In this document: one piece after another, positions 1-64,000 of the stretch
How the letters are laid out: each line of letters begins with the position of its first letter
Position numbering within the stretch: the first letter of the stretch is position 1
NCBI RefSeq assembly: GCF_046119375.1
Contig: NW_027362896.1
Location: forward strand, 248,001 to 312,000
DNA from: Phyllobates terribilis
Lineage: Eukaryota
Direction: 5' to 3'
Length of the DNA: 64,000 nucleotides
The notes under the pieces: generated by a model
Database searches by the model: none
Seen by the model: only the letters and a program-made list of their open reading frames with translations
What the model was told of the DNA's origin: nothing
Position numbers and translations under genes: made by a program

Positions 1-463
1 GTAAGAAGCATTTCAAGGTCCTGGAGTGGCCTATCCAGTCTCCAGACCTGAATCCAATAGAAAATCTTTGGAGGGAGCTGAAACTCAATGTTGCCCACTG
101 ACAGCCCCAAAACCTGAAAGATCTGGAGAAGATCTGTATGGAGGAGTGGGCCAAAATCCTAGCTTCAGTGTGTGCAAACTTGGTCAAGATCTACAGGAAA
201 CGTCTGACCTCTGTAATTGTAACAAAGGTTTCTGGACCAAACATTAAGTTCTGCTTTCTATTGTATCAAATACTTATTTCATGCAGTAAAAGGCAAATTA
301 ATTATGTAAACATCATACAATGTGATTTTCTGGTTTTTATTTTTAGATTCTGTCTCTCACAGATGAAGTGACCTACGATAAAAATTATAGACCTCTCCAT
401 GCATTGTAGGTGGGAAAACTTGCAAAATCGGAAATGTATCAAATACTTATTTTCCCCATGGTA
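1..463 (+). mobile_element. Tc1/mariner DNA transposon, 3' end (transposase C-terminus plus right TIR), degenerate
   Basis: Translates across frameshifts as [26 protein letters not shown]...MEEWAKI...RKRLTSVI, the Tc1 DDE C-terminus. It is followed by a TIR-type end AAATACTTATTTTCCCC at about 440-458. Confidence 0.85.
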
Positions 464-892
464 CACACATACAGCACATTCCAGCCAATCTCCTCTTCAG
501 TTCCTATAGACTCCTGCTGTTAAAGGACCTTTGGTGACATTATGGTAAAATGACCGTGATGTCACCAAAGGTCTTTAGCAGTCTTAACCTCAGACTAGAA
601 ATACTGAGGGCCCCTAAAAGAGTGAGAGCCTTGAGAAATTGCCCAGTTTGCCCTCCCCCTTCCCTCCAATACCAGCCCTGCATACCAGCCTGTCTCCTCT
701 TCAGTTCCTCTAGACTCCTGCAGTTAAAGAACCTTTTTGGCATATGCTGGTAACTATTGTATTTTTTGTATGATCTGTCAAATAAGTACGTTTAAAAAAA
801 TAAAAATGATTATTTCCCCATGTGAGCAGTTTGAATACTATGAAGTTGTGTGGGTAAAAATTTCCAACATACTAAAAATAATTATGATTTTA

Positions 893-1045
893 ATGTGAGT
901 TTTTAAGATGGTCTAGAAGACTTGATCTCCTACTAAAACATTTCTCACAATCTGGGCATTAAAATAGCTTTTCCCTTGTGTGGCTTCTTTGATGTCTAAC
1001 GAGATCTACTTTACACCTGTAACATTTCCCACATTCTGAACATTA
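893..1045 (-). pseudogene. Two decayed C2H2 fingers downstream of the gene 1 stop codon
   Basis: After GEKP-TAG-TAA the minus strand continues CSECGKC..(frameshift)..DLVRHQRSHTREKLF*CPDCEKCFSRRSSLLDHLK. Confidence 0.8.
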
Positions 1046-2637
1046 CTATGGCTTCTCCCCTGTGTGAGTTTTCACATGCTCAATAAGATTTGATCTCTGA
1101 TAAAAACATTTCCCACATTCTGAACATGAAAAAGGCTTCTCCTCTGTGTGGGTTCTCTGGTGTCGATCAAGATCCGCTTTCCGAATAAAACATTTCCCAC
1201 ATTCTGAACATGAAAAAGGCTTCTCTCCTGTGTGGGTTTTCTGGTGGTTATCAAGATGCTGTTTCTGAATAAAACATTTCCCACATTCTGAACATGAAAA
1301 AGGCTTCTCCCCTGTGTGGGTTTTCTGGTGGTAATCAAGATGCGCTTTCCGAATAAAACATTTCCCACATTCTGAACATGAAAAAGGCTTCATCCCTGTG
1401 TGGGTTCTCTGGTGGAAATCAAGATGCGCTTTCCAATTAAAACATTTTCCACATTCTGAACATGAAAAAGGCTTCATCCCTGTGTGGGTTTTCTGGTGGC
1501 TATCAAGATACTCTTTCCGAATAAAACATTTCCCACATTCTGAACATGAAAAAGGCTTCTCCCCGGTGTGGGTTCTCTGATGTTTGAGAAGATTTGATTT
1601 GTCTATAAAACATTTCCCACATTCTGAACATGAAAAAGGCTTCTCCCTTGTGTGGGTTTTCTGGTGGTTACTAAGATGCGCTTTCCGCATAAAACATTTC
1701 CCACATTCTGAACATGAATATGGCTTCTCCCCTGTGTGAATTCTCTGATGCATAACAAGATCTGATTTACAATTAAAACGTTTACAGCATTCTGAACATG
1801 ATAACGGCTTCTCCCCTGTGTGGCTTTTCTGGTGTCGATCAAGATCCGCTTTCCGAATAAAACATTTCCCACATTCTGAACATGAAAAAGGCTTCTCCCC
1901 TGTGTGGATTTTCTGGTGGTTATCAAGATGCTCTTTCTGAATAAAACATTTCCCACATTCTGAACATGAAAAAGGCTTCTCCCCTGTGTGGGTTTTCTGG
2001 TGGTTATCAAGGTGCTCTTTCCGAATAAAACATTTCCCACATTCTGAACATGAAAAAGGCTTCATCCCTGTGTGGGTTCTCTGGTGGATATAAAGATGCG
2101 CTTTCCAATTAAAACATTTCCCACATTCTGAACATGAAAAAGGCTCCTTCCCTGTGTGGGTTCTCTGGTGTCGATCAAGATCCGCTTTCCAAATAAAACA
2201 TTTCCCACATTCTGAACATGAAAAAGGCTTCTCCCCGGTGTGGGTTCTCTGATGTTTAAGAAGATTTGATTTGTCTGTAAAACATTTCCCACATTCTGAA
2301 CATGAATATGGCTTCTCCCCTGTGTGAATTCTGTGATGTATAACAAGATCTGATTTATGATTAAAACATTTACAACATTCTGAACATGATAGTGGCTTCA
2401 CCCCTGAGTGAGCTCTCCGCTTCTTAGCTCCCTTTCTGTGATTTTTACTTTGCTCAGCATTCTGTAACGAATCAGAAGACAGGACCTGTTGATCATAAAA
2501 TAGATCTTTTCTGTGAAGGGCTGAGGTTGTATCTGAAGCAATGGCATGCTCTTCACATGTATCTGGTGTGATACCATGATCATCTGCTTTCAAACCTGAG
2601 GATATCATATGTCTCTCTGAGTTCCCGGTAAAGACGT
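1046..2637 (-). CDS. KRAB-ZNF gene 1, last exon: spacer plus 16 C2H2 zinc fingers
   Basis: Open frame with 16 CSECxKCF-x5-L-x2-H-x3-H units and TGEKP linkers. Acceptor TTATTCTTGGCAG ends at 2638. Phase 1 matches the exon ending at 13323 (G|AC = Asp). The joined CDS is 2166 nt, or 721 aa plus stop. Confidence 0.93.
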
Positions 2638-2872
2638 CTGCCAAGAATAAAACAAATATATTTGTAATAATGTAACTGTATCTTTATATTGTTAATGTTA
2701 TATTTATTAGGATTTCTATATGAAATAGCAAAATTCAGTCATTAACCAACTAAAAGTGTGATGTCAAAATAGATCTCAATTATCGATAGAGAAAGATAAT
2801 GATATTAGGACACTACACAGTTTTTCAGCAGTTTTCTGATTTCAGTGTTGACCGTTAAATGCACTTTAGCAG

Positions 2873-3060
2873 AGAGCAGGGCAGCGCGGTGGAGCAGGGC
2901 AGCGCGATGGGGCAGGGCAGCGCGATGGGGCAGGGCAGCGCGATGGGGCAGGGCAGCGCGATGGGGCAGAGCAGCGCGGTGGAGCAGGGCAGCGCGATGG
3001 GGCAGGGCAGCGCGATGGGGCAGGGCAGCGCGATGGGGCAGGGCAGCGCGGTGGAGCAGT
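2873..3060. repeat. 18-bp G-rich minisatellite (GGGGCAGGGCAGCGCGAT), about 10 copies
   Basis: Direct reading of the tandem units. It explains the repetitive ORFs at 2845-3108. Confidence 0.95.
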
Positions 3061-3939
3061 ACGGTAATGAACGGTGAAGCCCTGCCAATAAACCAGATGC
3101 AAGCCTGAATTTATTAATCTATGTGCAATGACATAATCTAAAATTATGTCATGCGGTCGAGGCGCAGTAGGAATTTTGTTACACAGGCTGCATCTGCCTT
3201 TAGCAGCAGTGGCTGAGTGGCATTTAAATAGTTAGGTACACATCGCTTCCCCCCCATGAGTTATTATTGCAGCTGTGGGTCTGCTAAAGTCCCCCGTGGC
3301 TGCCATGTTGGTCCCCAGTGGCTCCCAATGCGCGGACGGTGTACAGAAGACACTGGCTGTATGATGTCAGCCAGGTACGTTTCATTCTGAAACTCTGCGG
3401 CGTTTTAGAGGAATTCATACTTTAATAGACTAGTCGGACAGGCGGGTTCCTGGCGGCTTCTCTCCGCCCGCTGTCTTAGATTGACAGGCCTCTGCCTACG
3501 TGATCTATTATTTCTATATGGGGAATTATTTTTGCATAACGAGCTGTGTTTTTTAATGGTGTATTTTTTGTGTTTTGGTCACTTTTTGATTTTTTTTTAT
3601 TATGTAGAATAATTCATGTCTGTAATTCAGACATAGTTTCTCAACTTTTTTTTAAGTCTGTTCATCGTGCTACATAAATATTGAAATAGTTTTATACATA
3701 CAACTTGTTATGGAAATGGTGATACCAAATATTCCAGGTTTGTTTTTTTTCTTTCAAATTAAGCTATTTTTTATTGGCAGCATTGGCCATTTGGGGATTT
3801 TTTTCTTGCATTGTTTAACACTTATTTTTAGACTTTATTTACAGAATAATATAATTAATTATTGAGATAATACAGTGCGGAACCAGAAAATTTCACCCGG
3901 CATTTCAATTTTTGTTCTCATATTTTTCATTATAAAGTC

Positions 3940-6900
3940 TTACCGATAACAGGATTATGACCGCACCATGAGAGAGGGGATCCGCCCTTCAAGGACAGGA
4001 AACCTACAGGCTTAAAAGGTTGGCACCTCTCCTCCGCATCAGTTGGATTACAGAGCACGATAGGACCTCCATTGGTTGTTGCCAAAACACAAATCACAAC
4101 TAAAACTGTGAACTTATAACACTAGTGAAAGAAGTGCTCACACACACGTGACGGGAGGGATTATAAGGATGCTGTCATGGGTTCCGAAAAAACTCATAAG
4201 ACTCACCCATGACAGCACCATGACAGAATTATAGAGAAAATTAAGAATTTAGGGAGGGATCACAGCCTGGAGAACCCTTCTTTCAAAGGTGAGGCCACGC
4301 CATCAAATGAAGATTGGCTACTTGTGGATGGTGAATTGGCCCCAGAGAGGAGATTTGGAATCTGCGGGAGGACCCACGAGTCAGTGACAGACATTGTCCT
4401 CAACCATGAAAAGCCCCTGACATGATGACTCTGTAGGAACACAAGGAGTCTTCTTACTGCCAACTCAACTGCAAGTAATTCCTTCAAGTTTGAGGAAAAA
4501 ACTCTCTCGTCCCCTGTCCAAAAGCCCTGGTTTACTACGTCTTCTGGATGAGCCCCCCAATACCTGTGATTCACATCCGTGGTGAACAACGGTGTGACTT
4601 TCCAGGGAGCCCACCTGGACAGATTAGTGACATCCAGCCACCAAAGGAGGGACTGCATTGACGTTGGGGATAGCGTCAACCTTCCTTCCAGGTGTCCTCT
4701 AAAGGAAATGTCATTTCTTAACACATCCCACTGCAAGGCTCTTGTTATGATCTGCTACAAGCACTAAGGAAAGACAGGAGATCTGTCCCTACAATAGAAC
4801 TAAGCTAGATCCCTACGATGTAACGGGGAACCTGATCCTGCGATCAGACCCGCTAAAGTCCTCGGCTAGTCTGAACGAAGACCTATAGATGTGAGGGAGG
4901 GATCCCTACAAGAACTAGGACTGGGAGAAAGATGGACACCTCCTAGCAGAAATTGTAGCAGTAAAAAGACAAACAAACAACATAGAACATAGAGGTCCAA
5001 AGACCTAGCTAAACAGACTGAGAAAGGAAACAAAGCACCTGGCTAGCTTAAGAGTAGAAATTACAATGAGGTCCAGCATGGCCAGGAGGGCGGAGCAGGA
5101 TTAAATAGGCAAAAAAGGTCATGTGACCAGCAAGATAGAAGAAACCTAACAGGAGAGTTCTAACAGCTCTAGTATGGAACTGGGCTCACAAGACTGCTGA
5201 AATGCACGAAGTTAGAAACCTAGAAGGGACATAGCGCTTCTAAGGGACAGGATGAGGAATTTCAGGGCCCTTAACATCTGGCCTCAGATCTTTTCTTTTC
5301 TATTGCTTGGGAAATGATACTCCTGCACCTCTGAGTCCAGCAGAAGCCCAAAATAGTCCTGTATTTTTAGGGGCTCTATCTTTGACTTTTTAAGGTTCAA
5401 TAGCCAACCTAAACATTCTTAGGTGGATATCACCTCCTGTAACTGACTAGTGCAATGCCGGGTCGAATTGCCTACAACCAGAAAATTATACAAATACAGG
5501 ATAATCAATACATTCTTCTCCCGGAGACGGGCCATCACCTCTTCTGGGAAGAGTAACTTTATTGCAGATTTTACACATTCCATTTTGAATGAAAGGATTC
5601 TCAGGAATTTAATAAAGCCCTTCAAATTTATTATCATCCTGATGAGCAGTCTGGTTTCTTGATTAGAAAGAGAGGGGCTTAAAACCCCTTCCCTCTTTCT
5701 GACACTGAAACTTCTAATAGGACAGCCTTCTGTACCAGCTGAGACTTCGGCCTCTGGGGTCCGTTGCCCTGCTGACAAAGACCTAGAGGGTATTACCACG
5801 AATGTTCCATGCGGGATTGAGCAGAACTCCATTTCTAGACCGGATTTTATCAGGCCGAGAATCCAACTGTTTCCCGATATTTTTTCCCAGGCTGGGAAGA
5901 AGGACGAAAGTCTCCCCCCACCTGGGCTGGAAATCACTGACTTTTTTGGAATCCTGGGAAGAGGTTCCGAACATGAAGCTGCTACCTTTTCTTCTTTGAT
6001 CTTTCCATTTGTCTTGATCTGTGGAGGTCTTCCTTTGAATGAACCTTCTTTTCTGGAAGGATCGCTTGTAGGCTGGGATGGACAAGTTAGGATATCCCTT
6101 TTTAGCATCGCCAGCCTTTTCCAAAGCTGGGCCAAACAGGTGTTCCCCCTCACACGAAATGGCACACAGTCTCAATCTAGCCTGGAGTTTCCCTGGCCAA
6201 CATTTTAACCATAAGTGTTAGAAATGGCTGCTGACCTTGCCGCTAAACAAACTTGAATCAGCCGAAGCGAAGATAGAAAAGCTGCAGCCCCTCGCATAAG
6301 TGGGACAGTGGCCAAGATATTGTGTCTTGACATTGTCTTGACATAGTTTCTTTTAACTGTTTCCAGATGATCCAACCAGATGATTAAGGATCTGGCTGCA
6401 CATGTAGCAGCCATTGTTGGCTTTAAAGCACCAGTCAACATCTCCCATGTACATCTAAGCCGCCTTTCCTATGGCCGCATCCAGTTTTGGGGCTTTGTCC
6501 CCCTTTGACAAGGAAGGCTCATCCAAGGGATATCTCCTCTTAATTGATAGGGGAAGGGAGCCTCTCTTTTCAGATCTTTTCCATTCCCTCTAAATTAGGG
6601 GGCTGATTTTTTCATTCACAGGAAATGACCTCTGCTTTTTTTGGTCCCATAATGTCCTGAACTGATTTCTCGAGTTTGGACTCGACTATCCCCATTGTGG
6701 TCCAAACTGCCTTTACGAGTTTGTCCATCTCATCTATAGGAAAACAAAGAATGCCAGCGCTACAGTCTGAGGAGGATTCGTCATCATTATTTGAAACGCT
6801 AGACACATGTAACCCCGGGACCACTGGCTAGCCCTTTTGGCTCTTCTTACCTCTATGAACCTCTTCCTGGGAAAGGGATTTAAGGGACTTTCGCCATGAT

Positions 6901-7997
6901 AATTGATCTTAAATCGGTGGCAGAGTTAGTGGTCTCCTCCGCTACTGTCTGCTCTATACAAGACTGGCAAAGTTTTTTTTTGGTTGGAGTCAGGCAATAG
7001 ATTTCTGCAAAGCGCACACTCCTTGTGTTTAGACTTTGCTGTACACTTCTTTCCCTGGCAATAACTGACAAAAAAGGGAAAGGCTACATCACTGAGTGAA
7101 CTTTCACAAAGATCACTTACCAGTGTGAGGCAATCAAATAGTACGAGATTTAGAGGGGAACCCACCTCAGTCAAAAGACCATCTCTAGAGGCCGAAAACT
7201 CGTCTACTTTCCTGGAGCTCCTCTGTCTGGATTCGCCAATGCCCGCAGACCTCTGTCTCTCACAGACACTGCCACCAAAACTACTGCTACGGGGTCGACG
7301 GTGTTCCGCCTGCTTCTGGGGCTTCTTATCAGGCTGCTGCTGCTCAGTGATATCCATTATTCTGGAGGGAACAATGAGCAAGGAAGCACCGATTGATGCT
7401 CCTGCCGTTATTTAGATGCCGGAGAAACGCTATTCCCCACCTCTCCAGGCCCTTCCGGAACGCCCGGTTCCCTCACACTTCCGGTCAAGCGGCTCACGCT
7501 TCATCCAGGCATGCCCCAGTTGCACTATCTGGGCACGCCCCGGCCGCTGCTAAAATGGTGTTCAGGCGCATCCTGGCATCGAACACGCCTTCTTCGCATC
7601 AGAGAGGCGCACCTTCAGACCGGAAAACGCCAGCTGGCCTGAATTCCAAGGAAGCACTGCACATGCTGCTGCCCTGTATCTCGCTTCCAGGCATGTGCCA
7701 ACACCCGATGAGCCACGCTATCCTCGCCCAGGATGCTGCTCACCTGCACCCGCACACAACCGTTAAAGTCCTCCTGGACCCACTGTGGCGCTTCTAGGGA
7801 CCCTGCACTGGCCAAGGCAGGGAAAATACCGCTGCCTGAACCGTCCGTCTGGGCCTGGGAAAATGATCTTCCAGTACAAAGATTCACTCATCAAGGACAG
7901 GAAAACAACTGATCTGTGGGAGAGGTGCTGCCCTGTTAAGTCTGTGGGTATCCTGTCCTTGAAGGACGAATCCCCTCTCTCGTAGTGCTGTCATGGG
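3940..7997 (-). mobile_element. DIRS1-type tyrosine-recombinase retrotransposon, internally deleted
   Basis: Inverted terminal repeats (3963-4000 is the reverse complement of about 7952-7990) and an ICR-like segment at 4170-4230 (GCTGTCATGGG..CCCATGACAGCACCA). Coding remnants: gag (about 6200-7380, C-x2-C KECALC), RT N-terminus GGRLSSFFPAW (5419-6165), RNase H WGAH..QGFW..SSNLKELLAV (4260-4736) and YR C-terminus LTFERRVLQAVIPP*. Confidence 0.88.
4743..5165 (-). mobile_element. Solo LTR of a chromovirus family related to the element at 46349-51321, inserted in DIRS1
   Basis: TGTTA...TAACA termini, 5-bp TSD GCTCT (4738-4742 and 5166-5170), and collinear similarity to the 422-bp LTRs at 46349 and 50900. 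Confidence 0.9.
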
Positions 7998-8052
7998 TGA
8001 TCGATACAATTCATTTTATATAATTCATCAATTATATTTTACATAATGCATC

Positions 8053-9234
8053 TGTGGCGCCCCTGCGGGTTCAGTCGCCACAGAGGTACTGCATCTCACG
8101 CTCAGGTAAGGAAGGAGTACTGCCCGGGACCCTAACACCTGCATCCAACACTACACTACTCCAGACCGGCAGGAGGGGCAAGATGCATCGCTTCCTGCTG
8201 AGCCCTGTCCCTGGCTGGAGGGGGGGGGGACCAAAGTGATCGGGAACCATGTAGTGGGTGTGGGTGGAGGAAGAAGTTCAGGGGAGCACTTGTTAGGGAT
8301 AGTATATAGAGAGAAGCCATCTTGAAGAGATCAGCTCAGTCAGAGGAGGACAGTGAGAGGAGCAGGAGCTCTGTAGGAGCTCTGCTCTGGAGGAGGGCCT
8401 AGCCAGAGAGGCCCAAGGCTGGAGAGAGAGAGAGAGAGGAGCAGGAAAGGCTCCAGGAATGTGGAAGGGACCCCAGGGGTACAGATAGTGCTGGAGGCCA
8501 CCCATACGCCCGAATCTGCCAGCAGGTGGAGGGGTCAGGTCCCTAAATTAGCAGAGTTCTTTAAGCCTCAACTAGGAAACCAGAGGCTGCAGTATTTCAG
8601 GTACTGTAGCCACAAGCCACATCTAATCACCAGAAAGGTGGCCATAGAGGACCCAGGGGACAGAGAAGACGTCGCCCGGCAAGGTCCGCAGCCACTGGCC
8701 TGAGACACTGGGTGCGAGGTGCAGGGAGACGGCCAGAAGGAAGACACAGAAGGGGGTCCCGTTACGTACTCCGGAGAGACCTGGGAGTTTGCTGAACCCC
8801 TCCTTGAGTAAGCACAGAACGCCGTGGGAAGTTACTCTAGTACTGGTAACTGGAAGTCTAAGAAACCGTGAGTAAACCCTGAAGGACTGCACCTTACTGT
8901 CTCTGTGATCATTATCTGCGCCATCCTCTGCACTACACCATAACAGCAACATCTACACTGCACTGGAGCTACGCTCTACCTGTGGAGAGCTGAACCAACT
9001 CTGCTGCATTACCAACACCTCCAGAGGACCTGCTCCGCAGCGGCGGCTCCCTTTAGCCGCATACCACAGGTGGCGTCACGAACTGTATCTAAGAACTATA
9101 AATCCCCTGTAAATAAATATTCCCCTTTTGATTGACCGCCCTGGGTCACGGACCGGGTCACCGCCACTGTGACATCTCCCCTAGCAACGACCAGCCCGAC
9201 ACCGTGTACCCCACGGCCCAGGGGGTGCGTCACA
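8053..9234 (+). mobile_element. Long solo LTR-like element (TGTGGCGCCCC...GGGGTGCGTCACA family)
   Basis: TG..CA termini with imperfect terminal IR. The 5' end matches the reverse complement of 22995-23036. Probable 4-bp TSD CATC (8049-8052 and 9233-9236, overlapping the terminus). Confidence 0.7.
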
Positions 9235-11031
9235 TCTAGTAGTTCGGGCCTAGGTAAAATAGGAGGCAGGTCAGTGAAGGCACAGTGAGCTGTCATAAGA
9301 GCATACAGATGAATATGTAAGCAGCGCACCAGATAGAGCACCCCCCATAGACTGCCCCAAAGCATAGCATTATCTCCAAACTGAAAGTAAAGATTACACA
9401 AGAACCACAAGATTTCATCAACCAAGGTATTGTATTAACCAGTGTAATGTCACCCACCAGACAGTGTATGTAGTTTACGGAGCACAATCCTGCTGACAGG
9501 TGCGCTTTAAGTTTACCAAGTCATTCCAGATATTTTTGACCTGCAGCACTTGCCACAAGAACAGTATCCATGTCGGTGTAACATAAAAGTCATTTAAGTG
9601 GCAGTATTCTTTAACCCCTTTACACCCGAGGGTGGTTTCTACGTTAATAACGGGCAAATTTTTACAGTTCTGACCACTGTCACTTTATGAGGTAATAACT
9701 CTGGGACTCTTCAACGGATCCCACTGATTCCAAGACTGTTTTTTCATGACATATTGTACTTCATGATAGTGGCAACATTTATTCGATATGACTTGCGTTT
9801 ATTTGTGGAAAAAAAATCTGAAAATTTGTCAGAAAATTTAGAAAATTTTGCAATTTTCTAAATTTGAATTTTCATGCCCTTAAATCAGAGAAATATGTTA
9901 CACAAAATAGTTAATAAATAACATTTCCCACATGTCAGCTTTACATCAGCACAATTTTGGAATCAAAATTTTTTTTTGTTAGGGAGCTATAAGGGTTAAA
10001 AGTTGACCAGCGATTTCTCATTTTTCCAACAAAATTTACAAAACCATTTTTTTTTTTTTTAGGGACCACATCACATTTGAAGTGATTTTGAGGGGCCTTT
10101 ATGACAGAAAATACCTAAAAGTGACACCATTCTAAAAACAGCACCCCTCAAGGTGCTCAAAACCACATTCAAAAAGTTTATTAACCCTTCAGGTGCTTCA
10201 CAGGAATTTTTGGAATGTGGAAGAAAACAATGAACATTTAACTTTTTTTCACAAAAATGTTAATTTAGACCCAAATTTATTTATTTTCGCAAGGATGACT
10301 GGAAAAAAATTGACCGCAAAAATTGTTGTGCAATTTTTCCTGAGCACGCCGATACCACATATGTGGGGGAAAACCACTGTTTGGGCGCACTGCAGGGTTC
10401 GGAAGGGAAGATGCGCCATTTGACTTCTTGAATGTAAAATTTGCTTAAATAATTAGAAGATGCCATGTCGCGTTTGGAGAGCCCCTGATGTGCCTAAACA
10501 GTGGAAACCGTCCACAGCGGACCACATTTTTTAAACTAGACCCCTCAAGGAACTTCTCTAGATGTGTGGTGAGCACCCTGAACCCCCAGGTGCTTCACAG
10601 AAGTTTATAACGTAGAGCTGTGAAAATAAAAAAAAATTAACTTTTTCCACAAAAATTATCTTTTAGCTCCAATTTTTTTATTTTCACAGGGGTAAGAGGA
10701 GAAAATTGACCCCAAAAACTGTTGTGCAATTTCTTCTGAGTACGCAGATACCCCATATATGGAGAAAATACGCTGGGCGCACGGCAGGGTTCAGAAGGCG
10801 AGGAGCACTGTGTGACTTTTTGAACTCAAAATTGGCTGGAATCAAGAGGGGACGCCATGTAGCGTTTGGGGAGCCCCTGATGCGCCTATATAGTGGAAAC
10901 CCCCCAAGTGACCCCATTTTGAAAACTAGACCCCTTAATGATTTTATCAAGGGGTATGGTGAACATTTTGAACCCAGAGGTACGACACAGAATTTGATAA
11001 CATTAGGTCATCATATTGAATAAGTTGTCAT

Positions 11032-11332
11032 TACTCTTGAGTGCAAGTGCTCGCTACTTGAGTTTGCATCGGGTACTCGGGTATGCACCATGTATCGCGG
11101 GTGCTTGAGTGACATGTGCGAGTCCCCGCCCCGCATGTTTCACAGTTGTTAGACACCCAAAAAAAACATGTGGGGATCGCTCGTACATGGCAAGCAATCC
11201 CCGCAAGGTTTTTTTGGCCGCAAAGCATATGGGGCAGAAACTCGAGCATGTCACTAAAGCACCCGCTATACTCGGTGCATACCCGAGCACCCGATGCAAG
11301 CTCAAGTAGCGAGCACTTGTGCTCAACACTAG
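11032..11332. mobile_element. Palindromic MITE nested in the piggyBac-like element
   Basis: Left arm TTGAGTGCAAGTGCTCGCTACTTGAGTTTGCATCGGG mirrors right arm CCCGATGCAAGCTCAAGTAGCGAGCACTTGTGCTCAA. Confidence 0.75.
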
Positions 11333-11366
11333 TCATCATTTTTTTCTTTACTTTTAAAAAAATCAT

Positions 11367-11921
11367 AACCCCAACACAACCCTAACCCCAACCCTAACAC
11401 AATCCTAACCCCAGCACAACCCTAAGCCTAGCACAGTCCTAGCACAACCCTAACCCTAGCACAACCCCAACCCTAACACAATCCTAACCCTAACACAACC
11501 CTAACCCTAGCACAACTCTAACCCTAGCACAACCCTAACAGTAACACAAACCTAACCCTAGCACAACCCTAACCCTAACACAACCCTAACGCTAACACAA
11601 ACCTAACCCTAGCACAACCCTAACCCTAGCACAACCCTAACACAAACCTAACCCTAGCACAATCCTATCCCTAGCACAACCCTAACCCTAACACAAACCT
11701 AACCCTAGCACAACCTTAACCCTAACACAACCTTAACCCTAACCCTAGCACAATCCTAACCCTAGCACAACCCTAACAGTAACACAAACCTAACGCTAGC
11801 ACAACCCTAACCCAAACCTAACCCTAGCACAACCCTAACACAATCCTAACCCTAGCACAACCCTAACCCTAACACAAACCTAACCCTAGCACAACCTTAA
11901 CCCTAGCACAAGCCTAACTCT
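11367..11921. repeat. Interstitial telomere-like array (CCCTAA / CCCTAGCACAA units)
   Basis: Degenerate AACCCT repeats interspersed with AGCAC/ACAC spacers. Confidence 0.9.
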
Positions 11922-13322
11922 AGAGTTTATTTTTTACACCGTTCCTCGTGCGGTATAAGTGATTAGACAACTTTATTCTTCAGGTCGGTGCGAGTACAGC
12001 GATACCAGATTCATATCGGGTTTCTATATTTGGCAGCTGTCACACCCTAAAGGGCAGAAAAATAATTTTTCCATATTTCGGCTGAAGAGTCATACAAGGG
12101 CTTGTTTTTTTGCGGCACAAGTTGACGCTTTTCTTGGTACCGTTTTCGGGCACATGACATTTTCTGATCGCTTTCTATTCTGATTTTTGGGAGGCAGAAT
12201 AAACAAAAACCAACAATTCAGAAATTGCTTTTTGTTTTTTATGCCATTCCGCGTGTGGTAAAATTTATTCTTCGGGTCAGTACGTTTACAGCGGTACCAC
12301 ATTTATATAGTTTTTTATGGTTTGGGGCTTTTATACAATAAAAACTATTTTATAGAAAAAAATATTTTTTTGTATCGCTTTATTTTGAGGGCTATAACTT
12401 TTATTTTTCGGCTGATGGAGCTGTATGGCGGCTTGTTTTTTGCAGGACAAGATGACGTTTTCAGCGGTACTATTTTTAATTACATTCGTCTTTTTTATCG
12501 CGTTTTATTTCATTTTTTGTTTGGCGGTATGATGATGAAGCATCATTTTTTTCTTCGTTTTTTTATTTTTTTACCGTGTTCACTATAGGGGTTAACTAGT
12601 TGGACAGTTTTATAGGTCTGGTCGTTCCGGATGTGGCGATACCAAATGTGTGTACTTTTAATGTTTTTTTTTTTTTATAATAATATTTATTTATGGGTAC
12701 ACTATTTTTATTTTTTCATTATTTTTCATTTTTTTAATATTTTTGCAATTTTTATTTTAATTTTACCCACTTTCTAGCACTTTTTTAATTACTTTTACAC
12801 TTTGTCCCACTATGGGACTTTCACTTTTTGCAGCCTGATCACTTGCATAGCATAGAGGTGCAGGAGCATCTCTGTGCTATGCGGGCTGTCAGTCCTGCAC
12901 TGGCACAAGTTAGTTAGAACGTGCACTGAGAACGATCTAACTAACTTGCTGATGCCTGGTGACCCGGATGTCGTCATGATGACATCAGGTCACCATGGCA
13001 ACTACCAGACCCAGCAGAGAGAGCGCGGGATCCTGGATACAAGGTAAGAGGGGTTACCTTCCCTTGCTCCCGGAATGCTGCAATCGACTTCGATCGCAGC
13101 ATTTTGGGGATTAATGTGCCACTGTGGGACCGCTCCTGGCACATATTACCGGGTGTTAGCCATAAGGCCCAGGGCACAGGGACGTACTATTACTGACATT
13201 GTCAGTAAGGGGTTAATAAACAATTAATATAAAGATTACAAATCCGGACAGGACACAGATTATTACATGTAACACAATTTTTTTTAATCTGTGACTTCAC
13301 TGCATTTAGTGGCAGTACTCAC

Positions 13323-13413
13323 CTGGGTGGTCATATGTAGGAATCTCCTCTTTACACCGCTCATCACCTCTCACATATGTCTCTGTAGTATTAATATGGG
13401 TCAGATCTTCACC
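13323..13413 (-). CDS. KRAB-ZNF gene 1 exon 5 (GEDLTHINTTETYVRGDERCKEEIPTYDHP)
   Basis: TTTCAG acceptor, CAG|GTGAGT donor, 91 nt, phase 0 to 1. Confidence 0.88.
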
Positions 13414-13611
13414 CTGAAACAAATATGATAAAAGTCACAGACAGATGGAGAAGTCCCATCTATGATCAGCTCTAATCCTGCCATCTCCACCGTTCTCATT
13501 ACACAAGTAGAAAACATATAATACTGGTGGATAAAACAAGACTGAGCACAAGACCTTCACAGCCGTCTACACATCATAGGGGAGATCTCATGACACCTTC
13601 TCTCCATCTAC

Positions 13612-13709
13612 CTGATGATCCTGAGGAACATTGGGGTCTTCTTGTTTACAGTCCTGTGGAAGAAGAGGACGGGGACATCTCTCTGGTGTTGTCCTCTTAC
13701 TGGATAGAT
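13612..13709 (-). CDS. KRAB-ZNF gene 1 exon 4 (DLSSKRTTPERCPRPLLPQDCKQEDPNVPQDHQ)
   Basis: CCTCCAG acceptor, CAG|GTAGAT donor, 98 nt, phase 1 to 0. Confidence 0.88.
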
Positions 13710-13792
13710 CTGGAGGAAACACATACAGGGACTGAATTCATTCTTTACATACAGATAATTATAGGCCGTGTGTATTTAGTCCTGTCTATTAC

Positions 13793-13916
13793 CTGGTGAT
13801 GTGAGGGGCTGGGGAACCTCCATCATGACGTCCTTGTACAGATCTTTGTGTCCTTCTAAATACTCCCACTCCTCCATGGAGAAATAGACGGCGACATCCT
13901 GACACCTTATAGGAAC
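13793..13916 (-). CDS. KRAB-ZNF gene 1 exon 3, KRAB-A box
   Basis: [41 protein letters not shown], with canonical AG/GT boundaries, 124 nt. Confidence 0.92.
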
Positions 13917-13999
13917 CTGACACACACAATGATACCATCATCCCCCCGATCCCTTCATAGCGTTACTGTATAATGTCCCAGCATTCCCAGCAGTGTCAC

Positions 14000-14179
14000 C
14001 TCTCCAGTCAGCAGCTCAATCATCTTGTAGGTGAGTTCTAGGATCTTCTGGTCATTGATGTCCTCATGTATCAGGGGGTGAGGTGGGGGCCTCGTGATTG
14101 GGCTGAGGGGTCTTCCCCATCCCTCAGACACAGGGTCCTGACAGCGCTCACTAGAGGTCTTCTTCACTACTGTGTAATC
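14000..14179 (-). CDS. KRAB-ZNF gene 1 exon 2 (FAX-like N-terminal module of frog oocyte ZNFs)
   Basis: DYTVVKKTSSERCQ...NDQKILELTYKMIELLTGE, 180 nt, AG/GT boundaries. Confidence 0.88.
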
Positions 14180-14308
14180 CTGGTTATGGAGAGACACATT
14201 AATAAATCTCCCTCCAGACATTTCCAGAGTCCTCACCTCTCCAGTTCTGTCCATCTGTTATTCCCATAGATAAGAATGATGTAATGTGACGTCATCAGAA
14301 TCTCTCAC

Positions 14309-14389
14309 CTCTCCAGTAAGCCGGAAGAGGATCTCTAGGGTGAGGTGGAATATCCTCTCCGCCATCTTCTTCTTCTTGTCCTTCTCCAT
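14309..14389 (-). CDS. KRAB-ZNF gene 1 first coding exon (MEKDKKKKMAERIFHLTLEILFRLTGE)
   Basis: ATG at 14389, GAG|GTGAGA donor, homologous to gene 2 exon 1. The start codon choice is inferred. Confidence 0.75.
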
Positions 14390-14459
14390 CCACTAAGGTT
14401 TAAGGTAAATTTTCTAGAAGATGGAAGATAATGATGAGAACGACTGAATCTACAGGATC

Positions 14460-14644
14460 CTAAATGGAAGGAAGATGGCTGCTCTGTGCGCCCAGGAGCT
14501 GTGATGAGGTCACAGGAGGGGAGGAGTCAGGGGTCACATGATCAGGGGCCTCAGTGGATGCAGGACTCTGCTGTGCTGGTTGTCATGGTGCTGGATGAGC
14601 TGAAGTTTATGTGTGGGGTCAGGAGGGGTTTACAGTGTGGATGT
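14460..14644 (-). promoter_or_regulatory. Putative promoter/5' region of gene 1, conserved at gene 2 (about 34515-34683)
   Basis: Conserved block between the VNTR and the first exon in both paralogs, containing TCATGTGAC (E-box-like) and TGACCTCA motifs. The TSS was not determined. Confidence 0.4.
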
Positions 14645-15727
14645 AGCGGAGCCGCGTGTGTACGAGGTGTACGGAGCGGAGCCGCGTGTGTACGAGGTGT
14701 ACGGAGCGGAGCCGCGTGTGTACGAGGTGTACGGAGCAGAGCCGCGTGTGTACGAGGTGTACGGAGCGGAGCCGCGTGTACGAGGTGTACGGAGCAGAGC
14801 CATGTGTGTACGAGGTGTACGGAGCAGAGCCGCGTGTGTAAGAGGTGTACGGAGCGGAGCCAGGCGTGTACGAGGTGTACGGAGCGGAGCCGCGCGTGTA
14901 CGAGGTGTACGGAGCGGAGCCGCGCGTGTACGAGGTGTACGGAGCGGAGCCGCGCGTGTACGAGGTGTACGGAGCGGAGCCGCGCGTGTACGAGGTGTAC
15001 GGAGCGGAGCCGCGCGTGTACGAGGTGTACGGAGCGGAGCCGCGCGTGTACGAGGTGTACGGAGCGGAGCCGCGCGTGTACGAGGTGTACGGAGCGGAGC
15101 CGCGCGTGTACGAGGTGTACGGAGCGGAGCCGCGCGTGTACGAGGTGTACGGAGCGGAGCCGCGCGTGTACGGAGCGGAGCCGCGCGTGTACGGAGCGGA
15201 GCCGCGCGTGTACGAGGTGTACGGAGCGGAGCCGCGCGTGTACGAGGTGTACGGAGCGGAGCCGCGCGTGTACGAGGTGTACGGAGCGGAGCCGCGCGTG
15301 TACGAGGTGTACGGAGCGGAGCCGCGCGTGTACGAGGTGTACGGAGCGGAGCCGCGCGTGTACGAGGTGTACGGAGCGGAGCCGCGCGTGTACGAGGTGT
15401 ACGGAGCGGAGCCGCGCGTGTACGGAGCGGAGCCGCGCGTGTATGAGGTGTACGGAGCGGAGCCGCGCGTGTACGAGGTGTACGGAGCGGAGCCGCGCGT
15501 GTACGAGGTGTACGGAGCGGAGCCGCGCGTGTACGAGGTGTACGGAGCGGAGCCGCGCGTGTACGAGGTGTACGGAGCGGAGCCGCGCGTGTACGAGGTG
15601 TACGGAGCGGAGCCGCGCGTGTACGAGGTGTACGGAGCGGAGCCTCGCGTGTACGAGGTGTACGGAGCGGAGCCGCGTGTGTACGAGGTGTACGGAGCGG
15701 AACCGCGTGTGTACGAGGCGTACGGAG
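14645..15727. repeat. 30-bp CpG-rich VNTR (GGAGCGGAGCCGCGCGTGTACGAGGTGTAC)n upstream of gene 1
   Basis: Lines 14881-15120 are perfect 30-bp periodic copies. Occasional 21-bp units occur. There are 6 CpG per unit. Confidence 0.97.
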
Positions 15728-15981
15728 AGGAGTATCCCGATTTATCTATCTGCACCCTCTGAATAGAGCGAGTTCTGGTCACTAAGACGAATGATGATGG
15801 GAGTGTACGTGCATGAAGGAAGCTGTCAGTTTCTATGCACCTTCACTTACCTCACTATGGCTGTATACATGTTTGTATGTATTTCAGCCATTAACTCCTT
15901 GTTCGGTCTAAGATGATGTAAGGTGGCTTTCGGACACATAGTTGATGGGAATTATGTATCACAGAGGTGGTTGTCCTAGAC

Positions 15982-17424
15982 CAGGGGTCTCAAACTCAGC
16001 TGGGTATAAGGGCCGCACACGGAAAAACATTTAATTTGGGGGGCCGCATTGTTTGCATGACAAAGTGACATTTTTAGTGATACCATTTTATTTTCTATAC
16101 ACCTTTTGAACTGGTCCTCATCTTGCAGACATGGTCTCCCCTCCAGGTCCCCCATATTGCAGACATGGTCTCCCCTCCAGCTCCCCCATATTGCAGACAT
16201 GGTCTCCCATGCAGGTCCCCCATATTGCAGACATGGTCTCCCATCAAGGTCCCCCATATTGCAGACATGGTCTCCCATCCAGGTCCTCCATATTGCAGAC
16301 ATGGTCTCCCATCCAGGTCCTCCATATTGCAGACATGGTCCCACATATTGCCGACATGGTCCCCCATTCAGATCCCCCATATTGCAGACATGGCCTTCAT
16401 ATTGCAGACATGGTCCCCATATTGCAGACATGGTCCCCCATATTGCAGACATGGCCTTCATATTGCAGACATGGTCCCCATATTGCCGACATGGTCCCCC
16501 ATCCAGGTCCCCCAATATTGCAGACATGGTCACCCATCCAAGTCCCCCATATTGCAGACATGGTTCCCCATATTGCAGACATGGTCCCCCATCCTGGTCC
16601 TTATGTTGCAGACATGTCCCCCATCCAGGTACCCATGTTGCAGACATGTCCCCCATCCAGGTGTCCCCCTATACTGCGCACAGGGCCGCCCCCCCATACT
16701 GCGCACAGGGTCCCCGCCCCCTCCCCCATACAGCGCTCAGGGTCCCAGCCCACCCCATACAGCGCTCAGGATCCCCCCCCCCATACAGCGCTCAGGGTCC
16801 CACCCCATATAGCGCTCATGGTCCCCGTCCCCATCCCCCCATACTGCGCTCAGGGTCCCCCCCCCATACTGTGCTCATGGTCCCCGTCCCCCCATACTGC
16901 ACTCAGGGTCACCGCCCCCCCATACTGCGCTCAGGGTCCCCGTCCCCCCATACTGCGCATGGTGCCCCCCCCCCTATACTGAGCACAGGTCCCCTGTGCT
17001 GTATCTCGCATGACAGAGAAAAAACTAAAAAAAGATTCTCACCTGTCCTCCGTTCCCTCGGCGTCCTTTCTGCACCTGTGGCCGCAGGCACAGACCCCGT
17101 AACGATCGCGGCTTTCTCCAGCAGCCGCCGATATCAGCGCTGTAGTGCAGTGTATTGCCGCGCGGAGGCCAGCAGCTGACATCTGCCCATGTCAGTGACG
17201 TCATACGCCGCCGCGCTGGGACGCAGATGTCAGCTGCTGGCCTCTGATAGGCTGGCACTGATATTGCTGTGCACAGAGCCGGTCTCTGCACGGCCATATA
17301 CTGCACTACAGCGCTGATATCGGCGGCTGCTGGAGAGAGCCGCAATCATTACGGAGTCTATTTGCCTGCGGGCCGCAAGAAGCAGCCGGAGGGGCCACAT
17401 TTGGCCGCGTGTTTGAGACCCCTG
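15982..17424. mobile_element. Non-autonomous hAT element with internal minisatellites and hairpin (copy A)
   Basis: TIR CAGGGGTCTCAAAC...GTTTGAGACCCCTG and 8-bp TSD TCCTAGAC (15974-15981 and 17425-17432). Confidence 0.93.
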
Positions 17425-20157
17425 TCCTAGACTGTCTCTAAAGTGTCATTGTTGGAACGGTTTACTTTGCTTTGCCTCCATTGAAAGGCCGTTTATTTTC
17501 CTATGCTTGTGATGTGGTTTATGAAGAACCAATAACCCAGCAAGGACATATAAATGGAAACAGTTCCTGTGTTACCTCACCACGCACCAAAGTGAGTAGC
17601 ATTCCCACAATTGGTGTTAGAATTGCGGGCAGCGTTCCTAGGGAACATGTGTAACTACTACAGAGGTACTGCATGCCCCCAGTGAAGGCGGCCATAAGCC
17701 AGTAAATAACGTCAGATAGCATGGAGAACCTAGTGAAACACCTGGTACAAGCCCAGCTGTAGCAGCAGTACCAACAACAGCTGGCGCAACAGGAGCCAAA
17801 TAAGCTGCTTATGCAACAGAGGTTCGTGGCATGGCGGCAGCTTCGACTCCAAGGTCAGCTGATTTCTCCATCCAGAAGGCAGTAAGGAGAGCTCTGCAGA
17901 AAATGACCAAGGGTGATGACACAGAGGCCATTTTTGAAAGATTCGCCGAGAGGGAGAAACTCTCGCCAGAGCAATGTGCTGATGCAATACTTAATGGGGG
18001 AGCTCCAGAAGGCCTACTCTGACTTAGCCTTAAAAGATGCGCTTAGGAGTGACAATGACTGCCAGGGTACAACGTGTCCACCGCTGGGCATATCACTGTG
18101 ACAAACCCCCTCCCTACCAAGTGTTTGATTTGCTGAACCACGTCCAAAAATGGTTGCAGGCAAAGACCTCTACCCCTGTGCAGATGGTAGAGCGAGTGGT
18201 AATGTACCGGTTTGTGCACTCCTTTCCGAGGCCAATACAGACTTGGGTTGCCCAGGGGGATCCCCGGAATGCAGATGACCTGGTCAGACTGTTCGAAAGA
18301 TATCACGGGGTCGATGGTTCCTTGGGGACCCTCAAAAAGGGGTGGGGCGTCCAAGGTCAAAAGGCTCAGGGGAGGTTATACCAAAGGTCCCAGCTGGCAA
18401 TATATGCTGGAAATATCACGGCCCAGGCCATATAGCCCCCCATTGTCCCCTGACTTCCGAGCAGATGGACTGTAGCCTGGGTTGCCACTGTTCATACTAT
18501 GTGTATCCAGTTTGCAGTTCGATCTTTCCACGCAACAAGGGGCCACAAGCTTGTCCCGTAATCGGGAATGGCCGGCAAGTGACTGGACTGCTAGGCTTAG
18601 AAAGTTTGTTGACCCTCGTGAGGGCCACATTTCCTCTCCAGCTGATCCCTGGAAAGAAGGTTGACGTCAATTGCTTTCACGAGGATGCTAAAGGCTATCC
18701 AGTGGCGAGAGTGGACATTGGAATGGGCCAAGGTACTGAGTCCCACGAGATTGGCGTGGTCTAGGACTTACTGCACCCCATTATTATAGGCCAGGACTTT
18801 TGTTTGTTTTGGGACTTTTGGGGGAGGGTGACAGTGCTCGATTAAGAGACGGGTCGCCCCTAAAGAACTGTCACCACACTCAGAGTCTGACGGGTTTCCC
18901 TTCTGTGTCCTTGTGGGGGATGACAAGGTAGTGTCCCTTGGGGCCAACATACCTGATGTAGGGGTGACTAGTGAAAATGTTAGGTCCGCCCTTGATAGGG
19001 AGCTAATGCTAAAGGAGGCATTCAATAATGTAACCGTCTTAAACAGTATAGCGCAAGAGCCAGGGGCTGACACCAGGTTTACCTATTTTATGTTGAGTGG
19101 GGAGTTATTGTACAGCGTTATTAAGGTCAGAGAGGAAATAGTGGAGCAATTGTTGGTACCCTGACCATGTAGACGAAGGATGATGGACATGGTCCATTCA
19201 CATGTCTTGACCATTTGGATGTGGATAAAAGTGGATAAAACTTTAGAACAGGTTGTGCGGAGGTTCCATTGGCCTGGTTGTCACCAGGAAATCTTAAAGT
19301 ATTGCAGGTCCTGTCCCACCTGCCAGATAATCGCCCCCTCCTCTCACTTTCGACATCCCCTCGTACCATTACCCATCATAGAAGTGCCGTTTGAGCGAAT
19401 TGCCATGGACTTGGTCCATCACCTGGTTAAATCTGCTTGTGGGCATCAATACATATTGTTCATCCTTGACTATGCTACGTGGTGCCCTGAAGCGGTTCCC
19501 CTGAGAAACTCCTCGGTGGTAAGTAAAGCCCACGAGTTGGTACACATTTTATCCTGGACCGGATTACCGGGGGAGATACTTACCGACCAAGGAAAACCCT
19601 TTATGAGTAAGGTGATGAGGGAACTGTGTAAGGCCCACAAATTACACAACTGAAGACATCCATGTACCATCCCAGATGGACGGCCTTGTGGAAAGGTTAA
19701 ATAAAACATTGAAGAGTATGCTTAAGAAGGTCATATAGGACGGTCAAGACTGGGACTGTCTCCTCCCGTATCTGTTGTTTTCTATCCGGGAGGTTCCACA
19801 AGCCTCGACCGGATTCTCTCCATTTTAACTACTATATGGTCGACATGCAAGGGGTCTCCTTGATATAGCAAAGGATTCCTGGGAAGCCGAGGTTACGCCC
19901 CATCGGAGCATCATTGAGGATGTCACCAAAATGTAGGAGATGATTGCGAAGGTGATGCCCATAATAAAAGGACATTTCCTCCAGGCACAAGGGGCTCAAT
20001 CTAGGGTCTACAACTGGGCAGCCAGGGTGAGGCAGTTCAGGCCCGGGGACAGAGTCCTTGTACTAATTCCCACAGTGGAGAGTAAGTTTTGGGCCAAATG
20101 GTAAGACCCCTATGAGGTGGTAGAGAAGCTTGGTGAAGTGAACTACAAGGTTCATCA

Positions 20158-21198
20158 CAGATCTACCTCTCTGTACTCGATATCAACTCCTTACTAACCA
20201 GAATACCACAATGTCTGTCTGCTATTTCATCTTTCTTCTCTGCTAGATTCCTAAAACTTAATATGGATAAAACCAAATTCATCATATTTCCACCATCTCA
20301 CTCAACCCCCCTCCTGACCTATCTATCAAAGTCAATGGCCACCCACTCTCCCCAGTCTCGCAAGCTCGCTGCCTCTGGGTAACCCTTGACTCTAATTTCT
20401 CCTTCAAACCTCATATCCAAGGCCTTTCCACTTCATGCTGACTCCAATTCAAAAATATTTCCCGGATCCGCACATTCCTCAACCATGAATCTGCAAAAAC
20501 ACTAGTGCGTGCCCTCATCATCTCTCTCCTCGACTACTGCAACCTCCTGCTCTGTGGTCTCTCTTCTAACTCTCTCGCACCCCGGCAATCTATCCTAAAC
20601 TCTGCTGCCCGACTAATGCACCTGTCCCCCCGCTATTCTCCTGTCTCTTCCCGCTGCCAATCCCTGCACTGGCTCCCCATTGCCCAGAGACTCAAGTTCA
20701 AGACCCTAACCTTGGCATACAAAACCATCCATAGCCTATCTCCTCCATATATCTATGACCTAGTCTCCCGGTACCTACTTGCATGCAACCTCCGATCCTC
20801 ACAGGACCACCTTCACTACTCTGCTCCTTTCTCCTCTTCCCACAATTGCATACAAGATTTCTCCCATGCATCCCCCCTACTCTGGAACTCTCTACTCCAA
20901 CACGTCAGACTCTCGCCTACCGTGGAAACCTTCAAAAGGAACCTGAAGACCGACCTCTTCCGACAAGCCTACAACCTGCAGTAACCCTCACTGCATGACC
21001 AGCTGTACCCTCACCTACGGTATCCTCACCCACCCCTTCTACACTGTGAGCCCTCACGGGCAGGGTCCTCTCGCCTCCTGTGCCAGTCGGTGACTTGTTT
21101 TTGTTTAAACTATTGTACTTGTTGTCTGCTATGTATACCCCTTTTTCACATGTAAAGCGCCATGGAATTAATGGCACTATATTAATTAATAATAATAA
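20158..21198 (+). mobile_element. L2-clade LINE 3' fragment (copy A)
   Basis: RT C-terminus (QIYLS; LIISLLDYCN..NSAARL..LHWLP..LKTDLFRQAY) ending in an (AAT)n tail. Splits the Gmr1 integrase at VNYKVH|QPG. Confidence 0.9.
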
Positions 21199-21678
21199 CC
21201 AGGAAGACTAAAACTGTACCAAGTGTACGTAGGTGGCAAGATAGGGAGCCAGTTGAAACTCCGTGTTTTCTGGACAAGCCTGAAACAGATGTTGAAAGAG
21301 TCATAATAGCAAAGATGCCATTGAAGGCTCAAAAATAGCAGTGCGGGAGTTGTTGCAGCAGAACAGGGACCTGTTCTTAGATTTGCTTTTTTGTACAAAG
21401 GTCATAGAACATGAGGTTCTGATTTAATCCCATGTGCGGGTGAACTTGAAGCCCTATCTAATTCCTGAGGCCTGGCGAGAGCTATTCTCCAAGGAATCTC
21501 TGAGTCACTGAGGAATCAGAGAGGGTGGTCTAGCCCTATTGTCCTGGTTCCAAAACCTGATGGCGAATGGAGGTTCTGTAACGATTATAGGAAGCTGAAT
21601 GAAGTCCAAGTTCAACGCATATCAGATGCCGTGTGTCGATGACCTGATCGTGAGACGTGGGCTGGCAAGGTATACAAC

Positions 21679-23036
21679 TGTGTGACCCACTACTACTCAG
21701 GTAGCGTTAGCCCTCCCTGGGAAAGGTGTACTCGGACTGCGGGCCGGTGGCAGAGGGGGATGCAGTCGTGGCCTTGGCCCGGTCCGTGGCCAGGGAGCAC
21801 ACATTAAAAATATAGGGTAGTGGATGAGTGGTTATTTGTCTGCAACGCCTCCTGTGGTTTCTGCTGAGGACCACCAGCGCTGCGACAGTCCTCTGAGGCC
21901 GGTGTTCTAGCAGCTTGGGATGGAATAGCTCCCCGCAGGTGGAGCTAGGCCTCAGGGCAGAGTAGAAGTGCAGTGCAGAGGAATGGTGGGTGCGGTGCCG
22001 CGCAGAAATGAGAGAGAAGAGGCGATGTATGAAGTCATCCAGGTTTTACTCACGGTAGACTTGTTTTCAGCCACAAAGCATCTCTTTGTTCCTCACGGCG
22101 CGCTGCGGCCACCAGGATGGGGTTCAGCTCACTCCGGGTAGCTCGGGTGCACCAGACAAAACCCCAGCACCAGTGTGTTCCTCTCACTTGCTGTACTAGA
22201 ACCGCCTCGTGCCCCTACTAAGTCCCGTACGTGCACCGCAATGTCCGCTGAAGGTGGCTTGTAGCCCCCGGACCGCCTAGGTCCCTTATTGGTGACTGGG
22301 GTGTAAACGTGGCGTAATGCTGGGGTCCCTCTGGATAGACGCAGATTAAGGGGATACAGGTGACGACTCTGCTCCATCCGTATTCCCCCTGGGATCCACT
22401 TCAGCCTCCGGACTTTTCTGACAGAGACCTGGAGTACAAAGTCAGATAATCGGGGACCGGTACCCCCTCTTGCGGCAGGAGTCTCTCTGGCGGGGCCAGA
22501 ATAAGGGTAGCAGGTGGCGACTCCGCTCCGTCCACATCCCCTGAGATCCTTTCGCCTGTGGAGCTCTTCTCCTCTGCTCCCCTCCTAGGCCTTCTGGTGT
22601 GAACTAAGACATAGGACACAGCCAGCTGTAACTCAACTCTGCCCCAGCCCCCAATCTCAAGGCCTGAGACCGGGAATAGCAGCATCTTGAGGCAGCTGCA
22701 GCTTGTACTAACTGTCACCTCCAGGGAACTGCGACAAAAGACCCGGTATTAAAGATGGCATCCATATTTATATGGATGTATTAGTGTAACCGTAAAGTGC
22801 TTCCTCCACCCTACTCACTACAAGGTTCCCCCTACTTTTGGTTCCCCCCTTACTCCTCCATTCAGGACCGGGGCAGCACATTGTGCTCTAAACCCCCTTC
22901 AGAATGGGAGTGTGTAGTGTTGGATGTGTGGTGGGGTCCTGTGTGGTGCTCCATCCTTACCTCGGAGAGGAGATACCACACCTCGTTCCATGAAGTGCAG
23001 TACCCCTGTGGCGACTGAACTCTCAGGGGCGCCACA
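21679..23036 (-). mobile_element. Long solo LTR-like element (same family as 8053-9234), copy A
   Basis: TG..CA ends, splitting RT at ARYI|TTLDL. The 4-bp TSD is TAAC (perfect in copy B, CAAC/TAAC here). Confidence 0.85.
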
Positions 23037-26000
23037 TAACCACCTTGGATTTAACTAAGAAATATTGGCAAATCCCCATGTCACAAGAAGCCAAGAAGAA
23101 GACTGCCTTCTCTATGCCCGACGGATGTTTCCAATATGTCCCGATGCTGTTTGGTCTGCAGGGAGCCCTGGCCACCTTCCAGAGTGCCATGGACTGGATC
23201 CTCGCAATCCGTAAGAATTACACTGCATCATACTTTATATATCGTAATCTTCAGCCCAGATTGGAGATGTCACCTGCAAAAGGTCCAGGCGGCGTTTGAT
23301 CCTCTCAGGAAGGCAGGGTTTTCTATAAATCTGAAAACATTTTGCCATGGGAAATAAAGAGGCCAAATAACTAGGATATGTAGTAGGTAGAGGCGAGATC
23401 AAACCCCAGATCAGTAAAGTAGATGCAATCCAAAACTGGCCAAGACCACTCTTAAAGAAGCAAGTTAGAGCCTTTCTGAAAATGAAAATAACGGACAGTG
23501 AGTCATGTAATGTGTGGTCTCTAAGTAAAGGTAATGTGACGGGAGCTAGTTACCCCATCCGCAGATGTCCAATCTTCTTCTGCCGGCCCCTGACATGGAA
23601 AGGCTTTTCTTACACTGGGATATATAAAATATGACTATCGCACTGTGTCTCCAAGATGAACTAAAACTTTTATTCTTACAAGCAGGTTTTATAGAGAATC
23701 ACACAGGCTATTTTTTAGCACCCATTGTTCTCACCAGATAATACCCACAGTAGGCTCCCAGACAGCAGTTATGCAACAACCCATTAATCAGCACATTGTC
23801 TGTTGGCCCCTGCTAAGTGAGCACAGGAAGGTGGGGGTCAGGAGTGCTTCGGTCACATCACAGCATGTCCAACAATATGCGATCCACAATATTCACCCCA
23901 CTTTGTAACATTATGTCCCATTAGCTGCATAGGCGCTACGACAACCCCCATGTGGCAAAATCTTGGAGTACGGGGTTGATCCGTCACAATCCTCCCCCTT
24001 CTCGGACATGATCGGCCTACCCAGTCTGCTCCCCGACGGATCAGCTGGAGGAGGTCCACGATTTATGAGGTTGGTAGCAGGTCAGTTTGTCGGCTTAGTC
24101 CATCGGCGTTACCATTTTGCTTGCCGGGTCTATAGTGGATGGTGAAGTCTAACGGTTGTAGCGCCAAACTCCACCGTAGTAGTCTGGCATTGTCCCCGGA
24201 GACCCGATTAAGCCATACCAGGGGGTTATGATCCGTTATGAGGGAATACTATCTTCCATACAAATATATTTACAAATACTACTGCCAGGCATTCCTTTTC
24301 GATGGCCACATAGCTGACTTCTCGAGGCAGTAATTTCCGACTCAGATAAGCTATTGGGTGTTCTTGGCCGTCCGGCCCAACTTGGCTCAGTACTGCCCCT
24401 AACCCAAACATAGATGCGTCCGTGTGAACAAGGAAACATTTAGTTGGATCGGGTGCGGCCAATATCGGGGTATTTGTGAGAGCGTCCTTTAGCTGGCGGA
24501 AGGCTTCCTCACACTCGGGGGTCCAAGTTAACTGGCGGGGGAGGTTCTTACGTGTCAGATCAGTGAGGGGCTTGGCAATGCTGCTGTAATTAGGGACAAA
24601 TTTCCTATAATACCCTGCTGTCCCTAGAAAGGCCATGACTTGGGTTTTAGCATGTGGGGTGGGCCACTTGGCTATGGCCTCAATCTTGGCGGGTTCCGGT
24701 CGTTGTTTTCCACCCCCCACCCAATGTCCTAAATACTGCACCTCTGCTTTGCCTACGTGACACTTGTTGGGATTCAGGGTGAGTCCGGCTTTGTGGATCC
24801 TATCCAATACTGTCTCTAGATGATTTAGATGCTCATCCCATGTCGCGCTGTAGACGGCGATGTCATTCAGGTAGGCACAAGCATAGTCCTGGAGACCATC
24901 CAGAAGCCGGTCAGCCAGCCTCTGGAAGGTCGCGGGGGCATTCTTCATCCCAAATGGCATAACCCAAAACTGGAATAAGCCAAACGGGGTGACAAATGCA
25001 GACTTGGGAATAGCATCAGGACTTAGGGGAATCTGCCAATAGCCTTTGCATAGATCGATGGTGGTCAAATACTTTGTCCCAGCCAGCCGGTCTAACAACT
25101 CGTCCACACGCGGCATGGGATACGCATCTGTCACAGTTTTCTCATTTAGCTTGCGATAGTCTACCCAAAACCGGGTAGTCCCATCTTTCTTAGGCACTAA
25201 CACTACAGGGGACACCCAGGGACTATCTGACTCCTCAATGACCCCTAAACGCAACATCTCCTGTATCTCTTGTCGCATCCCTTCTCGTACAGACTCCGGG
25301 ACGCGGAAGGGGGGTTGTCTCAGGGGGGTCTGATCTTGTGTCTCAACCTTGTGTTGTGCAAGTCGGGTGAACCCCGGTCTCTCTGAGAACATCCTCTGAC
25401 GCTGCCTCAGCAATGTCTCGGCCTGCTCTCTCTCCCGGGTCCCTAGGTTTTCTCCTAAGTGTACCTGGTCCCAGGTTTTCGACTGAGTCCTCTCACCTAA
25501 GACATCAGGTAAGGGGAGTTCGGCTAAATCCTCTGCTTCGGGTGCGCAGATGGAAGCTACCTCTTCAGGGCGCTCCCGGTAGGGCTTCAGCATATTCACG
25601 TGGAACATGCGGATAACCCTGGGGTCGTCACAATCGGCGACATTGAAGGTGGTGTCGGCTATTTTCCCCACTACCCGGTAAGGCCCCTGCCATGCGGCCT
25701 GGAATTTGTTCTGCCTAACTGGTTCTAGTACCAGGACCTTCTGTCCTATCTCGAAGGTGCGTTCTCTAGTCCTCTGATCGTACCATACGCGCTGGAGCCG
25801 TTGGGCCGCCTGCATGTTCACGCACACAGCCTGAGTCAACTCCTGCAGGCGGTCCCGGAGTTCCAGCACGAAGGGCACGATAGGGGTTCCTGCTATGGTT
25901 TCCTCCCCTTCCCAGAGTTCTCGTACTAAGTCTAGGGGCCCCCTCACCCGCCTCCCATATAACAGTTCAAATGGGGAGAACCCCGTAGATTCTTGGGGCA

Positions 26001-26697
26001 CCTCCCGATAGGCGAACAGGAGGTGCGGCAAGAATTTCTCCCAGTCCCTGTAGGTCCGGGTGAACGTCCCAATGAGTTGTTTTAACATTCCGTTAAAGCG
26101 CTCACACAACCCATTGGTTTGCGGGTGGTATGGGGCGCTTCTAATGGACTTTACACCACACAGTCTCCACAGTTGGCTGGTCACCTCTGCCGTAAATTGG
26201 GTGCCCTGGTCCGAGATAATCTCCCGGGGAAATCTAACCCGTGAGAAAACCTGGAGCAGAGCAGCCCCCACCGTCTCTGCCAGTATGTTAGGTAAGGCAA
26301 CCGCCTCTGGATACCGCGTGGTGTAATCTATCACTGTCAATATATACCTTTTCCCTGATGGACTGGGTTTGGCTAACGGCCCTATCAGATCGACCGCTAC
26401 TCGGCTAAATGGCTCCTCCACAATGGGAAGGGGGTGTAATTTGGCCTTGCAGCGATCTCCCCTCTTGCCAATGCGCTGGCAACTGTCACAGGTCTGGCAG
26501 TACTGACGAACATCATGGAATAACCCTGGCCAAAAGAAGTTTTGTGTCAGATGATGCCTGGTGGGGCTGACTCCGAGGTGCCCCGCCAAGGGTATGTCAT
26601 GAGAGATTCGCAGCAACTCCTGCCTATACTTTTTGGGAACTACCAGCTGTCGTTTTACAGTGGGGCTCGTCCCTGAGTGAGTTTGCCCGGTAACCCT

Positions 26698-27138
26698 AGC
26701 AAAAAAGAAGCAAGACAAAAATATATCTCATACCCTACCATAATTATATATAAATGTAAAGCAAAGTTGCATAATAAATATAGGGTACTTAGTGAACTAT
26801 TTTTGATCAAAAAAAGTATACAAGCCGTCCCACCAGCGGCAAGGTGACCCTAAATTGGGACGGTACCTATACTGCCTATATTAAAAACCTTACTGTATAT
26901 CAAAGTTGAAGTAATGCATATAAAAGGGTAGACAAATAGGACCGGGTCCCAACTTTTTTTGATCAAAAATAGTTCACTAAGTACCCTATATTTATTATGC
27001 AACTTTGCTTTACATTTATATATAATTATGGTAGGGTATGAGATATATTTTTGTCTTGCTTCTTTTTTGCTAGTGTGAACATGCCTCTGTTTCTTGTATG
27101 TCTGCCATCTTAGACCTCAGTTCACATTGTCTGGTTTT
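26698..27138. mobile_element. 441-bp fold-back insertion with 16-bp TSD, tentatively Penelope-like terminal sequence
   Basis: Absent from copy B. TSD TTTGCCCGGTAACCCT at 26682-26697 and 27139-27154. Perfect 122-bp inverted arms at 26696-26817 and 26952-27073, 134-bp spacer and 65-bp one-sided tail. The family assignment comes from architecture and recall only. Confidence 0.6.
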
Positions 27139-28617
27139 TTTGCCCGGTAACCCTGTAGAGGAGTCCCTGATGCCATATAAACTGTTCACCTTCCAGTACC
27201 CCTCTTCCCTCCTGTGCCTTCCCGCGATACCCCTGCAATGAGGGATCCTCTAGTACCTCCTTCCTAAATTCTGCTGGGGTGTCCCATGAAATGTGTCTGG
27301 CTATGGGAATACGAGAAGAGCTGTAGTGTCTTACCTGGGCCTCCTCCGAGTGTGATTCCGCCTCCGCAGCTCGAGCTTGTCTCCGGGTAGTGACAGGATA
27401 TGTTTCAGCCATAGCCACCGATGCCGGGTCGGCTTCGTCTTGGTAGCAGTGTACAGCGGCCCGGTTGAAGGTAGTCGTTTCCGGTTTTGGCCACTGGGTG
27501 CGCTGGGTCCGGTTGGGACAGTGTCTCTGCAGGTGACCCAGTTGATGGCAGGTGTGGCATCGCACCCCAGGAGGACTCTGGTAGGCCGGGGTATTGGTGG
27601 GTCCCCCGCCAAGCTTCTGTGGTTTAGGGGCCTCCAGACCCATGGGAGGGCCCCTTGAGACAGTTTTGGACCCTGACAATTGGGCCCTCCTGGCATCATA
27701 ATGTTCATCGGTCAGTCCCGAAGCCATTCTTGCGTCTCGGGAGTTAACCCAGTAAAAGAATCGTTCTAACATGATGAGCTGTAGGACGTCCTCCTTCGTG
27801 TCTGCTTTGCTACCTTGTACCCACTGTAAGCGTGACTGCCATAGTTTACAGGCCCATTCAGCGTGGGTATCCGTTTCCCGTTTTGTGGTTTTGCGGAACT
27901 TTTGACGGTATGCCTCTGGTGTTAGAGCATACCGGGCCAAGATCACTTCTTTGACTCGCTTATAGTCCATACAGTCCTGATCCGATACAGTGCGATAGGC
28001 ATCCGCTGCCCGGCCTGTCAGCTTGTTGGCCAGAATCTGGACCCAATCCTCCGGCTCCACTTTATGAAGTGTACACTGCCGCTCAAAGTCCTGCAGAAAG
28101 CCATCAATGTCTTCCTCTGCCTCCCCCAACTGTCGGAAGGCATTGTATTGGATCATTTTGTGGCTTACCCCTGCTGGTACCGGGGAGGAAGCCAGGGCTT
28201 CCCCAGCTCGCTGTATCTCCTGTCTCCGCTCCGCCATCTCCATCTTGGCTAGCTCTATCTTGGTCCGCTCTGCCATCTCCATCCTGGCTAGCTCCATCCG
28301 CTCTGTCCTCTCCATCTCCATCTTTTTATCCAGATCAGTACGCACATCAGCCATCACCTTATCTATGATCTGTACTGCCGGGTTGGGAGCATAAAGTGCC
28401 AGTCTGCTCTTTACCTCCCTCTGGAATTCAGTCTCTTCCACGTTCCCGTTGGAGGTTGTTGCATTGTCGAGCTCCATAATGGCTGCTATCAAATCCGCTT
28501 TTGTTTTGTTGCTGGCGGTTAACCCTCGAGCTTCCACAAGGTTCTTCAAAGTATTCCTCTTTAGCTTCCGGTAGATATCTTCCATTCAGTCCTTGGTTCC
28601 TGAAGAAGATGGACCGC

Positions 28618-28635
28618 ATCCCACCGCTGCCACCA
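28618..28635 (-). promoter_or_regulatory. Primer-binding site complementary to the tRNA-Leu 3' end
   Basis: TGGTGGCAGCGGTGGGAT lies 1 nt inside the 5' LTR and is the reverse complement of the vertebrate tRNA-Leu(AAG) 3' end ATCCCACCGCTGCCA+CCA. Confidence 0.9.
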
Positions 28636-29398
28636 GTGTGACGGGAGCTAGTTACCCCATCCGCAGATGTCCAATCTTCTTCTGCCGGCCCCGGACATGG
28701 AAAGGCTTTTCTTACACTGGGATATATAAAATATGACTATCGCACTGTGTCTCCAAGATGAACTAAAACTTTTATTCTTACAAGCAGGTTTTATAGAGAA
28801 TCACACAGGCTATATTTAGCACCCATTGTTCTCACCAGATAATACCCACAGTAGGCTCCCAGACAGCAGTTAGGCAACAACCCATTAATCAGCACATTGT
28901 CTGTTTGCCACTGCTAAGTGAGCACAGGAAGGTGGGGGCCAGGAGTGCTTTGGTCACATCACAAAATGTCCAACAATATGTGATCCACAATATTCACCCC
29001 ACTTTGTAACATTATGTCCCATTAGCTGCATAGGCGCTACGACAACCCCCATGTGGCAAAATCTTGGAGTACGGGGTTGATCCGTCACAGGTAAATTTGC
29101 AATAAAAAAGATGGCATCACTTGCTAACTTCTGCGATCAACCAGTGAGGAGTTATCGCAGAAAATTAGAGATTTAATAAAACCAAGAAGGGCGGAGACCA
29201 GCCCACGTGAGGTCATCACAGGGGAGTGTGTGGGCAGTGCCCCTGTCGGCATAAAAGATCAGGCCGAATATTGATCTATACTCATGCCGGGTTATACATA
29301 TTTGTGTAAGCGGGGGTCCTGTTCCATAACGGTTCGTTTGACTGCTTCCCTCCAGCTAAACTGAATCGTCTCTGCGATCGGCCTAGTAAGTCCTTATA

Positions 29399-30438
29399 TT
29401 AATCCCTTTTTATTTTGTGTAACTGTATATGCTGTATTAAACATGAACCCTGCGTGAAACATTTCCCACATTCTGGACATGAATATAGCTTTTCTCCAGT
29501 GTGAATTCTTTGATGTTTTTGAAGATCTGGTTTCCGGATAAAACATTTCCCACATTCTGAACATGAATATGGCTTCTCTCCTGTGTGAATTCTGTAATGT
29601 TTATGAAGATCTGGTTTCTGGATAAAACATTTCCCACATTCTGAACATGAATATGGCTTTTCTCCAGTGTGAATTCTTTGATGTTTTTGAAGATCTGGTT
29701 TCCGGATAAAACATTTCCCACATTCTGAACATGAATATGGCTTCTCTCCTGTGTGAATTCTTTGATGTTTATGAAGATCTGATTTCTGGATAAAACATTT
29801 CCCACATTCTGAACATGAATATGGCTTCTCTCCTGTATGACTTCTGTAATGTTTAAGCAAATTTGACTTATTGCTGAAACATTTCGCACATTCTGAACAT
29901 GAAAATGGCTTTTCTCCTGTGTGACTTCTTTGATGCATAAGCAATTTAGATTTATGTTCAAAACATTTCCCACATTCTGGACATGAATATGCCTTCTCTC
30001 CTGTGTGAATTCTTTGATGTTTATGAAGATCTGATTTCTGGATAAAACATTTCCCACATTCTGAACATGAATATGCCTTCTCTCCTGTGTGAAATTTTTC
30101 ATGTTTATGAAGATCTGGTTTCTGGATAAAACATTTCCCACATTCTGAACATGAATATGGCTTCTCTCCTGTGTGAAATCTTTGATGTTTAAGCAATTTA
30201 TATTTAGTTTTAAAACATTTCCCACATTCTGAACAGGAAAATGGTTTCTTCCCTGTGGGAATTATTTGATGTTCGACATCCCTTCTCTGGCTTTCATTTT
30301 GCTTAACAGTCTGTGATGAATCCAAGTAGATGACGGATTGAAAAGGCTCAGATGATTGATTTTTGCTCTGAAGGGCTGGAGGTATAGCTGGAATAATGGC
30401 ACGCTTTTCATGGGTATCTGGTTTGACACCACAGTCAT
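29399..30438 (-). CDS. KRAB-ZNF gene 2, last exon: 10 C2H2 fingers
   Basis: Acceptor TATTCTTGGCAG ends at 30439, phase 1, TAA at 29399-29401. The joined CDS is 1611 nt, or 536 aa plus stop. Confidence 0.93.
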
Positions 30439-30858
30439 CTGCCAAGAATAAATCTGATTTTATTATTTTTTTATATCAATTCCTTATATTTTATAACATT
30501 TCTCTATACATACATACAGGCAGAAACGTTTCAGGCAATAAAAGGAGGATTAAAAATAAGCTTTATTACATTACAATCTACAGCAACAGATAAAAATACA
30601 CGCCATAAAAACATGTAAGATGGGGTATTCACATCTCCGAGAAACTATACCAATATGTAGGAGGTGTAATAAAAATAAGATTAGCAAATATCTCCAATTA
30701 GAAATGTAGTATAGTTCTTCTGATTCGCTATGTCACTTACCCCATGTTCAGGGCATTGCAAGTTAGTTGCTAGTGGTCATAACTATGGATACCTAAGCTA
30801 CTGCAATGCTCTGCACATGGGGTAAGTGACAAAGAATCAGGAGAACTATACCACATTT

Positions 30859-31361
30859 CTAATTGGAGTCTGAATAAACCTCGACCTCACACATCGACAG
30901 GTACTCCGAGGGTCATGGGATCACCATGCTGACGTAGCGACCCTCCATCCCCTTACAGCAGAAGGACAAGGTGGCAGAGACCACATTCGTGACTGTGCCG
31001 CGTACTGGAATGTTATTGTCGGGGGAGTTCCCGATTCGGACCTCGGCCCCCATCAGTCGCTCAGGGCAACAGTCCATCCTGTTGGTTATGGCGACGCTGG
31101 ATGTCTTGTAGCTCTTGCCCAGGTCCAGCTTCCACCAGGGATCCTTCTCCAGGTTGGTGTGGGTGCAGAAGTCACTATTGAAGTCGGTGTCTTTGTTCCC
31201 ATCAATGGCGTTCTTAGCCAATATGCTCCTGGTGGCATACGGATAGTCCGACACCTGGGAGGTCACTCCGGTCCTTGCTATGTTTGTGGTCCATGTGCAG
31301 GAGCAAATCCCAGAGCCAGAACCACAGATCCCAGTAGAATCAGAGAAGATACAAGATTCAT
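30859..31361 (-). pseudogene. F-type lectin (fucolectin) pseudogene, sense to the ZNF host, copy A
   Basis: Signal peptide MNLVSSLILLGSVVLALGFAPA followed by an FTLD with the H-x26-R-x-D-x4-R fucose-binding motif. Lesions: a 1-nt deletion after the signal peptide and TGA at 30913-30915. Confidence 0.9.
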
Positions 31362-31483
31362 CCTGCAGGAGATGTAAGTGAAGGTCCTGTGTAATCTCCA
31401 CATCTGATAAATGCTGGTTCCCTGGTAATCAGTGACTATTCCCTGCAGTCTGTACTCACAGGAGCAGCTCCTGCACAATCTGG

Positions 31484-31943
31484 ATGAATCTTGTATCTTC
31501 TCTGATTCTACTGGGATCTGTGGTTCTGGCTCTGGGATTTGCTCCTGCACCTGGACCACAAACATAGCAAGGACCGGAGTGGCCTCCCAGGTGTCGGACT
31601 ATCCGTATGCCACCAGGAGCATATTGGCTAAGAACGCCATCGATGAGAACAAAGACACCGACTTCAATAGTGACTTCTGCACCCACACCAACCTGGAGAA
31701 GGATCCCTGGTGGAAGCTGGACCTGGGCAAGAGCTACAAGACATCCAGCGTCGCCATAACCAACAGGATGGACTGTTGCCCTGAGCCACTCATGGGGGCC
31801 GAGGTCCGAATTGGCAACTCCCCCGACAATAACATTCCAGTGTGCGGCACAGTCACGAATGTTATCTCTGCCACCTTGTGCTTCTGCTGTAAGGGGATGG
31901 AGGTCGGTACGTCAGCGTGGTGATCCCAGGACACTCGGAGTAC
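31484..31943 (+). pseudogene. F-type lectin inverted duplicate (antisense arm), 3'-truncated, copy A
   Basis: Reverse complement of 30901-31361, with frameshifts, R>P in the fucose motif (CCPEP), and an end at IPGHSEY. Confidence 0.9.
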
Positions 31944-32196
31944 ATTTCTAATTGGAGGTATTTTCTGTTATTATTATCACACCTACTATATTTTGGGATA
32001 GGATTTTGGAGATGGGAATACCCCTTCAAGGCTGTACGCTTAGGACTTATCCAGGACTCATCCAGATGCCTCATTCCATTGTTTTTTTGTGATTACATTG
32101 ATCCCTCTTAAATGGCTTTTTGTATTTTTATGTGTTTTCAACTGCGATCTAATAAATTGTATTTTTAATCTCTATATTGTCTCACATTTCTCTGTA

Positions 32197-32321
32197 CACA
32201 GTCATGGTTGAAATAGTTGGCGCCCTTAAAATTGTTCCAGAAAATGAAGTATTTCTCCTAGGACATTATTGCAATTACACCTGTTTTGTTATAGACACGT
32301 TTATTTCCTTTGTGTGTATTG
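32197..32321 (+). mobile_element. Tc1-like left-end fragment (also 62664-62788)
   Basis: CAGTCATGGTTGAAATAGTTGGCGCCCTTAAAATTGTTCCAGAAAATGAAG resembles Tc1 TIR starts. Confidence 0.55.
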
Positions 32322-32825
32322 TCACTGATCTTTTCTAGTGAAATGTTCAATGGAGAATCAAAACTGGGCTTTGACCAGATTAATACCTGACCCTACTTCT
32401 CAACCCTTTCCTGATCTGCCTACATACTTCTTGTTGACCGCAGAACGGTTTGGCTTCTCACTTGACTGCCCTTCCGGGACATGTACTGCTGCTAGATATT
32501 GACCTTGGCTTCTCCAGCTTAGATGTCCACCTGCCTGACTTCTGTGTGTGACCCGGCTCTATTCTTGACATTCAGCTGTAATCTGGCAACTCACAACTAC
32601 ATTACAATTGGAGACATGGTGCCTTTCTGCAGCAAATAAAGCTCTGAGCATTAAAGATTTGCTGCCAAAACGCGTTAATCAAAAAAAGTGAAAAAAAAGC
32701 TTTTGTTTTATTACGCATCAAATCTATCTGCAAGTAAAATGCACGTCAATTACTTGTGTGATCAAACTCATAATATAATGACCACAGGATCTGTGACTTC
32801 TCTGCATTTAGTGGTCAGTACTCAC

Positions 32826-32916
32826 CTGGGTAGTCATATGTAGGAATCTCCTCTTTACACCGCTCATCACCCCTCACATATGTCTCTGTAGTATTAATAT
32901 GGGGCAGATCTTCACC
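32826..32916 (-). CDS. KRAB-ZNF gene 2 exon 5
   Basis: Paralog of 13323-13413, AG/GT intact, 91 nt. Confidence 0.88.
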
Positions 32917-33114
32917 CTGAAACAAATATTGTAAAAGTCACAGACAGATGGAGAAGTCACATCTATGATCAGCTCTAATCCTGCCATCTCCACCGTTCTC
33001 ATTACACAAGTATAAAACATATAATACTGGTGGATAAAACAAGACTGAGCACAAGACCTTCACAGCCGTCTACACATCATAGGGGAGATCTCATGACACC
33101 TTCTCTCCATCTAC

Positions 33115-33212
33115 CTGATGATCCTGAGGAACATTGGGATCTTCTTGTTTACAGTCCTGTGGAAGAAGAGGACGGGGACATCTCTCTGGTGTTGTCCTCT
33201 TACTGGATAGAT
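33115..33212 (-). CDS. KRAB-ZNF gene 2 exon 4
   Basis: Paralog of 13612-13709, 98 nt. Confidence 0.88.
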
Positions 33213-33295
33213 CTGGAGGAAACACATACAGGGACTGAATTCATTCTTCACATACAGATAATTATAGGTCATGTGTATTTAGTCCTGTCTATTAC

Positions 33296-33419
33296 CTGGT
33301 GATGTGAGGGGCTGGGGAACCTCCATCATGACGTCCTTGTACAGATCTGTGTGTCCTTCTAAATATTCCCACTCCTCCATGGAGAAATAGACGGCGACAT
33401 CCTGACATCTTATAGGAAC
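33296..33419 (-). CDS. KRAB-ZNF gene 2 exon 3, KRAB-A box
   Basis: [37 protein letters not shown] intact. Confidence 0.92.
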
Positions 33420-33502
33420 CTGACACATACAATGATACCGTCATCCCCCCGATCCCTCCATAGCGTTACTGTATAATGTCCCAGCATTCCCAGCAGTGTC
33501 AC

Positions 33503-33682
33503 CTCTCCAGTCAGCAGCTCAATCATCTTGTAGGTGAGTTCTAGGATCTTCTGGTCATTGATGTCCTCATGTATCAGGGGGTGAGGTGGAGGTCCTGTGA
33601 TTGGGCTCAGGGGTCTTCCCCATCCCTCAGACACAGGGTCCTGACAGCGCCCACTAGAGGTCTTCTTCACTACTGTGTAATC
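33503..33682 (-). CDS. KRAB-ZNF gene 2 exon 2 (FAX-like)
   Basis: DYTVVKKTSSGRCQ...KMIELLTGE, 180 nt. Confidence 0.88.
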
Positions 33683-33811
33683 CTGGTTATGGAGAGACAC
33701 ATTAATAAATCTCCCTCCAGACATTTCCAGAGTCCTCACCTCTCCAGTTCTGTCCATCTGTTATTCCCATAGATAAGAATGATGTAATGTGACGTCATCA
33801 GAATCTCTCAC

Positions 33812-33889
33812 CTCTCCAGTAAGACGGAAGAGGATCTCTAGGGTGAGGTGGAATATCCTCTCCGCCATCTTCTCTCTGTCCATATCCAT
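33812..33889 (-). CDS. KRAB-ZNF gene 2 first coding segment (MDMDREKMAERIFHLTLEILFRLTGE)
   Basis: ATG at 33889. The exon acceptor is at 33953 and an in-frame TAG at 33911-33913 precedes the ATG. Confidence 0.8.
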
Positions 33890-34683
33890 CTTTGACAGGA
33901 AACTTCTCTTCTATAGAAGATATTCACTGAGAGGATCCGATATTGTAGAGACCTGAATGAGAAGAAGATGAGAAGATGTAACGTCATCAATAATTCTATG
34001 TAATAATACAATCACTGATTCTGGTATAAAGCAGTAATCTGTGGATCTGATCCTGGATGATGCCGGAAGAAGAAGTGGATTTTTATGGCGGCCATTAATG
34101 AGCTTCGCTCTGAGGACCAGAGGAGGTTCGGCCTGAACGCTGCACTCGTGGTGTGAACACAGACATATTAAAAGTAAAAGGTAGATAGTTCCTAACTGCC
34201 TTCCTTAATGTCTGCCGGAACAGAGCGGTCACGGACTGCTCCTGCTGGTGACTCTGCGGCTCCTGATGAGTCACGTAGACGGAGCAGCGGCTTCTCTTTG
34301 GCTCTGCTTTCTTGATGGGACGTGACTGACGACATCACACTGATTGTCAGCAGCCTCCCTGCGAGCAGCCAGATGTCAATCAGAGGGATGATTTATTTCA
34401 CCATGCAAGAAAAGCAGACACAAAATAGACGCACAGTGTGAATAACGGCTAATCCTGATAGAGAGTAATGGAGACTCCACATACCTCCACCTGCAGAGCC
34501 GCCACCACATATATGGCTGCTCTGTGCACACAGGACCTGTGATGAGGTCACAGGAGGGGAGGAGTCAGGGGTCACATGATCAGGGGCCTTAGTGGGTGCA
34601 GGACTCTGCTGTGCTGGTTGTCATGGTGCTGGATGAGCTGAAGTTTATGTGTGGGGTCAGGAGGGGTTTACAGTGTGGATGTA

Positions 34684-35600
34684 GCAGAGCCGCGTGTGTA
34701 CGAGGTGTACGGAGCAGAGCCGCGTGTGTACGAGGTGTACGGAGCAGAGCCGCGTGTGTACGAGGTGTAAGGAGCAGAGCCGCGTGTGTACGAGGTGTAC
34801 GGAGCAGAGCCGCGTGTGTACGAGGTGTACGGAGCAGAGCCGCGCGTGTACGAGGTGTACGGAGCAGAGCCGTGTGTGTACGAGGTGTACGGAGCAGAGC
34901 CGCGTGTGTACGAGGTGTACGGAGCAGAGCCGCGTGTGTACGAGGTGTAAGGAGCAGAGCCGCGTGTGTACGAGGTGTACGGAGCAGAGCCGTGTGTGTA
35001 CGAGGTGTAAGGAGCAGAGCCGCGTCTGTACGAGGTGTAAAGAGCAGAGCCGCGCGTGTACGAGGTGTAATGAGCAGAGCCGCGCGTGTACGAGGTGTAA
35101 TGAGCAGAGCCGCGTGTACGAGGTGTAAAGAGCAGAGCCGCGTGTACGAGGTGTAAAGAGCAGAGCCGCGCGTGTACGAGGTGTAATGAGCAGAGCAGCG
35201 TGTACGAGGTGTACGGAGCAGAGTCGCGCGTGTACGAGGTGTAAGGAGCAGAGCCGCGCGTGTACGAGGTGTAAAGAGCAGAGCCGCGCGTGTACGAGGT
35301 GTAATGAGCAGAGCCGCGTGTACGAGGTGTAAGGAGCAGAGCCGCGCGTGTACGAGGTGTAAGGAGCAGAGCCGCGCGTATACGAGGTGTAAAGAGCAGA
35401 GCCGCGCGTGTACGAGGTGTAAAGAGCAGAGCCGCGTGTACGAGGTGTAAAGAGCAGAGCCGCGCGTGTACGAGGTGTAATGAGCAGAGCCGTGTGTGTA
35501 CGAGGTGTACGGAGCGGAGCCGCGCGTGTACGAGGTGTACGGAGCGGAGCCGTGTGTGTACGAGGTGTACGGAGCGGAGCCGTGTCTGTACAAGGTGTAA
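34684..35600. repeat. 30-bp CpG-rich VNTR upstream of gene 2 (GGAGCAGAGCCGCGYGTGTACGAGGTGTAM variants)
   Basis: Paralog of the 14645-15727 array, more heterogeneous, with 28-30-bp units. Confidence 0.95.
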
Positions 35601-35619
35601 GGAGAGCAGCTTTGAGTTG

Positions 35620-35702
35620 AACCGTGTGCTCCCTCTTCACCCGACCTAATCCTAGTGACAACTTGTGGGCCCGTCTTAAATGGGAGATTTACGGTGAAGG
35701 AT
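35620..35702 (+). mobile_element. Small Tc1 transposase fragment
   Basis: Reads PSSPDL..P.DNLWARLKWEIYGEG, similar to the [11 protein letters not shown] motif. Confidence 0.5.
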
Positions 35703-38700
35703 ACTGGATCGCCCACAGGTCAAGAAGCTGACAGATTCCATGTTTGGCACTTCTGACTGTTTCCAATTAGTTGCACAATAATTCTGCAGACAAAGATATT
35801 CCCCTGACATCCAGGAGCTCATACACAAGGGGATAGCGTCCATCAACTGGCGAAAGACAAAAATGAGCAACCACACATTATGGCAGGCGTTGCACTAAAT
35901 AAGGAAAGAGCCTTTGACTGCGGTGGCCCCTCCCCGGGCCATGGCGATTGGTGATCCCCCTTCGCTGCCCCTTACTGACTTCCCCTTAAAGATAGGAAGT
36001 CCCTGAAGGGACCAATGAAGTGACAGGGACGGCTGCCACAAGCCGTCCCATGGTTATATAAACAAGGGGATGTCCTTCCTTTTTCCCTGGTGGTCCTAGA
36101 ATCGAGCGTGAACGAGACTGGTGATGGCGTTCTTCCACACATCGGAGACCCTCCTCCAGCCGCAGGAATGGGTGAGTGCGATATAACTGGAAGGGGAAGT
36201 AGTAACACACACTTGATAGCGGCCCTTAAAGCCCTAGTTGAACAACTATCAGTGCCGCCAGGCCCGACAAATACAACAAAAGTTACACCGCCATTAGCTT
36301 GCGTGCACAAGGACGCATTCTTTTGTGGGATTAGTCCATTAGGATCACACATAGATGAGGAAACCAAAACATGGAATAACGATTACATCGACATATGGTC
36401 ACTCGTATCCGCTGACCAGCATACTATAGCAAACAGAGAAGGATAGCCGACAGACCGTTCGACAAACACAGACAAAAGGTCGCAAAAACAATGAGTAACT
36501 GGCTACAAGCGTTTGCATTATGGGCCAAAAGCATCCGGAACGCTGTTCGGAATTATTCATATACCAAGTTATGGTGTATTACTCGTACAAAGCCCACGGC
36601 GGTTCAGCATGGTGGTGCGACGACAACGAGTTCCGGAGGCGGTTGGCCCTTCAACCACAGCTAGGCTGGGGGGTAAAAGCTACAGAAGTTTGGCTACAAC
36701 TAATGCTATCACAAAAACACCATCCCTTTCCAACAGCAACTACTGGACAACCGACAACAGCAGGCCAAATTCAGTGGCCGTACGAAGATCAGGGGCCTGC
36801 TGGCAGTGTAACGTGGGACATTGTCGTTTCTACGCCTTATGCAGATACAAACACGAATGCTCAGCCTGCGGGGGAGCCCACCCCACGGCAAAATGTTCTC
36901 ATCCCGCAAGCAAATTATCAATTAAACTCCCACAGGCAGAATCCAAGGACCCCTGTAAGCGTAGCCGCGAAAGGCCCTTGGCTAGAGAGATATCCTAGAA
37001 AAGAAGCAGCGGGGCACTTACGTTTTGGTTTCACATACTTTTTTTTTAGCCCATTCAAGCTCAATAAATCACCCACTTTTTCAAATGACCTAAAATCAGC
37101 AAGAGAGCACCCCGAAATACTTAGAAAAAAAATTCAAAAAGAAGTAGCTCTAGGCAGAATAGCGGGCCCCTTCCCAAAACTACCACTAAGTAATCTAAGA
37201 GTTTCCTCATTGGGAATAATCCCCAAAAAAGAGTCAGCTTCATTTCTCCTGATCCACCATTTGTTTTACCCGAAAGGAGAGTCTGTGAACAACGGTACTT
37301 CGTCGGAAGACGCCTCGGTCTCCTACGCGTCCTTCGACAGAGCAGTAATGTTAGTACGAGATGTGGGGCCGGGAGCGCTGCTCGCTAAATCAGACATAGA
37401 ATCCGCCTTTTGCCTACTACCAGTACACCCAGATTGCTACCACCTGTTGGGATGCCTAGTGGACAACGACTACTTCTACGACACTTGCCTCCCAATGGGT
37501 TGTTCAATATCTTGCTATTACTTAGTTATTCAGTTCCTTCCTGGAATGGGTGCAGAGGTACGAAACCAGCAATAGGTCCGTCACACATTATCTAGATGAC
37601 TCCCTATTCGTCAGACCCAAAAATTCAAACCAATGCCAATCACTACTGAACTAATTCACAAACATCTCTTGACGGTTCGGAGTCCCTTTATGCCCAACAA
37701 AAATCGTAGGCCCCACAACTAAGCTATCATTCTTGAGCATCGAAATCGTCACAACGGAAAGGTTGTTCCACCTCCCAACGGAAAAAATACAAAAAACATT
37801 ACACCTGATCGAGGGATTTTGCGCAGTAAGGAAAGTAGCACTACAGCAGATGCAAGTGTTACTAGGCCTTCTCATGTTTGCGAGCTGGGTGATGCCAGTC
37901 GACAGGGTTTTTCTTATCGCTCGCTACAAAAAAGATATCAAAAGCGAATCACAGAATCAGAATCAACAGGCAGCTACCGATGGACTTAGAGGTGTGGAAA
38001 ACCTTTTTACAATCATTCAACGGTCACACGTTACTCATGTCAGCAGAACAGTCCAACATTGAGTTAAAATTATTCACCAGGGTGGCAGAATCGGGCGATT
38101 ATGCAGCAATATTAGATAACCAATGGTGCACGGGCTTATGGCCTCCTTATTGGTCAGAACAAAGACTGACAAAAAAAACAGACACTTCTTGAACTCTTCC
38201 CGATAGTGGCAGCAACAGAACTATGGGGCACGCGCCTGGCGAACAAAAATATACGTTTCATAACAAAAAACACCAGCCTAGTGCACTGTATAAACAAGAT
38301 GGCATCGTCTCTCCCAGTGCTAGGTCTACTACGCAACTATTAACGCTTTATCACAATTTAATTGGCAGGTTTTCAGAGAGCTCCTTTTGCCCCCCATCCC
38401 TATAGGATCTAGTGGTGAACAGCTGATGCCATTAATCTGAGAGTCAGTCACCCCGTCGACGTGGCAAGCAATACGGTAAGGCATGGGAAGAGTGGACACG
38501 ATTAGTGGCAGGCAGACGGGTTGACCAATGTGACCAAGCCAGGTTAGAAGTCACCATATAATTTCTCCACCAGCTAATAATGAAAGGCTTGTCAGGGGCG
38601 TCGGCGCAGCAGTGGCTGGCCGGAATGGCATTTCATTTCCAACTCTGAATTGGGGAGACCCAGCTGGCAGGGGCACTTGGGTGCTTGTACAACCCACAAA

Positions 38701-38835
38701 AGGGACACTTTGTCCGGTTAAAATACCTAAAACATATATAGCCATCAGACCACAAAGCAATTTCTTCTTATCACACATCGACGGATCCCCATTAACAAGA
38801 TACCAGTTCCAATGAATATTTAATAAATGCCTAAT

Positions 38836-40398
38836 GTGCCTCCTCTCAGTGGTCCATGGGTCTCACTGGCCTCCGTGTAAGCCCTGGTTCCCGACTCACT
38901 GGGGCTGTACTTCTACATTGCCCGGGTCGATTGGCAGACCAATCATCAGCCAATCTGGCAGCCTCATCCAGGCTGAGTGGTTTTCTATCTGCCACCCATT
39001 CTTTTAAATTACCTGGGAGCTTTGACATAAATTGTTCCAACATGATTATGTCCATTACATGTTCTGCTTCCCGAGCCCCCAGTCCTTCTATACACCGAGT
39101 GCATGCCGTACGTAGCGTGTTGGCAAACTCCCGATGTGTGTGTGCAGTGGGCTTGTCAGTCTCCCGAAACTTCCTCCGGTAGGTTTCCAGTGTGACTGCA
39201 TACCTCTGATCCACCGAACACAAGTTATTAAAAGCTTCTCTTGCTTTTCCGGTCAGGCCAACGCTCAAAAATCTGGGCCAGTCACTGACTGACACCTCAT
39301 GCAGCAGGAAGAGGTTCTCAAATAACCAGAGATGTTCATCAATATCTGAGGTGTCCTCATTAAACTGTGGTATATCTTGGTACCTTAAAGATGTAGGCCC
39401 CTCTCTCCTGTTATCCATTGTCCTCTGCACTGGGGCGGGTGGGAGTATTGCTACATGCACACCCAGATATTTGCTTAGCACTGCCGTCCACTCCATCTCC
39501 GTGGCCCGCTCTCCTAGTGTGTCCAGCAGCCGCCTCAACTCGGTTGATCCTCTGCCATCTAGATGACAGCCCTGGGCTGTGGTCCCTCCACGGAGATGCC
39601 CTCCTTCACGTCTGAACTGACTTCCTCCTGTGACTGTTCACAGTCCCAATCGTCCAAGCGTTGTATTAGGGTCGCACGGTTATCCTCCGGCAACCACTCT
39701 AGCTCTCTCCCAGAACAAAGAGTTCTCAGCTCCTCCGTTTTGAGCCTCTTGTAGATGGAGTCTGCCATCTCTTCTGCCAAGTAACCGCTCAGTAACTTTC
39801 CCTGGTATGCTGTCCAGAGATAGGTGATCCCACCGCTTGCCACCACTTGTAGAGATCTGAGGTTGTGGGTTGTAAGTAATCACCTAGGCAGGTTAACGAT
39901 GCGTCAATATTTTATTGATCACAGCCATGGTAATAAAGGAATTCCAGGTAAATGGCCAAAATACAGTTCTCTCAGTCCTCAAATTCCCAATCTGGGTTCA
40001 GTAGTTCCACTGGCTTTGTATCAAGCCATACTCACTGTCTCCCAACTTTTGTTTGGCCCACAGATTTTCGTATCTCCAACCAGTATAGTCTGTAGCCACA
40101 GTCTATGATCCTCCAGACGGCAGATAAAACAATGAAAGCACAGGTATCCAGTAGCAGCAGTCCTTTGAAGAAAGTTTAAATCCAAGCGACATAATCCATA
40201 GTGGTAACATGTTTATCCATCCATCCTTCCAAGTCTACAGTCTCCATCCTCTTCCTTCAATCCTTCCACACAACTCTCACTCTAGCATGTGTCTGTTTTC
40301 CTCCCTGGGGTCAGCCCCCTCCAAAGGTCAGAAGTGATGACACCCTCCCCCTTAGCGTTGTGGTGACAGCTCCACTGTGTCCACTCTTTCCCTCTACA
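38836..40398 (-). mobile_element. Truncated Gmr1-like element C (one LTR, tRNA-Leu PBS, SCAN-like gag) inside the Ngaro YR gene
   Basis: LTR 39848-40398 (TGTAGAG..CTCTACA), PBS-like TGGTGGCAAGCGGTGGGAT at about 39827-39845, and gag YRRKFR..IMLEQFMSKLP..WV..RKPLSLDEAARLADDW. Confidence 0.85.
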
Positions 40399-40799
40399 TA
40401 AGGGGTCCCTTGGCTGAAAGAACAATGGTCCAAGGCCCCTGAGATAAGGTCACTGAATGGAATGGATACCGAAGATTGAACTGATGAGCAAACAAATCAC
40501 TAACAAAACACAGCAAGCAAATTTCTAACAAAATGCAAAAATAAGATCGATGAAAATGGGTGCTCAGTGCTGGAAAAGTATTTAGGCCAGGTCCTCACAC
40601 CTAACATCAGCAGGGAATTCCCCTAAAGAGTACGGAACGCACTCATTCCGCATAGGCACAGCCATGGAAGGAGCAAGAGCAGGACTGTCAGAAATAGAAG
40701 TTCAAAGGATAGGGAGATGGCGATCCGCTTGTTTCGTGAGATACATAAGACCGGACTTGTTATCTTAGCGTGGTTTGTTTTCTTCCAGGTGACACGAAG

Positions 40800-41412
40800 C
40801 CAACAGTTTGGGTTATAGGCCACTCGTACATATACTGGGCAGAAAAAAGGGCGAAAGTCCGCCGAGGCGGGAGGAACTTGGGGTTTCGTGAGACATATTT
40901 CAACTGGAGAGGCATTAGAGACCTGTGATGGCCACAGGTACTCCTAGAGGTGATCGAGATAGGGAAAGGAGCAAGAGGTCTGGTCATCTTAATCATACAC
41001 GCCGGGGGAAACGACCTTGGCCATTACAAGAGTGTAGAATTAATTACAATGATGAAGCTAGACACGGGGCGCTTCAGAGCATTTTTCCCAAAATTAACGA
41101 TAGTGTGGTCGGAGATAGTGCCGAGAGTGGTATGACGAGGTGCTCGAGACAGCCATCGAACGAACAAAGCGGATAATCAAAGCACGGATGGAAAAACTTG
41201 TAAAGGACACAGGCGGGGTAGTGATACGACACCGACAACTGGAAGGGGATAAAACAGGCCTTATAATGCCCGATGGAGTTCCCTTAACAGATATTGGTCC
41301 GGATATATTTTTGTCAGGGCTCCAAGACGGAGTCGAGCAAGCGTTAAGCGAGATGGGTGGGGGTCGGAGTCCTGCATGCAGGTATGCAGGATCCTCCATG
41401 GCCTGGAAATAA
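40800..41412 (+). pseudogene. SGNH/GDSL hydrolase-like ORF of the Ngaro element, frameshifted
   Basis: VWVIGHSYIYWA (block I), HAGGNDLG (block III), and DGVP in place of the catalytic DGVH. Confidence 0.75.
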
Positions 41413-41974
41413 AGGATATGTTAGAAAGTTCCACTTGTTGGCCGACTTGACTGTGTGGAGACACAGGGCATGGGGCAACGAGCGAATGGAAAAAATGAAA
41501 TGCCTTTCTAATAAAATGAATGGAAATAGTTAATAAAGCTGTGACCGATCCTCATCCATCCAGTTGTACGTGGTACATTATTGGCAAGGAAAGGGGCGGC
41601 GGTAGGGGGGCTGAGCGTCGGGGTTTGGTTGGGGGTCCCCGCAGTCTACTTATTAATCCACAAAGCAGTAAATATCCTAGAAATCAAGACTCTCTTCACC
41701 TTAACCATGAAGCTTCTGATTACTATATCCTGAGTTATCTATTAGTACCATCTAAATAGAGCGAGTTCTGGGTCAGTAAGATGAATGATGATGGGAGTGT
41801 ACGTGCATGAAGGAAGCTGTCAGTTTGTATGCACCTTCATTACCTCACTATGGCTGTATACATGTTTGTATGTATTTCAGCCATTAACTCCTTGTTCGGT
41901 CTAAGATGATGTAAGGTGGCTTCCGGACACATAGTTGATGGGAAGTATGTATCACAGAGGTGGTTGTCCTAGAC

Positions 41975-43430
41975 CAGGGGTCTCAAACTCAGCTGGGCAT
42001 ATGGGCCGCACACGGAAAAACATTTAATTTGGGGGGCCGCATTATTTGCATGACAAAGTGACATTTTTAGTGATACCATTTTATTTTCTATACACCTTTT
42101 GAACTGGTCTTCGTCTTGCAGACATGGTCTCCCCTCCAGGTCCCCCATATTGCAGACATGGTCTCCCCTCCAGGTCCCCCATATTGCAGACATGGTCTCC
42201 CATCCAGGTCCCCCATATTGCAGACATGGTCTCCCATCCAGGTCCCCCATCCAGCAGACATGATATCCCATCCAGGTCCTCCATATTGCAGACATGGTCC
42301 ATGGTCCCCCATATTGCCGACATGATCCCCCATTTTGCAGACATGGTCCCCCATCCAGCTCCCCCATATTGCAGACATGGCCTTCATATTGTAGACATGG
42401 TCCCCATGTTGCAGACATGGTCCCCCATCCAGGTCCCCAATATTGCAGACATGGTCCCCCATATTGCAGACATGGTCCCCCATATTGCAGACATGGTCCC
42501 CCATATTGCAGACATTGTCCCCCATCCTGGTCCTTATGTTGCAGACATGTCCCCCATCCAGGTCCCCATGTTGCAGACATGTCCCCCACCCAGGTGTCCC
42601 CCCCATACTGCACTCAGGGTCCCCGTCCCCCCATACTGCGCTCAGGGTCCCCGCTCCCCCCATATTGCACTCAGGGTCCCCGTCCCCTCATACTGCACTC
42701 AGGGTCCCCGCTCCCCCCATACAGCTATCAGGGTCCCAGCCCACCCCATACAGCGCTCAGGATCCCCGTCCCCATCCCCCCATACTGCGTTGAGGGTCCC
42801 CGTCCCCCCATACTGCGCTCATGGTCCCCGCCCCCATCCCCCCTTACTGCGTTCAGGGTCCCCGTCCCCCCATACTGCGCTCAGGGTGCCCGTCCCCCCA
42901 TACTGCGCACGGTGCCCCCCCCATACTGAGCACAGGTCCCCTGTGCTGTATTTCACATGACAGAGAAAAAAAAAAAAAGATTCTCACCTGTCCTCCGTTC
43001 CCTCGGCGTCCTTTCTGCACCTGTGGCCCAGCAGGCACCATAGACCCTGTAACCATCGCGGCTCTCTCCAGCCGCCGCCGACATCAGCGCTGTATTGCAG
43101 TGTATTGCCGCTCAGAGACCGGCTCTCTGCACAGCAATATCAGTGCCAGCCGCCAGCCTATCAGAGGCCAGCAGCTGACATCTGCGCGTGTCAGTGACGT
43201 CATACGCCGCCGCGCTGGGACGCAGATGTCAGCTGCTGGCCTCTGATAGGCCGGCGGCTGGCACTGATATTGCTGTGCAGAGAGCCGGTCTCTGTGCGGC
43301 AATACACTGCAATACAGCGCCGATATCAGCGGCTGCTGGAGAGAGCTGCGATCATTACGGGGTCTATGTGCCTGCGGGCCGCAAGAAGCAGCCGGAGGGG
43401 CCGCATCGGGCCGCGTGTTTGAGACCCCTG
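41975..43430. mobile_element. Non-autonomous hAT element, copy B
   Basis: Same TIRs and TCCTAGAC TSD (41967-41974 and 43431-43438) as copy A, with a different minisatellite content. Confidence 0.93.
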
Positions 43431-46400
43431 TCCTAGACTGTCTCTAAAGTGCCCCTGTTGGAACTGTTTCCTTTGTTTTGCCTCCATTGAAAGGCCGTTT
43501 ATTTTCCTATGCTTGTGATGTGGTTTATGAAGAACCAATAACCCAGCAAGGACATATAAATGGAAGCGGTTCCTGTGTTACCTCACCACGCACCCAAGTG
43601 AGTAGCATTCCCACAATTGGTGTTAGAAATACGGGCAGCGTTCCCAGGGAACACGTGTGACTGGTACAGAGGTACTGCATGCCCTGGGTAAAGGCGGCAT
43701 GGAGAACCTAGTGAAACACCTGGTACAAGCCCAGCTGTAGCAGCAGTACCAAAAACAGCTGGCGCAACAGGAGCCAAATAAGCTGCTTATGCAACCGAGG
43801 TTCGTGGCATGGCGGCAGCTTCGACTCCAAGGTCAGCTGATTTCTCCATCCAGAAGGAAGTAAGGAGAGCCCTGCAGAAAATGACCAAGGGTGACGACAC
43901 AGAGGCCATTTTTGAAAGATTCGCCGAGAGGGAGAAACTCTCGCCAGGGCAATGTGCTGATGCCACACTTAACGGGGAGCTCCAGAAGGCCTACTCTGAC
44001 TTAGCCTTAAAAGATGCGCTTAGGAGTGACAATGACTGTCAGGGTACAACGTGTCCACCGCTGGGCATATCACTGTGACAAACCCCCTCCCTACCAAATG
44101 TTTGATTTGCTGAACCACGTCCAAAAATGGTTGCAGGCAAAGACCTCTACCCCTGTGCAGATGGTAGAGTGAGTGGTAATGTACCGGTTTGTGCACTCCT
44201 TTCCGAGGCCAATACAGACTTGGGTTGCCCAGGGGGATCCCCAGAATGCAGATGACCTGGTCAGACTGTTCGAAAGATATCACGGGGTGGATGGTTCCTT
44301 GGGGACCCCCAAAAAGGGGTGGGTCATCCAAGGTCAAAAGGCTCAGGGGAGGATATACCAAAGTTTCCAGCTGGCAATATATGCTGAAAATATCACGGCC
44401 CAGGCCATATAGCCCCCCATTGTCCCCTGACTTCCGAGCAGATGGACTGTAGCCTGGGTTGCCACTGTTCATACTATGTGTATCCAGTTTGCAGTGCGAT
44501 CTTTCCACGCAACAAGGGGCCACAAGCTTGTCCCGTAATGGGGAATGGTCGGCAAGTGACTGGACTGCTAGGCTTAGAAAGTTTGTTGACCCTCGTGAGG
44601 GCCACATTTCCTCTCCAGCTGATCCCTGGAAAGAAGGTTGACGTCAATTGCTTTCACGAGGATGCTAAAGGCTATCCAGTGGCCAGAGTGGACATTGGAA
44701 TGGGCCAAGTTACTGAGTCCCATGAGATTGGCGTGGTCTAGGACTTACTGCACCCCATTATTATAGGCCAGGACTTTTGTTTGTTTTGGGACTTTTGGGG
44801 GAGGGCGACAGTGCTCGATTAAGAGATGGGTCACCCCTAAAGAACTGTCACCACACTCAGAGTCTGACTGGTTTCCCTTCTGTGTCCTTATGGGGGATGA
44901 CAAGGTAGTGTCCCTTGGGGCCAACATACCTGATGTAGGGGTGACCGGTGAAAATGTTAGGTCCGCCCGTGATAGGGAGCTAATGCTAAAGGATCCATTA
45001 ATAGCGCCAGAGCCAGGGGCTGACACCAGGTTTCCCTATTTTATGTTGAGTGGGGAGTTATTGTACAGCGTTAAGGTCAGAGAGGAAATAGTGGAGCAAT
45101 TGTTGGTACCCTGACCATGTAGACGAAGGATGATGGACATGGTCCATTTACATGTCTTGACCATTTGGATGTGAATAAAATTGGATAAAACTTTAGAACA
45201 GGTTGTGCGGAGGTTCTATTGGCCTGGATGTCACCAGGAAATCTTAAAGTATTGCAGGTCTTGTCCCACCTGCCAGATAATCGCCCCTCCTCTCACTTTC
45301 GACGTTCCCTCGTACCATTACCCATCATAGAAGTGCCGTTTGAACGAATTGCCATGGACTTGGTCCATCACCTGGTTAAATCTGCTTGTAGGCATCAATA
45401 CATATTGTTCATCCTTGACTATGCTACGTGGTACTCTGAAGCGGTTCCCATGAGAAACTCCTCTGTGGTAAGTAAAGCCCACGAGTTGGTACACATTTTT
45501 TTCCTGGACCGGATTACCGGGGGAGATACTTACCGACCAAGGAACAGCCTTTATGAGTAAGGTGATGAGGGAACTGTATAAGGCCCTGCAAATTACACAA
45601 CTGAAGACATCCATGTACCATCCTAATGGACGGCCTTGTGGAAAGGTTAAATAAAACATTGAAGAGTATGCTTAAGAAGGTCATATAGAAGGACGGTCAA
45701 GACTGGGACTGTCTCCTCCCGTATCTGTTGTTTTCTATCCGGGAGGTTCCAAAGCCTCGACCGGATTCTCTCCATTTGAACTTCTATATGGCCGACATGT
45801 AAGGGGTCTCCTTGATATAGCGAAGGATTCCTGGGAAGCCGAGGTTACGCCCCATCGGAGCATCATTGAGGATGTCACCAAAATGTAGGAGATGATTGCT
45901 AAGGTGATGCCCATCATAAAAGGACATTTCCTCCAGGCACAATTGGCTCAATCTAGGGTCTACAACTGGTCAGCCAGGCTGAGGCAGTTCAGCCCCGGGG
46001 ACAGAGTCCTTGTACTAATTCCCAGGGTGGAGAGTAAGTTTTTGGCCAAATGGTAAGACCCCTATGAGGTGGTAGAGAAGCTTGGTGAAGGGAACTACAA
46101 GGTCCATCACAGATCTACCTCTCTGTACTCGATATCAACTCCTTACTAACCAGAATACCACAATGTCTGTCTGCTATTTCATCTTTCTTCTCTGCTAGGT
46201 TCCGAAAACTTAATATGGATAAAAACGAATTCATGACATTTCCACCATCTCACTCAACCCCCCTCCTGACCTATCTATCAAAGTCAATGGCCACCCACTC
46301 TCCCCAGTCTCACAAGCTCGCTGCCTCTGGGTAACCCTTGACTCTAATTGTTATGTTCTGCTACCAGAGCTAAGGAAAGAGAGGAGATCTGTCCCTACGA

Positions 46401-46782
46401 TAGAACTCAGCTTAATCCCTACGATGTAACAGGGGACCTGATCCTGCGATCAGACCTGCTAAAGTCCTAAGCTAGTCTGTACGGAGACCTATAGATGTGG
46501 GGAAGGAATCCCTACAAGTACTAAGGACTGGGAGGAATATGGGACACCTCCTAACAGAAATAGTAGCAGACAGACGAACAAACAAAATATATAGAACATA
46601 GAGGTCAGTAGACCAAGCAAACTAACAGAGCAAGACACAGAGCACAGGCTAGCTAGAAAGTAGATATACAATGAAGTCCAGCAAAGCCAGAAGGGCGGAG
46701 CAGGATTAAATAGGCTAACAAGGTCATGTGACCAGCAAAGGAAAAAAAACCTAAGAGCAAGGTTCTAACAGTACCCCCCCTT

Positions 46783-49363
46783 CTAAGAGGATCCTCCGGA
46801 TCCCCTAGGACCAGGCTTATCAGGAAATTTCCTGTGAAACGCTCTGATAAGTCTGGACGCGGAAACATCATCCGACCTCACCCAAGAGTTATCCTCGGGA
46901 CCGAAACCTTTCCAGGCCACAAGATACTGCAAACTACCTCTATACCGTCTAGAGTTAAGGATGCGAGAAATTTCATATTCTCCGTCCTCCACCACCGGAG
47001 GAACAGAGGCAGAGGCGTCACAATCCGATACAACAGCTTTTTTCAACAGAGAGACATGAAATACCGGATTAATTCTCCAGGAGGTAGGAACCTCCAACCT
47101 AACAGCAGATTGGTTGACAACCTGAAGCACCTTAAAGGGCCCTACAAACTTGGGACCCAATTTCTTTGAAGGAATCCTCAACCGCAGATTCCTAGAGGAC
47201 AACCAAACCATGTCACCAACAGCGAACAAAACCTCCTGTCGTTTCCTATCAAAGTAGTCTTTAGATTTTCTGTTGGCCTCCTGAAGATTACCACGCACAT
47301 CCGTCCAAACTCTCTCCAAATCACCGGAAAAATTCTCCTCCTCAGGCACGGCAGATCCCAACTTGGAGAACGACCCAAACGACGGATGTCTCCCAGAACA
47401 ACAAAAAAAAGGCGAACAACCAGCAGAAGAAGATGTATGATTGTTCAGAGCAAATTCAGCAAGTGGCAGAAACTCAGACCACCCCTCATGATTGTCTGCC
47501 ACAAAACAACGCAAGAACTGCTCAACATCCTGGTTTTTCCTTTCTGTCTGGCCATTAGATTTAGGATGATATCCGGACGAGAACGACAAATGAACTCCCA
47601 ACCTATCACAAAAGGCACGCCAAAAACGAGCCACGAACTGAGGACCCCTATCAGAAACAATGTCAGTAGGAACGCCATGAAGTCTGACAATTTCCTTGAC
47701 AAAGGCCTTAGCGAGAGTTTTAGCGCAGGGCAGTTTGACGAAAGGAACCAAGTGACACATCTTGCTAAAACGGTCCACGACCACCCAGATGACAGTAAAA
47801 CCCTCAGAGGGGGGAAGGTCAGTTATAAAGTCCATAGGCAAATGTGTCCAAGGAGCACTGGGAACCTCCAAAGGACAAAGCAACCCCGCAGCAGGAGTAT
47901 GTGAGGACTTAGATCTAGCACATATAGTACATTGACGCACCCACTTAATGACTTCCTTCTGCCATCCAGGCCACCAAAAACTGCGACCCACCAGTCTCTT
48001 GGTCTCAGAGATTCCGGGATGACCTGCCAACCGAGATTCGTGACACTCAACAAACAAATCTCTCCTAAAGGTCCCAGGCACAAACAACCTCCCATGAGGA
48101 GTGTTAGAAGGGGCATTCTCCTGTGCTTTAAGAATCTCATTTTCCAAAACGGAGTCCAAAGCAGCTATCACAACACCTTCTTGTAAAATGTTCTCCTCTT
48201 TCTCAGCACCGACTATGGGAGAAAAACTGCGAGACAAGGCATCCGCCTTAACATTCTTAGTACCAGGGATGTAAGTAACGGAGAAATTAAACCGCGAGAA
48301 AAACAGTGCCCACCTAGCCTGACGGGCATTCAGGCGCTTGGCAGCATCAAGATATATCAGATTTTTATGATCCGTAAGAACCTGAACGGGAAATTCCGCA
48401 CCTTCCAAGAAGTGGCGCCAGTGTTCAAATGCGAGTTTAATAGCCAATAATTCCCGATTACCAATATCGTAATTCAGTTCAGTCTCCGAAAATTTTTTTG
48501 AAAAAAAGGCACAGGGATGTAATCCATCCCCGTTATCCTGAGACAATACTGTGCCAACCCCCACAGAGGAAGCATCAACCTCAACCAAAAACGGCCTAGT
48601 AACATCAGGCTGCATAAGGATGGGAGCAGAGGTGAACCTCTCCTTGAGATACACAAAAGCTTCAATGGCCTCAGAAGACCACTGAACCGCATCAGCACCT
48701 TTCCTGGTGAGATCAGTCAGAGGTTTGACAATACTAGAAAAATTTTTTATGAATTTTCTGTAGTAATTGGCAAAACCCAAAAACCTCTGTATCGATTTCA
48801 AACCAATAGGCCTAGGCCATTCCTGCACAGCCTGAACCTTAACCGGATCCATCTCAAAACCTTTGCTGGAGATAATGTAGCCCAAAAAACTAATTCTCTG
48901 TACAGCGAACTCACATTTCTCCAGCTTAGCAAAAAGCGAATTGTCCATTAATAACTGTAATACCTCACGCACGCTCCGCCAATGAGACTCCAGATCCGGC
49001 GAATAAATCAAAATGTCATCCAAATACACAACCACATTTTTGCCGATCAAAGGTCTAAGGATGTCATTAATCAGATTCTGAAAAAATGCAGGAGCATTAG
49101 TGAGACCAAAAGGCATAACCAGATTCTCAAAATGACCCACAGGAGTGTTAAAAGCAGTCTTCCATTCGTCACCCTCCTTCATGCGCAACAGATTGTATGC
49201 CCCCTTAAGGTCAATTTTAGAGAACCACTTGGCCCCCATTAACTGGTTAAACAGATCAGGAATCAATGGCAGTGGGTAAGGATTGCGTACAGTAATTTTG
49301 TTAATCTCACGAAAATCCAGACAAGGACGTAAACCGCCGTCCTTTTTTTTTACAAAAAAAAAA
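46783..49363 (-). CDS. pol: Chromovirus pol: RT (YLDD), RNase H, integrase (HHCC, DDE, GPF), chromodomain
   Basis: ORF 46783-49671 is genuine pol only downstream of the T10 run at 49354-49363. It ends with EYEISRILNSRRYRGSLQYLVAWKGFGPEDNSW. Confidence 0.92.
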
Positions 49364-50851
49364 TCCAACCGCCACAGGAGACTTAGAGGGCCTAATGTGA
49401 CCGGCGGCCAAACTTGTCTGTATGTATTCCTCCAAAGCCTTCCTCTCAGGAATAGTAAGGTTAAATAAACGACTTTTAGGAAGAGTCGCTCCAGGGACAA
49501 ATTCAATAGAACAATCATAGTCTCTATGGGGAGGCAAAACCTGCGATTCCTTCTCAGAAAAAACTCTCCAAAAATCCTGAATAGGAACAGGCAATTCTCC
49601 CCTATCCAAAGCTGCAATACGCCCGTTACAACACTTGTCATAACATTTATGGCTCCAGGATTTAATTTCACTGGTAGACCAATCCAGTACAGGATTGTGA
49701 AATTTTAACCAGGGCAATCCCAATATTACTGGAGAAGGCAAGTTATTCAACACTACCAAATCCAATTTCTCATGGTGAACACCATTAATAGTGAGAGGAA
49801 ATTCACAGACCTTGAGAGTAATATTCTTCAAAGGGGAACCATCCACAGAAACCACAGCAATGGGGGATGATAAAGGTTCAGGTTTTAAATTGAGTCTTTC
49901 CACGAATCCCCCATCAATTACATTCAGAGTAGACCCACAATCAACAAACACCCAAAATTCCATTAATTTTTTCTGAGCAATCGTGGAAGCAGCTAAAAAT
50001 ATACCCTTGGAATTTAAACAGGCAATACGGGCGTGACTGACCATTTTTTTTTCTTTCTTCATACGAAGCTCACAGCCTTTAATCAAATGACCAGATTTTC
50101 CGCAATAGAAACACAAGCCTTCAGAAAATCGACGGTCTTTTTCTTGAGAGCGAGGTGCCACCGATCCAATCTCCATCGGTTCACCACTATTAGTACACAC
50201 ATTCTCATAACCAGAAACTGACATAGCAGAGGATTTGCTCTCATTAACCCTTGCACGCAGTCTTCTATCCACCCGTATAGCTAATTGCATAGCCTGTTGC
50301 AAATCTTCAGGTGTAGGATAAGCAATTAGCAGGTCTTTAACCCTTTCACTGAGCCCAGCAAGAAATAGACTTTTCAGAGCAGAATCGTTCCACCCTGTTT
50401 GAGTAGACCAACGACGGAAATGAGTACAATATTTTTCCACATTACCTGATCCCTGTTTTAAACGTCTCAACTCAGTCTCAGCTGATGCGACACGGTCAGG
50501 ATCATCATATAATAGTCCCAAAGCAGAAAAAAAACTATCCACTGATCTGAAGCATGTATCACTAGGTTGCAAAGAAAAGGCCCACTCCTGAGGCTCTTTG
50601 CGCAAAAGTGACATTATGAACCCTACGCGCTGGGATTCATCCCCAGAGGACTTAGGTCTCAAACGAAAATACAATAAGCAAGCATTTTTAAATGAAAAAA
50701 ATTCTCGGTGTTCACCAAAAAATAAATCCGGCAAACATACCTTAGGCTCCAAGAAATGTGCTCCAGGACAGTTACTCACGTGCTGACGGAGCTCGGCCAC
50801 CTCCAGAGAGAGTCCCTGCAGGCGATGAACCAAATCCTGAACTGACACCAT
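49354..50851 (-). CDS. gag: Chromovirus gag-protease-RT N-terminus
   Basis: MVSVQDLV.., capsid, CFYCGKSGHLIKGC knuckle, protease FVDCGST, and RT start LPPHRDYDCSI..IRPSKSP. Confidence 0.92.
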
Positions 50852-52599
50852 GATGGAACAGAAAAATCTTTCCTTAGAGAATTTGCTGGCTGGACTTACT
50901 GTTATGTTCTGCTACCAGAGCTAAGGAAAGAGAGGAGATCTGTCCCTACGATAGAACTCAGCTTAATCCCTACGATGTAACAGGGGACCTAATCCTGCGA
51001 TCAGACCTGCTAAAGTCCTAAGCTAGTCTGTACGGAGACCTATAGATGTGGGGAAGGAATCCCTACAAGTACTAAGGACTGGGAGGAATATGGGACACCT
51101 CCTAACAGAAATAGTAGCAGACAGACGAACAAACAAAATATATAGAACATAGAGGTCAGTAGACCAAGCAAACTAACAGAGCAAGACACAGAGCACAGGC
51201 TAGCTAGAAAGTAGATATACAATGAAGTCCAGCAAAGCCAGAAGGGCGGAGCAGGATTAAATAGGCTAACAAGGTCATGTGACCAGCAAAGGAAAAAAAA
51301 CCTAAGAGCAAGGTTCTAACACTAATCTCTCCTTCAAACCTCATATCCAAGCCCTTTCCACTTCATGCCGACTCCAATTCAAAAATATTTCCCGGATCCG
51401 CACATTCCTCAACCATGAATCTGCAAAAACACTAGTGCGTGCCCTCATCATCTCTCTCCTCGACTACTGCAACCTCCTGCTCAGTGGTCTCTCTTCTAAC
51501 ACTCTCGCACCCCTGCAATCCATCCTAAACTCTGCTGCCCGACTAATGCACCTGTCCCCCCGCTGTCTCTTCCCGCTGCCAATCCCTGCACTGGCTCCCC
51601 ATTGCCCAGAGACTCAAGTTCAGGACCCTAACCTTGGCATACAAAACCATCCATAGCCTGTCTCCTCCATATAACTATGACCTAGTCTCCCGGTACCTAC
51701 TTGCATGCAACCTCCGATCCTCGCAGGACCACCTTCTCTACTCTGCTCCTTTCTCCTCTTCCCACAATTGCATACAAGATTTCTCCCATGCATCCCCCCT
51801 ACTCTGGAACTCTCTACTCCAACACGTCAGACTCTCGCCTACCGTGGAAACCCTCAAAAGGAACCTGAAGACCGACCTCTTCCGACAAGCCTACAACCTG
51901 CAGTAACCCTCACTGCATGACCAGCTGTACCCTCACCTACGGCATCCTCACCCCCACTTCTACATTGTGAGCCCTCACGGGCAGGGTCCTCTCGCCTCCT
52001 GTGCCAGTCGGTGACTTATTTTTGTTTAAACTATTGTACTTGTTGTCTGCTATGTATACCCCTTTTTCACATGTAAAGCGCCATGGAATTAATGGCGCTA
52101 TATTAATTAATAATAATAACCAGGAAGACTAAAACTGTACCAAGTGTACGTATGTGGCAAGATAGGGAGCCAGTTGAAACTCCGTGTTTTCTGGACACGC
52201 CAGAAGCAGATGTTGAAAGAGTCATAATAGCAAAGATGCCGTTGAAGGCTCAAAAATAGCAGTGCGGGAGTTGTTGCAGCCGAACAGGGACCTGTTCTTA
52301 GAATTGCTATTTTGTACAAAGGTCATAGAACATGAGGTTCTGATTTAATCCCATGTGCGGGTGAACTTGAAGCCCTATCTAATTCCTGAGTCCTGGCAAG
52401 AGCTATTCTCCAAGGAATCTCTGAGTCATTGAGGAATCAGAGAGGGTGGTCTAGCCCTATTGTCCTGGTTCCAAAACCTGATGGCGAATGGAGGTTCTGT
52501 AACGATTATAGGAAGCTGAATGAAGTCCAAGTTCAACGCATATCAGATGCCGTGTGTCGATGATCTGATCGCGAGACGTGGGCTGGCAAGGTATATAAC

Positions 52600-53960
52600 T
52601 GTGTGACCCACTACTACTCAGGTAGCGTTAGCCCTCCCTGGGAAAGGTGTACTCGGACGGCGGGCCGGTGGTAGAGGGGGATGCAGTCGTGGCCTTGGCC
52701 CGGTCCGTGGCCAGGGCGCACACATTAAAAATATGGGGTAGTGCATGAGTGGTTATTTGTCGGCTACGCCACCTGTGGTTTCTGCTGAGGACCACCAGCG
52801 CTGCGACAGTCCTCTGAGGCCGGTGTTCTAGCAGCTTGGGATGGAATAGCTCCCCACAGGTGGAGCTAGGCCTCAGGGCAGAGTAGAAGAAGTGCAGTGC
52901 AGAGGAATGGTGGGTGCGGTGCCGCGCAGAAATGAGAGAGAAGAGGCGGTGTATGAAGTCATCCAGGTTTTACTCACGGTAGACTTGTTTTCAGCAACAA
53001 AGCTTCTCTTTGTTCCTCACGGCGCGCTGCGGCCACCAGGATGGGGTTCAGCTCACTCCGGGTAGCTCGGGTGCACCAGACAAAACCCCTGCACCAGTGT
53101 GTTCCTCTCACTTGCTGTACTAGAACCGCCTCGTGCCCCTACTAAGTCCCGTACGGGTACCGCAATGTCCGCTGAAGGTGGCTTGTAGCCCCCGGACCGC
53201 CTAGGTCCCTTATTGGTGACTGGGGTGTAAACGTGGCGTAATGCTGGGGTCCCTCTGGATAGACGCAGATTAAGGGGATACAGGTGGCGACTCCGCTCCA
53301 TCCGTATTCCCCCTGGGATCCACTTCTGCCTCCGGACTTTTCTGACAGAGACCTGGAGTACAAAGTCAGATAATCGGGGACCGGTACCCCCTCTTGCGGC
53401 AGGAGTCTCTCTGGCGGGGCCAGAATAAGGGTAGCAGGTGGCGACTCCGCTCCGTCCACATCCCCTGAGATCCTTTCGCCTGTGGAGCTCTTCTCCTCTG
53501 CTCCCCTCCTAGGCTTTCTGGTGTGAACTAAGACATAGGACACAGCCAGCTGTAACTCAACTCTGCCCCAGCCCCCAATCTCAAGGCCTGAGACCGGGAA
53601 TAGCAGCATCTTGAGGCAGCTGCAGCTTGTACTAACTGTCACCTCCAGGGAACTGCGACAAAAGACCCGGTATTAAAGATGGCATCCATATTTATATGGA
53701 TGTATTAGTGTAACCGTAAAGTGCTTCCTCCACCCTACTCACTACAAGGTTCCCCCTACTTTTGGTTCCCCCCTTACTCCTCCATTCAGGACCGGGGCAG
53801 CACATTGTGCTCTAAACCCCCTTCAGAATGGGAGTGTGTAGTGTTGGATGTGTGGTGGGGTCCTGTGTGGTGCTCCATCCTTACCTCGGAGAGGAGATAC
53901 CACACCTCGTTCCATGAAGTGCAGTACCCCTGTGGCGACTGAACTCTCAGGGGCGCCACA
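52600..53960 (-). mobile_element. Long solo LTR-like element, copy B
   Basis: 4-bp TSD TAAC (52596-52599 and 53961-53964). Confidence 0.87.
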
Positions 53961-54458
53961 TAACCACCTTGGATTTAACTAAGAAATATTGGCAAATCCC
54001 CATGTCACAAGAAGCCAAGGAGAAGACTGCCTTCTCTATGCCCGACGGATGTTTCCAATATGTCCGGATGCTGTTTGGTCTGCAGGGAGCCCTGGCCACC
54101 TTCCAGAGTGCCATGGACTGGATCCTCGCAATCCGTAAGAATTACACTGCATCATACTTTATATATCGTAATCTTCAGCCCAGATTGGAGATGTCACCTG
54201 CAAAAGGTCCAGGCGGTGTTTGATCCTCTCAGGAAGGCAGGGTTTTCTATAAATCTGAAAACATTTTGCCATGGGAAATAAAGAGGCCAAATAACTAGGA
54301 TATGTAGTAGGTAGAGGCGAGATCAAACCCCAGATCAGTAAAGTAGATGCAATCCAATACTGGCCAAGACCACTCTTAAAGAAGCAAGTTAGAGCCTTTC
54401 TGAAAATGAAAATAACGGACAGTGAGTCATGTAATGTGTGGTCTCTAAGTAAAGGTAA

Positions 54459-57400
54459 TGTGACGGGAGCTAGTTACCCCATCCGCAGATGTCCAATCTT
54501 CTTCTGCCGGCCCCTGACATGGAAAGGCTTTTCTTACACTGGGATATATAAAATATGACTATCGCACTGTGTCTCCAAGATGGACTAAAACTTTTATTCT
54601 TACAAGCAGGTTTTATAGAGAATCACACAGGCTATTTTTTAGCACCCATTGTTCTCACCAGATAATACCCACAGTAGGCTCCCAGACAGCAGTTATGCAA
54701 CAACCCATTAATCAGCACATTGTCTGTTGGCCCCTGCTAAGTGAGCACAGGAAGGTGGGGGTCAGGAGTGCTTCGGTCACATCACAGCATGTCCAACAAT
54801 ATGCGATCCACAATATTCACCCCACTTTGTAACATTATGTCCCATTAGCTGCATAGGCGCTACGACAACCCCCATGTGGCAAAATCTTGGAGTACGGGGT
54901 TGATCCGTCACAATCCTCCCCCTTCTCGGACATGATCGGCCTACCCAGTCTGCTCCCCGACGGATCAGCTGGAGGAGGTCCACGATTTATGAGGTTGGTA
55001 GCAGGTCAGTTTGTCGGCTTAGTCCATCGGCGTTACCATTTTGCTTGCCGGGTCTATAGTGGATGGTGAAGTCTAACGGTTGTAGCGCCAAACTCCACCG
55101 TAGTAGTCTGGCATTGTCCCCGGAGACCCGATTAAGCCATACCAGGGGGTTATGATCCGTTATGAGGGAATACTATCTTCCATACAAATATATTTACAAA
55201 TACTACTGCCAGGCATTCCTTTTCGATGGCCACATAGCTGACTTCTCGAGGCAGTAATTTCCGACTCAGATAAGCTATTGGGTGTTCTTGGCCGTCCGGC
55301 CCAACTTGGCTCAGTACTGCCCCTAACCCAAACATAGATGCGTCCGTGTGAACAAGGAAACGTTTAGTTGGATCGGGTGCGGCCAATATCGGGGTATTTG
55401 TGAGAGCGTCCTTTAGCTGGCGGAAGGCTTCCTCACACTCGGGGGTCCAAGTTAACTGGCGGGGGAGGTTCTTACGTGTCAGATCAGTGAGGGGCTTGGC
55501 AATGCTGCTGTAATTAGGGACAAATTTCCTATAATACCCCGCTGTCCCTAGAAAGGCCATGACTTGGGTTTTAGCACGTGGGGTGGGCCACTTGGCTATG
55601 GCCTCAATCTTGGCGGGTTCCGGTCGTTGTTTTCCACCCCCCACCCAATGTCCTAAATACTGCACCTCTGCTTTGCCTACGTGACACTTGTTGGGATTCA
55701 GGGTGAGTTCGGCTTTGTGGATCCTATCCAATACTGTCTCTAGATGATTTAGATGCTCATCCCATGTCGCGCTGTAGACGGCGATGTCATCCAGGTAGGC
55801 ACAAGCATAGTCCTGGAGACCATCCAGAAGCCGGTCAGCCAGCCTCTGGAAGGTCGCGGGGGCATTCTTCATCCCAAATGGCATAACCCAAAACTGGAAT
55901 AAGCCAAACGGGGTGACAAATGCAGACTTGGGAATAGCATCAGGACTTAGGGGAATCTGCCAATAGCCTTTGCATAGATCGATGGTGGTCAAATACTTTG
56001 CCCCAGCCAGCCGGTCTAACAACTCGTCCACACGCGGCATGGGATACGCATCTGTCACAGTTTTCTCATTTAGCTTGCGATAGTCTACCCAAAACCGGGT
56101 AGTCCCATCTTTCTTAGGCACTAACACTACAGGGGACACCCAGGGACTATCTGACTCCTCAATGACCCCTAAACGCAACATCTCCTGTATCTCTTGTCGC
56201 ATCCCTTCTCGTACAGACTCCGGGACGCGGAAGGGGGGTTGTCTCAGGGGGGTCTGATCTTGTGTCTCAACCTTGTGTTGTGCAAGTCGGGTGAACCCCG
56301 GTCTCTCTGAGAACATCCTCTGACGCTGCCTCAGCAATGTCTCGGCCTGCTCTCTCTCCCGGGTCCCTAGGTTTTCTCCTAAGTGTACCTGGTCCCAGGT
56401 TTTCGACTGAGTCCTCTCACCTAAGACATCAGGTAAGGGGAGTTCGGCTAAATCCTCTGCTTCGGGTGCGCAGATGGAAGCTACCTCTTCAGGGCGCTCC
56501 CGGTAGGGCTTCAGCATATTCACGTGGAACATGCGGATAACCCTGGGGTCGTCACAATCGGCGACATTGAAGGTGGTGTCGGCTATTTTCCCCACTACCC
56601 GGTAAGGCCCCTGCCATGCGGCCTGGAATTTGTTCTGCCTAACCGGTTCTAGTACCAGGACCTTCTGTCCTATCTCGAAGGTGCGTTCTCTAGTCCTCTG
56701 ATCGTACCATACGCGCTGGAGCCGTTGGGCCGCCTGCATGTTCACGCACACAGCCTGAGTCAACTCCTGCAGGCGGTCCCGGAGTTCCAGCACGAAGGGC
56801 ACGATAGGGGTTCCTGCTATGGTTTCCTCCCCTTCCCAGAGTTCTCGTACTAAGTCTAGGGGCCCCCTCACCCGCCTCCCATATAACAGTTCAAATGGGG
56901 AGAACCCCGTAGATTCTTGGGGCACCTCCCGATAGGCGAACAGGAGGTGCGGCAAGAATTTCTCCCAGTCCCTGTAGGTCCGGGTGAACGTCCCAATGAG
57001 TTGTTTTAACATTCCGTTAAAGCGCTCACACAACCCATTGGTTTGCGGGTGGTATGGGGCGCTTCTAATGGACTTTACACCACACAGTCTCCACAGTTGG
57101 CTGGTCACCTCTGCCGTAAATTGGGTGCCCTGGTCCGAGATAATCTCCCGGGGAAATCTAACCCGTGAGAAAACCTGGAGCAGAGCAGCCCCCACCGTCT
57201 CTGCCAGTATGTTAGGTAAGGCAACCGCCTCTGGATACCGCGTGGTGTAATCTATCACTGTCAATATATACCTTTTCCCTGATGGACTGGGTTTGGCTAA
57301 CGGCCCTATCAGATCGACCGCTACTCGGCTAAATGGCTCCTCCACAATGGGAAGGGGGTGTAATTTGGCCTTGCAGCGATCTCCCCTCTTGCCAATGCGC

Positions 57401-59556
57401 TGGCAACTGTCACAGGTCTGGCAGTACTGACGAACATCATGGAATAACCCTGGCCAAAAGAAGTTTTGTGTCAGACGATGCCTGGTGGGGCTGACTCCGA
57501 GGTGCCCCGCCAAGGGTATGTCATGAGAGATTCGCAGCAACTCCTGCCTATACTTTTTGGGAACTACCAGCTGTCGTTTTACAGTGGGGCTCGTCCCTGA
57601 GTGAGTTTGCCCGGTAACCCTGTAGAGGAGTCCCTGATGCCATATAAACTGTTCACCTTCCAGTACCCCTCTTCCCTCCTGTGCCTTCCCGCGATACCCC
57701 TGCAATGAGGGATCCTCTAGTACCTCCTTCCTAAATTCTGCTGGGGTGTCCCATGAAATGTGTCTGGCTATGGGAATACGAGAAGAGCTGTAGTGTCTTA
57801 CCTGGGCCTCCTCCGAGTGTGATTCCGCCTCCGCAGCTCGAGCTTGTCTCCGGGTAGTGACAGGATATGTTTCAGCCATAGCCACCGATGCCGGGTCGGC
57901 TTCGTCTTGGTAGCAGTGTACAGCGGCCCGGTTGAAGGTAGTCGTTTCCGGTTTTGGCCACTGGGTGCGCTGGGTCCGGTTGGGACAGTGTCTCTGCAGG
58001 TGACCCAGTTGATGGCAGGTGTGGCATCGCACCCCAGGAGGACTCTGGTAGGCCGGGGTATTGGTGGGTCCCCCGCCAAGCTTCTGTGGTTTAGGGGCCT
58101 CCAGACCCATGGGAGGGCCCCTTGAGACAGTTTTGGACCCTGACAATTGGGCCCTCCTGGCATCATAATGTTCATCGGTCAGTCCCGAAGCCATTCTTGC
58201 GTCTCGGGAGTTAACCCAGTAAAAGAATCGTTCTAACATGATGAGCTGTAGGACGTCCTCCTTCGTGTCTGCTTTGCTACCTTGTACCCACTGTAAGCGT
58301 GACTGCCATAGTTTACAGGCCCATTCAGCGTGGGTATCCGTTTCCCGTTTTGTGGTTTTGCGGAACTTTTGACGGTATGCCTCTGGTGTTAGAGCATACC
58401 GGGCCAAGATCACTTCTTTGACTCGCTTATAGTCCATACAGTCCTGATCCGATACAGTGTGATAGGCATCCGCTGCCCGGCCTGTCAGCTTGTTGGCCAG
58501 AATCTGGACCCAATCCTCCGGCTCCACTTTATGAAGTGTACACTGCCGCTCAAAGTCCTGCAGAAAGCCATCAATGTCTTCCTCTGCCTCCCCCAACTGT
58601 CGGAAGGCATTGTATTGGATCATTTTGTGGCTTACCCCTGCTGGTACCGGGGAGGAAGCCAGGGCTTCCCCAGCTCGCTGTATCTCCTGTCTCCGCTCCG
58701 CCATCTCCATCTTGGCTAGCTCTATCTTGGTCCGCTCTGCCATCTCCATCCTGGCTAGCTCCATCCGCTCTGTCCTCTCCATCTCCATCTTTTTATCCAG
58801 ATCAGTACGCACATCAGCCATCACCTTATCTATGATCTGTACTGCCGGGTTGGGAGCATAAAGTGCCAGTCTGCTCTTTACCTCCCTCTGGAATTCAGTC
58901 TCTTCCACGTTCCCGTTGGAGGTTGTTGCATTGTCGAGCTCCATAATGGCTGCTATCAAATCCGCTTTTGTTTTGTTGCTGGCGGTTAACCCTCGAGCTT
59001 CCACAAGGTTCTTCAAAGTATTCCTCTTTAGCTTCCGGTAGATATCTTCCATTCAGTCCTTGGTTCCTGAAGAAGATGGACCGCATCCCACCGCTGCCAC
59101 CAGTGTGACGGGAGCTAGTTACCCCATCCGCAGATGTCCAATCTTCTTCTGCCGGCCCCGGACATGGAAAGGCTTTTCTTACACTGGGATATATAAAATA
59201 TGACTATCGCACTGTGTCTCCAAGATGAACTAAAACTTTTATTCTTACAAGCAGGTTTTATAGAGAATCACACAGGCTATATTTAGCACCCATTGTTCTC
59301 ACCAGATAATACCCACAGTAGGCTCCCAGACAGCAGTTAGGCAACAACCCATTAATCAGCACATTGTCTGTTTGCCACTGCTAAGTGAGCACAGGAAGGT
59401 GGGGGCCAGGAGTGCTTTGGTCACATCACAAAATGTCCAACAATATGTGATCCACAATATTCACCCCACTTTGTAACATTATGTCCCATTAGCTGCATAG
59501 GCGCTACGACAACCCCCATGTGGCAAAATCTTGGAGTACGGGGTTGATCCGTCACA
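54459..59556 (-). mobile_element. Gmr1-like LTR retrotransposon B, copy B
   Basis: LTRs 54459-54912 and 59104-59556, GGTAA TSD, tRNA-Leu PBS. Confidence 0.95.
55150..59052 (-). CDS. 1300-aa Gag(SCAN-like, CCHC)-integrase-RT-partial RNase H polyprotein lacking protease
   Basis: Single ORF: PEAYRQKFR..LIMLERF; CHTCHQLGHLQRHC; no D-[ST]-G protease; integrase H..H..C..C with VDLIGP/SDQG/CER; RT LDLCKGYWQ..YLDD; RNase H frameshifts after EKECLAVV. Confidence 0.9.
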   Translation of the reverse strand: MEDIYRKLKRNTLKNLVEARGLTASNKTKADLIAAIMELDNATTSNGNVEETEFQREVKSRLALYAPNPAVQIIDKVMADVRTDLDKKMEMERTERMELARMEMAERTKIELAKMEMAERRQEIQRAGEALASSPVPAGVSHKMIQYNAFRQLGEAEEDIDGFLQDFERQCTLHKVEPEDWVQILANKLTGRAADAYHTVSDQDCMDYKRVKEVILARYALTPEAYRQKFRKTTKRETDTHAEWACKLWQSRLQWVQGSKADTKEDVLQLIMLERFFYWVNSRDARMASGLTDEHYDARRAQLSGSKTVSRGPPMGLEAPKPQKLGGGPTNTPAYQSPPGVRCHTCHQLGHLQRHCPNRTQRTQWPKPETTTFNRAAVHCYQDEADPASVAMAETYPVTTRRQARAAEAESHSEEAQVRHYSSSRIPIARHISWDTPAEFRKEVLEDPSLQGYRGKAQEGRGVLEGEQFIWHQGLLYRVTGQTHSGTSPTVKRQLVVPKKYRQELLRISHDIPLAGHLGVSPTRHRLTQNFFWPGLFHDVRQYCQTCDSCQRIGKRGDRCKAKLHPLPIVEEPFSRVAVDLIGPLAKPSPSGKRYILTVIDYTTRYPEAVALPNILAETVGAALLQVFSRVRFPREIISDQGTQFTAEVTSQLWRLCGVKSIRSAPYHPQTNGLCERFNGMLKQLIGTFTRTYRDWEKFLPHLLFAYREVPQESTGFSPFELLYGRRVRGPLDLVRELWEGEETIAGTPIVPFVLELRDRLQELTQAVCVNMQAAQRLQRVWYDQRTRERTFEIGQKVLVLEPVRQNKFQAAWQGPYRVVGKIADTTFNVADCDDPRVIRMFHVNMLKPYRERPEEVASICAPEAEDLAELPLPDVLGERTQSKTWDQVHLGENLGTREREQAETLLRQRQRMFSERPGFTRLAQHKVETQDQTPLRQPPFRVPESVREGMRQEIQEMLRLGVIEESDSPWVSPVVLVPKKDGTTRFWVDYRKLNEKTVTDAYPMPRVDELLDRLAGAKYLTTIDLCKGYWQIPLSPDAIPKSAFVTPFGLFQFWVMPFGMKNAPATFQRLADRLLDGLQDYACAYLDDIAVYSATWDEHLNHLETVLDRIHKAELTLNPNKCHVGKAEVQYLGHWVGGGKQRPEPAKIEAIAKWPTPRAKTQVMAFLGTAGYYRKFVPNYSSIAKPLTDLTRKNLPRQLTWTPECEEAFRQLKDALTNTPILAAPDPTKRFLVHTDASMFGLGAVLSQVGPDGQEHPIAYLSRKLLPREVSYVAIEKECLAVVFVNIFVWKIVFPHNGS

Positions 59557-59865
59557 GGTAAATTTGCAATAAAAAAGATGGCATCACTTGCTAACTTCTG
59601 CAATCAACCAGTGAGGAGTTATCGCAGAAAATTAGAGATTTAATAAAACCAAGAAGGGCGGAGACCAGCCCACGTGAGGTCATCACAGGGGAGTGTGTGG
59701 GCAGTGCCCCTGTCGGCATAAAAGATCAGGCCGAATATTGATCTATACTCATGCCGGGTTATACATATTTGTGTAAGCGGGGGTCCTGTTCCATAACGGT
59801 TCGTTTGACTGCTTCCCTCCAGCTAAACTGAATCGTCTCTGCGATCGGCCTAGTAAGTCCTTCTA

Positions 59866-60905
59866 TTAATCCCTTTTTATTTTGTGTAACTGTATATGCT
59901 GTATTAAACATGAACCCTGCGTGAAACATTTCCCACATTCTGGACATGAATATAGCTTTTCTCCAGTGTGAATTCTTTGATGTTTTTGAAGATCTGGTTT
60001 CCGGATAAAACATTTCCCACATTCTGAACATGAATATGGCTTCTCTCCTGTGTGAATTCTGTAATGTTTATGAAGATCTGGTTTCTGGATAAAACATTTC
60101 CCACATTCTGAACATGAATATGGCTTTTCTCCAGTGTGAATTCTTTGATGTTTTTGAAGATCTGGTTTCCGGATAAAACATTTCCCACATTCTGAACATG
60201 AATATGGCTTCTCTCCTGTGTGAATTCTTTGATGTTTATGAAGATCTGATTTCTGGATAAAACATTTCCCACATTCTGAACATGAATATGGCTTCTCTCC
60301 TGTATGACTTCTGTAATGTTTAAGCAAATTTGACTTATTGCTGAAACATTTCGCACATTCTGAACATGAAAATGGCTTTTCTCCTGTGTGACTTCTTTGA
60401 TGCATAAGCAATTTAGATTTATGTTCAAAACATTTCCCACATTCTGGACATGAATATGCCTTCTCTCCTGTGTGAATTCTTTGATGTTTATGAAGATCTG
60501 ATTTCTGGATAAAACATTTCCCACATTCTGAACATGAATATGCCTTCTCTCCTGTGTGAAATTTTTCATGTTTATGAAGATCTGGTTTCTGGATAAAACA
60601 TTTCCCACATTCTGAACATGAATATGGCTTCTCTCCTGTGTGAAATCTTTGATGTTTAAGCAATTTATATTTAGTTTTAAAACATTTCCCACATTCTGAA
60701 CAGGAAAATGGTTTCTTCCCTGTGGGAATTATTTGATGTTCGACATCCCTTCTCTGGCTTTCATTTTGCTTAACAGTCTGTGATGAATCCAAGTAGATGA
60801 CGGATTGAAAAGGCTCAGATGATTGATTTTTGCTCTGAAGGGCTGGAGGTATAGCTGGAATAATGGCACGCTTTTCATGGGTATCTGGTTTGACACCACA
60901 GTCAT
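59866..60905 (-). CDS. KRAB-ZNF gene 3, last exon: 10 C2H2 fingers
   Basis: Protein identical to the gene 2 last exon in the ORF track, with the same acceptor. Confidence 0.93.
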
Positions 60906-61325
60906 CTGCCAAGAATAAATCTGATTTTATTATTTTTTTATATCAATTCCTTATATTTTATAACATTTCTCTATACATACATACAGGCAGAAACGTTTCA
61001 GGCAATAAAAGGAGGATTAAAAATAAGCTTTATTACATTACAATCTACAGCAACAGATAAAAATACACGCCATAAAAACATGTAAGATGGAGTATTCACA
61101 TCTCCGAGAAACTATACCAATATGTAGGAGGTGTAATAAAAATAAGATTAGCAAATATCTCCAATTAGAAATGTAGTATAGTTCTTCTGATTCGCTATGT
61201 CACTTACCCCATGTTCAGGGCATTGCAAGTTAGTTGCTAGTGGTCATAACTATGGATACCTAAGCTACTGCAATGCTCTGCACATGGGGTAAGTGACAAA
61301 GAATCAGGAGAACTATACCACATTT

Positions 61326-61829
61326 CTAATTGGAGTCTGAATAAACCTCGACCTCACACATCGACAGGTACTCCGAGTGTCATGGGATCACCATGCTGAC
61401 GTAGCGACCCTCCATCCCCTTACAGCAGAAGGACAAGGTGGCAGAGACCACATTCGTGACTGTGCCGCGTACTGGAATGTTATTGTCGGGGGAGTTCCCG
61501 ATTCGGACCTCGGCCCCCATCAGTCGCTCAGGGCAACAGTCCATCCTGTTGGTTATGGCGACGCTGGATATCTTGTAGCTCTTGCCCAGGTCCAGCTTCC
61601 ACCAGGGATCCTTCTCCAGGTTGGTGTGGGTGCAGAAGTCACTATTGAAGTCGGTGTCTTTGTTCCCATCAATGGCGTTCTTAGCCAATATGCTCCTGGT
61701 GGCATACGGATAGTCCGACACCTGGGAGGCCACTCCGGTCCTTGCTATGTTTGTGGCTCCAGGTGCAGGAGCAAATCCCAGAGCCAGAACCACAGATCCC
61801 AGTAGAATCAGAGAAGATACAAGATTCAT
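61326..61829 (-). pseudogene. Nearly intact secreted F-type lectin: 167 codons with one nonsense codon (codon 150)
   Basis: MNLVSSLILLGSVVLALGFAPAPGA is in frame with the FTLD and the fucose motif is intact. TGA at 61380-61382 corresponds to GGA in the inverted arm, and the frame continues HSEYLSMCEVEVYSDSN*. Confidence 0.92.
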
Positions 61830-61951
61830 CCTGCAGGAGATGTAAGTGAAGGTCCTGTGTAATCTCCACATCTGATAAATGCTGGTTCCCTGGTAATCAG
61901 TGACTATTCCCTGCAGTCTGTACTCACAGGAGCAGCTCCTGCACAATCTGG

Positions 61952-62411
61952 ATGAATCTTGTATCTTCTCTGATTCTACTGGGATCTGTGGTTCTGGCTC
62001 TGGGATTTGCTCCTGCACCTGGACCACAAACATAGCAAGGACCGGAGTGGCCTCCCAGGTGTCGGACTATCCGTATGCCACCAGGAGCATATTGGCTAAG
62101 AACGCCATCGATGAGAACAAAGACACCGACTTCAATAGTGACTTCTGCACCCACACCAACCTGGAGAAGGATCCCTGGTGGAAGCTGGACCTGGGCAAGA
62201 GCTACAAGACATCCAGCGTCGCCATAACCAACAGGATGGACTGTTGCCCTGAGCCACTCATGGGGGCCGAGGTCCGAATTGGCAACTCCCCCGACAATAA
62301 CATTCCAGTGTGCGGCACAGTCACGAATGTTATCTCTGCCACCTTGTGCTTCTGCTGTAAGGGGATGGAGGTCGGTACGTCAGCGTGGTGATCCCAGGAC
62401 ACTCGGAGTAC
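61952..62411 (+). pseudogene. F-type lectin inverted duplicate, copy B
   Basis: Matches 31484-31943. Confidence 0.9.
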
Positions 62412-63293
62412 ATTTCTAATTGGAGGTATTTTCTGTTATTATTATCACACCTACTATATTTTGGGATAGGATTTTGGAGATGGGAATACCCCTTCAAGGC
62501 TGTATGCTTAGGACTTATCCAGGACTCATCCAGATGCCTCATTCCATTGTTTTTTGTGATTACATTGATCCCTCTTAAATGGCTTTTTGTATTTTTATGT
62601 GTTTTCAACTGCGATCTAATAAATTGTATTTTTAATCTCTATATTGTCTCACATTTCTCTGTACACAGTCATGGTTGAAATAGTTGGCGCCATTAAAATT
62701 GTTCCAGAAAATGAAGTATTTCTCCTAGGACATTATTGCAATTACACCTGTTTTGTTATAGACACGTTTATTTCCTTTGTGTGTATTGTCACTGATCTTT
62801 TCTAGTGAAATGTTCAATGGAGAATCAAAACTGGGCTTTGACCAGATAATTACCTGACCCTACTTCTCAACCCTTTCCTGATCTGCCTACATACTTCTTG
62901 TTGACCGCAGAACGGTTTGGCTTCTCACTTGACTGCTCTTCCGGGACGTGTACTGCTGCTAGATATTGACCTTGGCTTCTCCAGCTTAGATGTCCACCTG
63001 CCTGACTTCTGTGTGTGACCCGGCTCTCTTCTTGACATTCAGCTGTAATCTGGCAACTCACAACTACATTACAATTGGAGACATGGAGCCTTTCTGCAGC
63101 AAATAAAACTCTGAGCATTAAAGATTTGCTGCCAAAACGCGTTAATCAAAAAAAGTGAAAAAAAAAGCTTTTTTTTTATTACGCATCAAATCTATCTGCA
63201 AGTAAAATGCACGTCAATTACTTGTGTGATCAAACTCATAATATAATGACCACAGGATCTGTGACTTCTCTGCATTTAGTGGTCACTACTCAC

Positions 63294-63384
63294 CTGGGTG
63301 GTCATATGTAGGAATCTCCTCTTTACACCGCTCATCACCCCTCACATATGTCTCTGTAGTATTAATATGGGTCAGATCTTCACC
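63294..63384 (-). CDS. KRAB-ZNF gene 3 exon 5
   Basis: AG/GT intact, 91 nt. Confidence 0.88.
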
Positions 63385-63582
63385 CTGAAACAAATATTGT
63401 AAAAGTCACAGACAGATGGAGAAGTCCCATCTATGATCAGCTCTAATCCTGCCATCTCCACCGTTCTCATTACACAAGTATAAACCATATAATACTGGTG
63501 GATAAAACAAGACTGAGCACAAGACCTTCACAGCCGTCTACACATCATAGGGGAGATCTCATGACACCTTCTCTCCATCTAC

Positions 63583-63680
63583 CTGATGATCCTGAGGAAC
63601 ATTGGGGTCTTCTTGTTTACAGTCCTGTGGAAGAAGAGGATGGGGACATCTCTCTCGCGTTGTCCTCTTACTGGACAGAT
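63583..63680 (-). CDS. KRAB-ZNF gene 3 exon 4 (DLSSKRTTRERCPHPLLPQ..)
   Basis: AG/GT intact, 98 nt. Confidence 0.88.
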
Positions 63681-63763
63681 CTGGAGGAAACACATACAGG
63701 GACTGAATTCATTCTTTACATACAGATAATTATAGGCCTTGTGTATTTAGTCCTGTCTATTAC

Positions 63764-63887
63764 CTGGTGATGTGGGGGGCTGGGGAACCTCCATCATGAC
63801 GTCCTTGTACAGATCTTTGTGTCCTTCTAAATACTCCCACTCCTCCATGGAGAAATAGACAGCGACATCCTGACACCTTATAGGAAC
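63764..63887 (-). CDS. KRAB-ZNF gene 3 exon 3, KRAB-A box
   Basis: [41 protein letters not shown]. Confidence 0.92.
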
Positions 63888-63970
63888 CTGACACATACAA
63901 TGATACCGTCATCCCCCCGATCCCTCCATAGCGTCACTGTATAATGTCCCAGCATTCCCAGCAGTGTCAC

Positions 63971-64000
63971 CTCTCCAGTCAGCAGCTCAATCATCTTGTA
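63971..64000 (-). CDS. KRAB-ZNF gene 3 exon 2, partial (window edge)
   Basis: YKMIELLTGE followed by a GTGACA donor. Confidence 0.85.

Follow-up and report, generated by a model that had tools for sequence, protein, structure and literature searches.

Insertions of Penelope-like elements (PLEs) have been described as carrying a 5'-truncated copy placed head to head, a one-sided tail of 30-40 bp and target duplications of variable length (PMC8557442, PMC3846280), an architecture credited to Evgen'ev & Arkhipova 2005 and Arkhipova 2006 in the account of Craig et al. 2021 (PMC8557442). Intron retention and trans action on genes of the host are likewise on record for PLEs (PMC8557442, PMC3846280, PMC11167929), and a purified PLE protein cuts and extends both DNA strands, starting at two internal positions on the RNA whose spacing corresponds to the tail (Frangieh et al. 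2024, PMC11167929). In vitro, this enzyme depends on a motif of its own RNA to which it binds, favours AT-rich (ATT) targets and uses a start site that is non-homologous to the cut DNA; the AT-rich/ATT preference has been reported for two PLE enzymes only, namely PAc and the endonuclease domain from D. virilis (PMC11167929). Another system of relevance is the twin priming of L1 (Ostertag & Kazazian 2001, as presented by Kojima 2010, PMC2912911).

Here, these systems are compared with two fold-back insertions located in a zinc-finger gene cluster of Phyllobates terribilis, both of them within the window, i.e. the whole 64-kb stretch of DNA that was analyzed. One is an AT-rich insert of 441 bp and the other a cassette derived from a host lectin. 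A preliminary description of the locus had assigned one architecture to these two unrelated cargos, and the measurements agree with this (arm, spacer and tail of 122, 134 and 65 nt vs 463, 118 and 32 nt). The geometry of insertion is already known; it is the cargo that is unusual.

Structure of the two inserts

The 441-bp insert (26698-27138) has a cargo of 321 nt of non-coding sequence and is bracketed by two exact copies of the 16-mer TTTGCCCGGTAACCCT, which occurs a third time in the paralogous copy B of the locus (Table 1); the match count expected under a dinucleotide shuffle was 0.05. Copies A and B agree at 98.8% in alignment to the left of the site (20389-26697 vs 51319-57621) and at 99.4% to the right (27139-33532 vs 57606-64000), and the excess of copy A at the site is exactly 441 bp plus one additional 16-mer. 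No difference was found in the 58-62 bp compared on each side of the insertion site, and only one mismatch in the surrounding 600 bp. The exactness of the duplication and the foreign, AT-rich nature of the sequence spoke against an assembly artefact, which was rejected.

The last two nucleotides of the left duplication (CT, 26696-26697) extend the left arm, which gives a perfect inverted repeat of 122 nt (26696-26817 and 26952-27073; 122/122 complementary, self-BLAST match of 100%), 120 nt of which lie within the insert. Such identical arms are as expected if one template gave rise to both at insertion. Complementarity is absent at both arm/spacer junctions (an a/a mismatch), and four of the five bases at 27072-27076 are the same as those with which the left duplication ends. 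The tail terminates in TTTT and adjoins the TTT at the start of the duplication. This terminal U-run had suggested a Pol III transcript, a candidate that was rejected because runs of 5-7 T in the arm of the same sense would terminate Pol III.

The insert is situated in a Gmr1/Gmr30-like Ty3/gypsy LTR retrotransposon with 454-bp LTRs of 97.6% mutual identity and the Pfam domain order SCAN, integrase, RT and RNase H. In copy A, the insert breaks the gag-pol ORF of this element into ORFs at 27122-28585 and 24226-26718, whereas the corresponding element of copy B (54459-59556) has an unbroken ORF of 1300 aa (55150-59052). Capture of the insert during reverse transcription of the LTR element was dismissed, because the element occupies the same place in A and B, yet the insert is present in A alone. 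As a clean and very young event, the insertion could serve as a marker scored as present or absent in populations.

The lectin cassette (30869-31941) displays the same layout and is flanked by the 16-mer ACATTTCTAATTGGAG; the surrounding sequence is the right arm of a palindromic repeat of greater age. When the cassette and a single 16-mer were deleted in silico, this arm could be aligned to the reverse-complemented left arm with no gap where the insertion had been, while a 14-nt gap is required there when both 16-mers are retained; ACATTTCTAATTGGAG is a true target duplication. Together with the empty site in copy B, this gap-free alignment upholds the earlier claim that both inserts are real insertions with a 16-bp target duplication. 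The lectin cassette of copy B stems from segmental duplication and not from a second event.

In a tblastn search with P0003, a Phyllobates terribilis fucolectin, arm and tail of the cassette matched residues 26-166 without a break, and a signal peptide was found immediately upstream of the arm coding sequence. Both arms (463 nt, 96.1% identity) are collinear with residues 1-24 and 26-166 of P0003 and have a 1-nt frameshift in common. The tail-side junction, GA/CTCC (the slash marking the junction), encodes Asp-Ser, as in the parent-type protein, and both start sites fall within the coding region. Because arm and tail form one uninterrupted coding stretch, the tail can be read as template that was left uncopied by the other arm. 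The proposal of an unspliced lectin template is thus right in part at most, and a retained 5' intron could be accommodated in the 118-nt spacer only. The arms may run a further 11 nt (10/11; 31364-31374 vs 31465-31475) beyond a 6-nt indel, leaving a loop of ~90 nt. An 8-nt complement at the spacer ends was considered as junction microhomology and discarded, being 6 nt out of register; it is more simply a continuation of the arms past the 6-nt indel. The public gene model P0001 runs across the lectin hairpin and into the target duplication.

The two events differ in age, as the arms of the 441-bp insert are 100% identical vs 96.1% (3.9% diverged) for those of the lectin cassette.

Table 1. Positions of the two inserts, their target duplications and their surroundings in the window.
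Feature	Position	Strand	Remarks
Host of the 441-bp insert, Gmr1/Gmr30-like Ty3/gypsy LTR retrotransposon	23535-29089	-	LTRs, ORFs, Pfam order
Left 16-bp target-site duplication, 441-bp insert	26682-26697	+	Exact repeat; single at empty site of copy B
Left arm, without tail	26698-26817	+	120/120 complementary to 26952-27071; 25% GC
Spacer (loop)	26818-26951	+	134 nt
Right arm, continuous with tail	26952-27073	+	Inverted-repeat match
One-sided tail	27074-27138	+	65 nt; no left-arm partner
Right 16-bp target-site duplication, 441-bp insert	27139-27154	+	Exact repeat
Left 16-bp target duplication, lectin cassette	30853-30868	+	Repeat; virtual empty site from host palindrome
One-sided tail, lectin cassette	30869-30900	-	32 nt; next lectin coding stretch (LSMCEVEVYS-)
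Lectin arm with tail	30901-31363	- (sense)	F5/8 type C / F-type lectin fold; tblastn
Lectin spacer	31364-31481	.	118 nt
Lectin arm without tail	31482-31943	+	Last 2 nt (AC) overlap right duplication
Right 16-bp target duplication, lectin cassette	31942-31957	+	Repeat; virtual empty site
Empty site, paralogous copy B	57606-57621	+	16-mer single, flanks same as in copy A
Lectin cassette and duplications in copy B	61320-62425	+	99.5% identical to cassette of copy A; same 16-mers at 61320 and 62410

Junctions, target sites and searches for relatives

At the outer end of the tail-free arm, both inserts have two exact shared bases and 6/10 matches into the duplication, the latter with a binomial chance of about 0.02 per insert. 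The tail-side junction of the lectin cassette suggests 3-4 shared bases. Neither insert has a poly(A) tail, the ends in sense orientation being ...CTGGTTTT and ...TTATTCAGA. Cutting is deduced to have taken place at GGGCAAA/CTCAC and AACCCT/GTAGAG in the case of the 441-bp insert, whose target is GC-rich, and at TTGGAG/GTATTT and AAATGT/GGTATA in that of the lectin cassette. None of these sites matches TTTT/AA, and ATT is found at the cut sites of neither insert, leaving the AT-rich/ATT preference of the tested Penelope enzyme unmatched. The two target sites have no clear motif in common. Among the inverted repeats recovered by self-BLAST of the 64 kb, a non-exhaustive scan that missed at least two other listed pairs, these two independent events were the only ones with a flanking direct repeat of at least 9 bp.

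Searches for functional signatures in the 441-bp insert were negative throughout. Neither hammerheads nor other Rfam families were found in 26500-27300 at E <= 10 or in the whole window at gathering score, and hammerhead core motifs, canonical and A3:U8 (CUGANGA, AUGANUA), are absent from both strands of the insert. ARAGORN found no tRNA, and no ORF of at least 60 aa lies fully within the insert, nor does any pseudo-LTR or Penelope coding sequence. Among the scanned large ORFs of the window, Pfam revealed no RT/GIY-YIG domains except LTR-element RTs, and there was no LINE ORF. With no hammerhead, no ORF and no RT/GIY-YIG gene among these scanned ORFs, the suggestion that the 441-bp insert is the end of a Penelope-like element found no support. 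The missing hammerhead does not in itself exclude a PLE origin, because the Naiad and Chlamys PLEs also lack canonical ones (PMC8557442).

By BLAST against the window, the 441-bp insert gave no match beyond 16 nt, i.e. one copy in 64 kb, a count that says nothing about copy number genome-wide, the genome being far larger than this stretch. Scans of metagenomes and viral contigs with the insert, as well as word-based protein searches with insert ORFs spanning each arm/spacer junction, came out blank and are weak negatives. Furthermore, when tails and spacers were folded as RNA in either orientation, they did not outperform shuffled sequences, and the idea of the tail as a conserved start-site hairpin was consequently dropped.

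Possible routes of insertion

Several traits of the two inserts are those of PLE insertions, namely an inverted, 5'-truncated second copy placed head to head (the orientation of the lectin being given by its translation), an extension at one end only and a target duplication of fair length, for which an empty site exists in copy B or, virtually, in the host palindrome. The earlier comparison with Penelope architecture stands as far as this published plan is concerned, variable duplications included, and for the lectin tail, whose 32 nt lie within 30-40; the other tail, of 65 nt, lies outside that range. Unlike PLEs, the inserts are devoid of any PLE sequence (RT/GIY-YIG ORF, pseudo-LTR, hammerhead) and carry a host lectin mRNA and a 321-nt sequence as cargo. 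They also differ from the in vitro PLE reaction in having shared bases at the junctions and targets that are neither AT-rich nor ATT. The closest parallel among host genes is their movement by PLEs in Adineta vaga (Arkhipova et al. 2013, PMC3846280), where a member of an immune or multigene family was likewise copied to another site, a target duplication being present together with an empty-site partner, and where introns are tolerated. Here, unlike in Adineta vaga (PMC3846280), there are no pseudo-LTRs, the coding part is intron-free, the gene itself makes up the inverted arms and the host is a vertebrate.

RNA was probably copied from both ends of the cut. That target-primed reverse transcription on the two sides of a single staggered cut gave rise to both inserts is a reading to which we give even chances, and its attribution to a Penelope-like enzyme, made from the published properties of such enzymes, is tentative and falls somewhat short of that. 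In such a reaction a nuclease would nick the two DNA strands 16 bp apart, as the two true 16-bp duplications indicate, and each freed 3' end would pair by a few bases with an internal site on the same RNA species. The two priming sites would be 32 nt apart for the lectin and about 65 nt apart for the 441-bp insert, the stretch between them becoming the one-sided tail. The reading frame of the lectin cassette demonstrates, at the level of its sequence, that this tail is contiguous template, and the tail of the 441-bp insert may be so by analogy. Both cDNAs would then extend toward the 5' end of the RNA, one of them halting earlier, and the difference in length would give the spacer. The cDNA ends may be joined head to head through a template jump, which is consistent with the inversion junction of the 441-bp insert having no shared bases. 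The product would be arm, spacer, arm and tail within one duplication, and a transcript through it would fold up as a long hairpin. As to the enzyme, a resident Penelope-like RT/GIY-YIG protein, acting in trans on RNAs without its terminal repeats, would be the most likely one. The same plan would also follow from single priming with subsequent snap-back and end joining, provided that the spacer is part of the tailed arm.

A bolder version of this dual priming, which we regard as rather unlikely, is that a vertebrate Penelope-like RT/endonuclease works as a two-headed complex, takes arbitrary cellular RNAs lacking its own repeats or ribozyme, and uses a few shared bases to prime on them from the two nicked strands, thereby producing hairpin host-gene retrocopies in one step; it would have been active long ago (lectin) and again very recently (441-bp insert). 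Against dual priming in general stands that the RNA origin of the 441-bp insert is something that we infer. A Penelope enzyme in particular is opposed by the absence of a hammerhead, pseudo-LTR or Penelope coding sequence from this insert, by the non-ATT targets, GC-rich in the case of the 441-bp insert, by the shared bases at the junctions and by a 65-nt tail outside the range of 30-40. With two events to go by, the shared length of 16 bp is weak evidence, since the lengths of L1 duplications have their peak at 14-16 bp as well.

This latter peak (PMC2912911) is one of the points in favour of an unlikely alternative, i.e. twin priming of the LINE type, in which a LINE RT/endonuclease (L1-like or of another clade) nicks the target and the 3' end of the second strand anneals internally on the same RNA. 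The result would be a 5'-inverted retrocopy, with extensive overlap of the cDNAs as the inverted arms. In the account of Kojima 2010, as in the inserts, two target 3' ends are used on one RNA, bases are shared at the internal priming junction and an inverted 5' part is joined to a direct 3' part. Copies of L1 with a 5' inversion rely heavily on bases shared at the junction, 2-5 bp of them (PMC2912911), and both inserts have shared bases; tailless tRNA retrocopies with shared bases at the 3' junction are analyzed in the same source. Unlike L1 products, however, both inserts are without poly(A) and without a TTTT/AA site, and the first start is also internal, the lectin start sites both being situated in the coding region, away from the 3' end. 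The window, moreover, offers no LINE ORF among its scanned large ORFs, and with cDNA overlaps of 122 and 463 nt the product is a genuine hairpin, as opposed to a plain inversion. To our knowledge, the overlaps reported in twin priming are short, unlike these 122-463 nt.

It is distinctly unlikely that the 441-bp insert is a copy of a non-autonomous repeat of fixed structure, either foldback/MITE-like or a small retroposon using a Penelope-like or LINE enzyme in cis, with its likeness to the lectin cassette being a coincidence or merely due to a shared enzyme. Like foldback elements and MITEs, the insert is short, non-coding, AT-rich and hairpin-shaped, with long inverted arms and a flanking direct repeat, and thousands of copies would be compatible with what is seen in one 64-kb window of a far larger genome. 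Unlike in such elements, its right arm is parted from the duplication by the 65-nt unpaired tail, an extension beyond the inverted repeat that exists on one side alone and makes the termini asymmetric. Its arms are identical over 122/122 positions, a second copy is absent from the window, and the blank protein-word, metagenome and viral scans, albeit weak negatives, point the same way. We know of no eukaryotic TIR superfamily with 16-bp duplications, the known range being 2-11 bp, and DDE transposition remains disfavoured, as in the preliminary description, by the true 16-bp duplications and the asymmetric fold-back plan.

Lastly, repair at the DNA level, in which a staggered break is filled by polymerase theta or a polymerase of the microhomology-mediated break-induced replication type that copies stray DNA or cDNA, folds back and copies again with no retroelement endonuclease, is very improbable: the few bases shared at each outer junction and the blunt inversion junction do suit end-joining polymerases, and the template of the 441-bp insert may have been DNA, but polymerase theta is known for templated insertions that usually measure some tens of bases, duplications of exactly 16 bp in two independent events of very different age point to an enzyme with a fixed stagger, and the uninterrupted coding sequence of the lectin arms still needs an RNA step if the parent gene has introns there.

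Implications for inverted-repeat gene copies

Loci with inverted repeats can yield hairpin RNAs and small RNAs against the parent gene, and their origins are mostly unexplained. If one enzyme acting in trans explains the shared geometry of the two inserts, it would account concretely, and in one step, for how host genes come to exist as inverted-repeat copies. A practical point is that such cassettes get annotated as genes, e.g. P0001. The bolder version of dual priming, if true, would turn an mRNA directly into a potential double-stranded-RNA locus. One enzyme acting in trans on both cargos would also extend the trans-mobilisation by Penelope enzymes from rotifers, with their pseudo-LTR-framed genes, to a vertebrate host and to cargo devoid of sequence from the element.

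The 441-bp insert and its surroundings

By comparing copies A and B, the two paralogous units of a C2H2 zinc-finger gene cluster that lies in the window as a tandem segmental duplication, we found that copy A has exactly 457 extra bp at 26698-27154. These consist of the 441-bp insert and a duplicate of the 16-mer TTTGCCCGGTAACCCT, which is single in copy B (57606-57621). As displayed, the flanks beside the insertion point are identical, with one mismatch in the 600 bp around the site, and the two copies form a clean filled-site/empty-site pair. The preliminary description had given this insert a 16-bp target duplication, inverted arms of 122 bp, a 134-nt spacer and a 65-nt unpaired tail at one end, and these measurements are correct. 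The first two nt of the arms (CT) fall inside the left duplication, and the tail terminates in TTTT, abutting the TTT at the duplication start. In each arm, the innermost 22 nt (26796-26817 and 26952-26973) make up the near-palindrome ACTATTTTTGATCAAAAAAAGT, so that the arm/spacer boundary coincides exactly with the edge of a small hairpin. GC content is 25% in the arms, as against 54-55% in the flanks, and a transcript of the insert is predicted to fold as a perfect hairpin of 120 bp (-233 kcal/mol, z = -27). The insert contains no ORF of note, no tRNA and no Rfam family, a hammerhead core is absent from both of its strands, and nothing else in the 64-kb window is similar to it.

In copy A the insert interrupts the gag-pol ORF of an LTR retrotransposon, an ORF that copy B retains intact (1300 aa). 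Since the integrase precedes RT/RNase H and gag carries a SCAN domain, this host element is Gmr1/Gmr30-like; its 454-bp LTRs are ~97.5% identical. The two copies differ by another very young insertion, a chromovirus whose 422-bp LTRs are 99.8% identical.

In the cluster itself, 84-bp periodic arrays correspond to zinc fingers, and copies A and B are 98.8-99.4% identical across the last 13 kb. A ~1.1-kb stretch occurs three times (97-98% identical), which makes the duplication a tandem array of more than two copies, with units of ~19.5 and ~30.5 kb. Large GC-rich minisatellites (periods 30, 34, 28 and 17 bp) are also present; some recur across the duplicated units with no more than 86-89% identity, and they are far more diverged than the adjoining unique sequence. 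Both copies furthermore contain another inverted repeat, with 148-nt arms (93% complementary) and a 34-nt spacer; a scan of its copy A version found no flanking direct repeat of at least 9 bp.

Positions of the inserts, mobile elements and repeats in the window
Feature	Position	Remarks
Copy A	~15.7-33.5 kb	
Copy B	~41.7-64 kb	
441-bp insert	26698-27138	copy A
Arms of 441-bp insert	26696-26817; 26952-27073	122/122 complementary
LTR retrotransposon hosting 441-bp insert	23535-29089 (copy A); 54459-59556 (copy B)	Ty3/gypsy-like
Chromodomain Ty3/gypsy element (chromovirus)	46349-51321	copy B only, missing from copy A at ~20389-20397; two ORFs: gag-protease, RT-RNaseH-integrase-chromo
Lectin cassette	30869-31941 (copy A); 61320-62425 (copy B, with duplications)	
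Palindromic repeat hosting lectin cassette	30619-30868 + 31958-32027	~340 bp; inner inverted pair 30728-30760 / 30802-30834
Complementary ends of lectin spacer	31364-31374; 31465-31475	
Gene model P0001	30853-31957	
~1.1-kb stretch	13287-14390; 32789-33890; 63257-64000	
Minisatellites	14505-15780; 34680-35610; 16055-17000; 42048-42950; 11279-11980	
Further inverted repeat	43039-43368; 17089-17361	

The lectin cassette

The lectin cassette has the 16-mer ACATTTCTAATTGGAG on both sides, arms of 463 nt (96.1%), a 118-nt spacer and a 32-nt tail at the left. It is found in both copies (99.5% identical), and hence has no paralogous empty site. Its host sequence is an older palindromic repeat, possibly a MITE or an earlier fold-back insertion, whose arms are ~80% complementary; the cassette interrupts one of them. 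When the cassette is deleted together with one 16-mer, the alignment of this arm to its reverse-complemented partner passes ungapped through the old insertion point, whereas a 14-nt gap is required there when both 16-mers are retained; ACATTTCTAATTGGAG is thus a genuine target duplication.

Translation of the minus strand gives, across left arm and tail, uninterrupted residues 26-166 of a P. terribilis fucolectin (P0003); the signal peptide (residues 1-24) immediately precedes them, displaced by a 1-nt frameshift common to both arms. Consequently, the tail simply continues the template by 32 nt, one template species served for both arms, and the arms lack an intron. The template had previously been described as unspliced, which does not apply to the arms and can at most be true of the spacer. 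At the tail-side junction, GA|CTCC reads Asp-Ser as in the parent-type protein; judged from protein rather than parent DNA, this suggests three to four bases common to template and target.

The spacer ends share an 8-nt (10/11) complement, displaced by 6 nt from the register of the arms, which is probably arm sequence continuing past a later 6-nt indel and would reduce the loop to ~90 nt. Splice-donor-like and acceptor-like motifs occur in the spacer in either orientation. The public entry P0001, 'fucolectin-like [Phyllobates terribilis]', looks like a gene model spanning the hairpin, with an N-terminus antisense to the right-arm end and a C-terminus (..YSDSN stop) that is read across the boundary between tail and target duplication.

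Shared architecture and relative ages

The architecture proposed to be common to the two inserts was borne out, as both have a 16-bp duplication and are built as arm-spacer-arm-tail, the tail directly continuing its arm. Poly(A) is missing from both. Where the tail-less arm reaches the duplication, both show two exact shared bases and 6/10 matches into the duplication (chance ~0.02 each by binomial arithmetic). Among the inverted repeats recovered by self-BLAST, which missed at least two known pairs, a flanking direct repeat of at least 9 bp was found only at these two independent events.

The lectin arms are 3.9% diverged and the cassette is older than the A/B duplication; the 441-bp insert has identical arms and is missing from copy B. 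Read from such divergences, with ~2.4-2.6% between the LTRs used to date the Gmr30-like element, the lectin fold-back came first, followed by that element, the A/B duplication, and lastly the chromovirus and the 441-bp insert, these two unranked. That fold-backs arose at two widely separated times is more easily reconciled with a resident enzyme than with a chance event.

Candidate mechanism and enzyme

We consider it fairly probable that RNA was copied from both cut ends. Both 3' ends of one 16-bp staggered cut would then serve as cDNA primers at two neighbouring positions of the same RNA, so that the stretch between these positions would be copied once (the tail), the common stretch twice in opposite orientations (the arms), and the spacer by the cDNA reaching further toward the RNA 5' end. 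In the 441-bp insert, whose inversion junction has no shared bases (an a/a mismatch), the cDNA ends may have been joined by a template jump. One priming event with subsequent snap-back and end joining would also yield this plan, but only where the spacer is part of the tailed arm.

For copying from both ends, a Penelope-like enzyme is our tentative candidate, by analogy with known elements. Penelope-like elements have an adjoining inverted 5'-truncated copy, a one-sided 30-40-bp tail and target duplications, and they retain introns and mobilise host genes in trans (PMC8557442; PMC3846280). Cleavage and extension of both strands have been obtained with a purified anole element, which starts at two internal RNA sites whose separation equals the tail (PMC11167929). 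However, the anole enzyme needs a motif of its own RNA, favours AT-rich targets (ATT), and its start site has no homology to the cut DNA (PMC11167929), whereas one target here is GC-rich, there is no cut at ATT, and the junctions have shared bases. Together with the 65-nt tail of the 441-bp insert, longer than the Penelope range, and the lack of Penelope sequence in either insert and, by hammerhead search and among the large ORFs scanned, in the rest of the window, these points count against such an enzyme. The view of the 441-bp insert as a Penelope end is unsupported.

L1-type twin priming, with its 14-16-bp duplications and dependence on shared bases (PMC2912911), fits both inserts in these respects. 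Its poly(A) and TTTT/AA cut site are nevertheless both missing here, which makes it unlikely. It is also rather unlikely that the 441-bp insert is a copy of a fixed-structure repeat family, given its asymmetric termini, its perfect arms, a 16-bp duplication too long for TIR superfamilies (we know of none with one of this length) and, as weak negatives, the lack of a relative within the 64-kb window and blank metagenome, viral-contig and protein searches.

The insertion geometry of both inserts is already known. Their cargo is unusual, namely a host lectin mRNA and a 321-nt sequence, neither with element sequence, and the two inserts are a testable lead on the origin of hairpin copies of host genes.

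Follow-up and report, generated by a model that had tools for sequence, protein, structure and literature searches.

A semi-processed fucolectin retro-pseudogene, probably inserted once as a head-to-head hairpin, in KRAB-ZNF introns of Phyllobates terribilis

Introduction

How does a lectin coding sequence come to lie inside a palindromic repeat within an intron of a KRAB zinc-finger (KRAB-ZNF) gene, and is it a gene at all? The question is raised by a locus of the frog Phyllobates terribilis (NCBI RefSeq assembly GCF_046119375.1, contig NW_027362896.1, positions 248,001 to 312,000 of the forward strand); the whole stretch of 64,000 nucleotides that was analysed is called the window below. A sequence-only reading of this DNA had described a complete, intron-containing fucolectin gene inserted into a MITE between two copies of a 16-bp direct repeat, and had offered either Pack-TIR-type capture or a templated (TPRT) insertion as its origin. 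Our analysis suggests that the cassette is probably a semi-processed retro-pseudogene of a P. terribilis fucolectin, which was inserted once as a head-to-head hairpin, was then duplicated and is now decaying.

The cassette and its target site

The cassette occupies positions 30869-31941 (1073 bp) of the window. Its surroundings are as follows:

29402-30445, minus strand: host-gene exon that encodes the C2H2 zinc-finger array, downstream of the cassette
30619-30852, no strand assigned: left arm and loop of the palindromic, MITE-like host element with the greater part of its right arm; includes the mirror 16-mer
30692-30707: mirror copy of the 16-mer ACATTTCTAATTGGAG, within the left arm region of the host palindrome
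30853-30868, plus strand: left 16-bp copy of the target-site duplication (TSD), ACATTTCTAATTGGAG, exact match
31942-31957, plus strand: right 16-bp TSD copy, ACATTTCTAATTGGAG, exact match
31958-32027, no strand assigned: rest of the right arm of the host palindromic element, pairing with 30619-30691
33294-33413, minus strand: KRAB-box exon of the host gene (Pfam E 1.6e-10), upstream of the cassette

The coordinates and the 16-bp direct repeat claimed earlier are both real, and the repeat is exact. The trio of 16-mers (two TSD copies and the mirror copy) recurs in the second copy of the cassette, which makes six matches in all vs. 0.06 expected by chance. When the element is reconstructed without the cassette, it pairs with itself through the join without a break: positions 74-320 match the reverse strand at 78.8% over 255 nt. 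Failure of an uninterrupted MITE to span the junction had been named as grounds for abandoning the idea of an insertion; the two halves in fact form one continuous palindrome, which bears out that the cassette was truly inserted into a palindromic MITE-like element, with duplication of a 16-bp target site. Since the mirror arm of the palindrome holds the 16-mer once, it was single before the insertion. Within the 64 kb, no palindrome copies were found beyond the two segmentally duplicated ones, and an Rfam search on the palindrome loop returned only sub-threshold miRNA matches of the kind that any hairpin gives.

The nick sites read GGAG|GTA and CCCT|GTA and are not T-rich. No poly-A tract of the L1 type is present at either junction of the cassette, and the copy stops inside the coding sequence at ..YS(DS); the locus is, as had been said, not an ordinary poly-A retrocopy. 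The location in a KRAB-ZNF intron was also correctly recognized, with the KRAB exon on one side and the C2H2 zinc-finger exon on the other. Arm A of the cassette, described below, runs in the orientation of the host gene.

Internal structure of the cassette

The cassette is composed of the following parts:

30869-30900, minus strand: one-sided tail of 32 nt, the distal end of arm A (codons ..LSMCEVEVYS), with no counterpart in arm B
30901-31362, minus strand: arm A, fused fucolectin coding exons (signal peptide and F-type lectin domain) with no coding introns
31459-31363, minus strand: retained 5'UTR intron of 97 nt, GTGAGT..CAG, its acceptor directly before G-ATG, as in the fucolectin genes of three other frogs
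31481-31460, minus strand: 5'UTR exon stub of 22 nt, holding the 15-nt palindrome CAGGAGC-N-GCTCCTG
31482-31941, plus strand: arm B, the fused exons again in inverted orientation, starting 1 nt ahead of exon 2 and ending at ..SEY

Taken together, these parts make a head-to-head inverted duplication of the lectin exon, with two arms of ~462 nt, a spacer of 118 nt and a one-sided tail of 32 nt. The 97-nt segment and the 22-nt stub before it are as the sequence-only reading gave them; it overlooked that the same exon is present a second time, inverted, and that this copy (31482-31941) makes up 43% of the cassette. Aligned as an inverted repeat, the arms span 30901-31363 and 31482-31943 (422 nt at 97% and 47 nt at 87%) and differ at 3% of aligned positions, with indels. 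The spacer consists of the intron and 22 nt of exon 1 and belongs to one arm only. In arm A, a premature TGA lies at 30913-30915 and the former second intron site at 31004|31003; in copy 1, one nucleotide is missing where exons were joined, at 31290|31289. Arm B has two frameshifts, one from the loss of 1 nt at the exon junction (31555|31556) and one close to the C-terminus, and it meets the TSD via a 2-nt AC overlap. No microhomology was found at the centre of the cassette, where the stub joins arm B.

RNA origin

In the fucolectin genes of Spea, Engystomops and Leptodactylus, introns interrupt the coding sequence at ..PG|A(T/I)N.. and ..NPV|CG.., and an acceptor ..cag|G-ATG directly precedes the start codon. 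By these positions, which come from the three other frogs rather than from the DNA of the P. terribilis parent, the cassette is continuous at both coding intron sites and keeps the upstream 5'UTR intron. Its content is transcript-derived sequence only. The nearest multi-exon paralogue has a coding range of 7.85 kb for 175 aa, and models derived from the cassette extend over 450-540 bp. Because both coding introns are absent, the cassette is RNA-derived, a semi-processed retrocopy that does not stem from genomic DNA. With the parental structure taken from the three other frogs, it thus shows the intron loss of a processed retrocopy at two sites out of three, and the earlier description of an intron-containing gene is one third true: the 5'UTR intron was kept and the two coding introns were spliced out.

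The encoded lectin and its decay

The identity of the product as an F-type lectin is confirmed by matches to PDB 3CQO (E 3.7e-55) and 1K12 (E 1.2e-22) and to Pfam PF22633 (E 3e-23) and PF00754 (E 8e-14). The signature H-x26-R-x-D-x4-R, noticed earlier, is present, with H68, R95, D97, R102 and C98-C99 in arm A. The gene is not complete, as had been supposed. In both window copies the TGA at 30913-30915 (copy 1 numbering) stops the open reading frame 16 codons short of the domain end, which removes the last beta-strand with its Cys. Copy 1 has, moreover, its signal peptide out of frame with the domain owing to the 1-nt deletion; arm A of copy 2 is in frame (149 aa) and has the same premature TGA. 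Both window copies are therefore broken.

Elsewhere in the genome, a type of 179 aa is open from ATG to TAG at eight loci. Its ATG derives from the reverse complement of the right TSD and its TAG from that of the left TSD. The suggestion that the MITE arm supplies the stop codon consequently holds for these paralogues only; in the window copies the premature TGA comes earlier. In the 179-aa type, the conserved CC-P of the binding pocket is changed to CG-L, one member (P0064) has the fucose-binding Arg replaced by Trp, and almost nothing of arm B is left at these eight loci, out of the 12 that are annotated. Decay of the copies shows in frameshifts, a nonsense codon, altered binding-site residues and deletion of the palindrome centre. 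Between the arms, 7 synonymous and 8 non-synonymous substitutions were counted, somewhat more synonymous ones than neutral decay predicts (binomial p ~0.1); we count this ratio against the neutral-decay part of our explanation.

Copies in the genome

A further copy lies in the window:

61320-62425, no strand assigned: TSD-cassette-TSD unit of copy 2, in the second tandem segmental duplicate, 99.5% identical

The copy had been reported from the sequence and is indeed present; it is a segmental duplicate and not a separate insertion, as it comes from a tandem segmental duplication of 30.5 kb (98.8-99.4% identical). The two window copies lie within duplicated blocks of 13 kb.

NCBI annotates 12 further cassette loci on eight P. 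terribilis scaffolds, where the copies are listed as lectin genes under the names 'fucolectin-like', 'fucolectin-1-like' or 'pentraxin fusion protein-like'. All 12 lie within or next to gene models that are of the KRAB or zinc-finger kind or are long and lack a Pfam hit, which points to one insertion followed by duplication of the cluster. At four of them the neighbouring model ends at identical offsets, 10891 or 12614, the flank homology being read from annotation offsets rather than from DNA alignment. The 90% cluster comprises seven sequences, and every one of them has the TSD-derived ATG and TAG or else the same nonsense codon. One NCBI KRAB model ends inside the spacer of a cassette. A single insertion has thus been multiplied at least 13-fold, giving no fewer than 14 copies, as the KRAB-ZNF cluster underwent segmental duplication.

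A second insertion of the same architecture

The window holds another insertion of this form:

26682-27154 (insert 26698-27138), no strand assigned: independent 441-bp insertion, coordinates including its TSDs, 16-bp TSD TTTGCCCGGTAACCCT

Its inverted arms measure 122 nt at 100% identity (125 nt at 99%) and are accompanied by a spacer of 134 nt and a one-sided tail of 62-65 nt. The empty site is preserved at 57606-57621, and no other copies of the insert were found within the window.

Mechanism of insertion

The template of the cassette is a fucolectin transcript from which both coding introns had been spliced out and in which the 97-nt 5'UTR intron was retained. It was reverse transcribed into a staggered break, offset by 16 bp, in the palindromic repeat within the KRAB-ZNF intron. 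Both 3' ends of the break would have primed on the lectin RNA, one of them at CUCC (codons D-S near the C-terminus), where there is a 4-nt microhomology with the target end GGAG, and the other at AC, which lies 32 nt further upstream. The microhomology site is GA|CTCC in the cassette and corresponds to ..YSDS.. in the parental proteins. Alternatively, the first cDNA may have been copied back on itself. Either route would yield two head-to-head arms, a spacer of 118 nt, a tail of 32 nt, no poly-A and a 16-bp TSD. The lack of microhomology at the centre makes dual priming or a template jump at least as likely as snap-back self-priming alone.

The reverse transcriptase and endonuclease most likely came from a Penelope-like element acting in trans, an attribution to which we give about an even chance. 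Penelope-like elements are known to leave inverted 5'-truncated copies head to head, with a 30-40-bp tail at one end, TSDs and palindromes at the inverted junction, and to mobilise host genes in trans (PMC8557442; PMC3846280). The head-to-head partial copy, the one-sided tail of about this length and the TSD are all found in the cassette. The attribution stems from this match with published insertions and from the second, unrelated insertion in the window, which has the same 16-bp TSD, fold-back arms and a tail.

No Penelope-derived sequence or pseudo-LTR was detected in or next to either insertion. A Pfam search on 19 large open reading frames of the window gave only Ty3-type reverse transcriptase and integrase, SCAN and zinc fingers, with no match to a Penelope reverse transcriptase or GIY-YIG domain. 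No hammerhead ribozyme was found in the window at the Rfam gathering score, nor in either insertion at E up to 5; there was no other ribozyme, and the hammerhead core CTGANGA was absent in a motif scan. With neither a Penelope sequence nor a hammerhead present, we infer the enzyme from architecture only. The poison-frog genome papers mention neither Penelope elements nor the fucolectin cassette locus.

Alternative explanations

The same RNA-mediated event could have been carried out by the reverse transcriptase of a LINE (L1, CR1 or L2), via twin priming or template jumping. A 16-bp TSD lies in the usual range of L1, and inverted retrocopies are well known to arise through twin priming. Both L1 and CR1 occur in the P. 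terribilis genome (PMC12208295), and the insertion carries no Penelope sequence. We nevertheless regard this origin as rather unlikely: there is no poly-A tract, the nick sites are not T-rich as L1 targets are, and the arms overlap over their whole length, whereas twin priming on one RNA gives adjacent segments. In addition, a one-sided tail and a head-to-head arrangement are reported to be specific to Penelope and absent from LINE TPRT (PMC8557442). Of the two origins proposed by the sequence-only reading, it is the templated insertion that fits. Pack-TIR or Pack-MITE capture, by which a palindromic MITE would have taken up genomic lectin DNA and transposed with this cargo, would explain a cassette within a palindromic MITE-like element and the many copies in the genome. 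It is extremely improbable, however, as only one of the canonical gene's three introns is present in the cargo, which has its own 16-bp TSD inside one arm of the element. Furthermore, every copy that was read has KRAB, zinc-finger or Pfam-less gene models around it, the neighbour offsets being identical at four loci; the copies of the window are within the duplicated 13-kb blocks, and the 64 kb hold no other copy of this MITE. Capture at the DNA level is refuted; the intact introns and unlinked sites of a Pack-MITE were not found. A resident lectin gene invaded by two separate MITE halves, with the 16-mer a coincidence, has a negligible probability. No support for it was found, the continuous palindrome across the join and the single 16-mer in the mirror arm contradict it, and the supposed gene brings neither a promoter nor flanking DNA with it, has no coding introns and is doubled head to head.

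Two further alternatives concern function. The copies might be working lectin genes, as the NCBI annotation has it, or an alternative lectin-encoding terminal exon of the KRAB gene. The frame that is open at eight loci, the acceptor of the 5'UTR intron before the ATG in host orientation and the KRAB model that ends in the spacer can be read in this way. This is very improbable given the broken window copies, which are without the last beta-strand and its Cys (copy 1 being frameshifted as well), and the altered binding residues of the 179-aa type; that type owes its start and stop codons to the TSD by accident, and open frames among copies that are ~98% identical are uninformative on selection. 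Inverted-repeat pseudogenes give rise to endo-siRNAs in mouse oocytes and Drosophila, and with this precedent the locus could be a functional hairpin-RNA locus, transcribed in the ZNF pre-mRNA and yielding endo-siRNAs or ADAR substrates that regulate fucolectin genes. It is intronic, arm A has the orientation of the host gene, and the arms of ~462 nt are 97% complementary, with a predicted MFE of ~-988 kcal/mol on the host-gene strand. On the other side, the stretch was sought among the sequencing runs on record and none recorded as RNA holds it; the arms differ by substitutions and indels, and the near-total loss of arm B at eight of the 12 annotated loci means that the hairpin is not conserved. 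We consider this function improbable, and the intronic hairpin of ~460 bp is most likely a by-product. A bolder version holds that Penelope-type machinery in poison frogs copies host mRNAs, with no element sequence, into head-to-head hairpins, and that the fucolectin hairpin is transcribed at several loci within KRAB-ZNF introns, its long dsRNA or endo-siRNAs tuning the parental family of immune lectins. It appears, if anything, slightly less probable still; if true, it would provide a vertebrate counterpart of the hpRNA pseudogene loci of Drosophila and mouse, made in one retro-insertion step.

Comparison with known systems and implications

Penelope-like insertions, including the trans-mobilised intron-containing host genes of the rotifer Adineta vaga (PMC3846280; PMC8557442), are among the nearest parallels. 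The cassette shares with Penelope insertions the TSD, the head-to-head inverted partial copy, the one-sided tail (~30-40 bp, here 32 nt), a palindrome near the inverted junction and the lack of poly-A, and with the mobilised genes of A. vaga the copying of a host gene with an intron retained. Unlike both, it contains no pseudo-LTR, hammerhead or Penelope-like element sequence and has lost two of three introns by splicing; its TSD is 16 bp vs. 8-10 bp in rotifers, the host is a vertebrate, and the enzyme is deduced from architecture. Three observations are to be set against Penelope: published trans-mobilised host genes are framed by pseudo-LTRs, of which there are none here, the 62-65-nt tail of the 441-bp insertion falls outside the published 30-40 nt, and published TSDs are shorter (8-10 bp in rotifers).

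Soares et al. are said to have described rodent preproinsulin I in 1985 as a semi-processed retrogene. Like the cassette, it is RNA-derived, keeps a 5'UTR intron, has lost the downstream intron(s) and is flanked by direct repeats. Ins1 is, however, a single, functional copy that bears poly-A, whereas the cassette is 3'-truncated, has no poly-A, is doubled head to head and has decayed. L1 twin-priming (5'-inverted) retrocopies resemble it in that both ends of a staggered break prime, a segment is inverted and the TSD is ~15 bp; they comprise adjacent parts of one RNA plus poly-A, whereas the arms of the cassette cover the same 460 nt, with no poly-A and a target that is not T-rich. With the hpRNA/endo-siRNA loci of mouse oocytes and Drosophila it has in common that part of a protein-coding gene is doubled as a long, near-perfect inverted repeat, which would form dsRNA if transcribed (a predicted structure). 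Unlike those loci, it has lost the hairpin in most paralogous copies. Pack-MULE and Pack-TIR elements likewise hold a host gene fragment inside a TIR-like palindromic element; the cassette differs from them in its spliced cargo and its own TSD, and the unit that was amplified includes flanks far beyond the element.

The locus offers a vertebrate case, clean at the level of its junctions, of a host mRNA whose retrocopy has the fold-back form otherwise known from Penelope-like elements and carries no sequence of such an element. Should the Penelope attribution hold, this machinery can act on bare cellular RNAs, and a long inverted gene repeat could then arise in one step. The amplification also illustrates that duplication of a KRAB-ZNF cluster passively multiplies the contents of its introns. 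At least 12 P. terribilis models under the three lectin names given above are copies of one retro-pseudogene and inflate the apparent size of the immune-lectin family.

Structure of the Insertion and Its Host Gene

Between the KRAB-box exon and the C2H2 finger exon of a zinc-finger gene, lectin sequence fills the 1073 bp that separate two direct copies of a 16-mer. The sequence-only reading placed this cassette in a KRAB-ZNF intron, and the exons on either side, both on the minus strand, bear it out. It also located the cassette correctly, but missed its internal build: two inverted copies of fused lectin exons set head to head, here called arm A and arm B. The arms are 97% complementary over 422 nt and 87% over a further 47 nt; the gap between them is 118 nt, and the spacer is part of arm A only.

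Features of the insertions and the host gene (window coordinates)
33294-33413, minus: KRAB-box exon (Pfam E 1.6e-10)
29402-30445, minus: C2H2 finger exon
30619-30852 and 31958-32027: palindrome element enclosing the cassette
30901-31363, coding on minus: arm A, from inverted-repeat pairing with arm B
31482-31943, coding on plus: arm B, from inverted-repeat pairing with arm A
31459-31363, minus: retained intron GTGAGT..CAG, 97 nt, in the arm A spacer
31481-31460, minus: upstream exon stub, 22 nt, in the arm A spacer
30869-30900, minus: one-sided tail, 32 nt, at the outer end of arm A, codons ..LSMCEVEVYS
26698-27138 (26682-27154 with target-site duplications): 441-bp non-coding fold-back insertion with an exact 16-bp target-site duplication

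The 16-mer, ACATTTCTAATTGGAG, is exact at 30853-30868 and 31942-31957 and has a mirror copy at 30692-30707. The trio recurs 30.47 kb downstream, giving six matches in the window vs. 0.06 expected by chance. The left arm of the palindrome, a MITE-like host element, holds ACATTTCTAATTGGAG once; the mirror arm thus serves as an internal empty-site reference and shows that the 16-mer was duplicated on insertion (target-site duplication, TSD). This agrees with the flanking direct repeat recognized at first sight. The empty element suggested as a check also holds: with the cassette and one 16-mer removed, the palindrome pairs continuously across the join (78.8% self-complementarity over 255 nt). No further palindrome copies were found within the 64-kb window.

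An imperfect 15-nt direct repeat, ACATTTCTCT[A/G]TACA, at 30496-30510 and 32184-32198 encloses the whole palindrome, and within it the outer flanks are weakly complementary (30521-30648 vs. 32078-32194, about 64%). A larger fold-back element may have left this repeat as its TSD long ago.

Origin from RNA

Genomic DNA of fucolectin genes was compared from Spea bombifrons, Engystomops pustulosus, and Leptodactylus fuscus. In all three genes, one coding intron follows the signal peptide (..PG|A(T/I)N..) and another interrupts the domain (..NPV|CG..). An acceptor rich in pyrimidines, ..cag|G-ATG, directly precedes the start codon and indicates a 5′UTR intron. Arm A is uninterrupted at both coding-intron sites (31290|31289 and 31004|31003), as is arm B (31555|31556 and 31841|31842), and the cassette intron occupies exactly the conserved 5′UTR position. 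Since the coding introns are absent and the 5′UTR intron is kept, the template was a partly spliced transcript, and the cassette is a semi-processed retrocopy. Among P. terribilis paralogues, the nearest with multiple exons spreads its 175 aa over a coding range of 7.85 kb, and the cassette-derived models measure 450-540 bp.

Such a comparison of intron positions had been called for by the sequence-only reading, whose "intron-containing gene" proves one third right: the 5′UTR intron is there, the two coding introns are not. Its 5′UTR exon stub and intron were correctly identified, the acceptor lying at the conserved frog position. Of its two proposed routes, DNA-level Pack-TIR capture is refuted, since the coding introns are missing from the cargo, which was copied from a partly spliced transcript; target-primed reverse transcription is supported.

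Junctions, Insertion Model, and Enzyme

The retrocopy is 3′-truncated: the last ~nine codons, the 3′UTR, and a poly-A tract are all missing. Where arm A ends on the outside, lectin ..TCAGA abuts target CTCC; parental proteins read ..YSDS.. there, hence CTCC is probably shared by lectin and target, which would be a 4-nt microhomology between the RNA and a primer end ..GGAG-3′. Arm B, at its outer end, passes from ..GGAGT into the TSD via a shared AC. Microhomology is absent from the centre junction, and a 15-nt palindrome lies 8 nt from it. The simplest model would be target-primed reverse transcription at a 16-bp staggered break, both 3′ ends of which primed on lectin RNA. Alternatively, a template jump may have occurred, after which the first cDNA was copied back.

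The 441-bp insertion is of like build, which supports a recurrent enzymatic process. Its inverted arms (122 nt at 100%, 125 nt at 99%) enclose a 134-nt spacer, and a tail of 62-65 nt extends on one side. Only duplicate 1 carries the insertion, the empty site being kept in the sister duplicate at 57606-57621, and GTA follows both its TSD and that of the cassette.

Penelope-like elements form head-to-head, 5′-truncated inverted copies, carry a 30-40-bp tail at one end, leave TSDs and palindromes at the inverted junction, and mobilise host genes in trans (PMC8557442; PMC3846280). The cassette resembles them in architecture but not in sequence: it has no pseudo-LTR, Rfam detected no hammerhead, whether at its gathering score or with E relaxed to 5, the CTGANGA core is absent too, and no Penelope ORF occurs among the large window ORFs scanned. 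By analogy, we give a Penelope-like element about an even chance of having supplied the enzyme, and regard a LINE as a rather improbable source. Known processes are combined anew here: semi-processed retrocopying and fold-back insertion of Penelope type came together with segmental amplification in a ZNF cluster.

Other retroelements are present. A Ty3-type ORF at 55153-59052 (minus) and 24229-28585 (minus) has a SCAN-like gag domain and an integrase upstream of RT/RNase H, the domain order of Gmr1/Gmr30-like elements, from which the SCAN domain is proposed to derive. The 441-bp insertion splits this ORF into 830 + 487 aa; in duplicate 2 it is intact at 1300 aa. Between the duplicated units lies an apparently intact chromovirus-type Ty3 element (46786-50851, minus) with gag, protease, RT, RNase H, integrase, and chromodomain.

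Copies across the Genome

The second cassette, at 61320-62425, was rightly reported as present, but is not an independent insertion: it belongs to a tandem segmental duplication (20389-33532 vs. 51319-64000, 98.8-99.4% identical). A 90% cluster of the NCBI annotation holds seven distinct protein sequences at 12 loci on eight scaffolds; with the unannotated copy 1 (30853-31957), there are at least 13 cassette copies. They are of two types, a window-like 149-aa type and a 179-aa type. The latter starts with MYSECPGITTLTYRPPS, exactly what the right TSD copy and the outer end of arm B encode when read on the reverse strand (window ORF 31862-32074), and ends ..YSDSN-stop with the stop codon inside the left TSD copy. 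These matches identify it as this very insertion with the palindrome centre deleted, and its start and stop codons are TSD accidents. The claim that the MITE arm supplies the stop therefore holds for the 179-aa type, but not for the window copies, which stop at a TGA (30913-30915).

All 12 loci lie inside or beside KRAB/zinc-finger models or long models without a Pfam match, and the neighboring model ends at identical offsets for four of them (10891 at two, 12614 at two others). On this annotation, the economical reading is one ancestral insertion multiplied as the cluster duplicated. Some dozen "fucolectin" gene models would be copies of a single retro-pseudogene.

Around copy 2, a 206-aa NCBI KRAB model in lectin orientation ends inside the cassette spacer, 95 nt upstream of the lectin ATG, which suggests that the KRAB gene employs the cassette as a terminal exon, or is predicted to do so.

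Decay and Possible Function

Both arms encode an F-type lectin (PF22633, PF00754) with the H-x26-R-x-D-x4-R motif, as first recognized; among solved structures, FBP32 of striped bass (3CQO, E 3.7e-55) and the eel agglutinin (1K12, E 1.2e-22) are the best relatives. The closest proteins are P. terribilis "fucolectin-like" models, and the window's own product is one of this collection, which places the window in this frog. The gene, taken at first for a signal peptide plus a complete domain, is not intact in the window. In arm A of both window copies the TGA falls 16 codons short of the domain end, and in copy 1 a 1-nt deletion shifts the signal peptide out of frame. Arm B shares this deletion, is frameshifted once more near the C-terminus, and ends at ..SEY. 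Over 462 nt, 14 substitutions and one indel separate the arms (3.0%). Between the copy-2 arms, seven changes are synonymous and eight non-synonymous, one of them copy-2-specific (binomial p about 0.1), a pattern compatible with neutral decay.

The copies are unlikely to act as lectin proteins: those in the window are truncated, Cys-Gly-Leu replaces the pocket Cys-Cys-Pro in the 179-aa type, and one member has lost a binding Arg. A hairpin-RNA locus is conceivable, since the cassette, read on the host-gene strand, is predicted to form a hairpin some 460 bp long (MFE about -988 kcal/mol); however, no run on record as RNA contains the cassette stretch, and arm B is gone at 8 of the 12 annotated loci. 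Most likely the cassette is a decaying by-product.

The deletion common to arm B of both copies and copy-1 arm A removes exactly the last signal-peptide-exon base (GGAG|CC), at the former exon-exon junction (31290|31289 and 31555|31556); chance, RT slippage, or arm-to-arm conversion may account for it. Between the cassette copies (30869-31941 vs. 61336-62409), all five differences fall in arm A (probability about 0.02 under uniform rates), arm B and spacer being identical.

An older ZNF unit has a third KRAB exon at 13791-13910 (minus), and 13287-14390 matches 32789-33890 at 97%; neither a lectin cassette nor a palindrome occurs in the still-alignable part of its intron. A GC-rich minisatellite with a 30-bp unit (31-37 copies, 92-93% identical) is present in two of the three ZNF gene units (14645-15732 and 34683-35604), and more arrays with 20-61-bp repeat units lie at 16119-16994.
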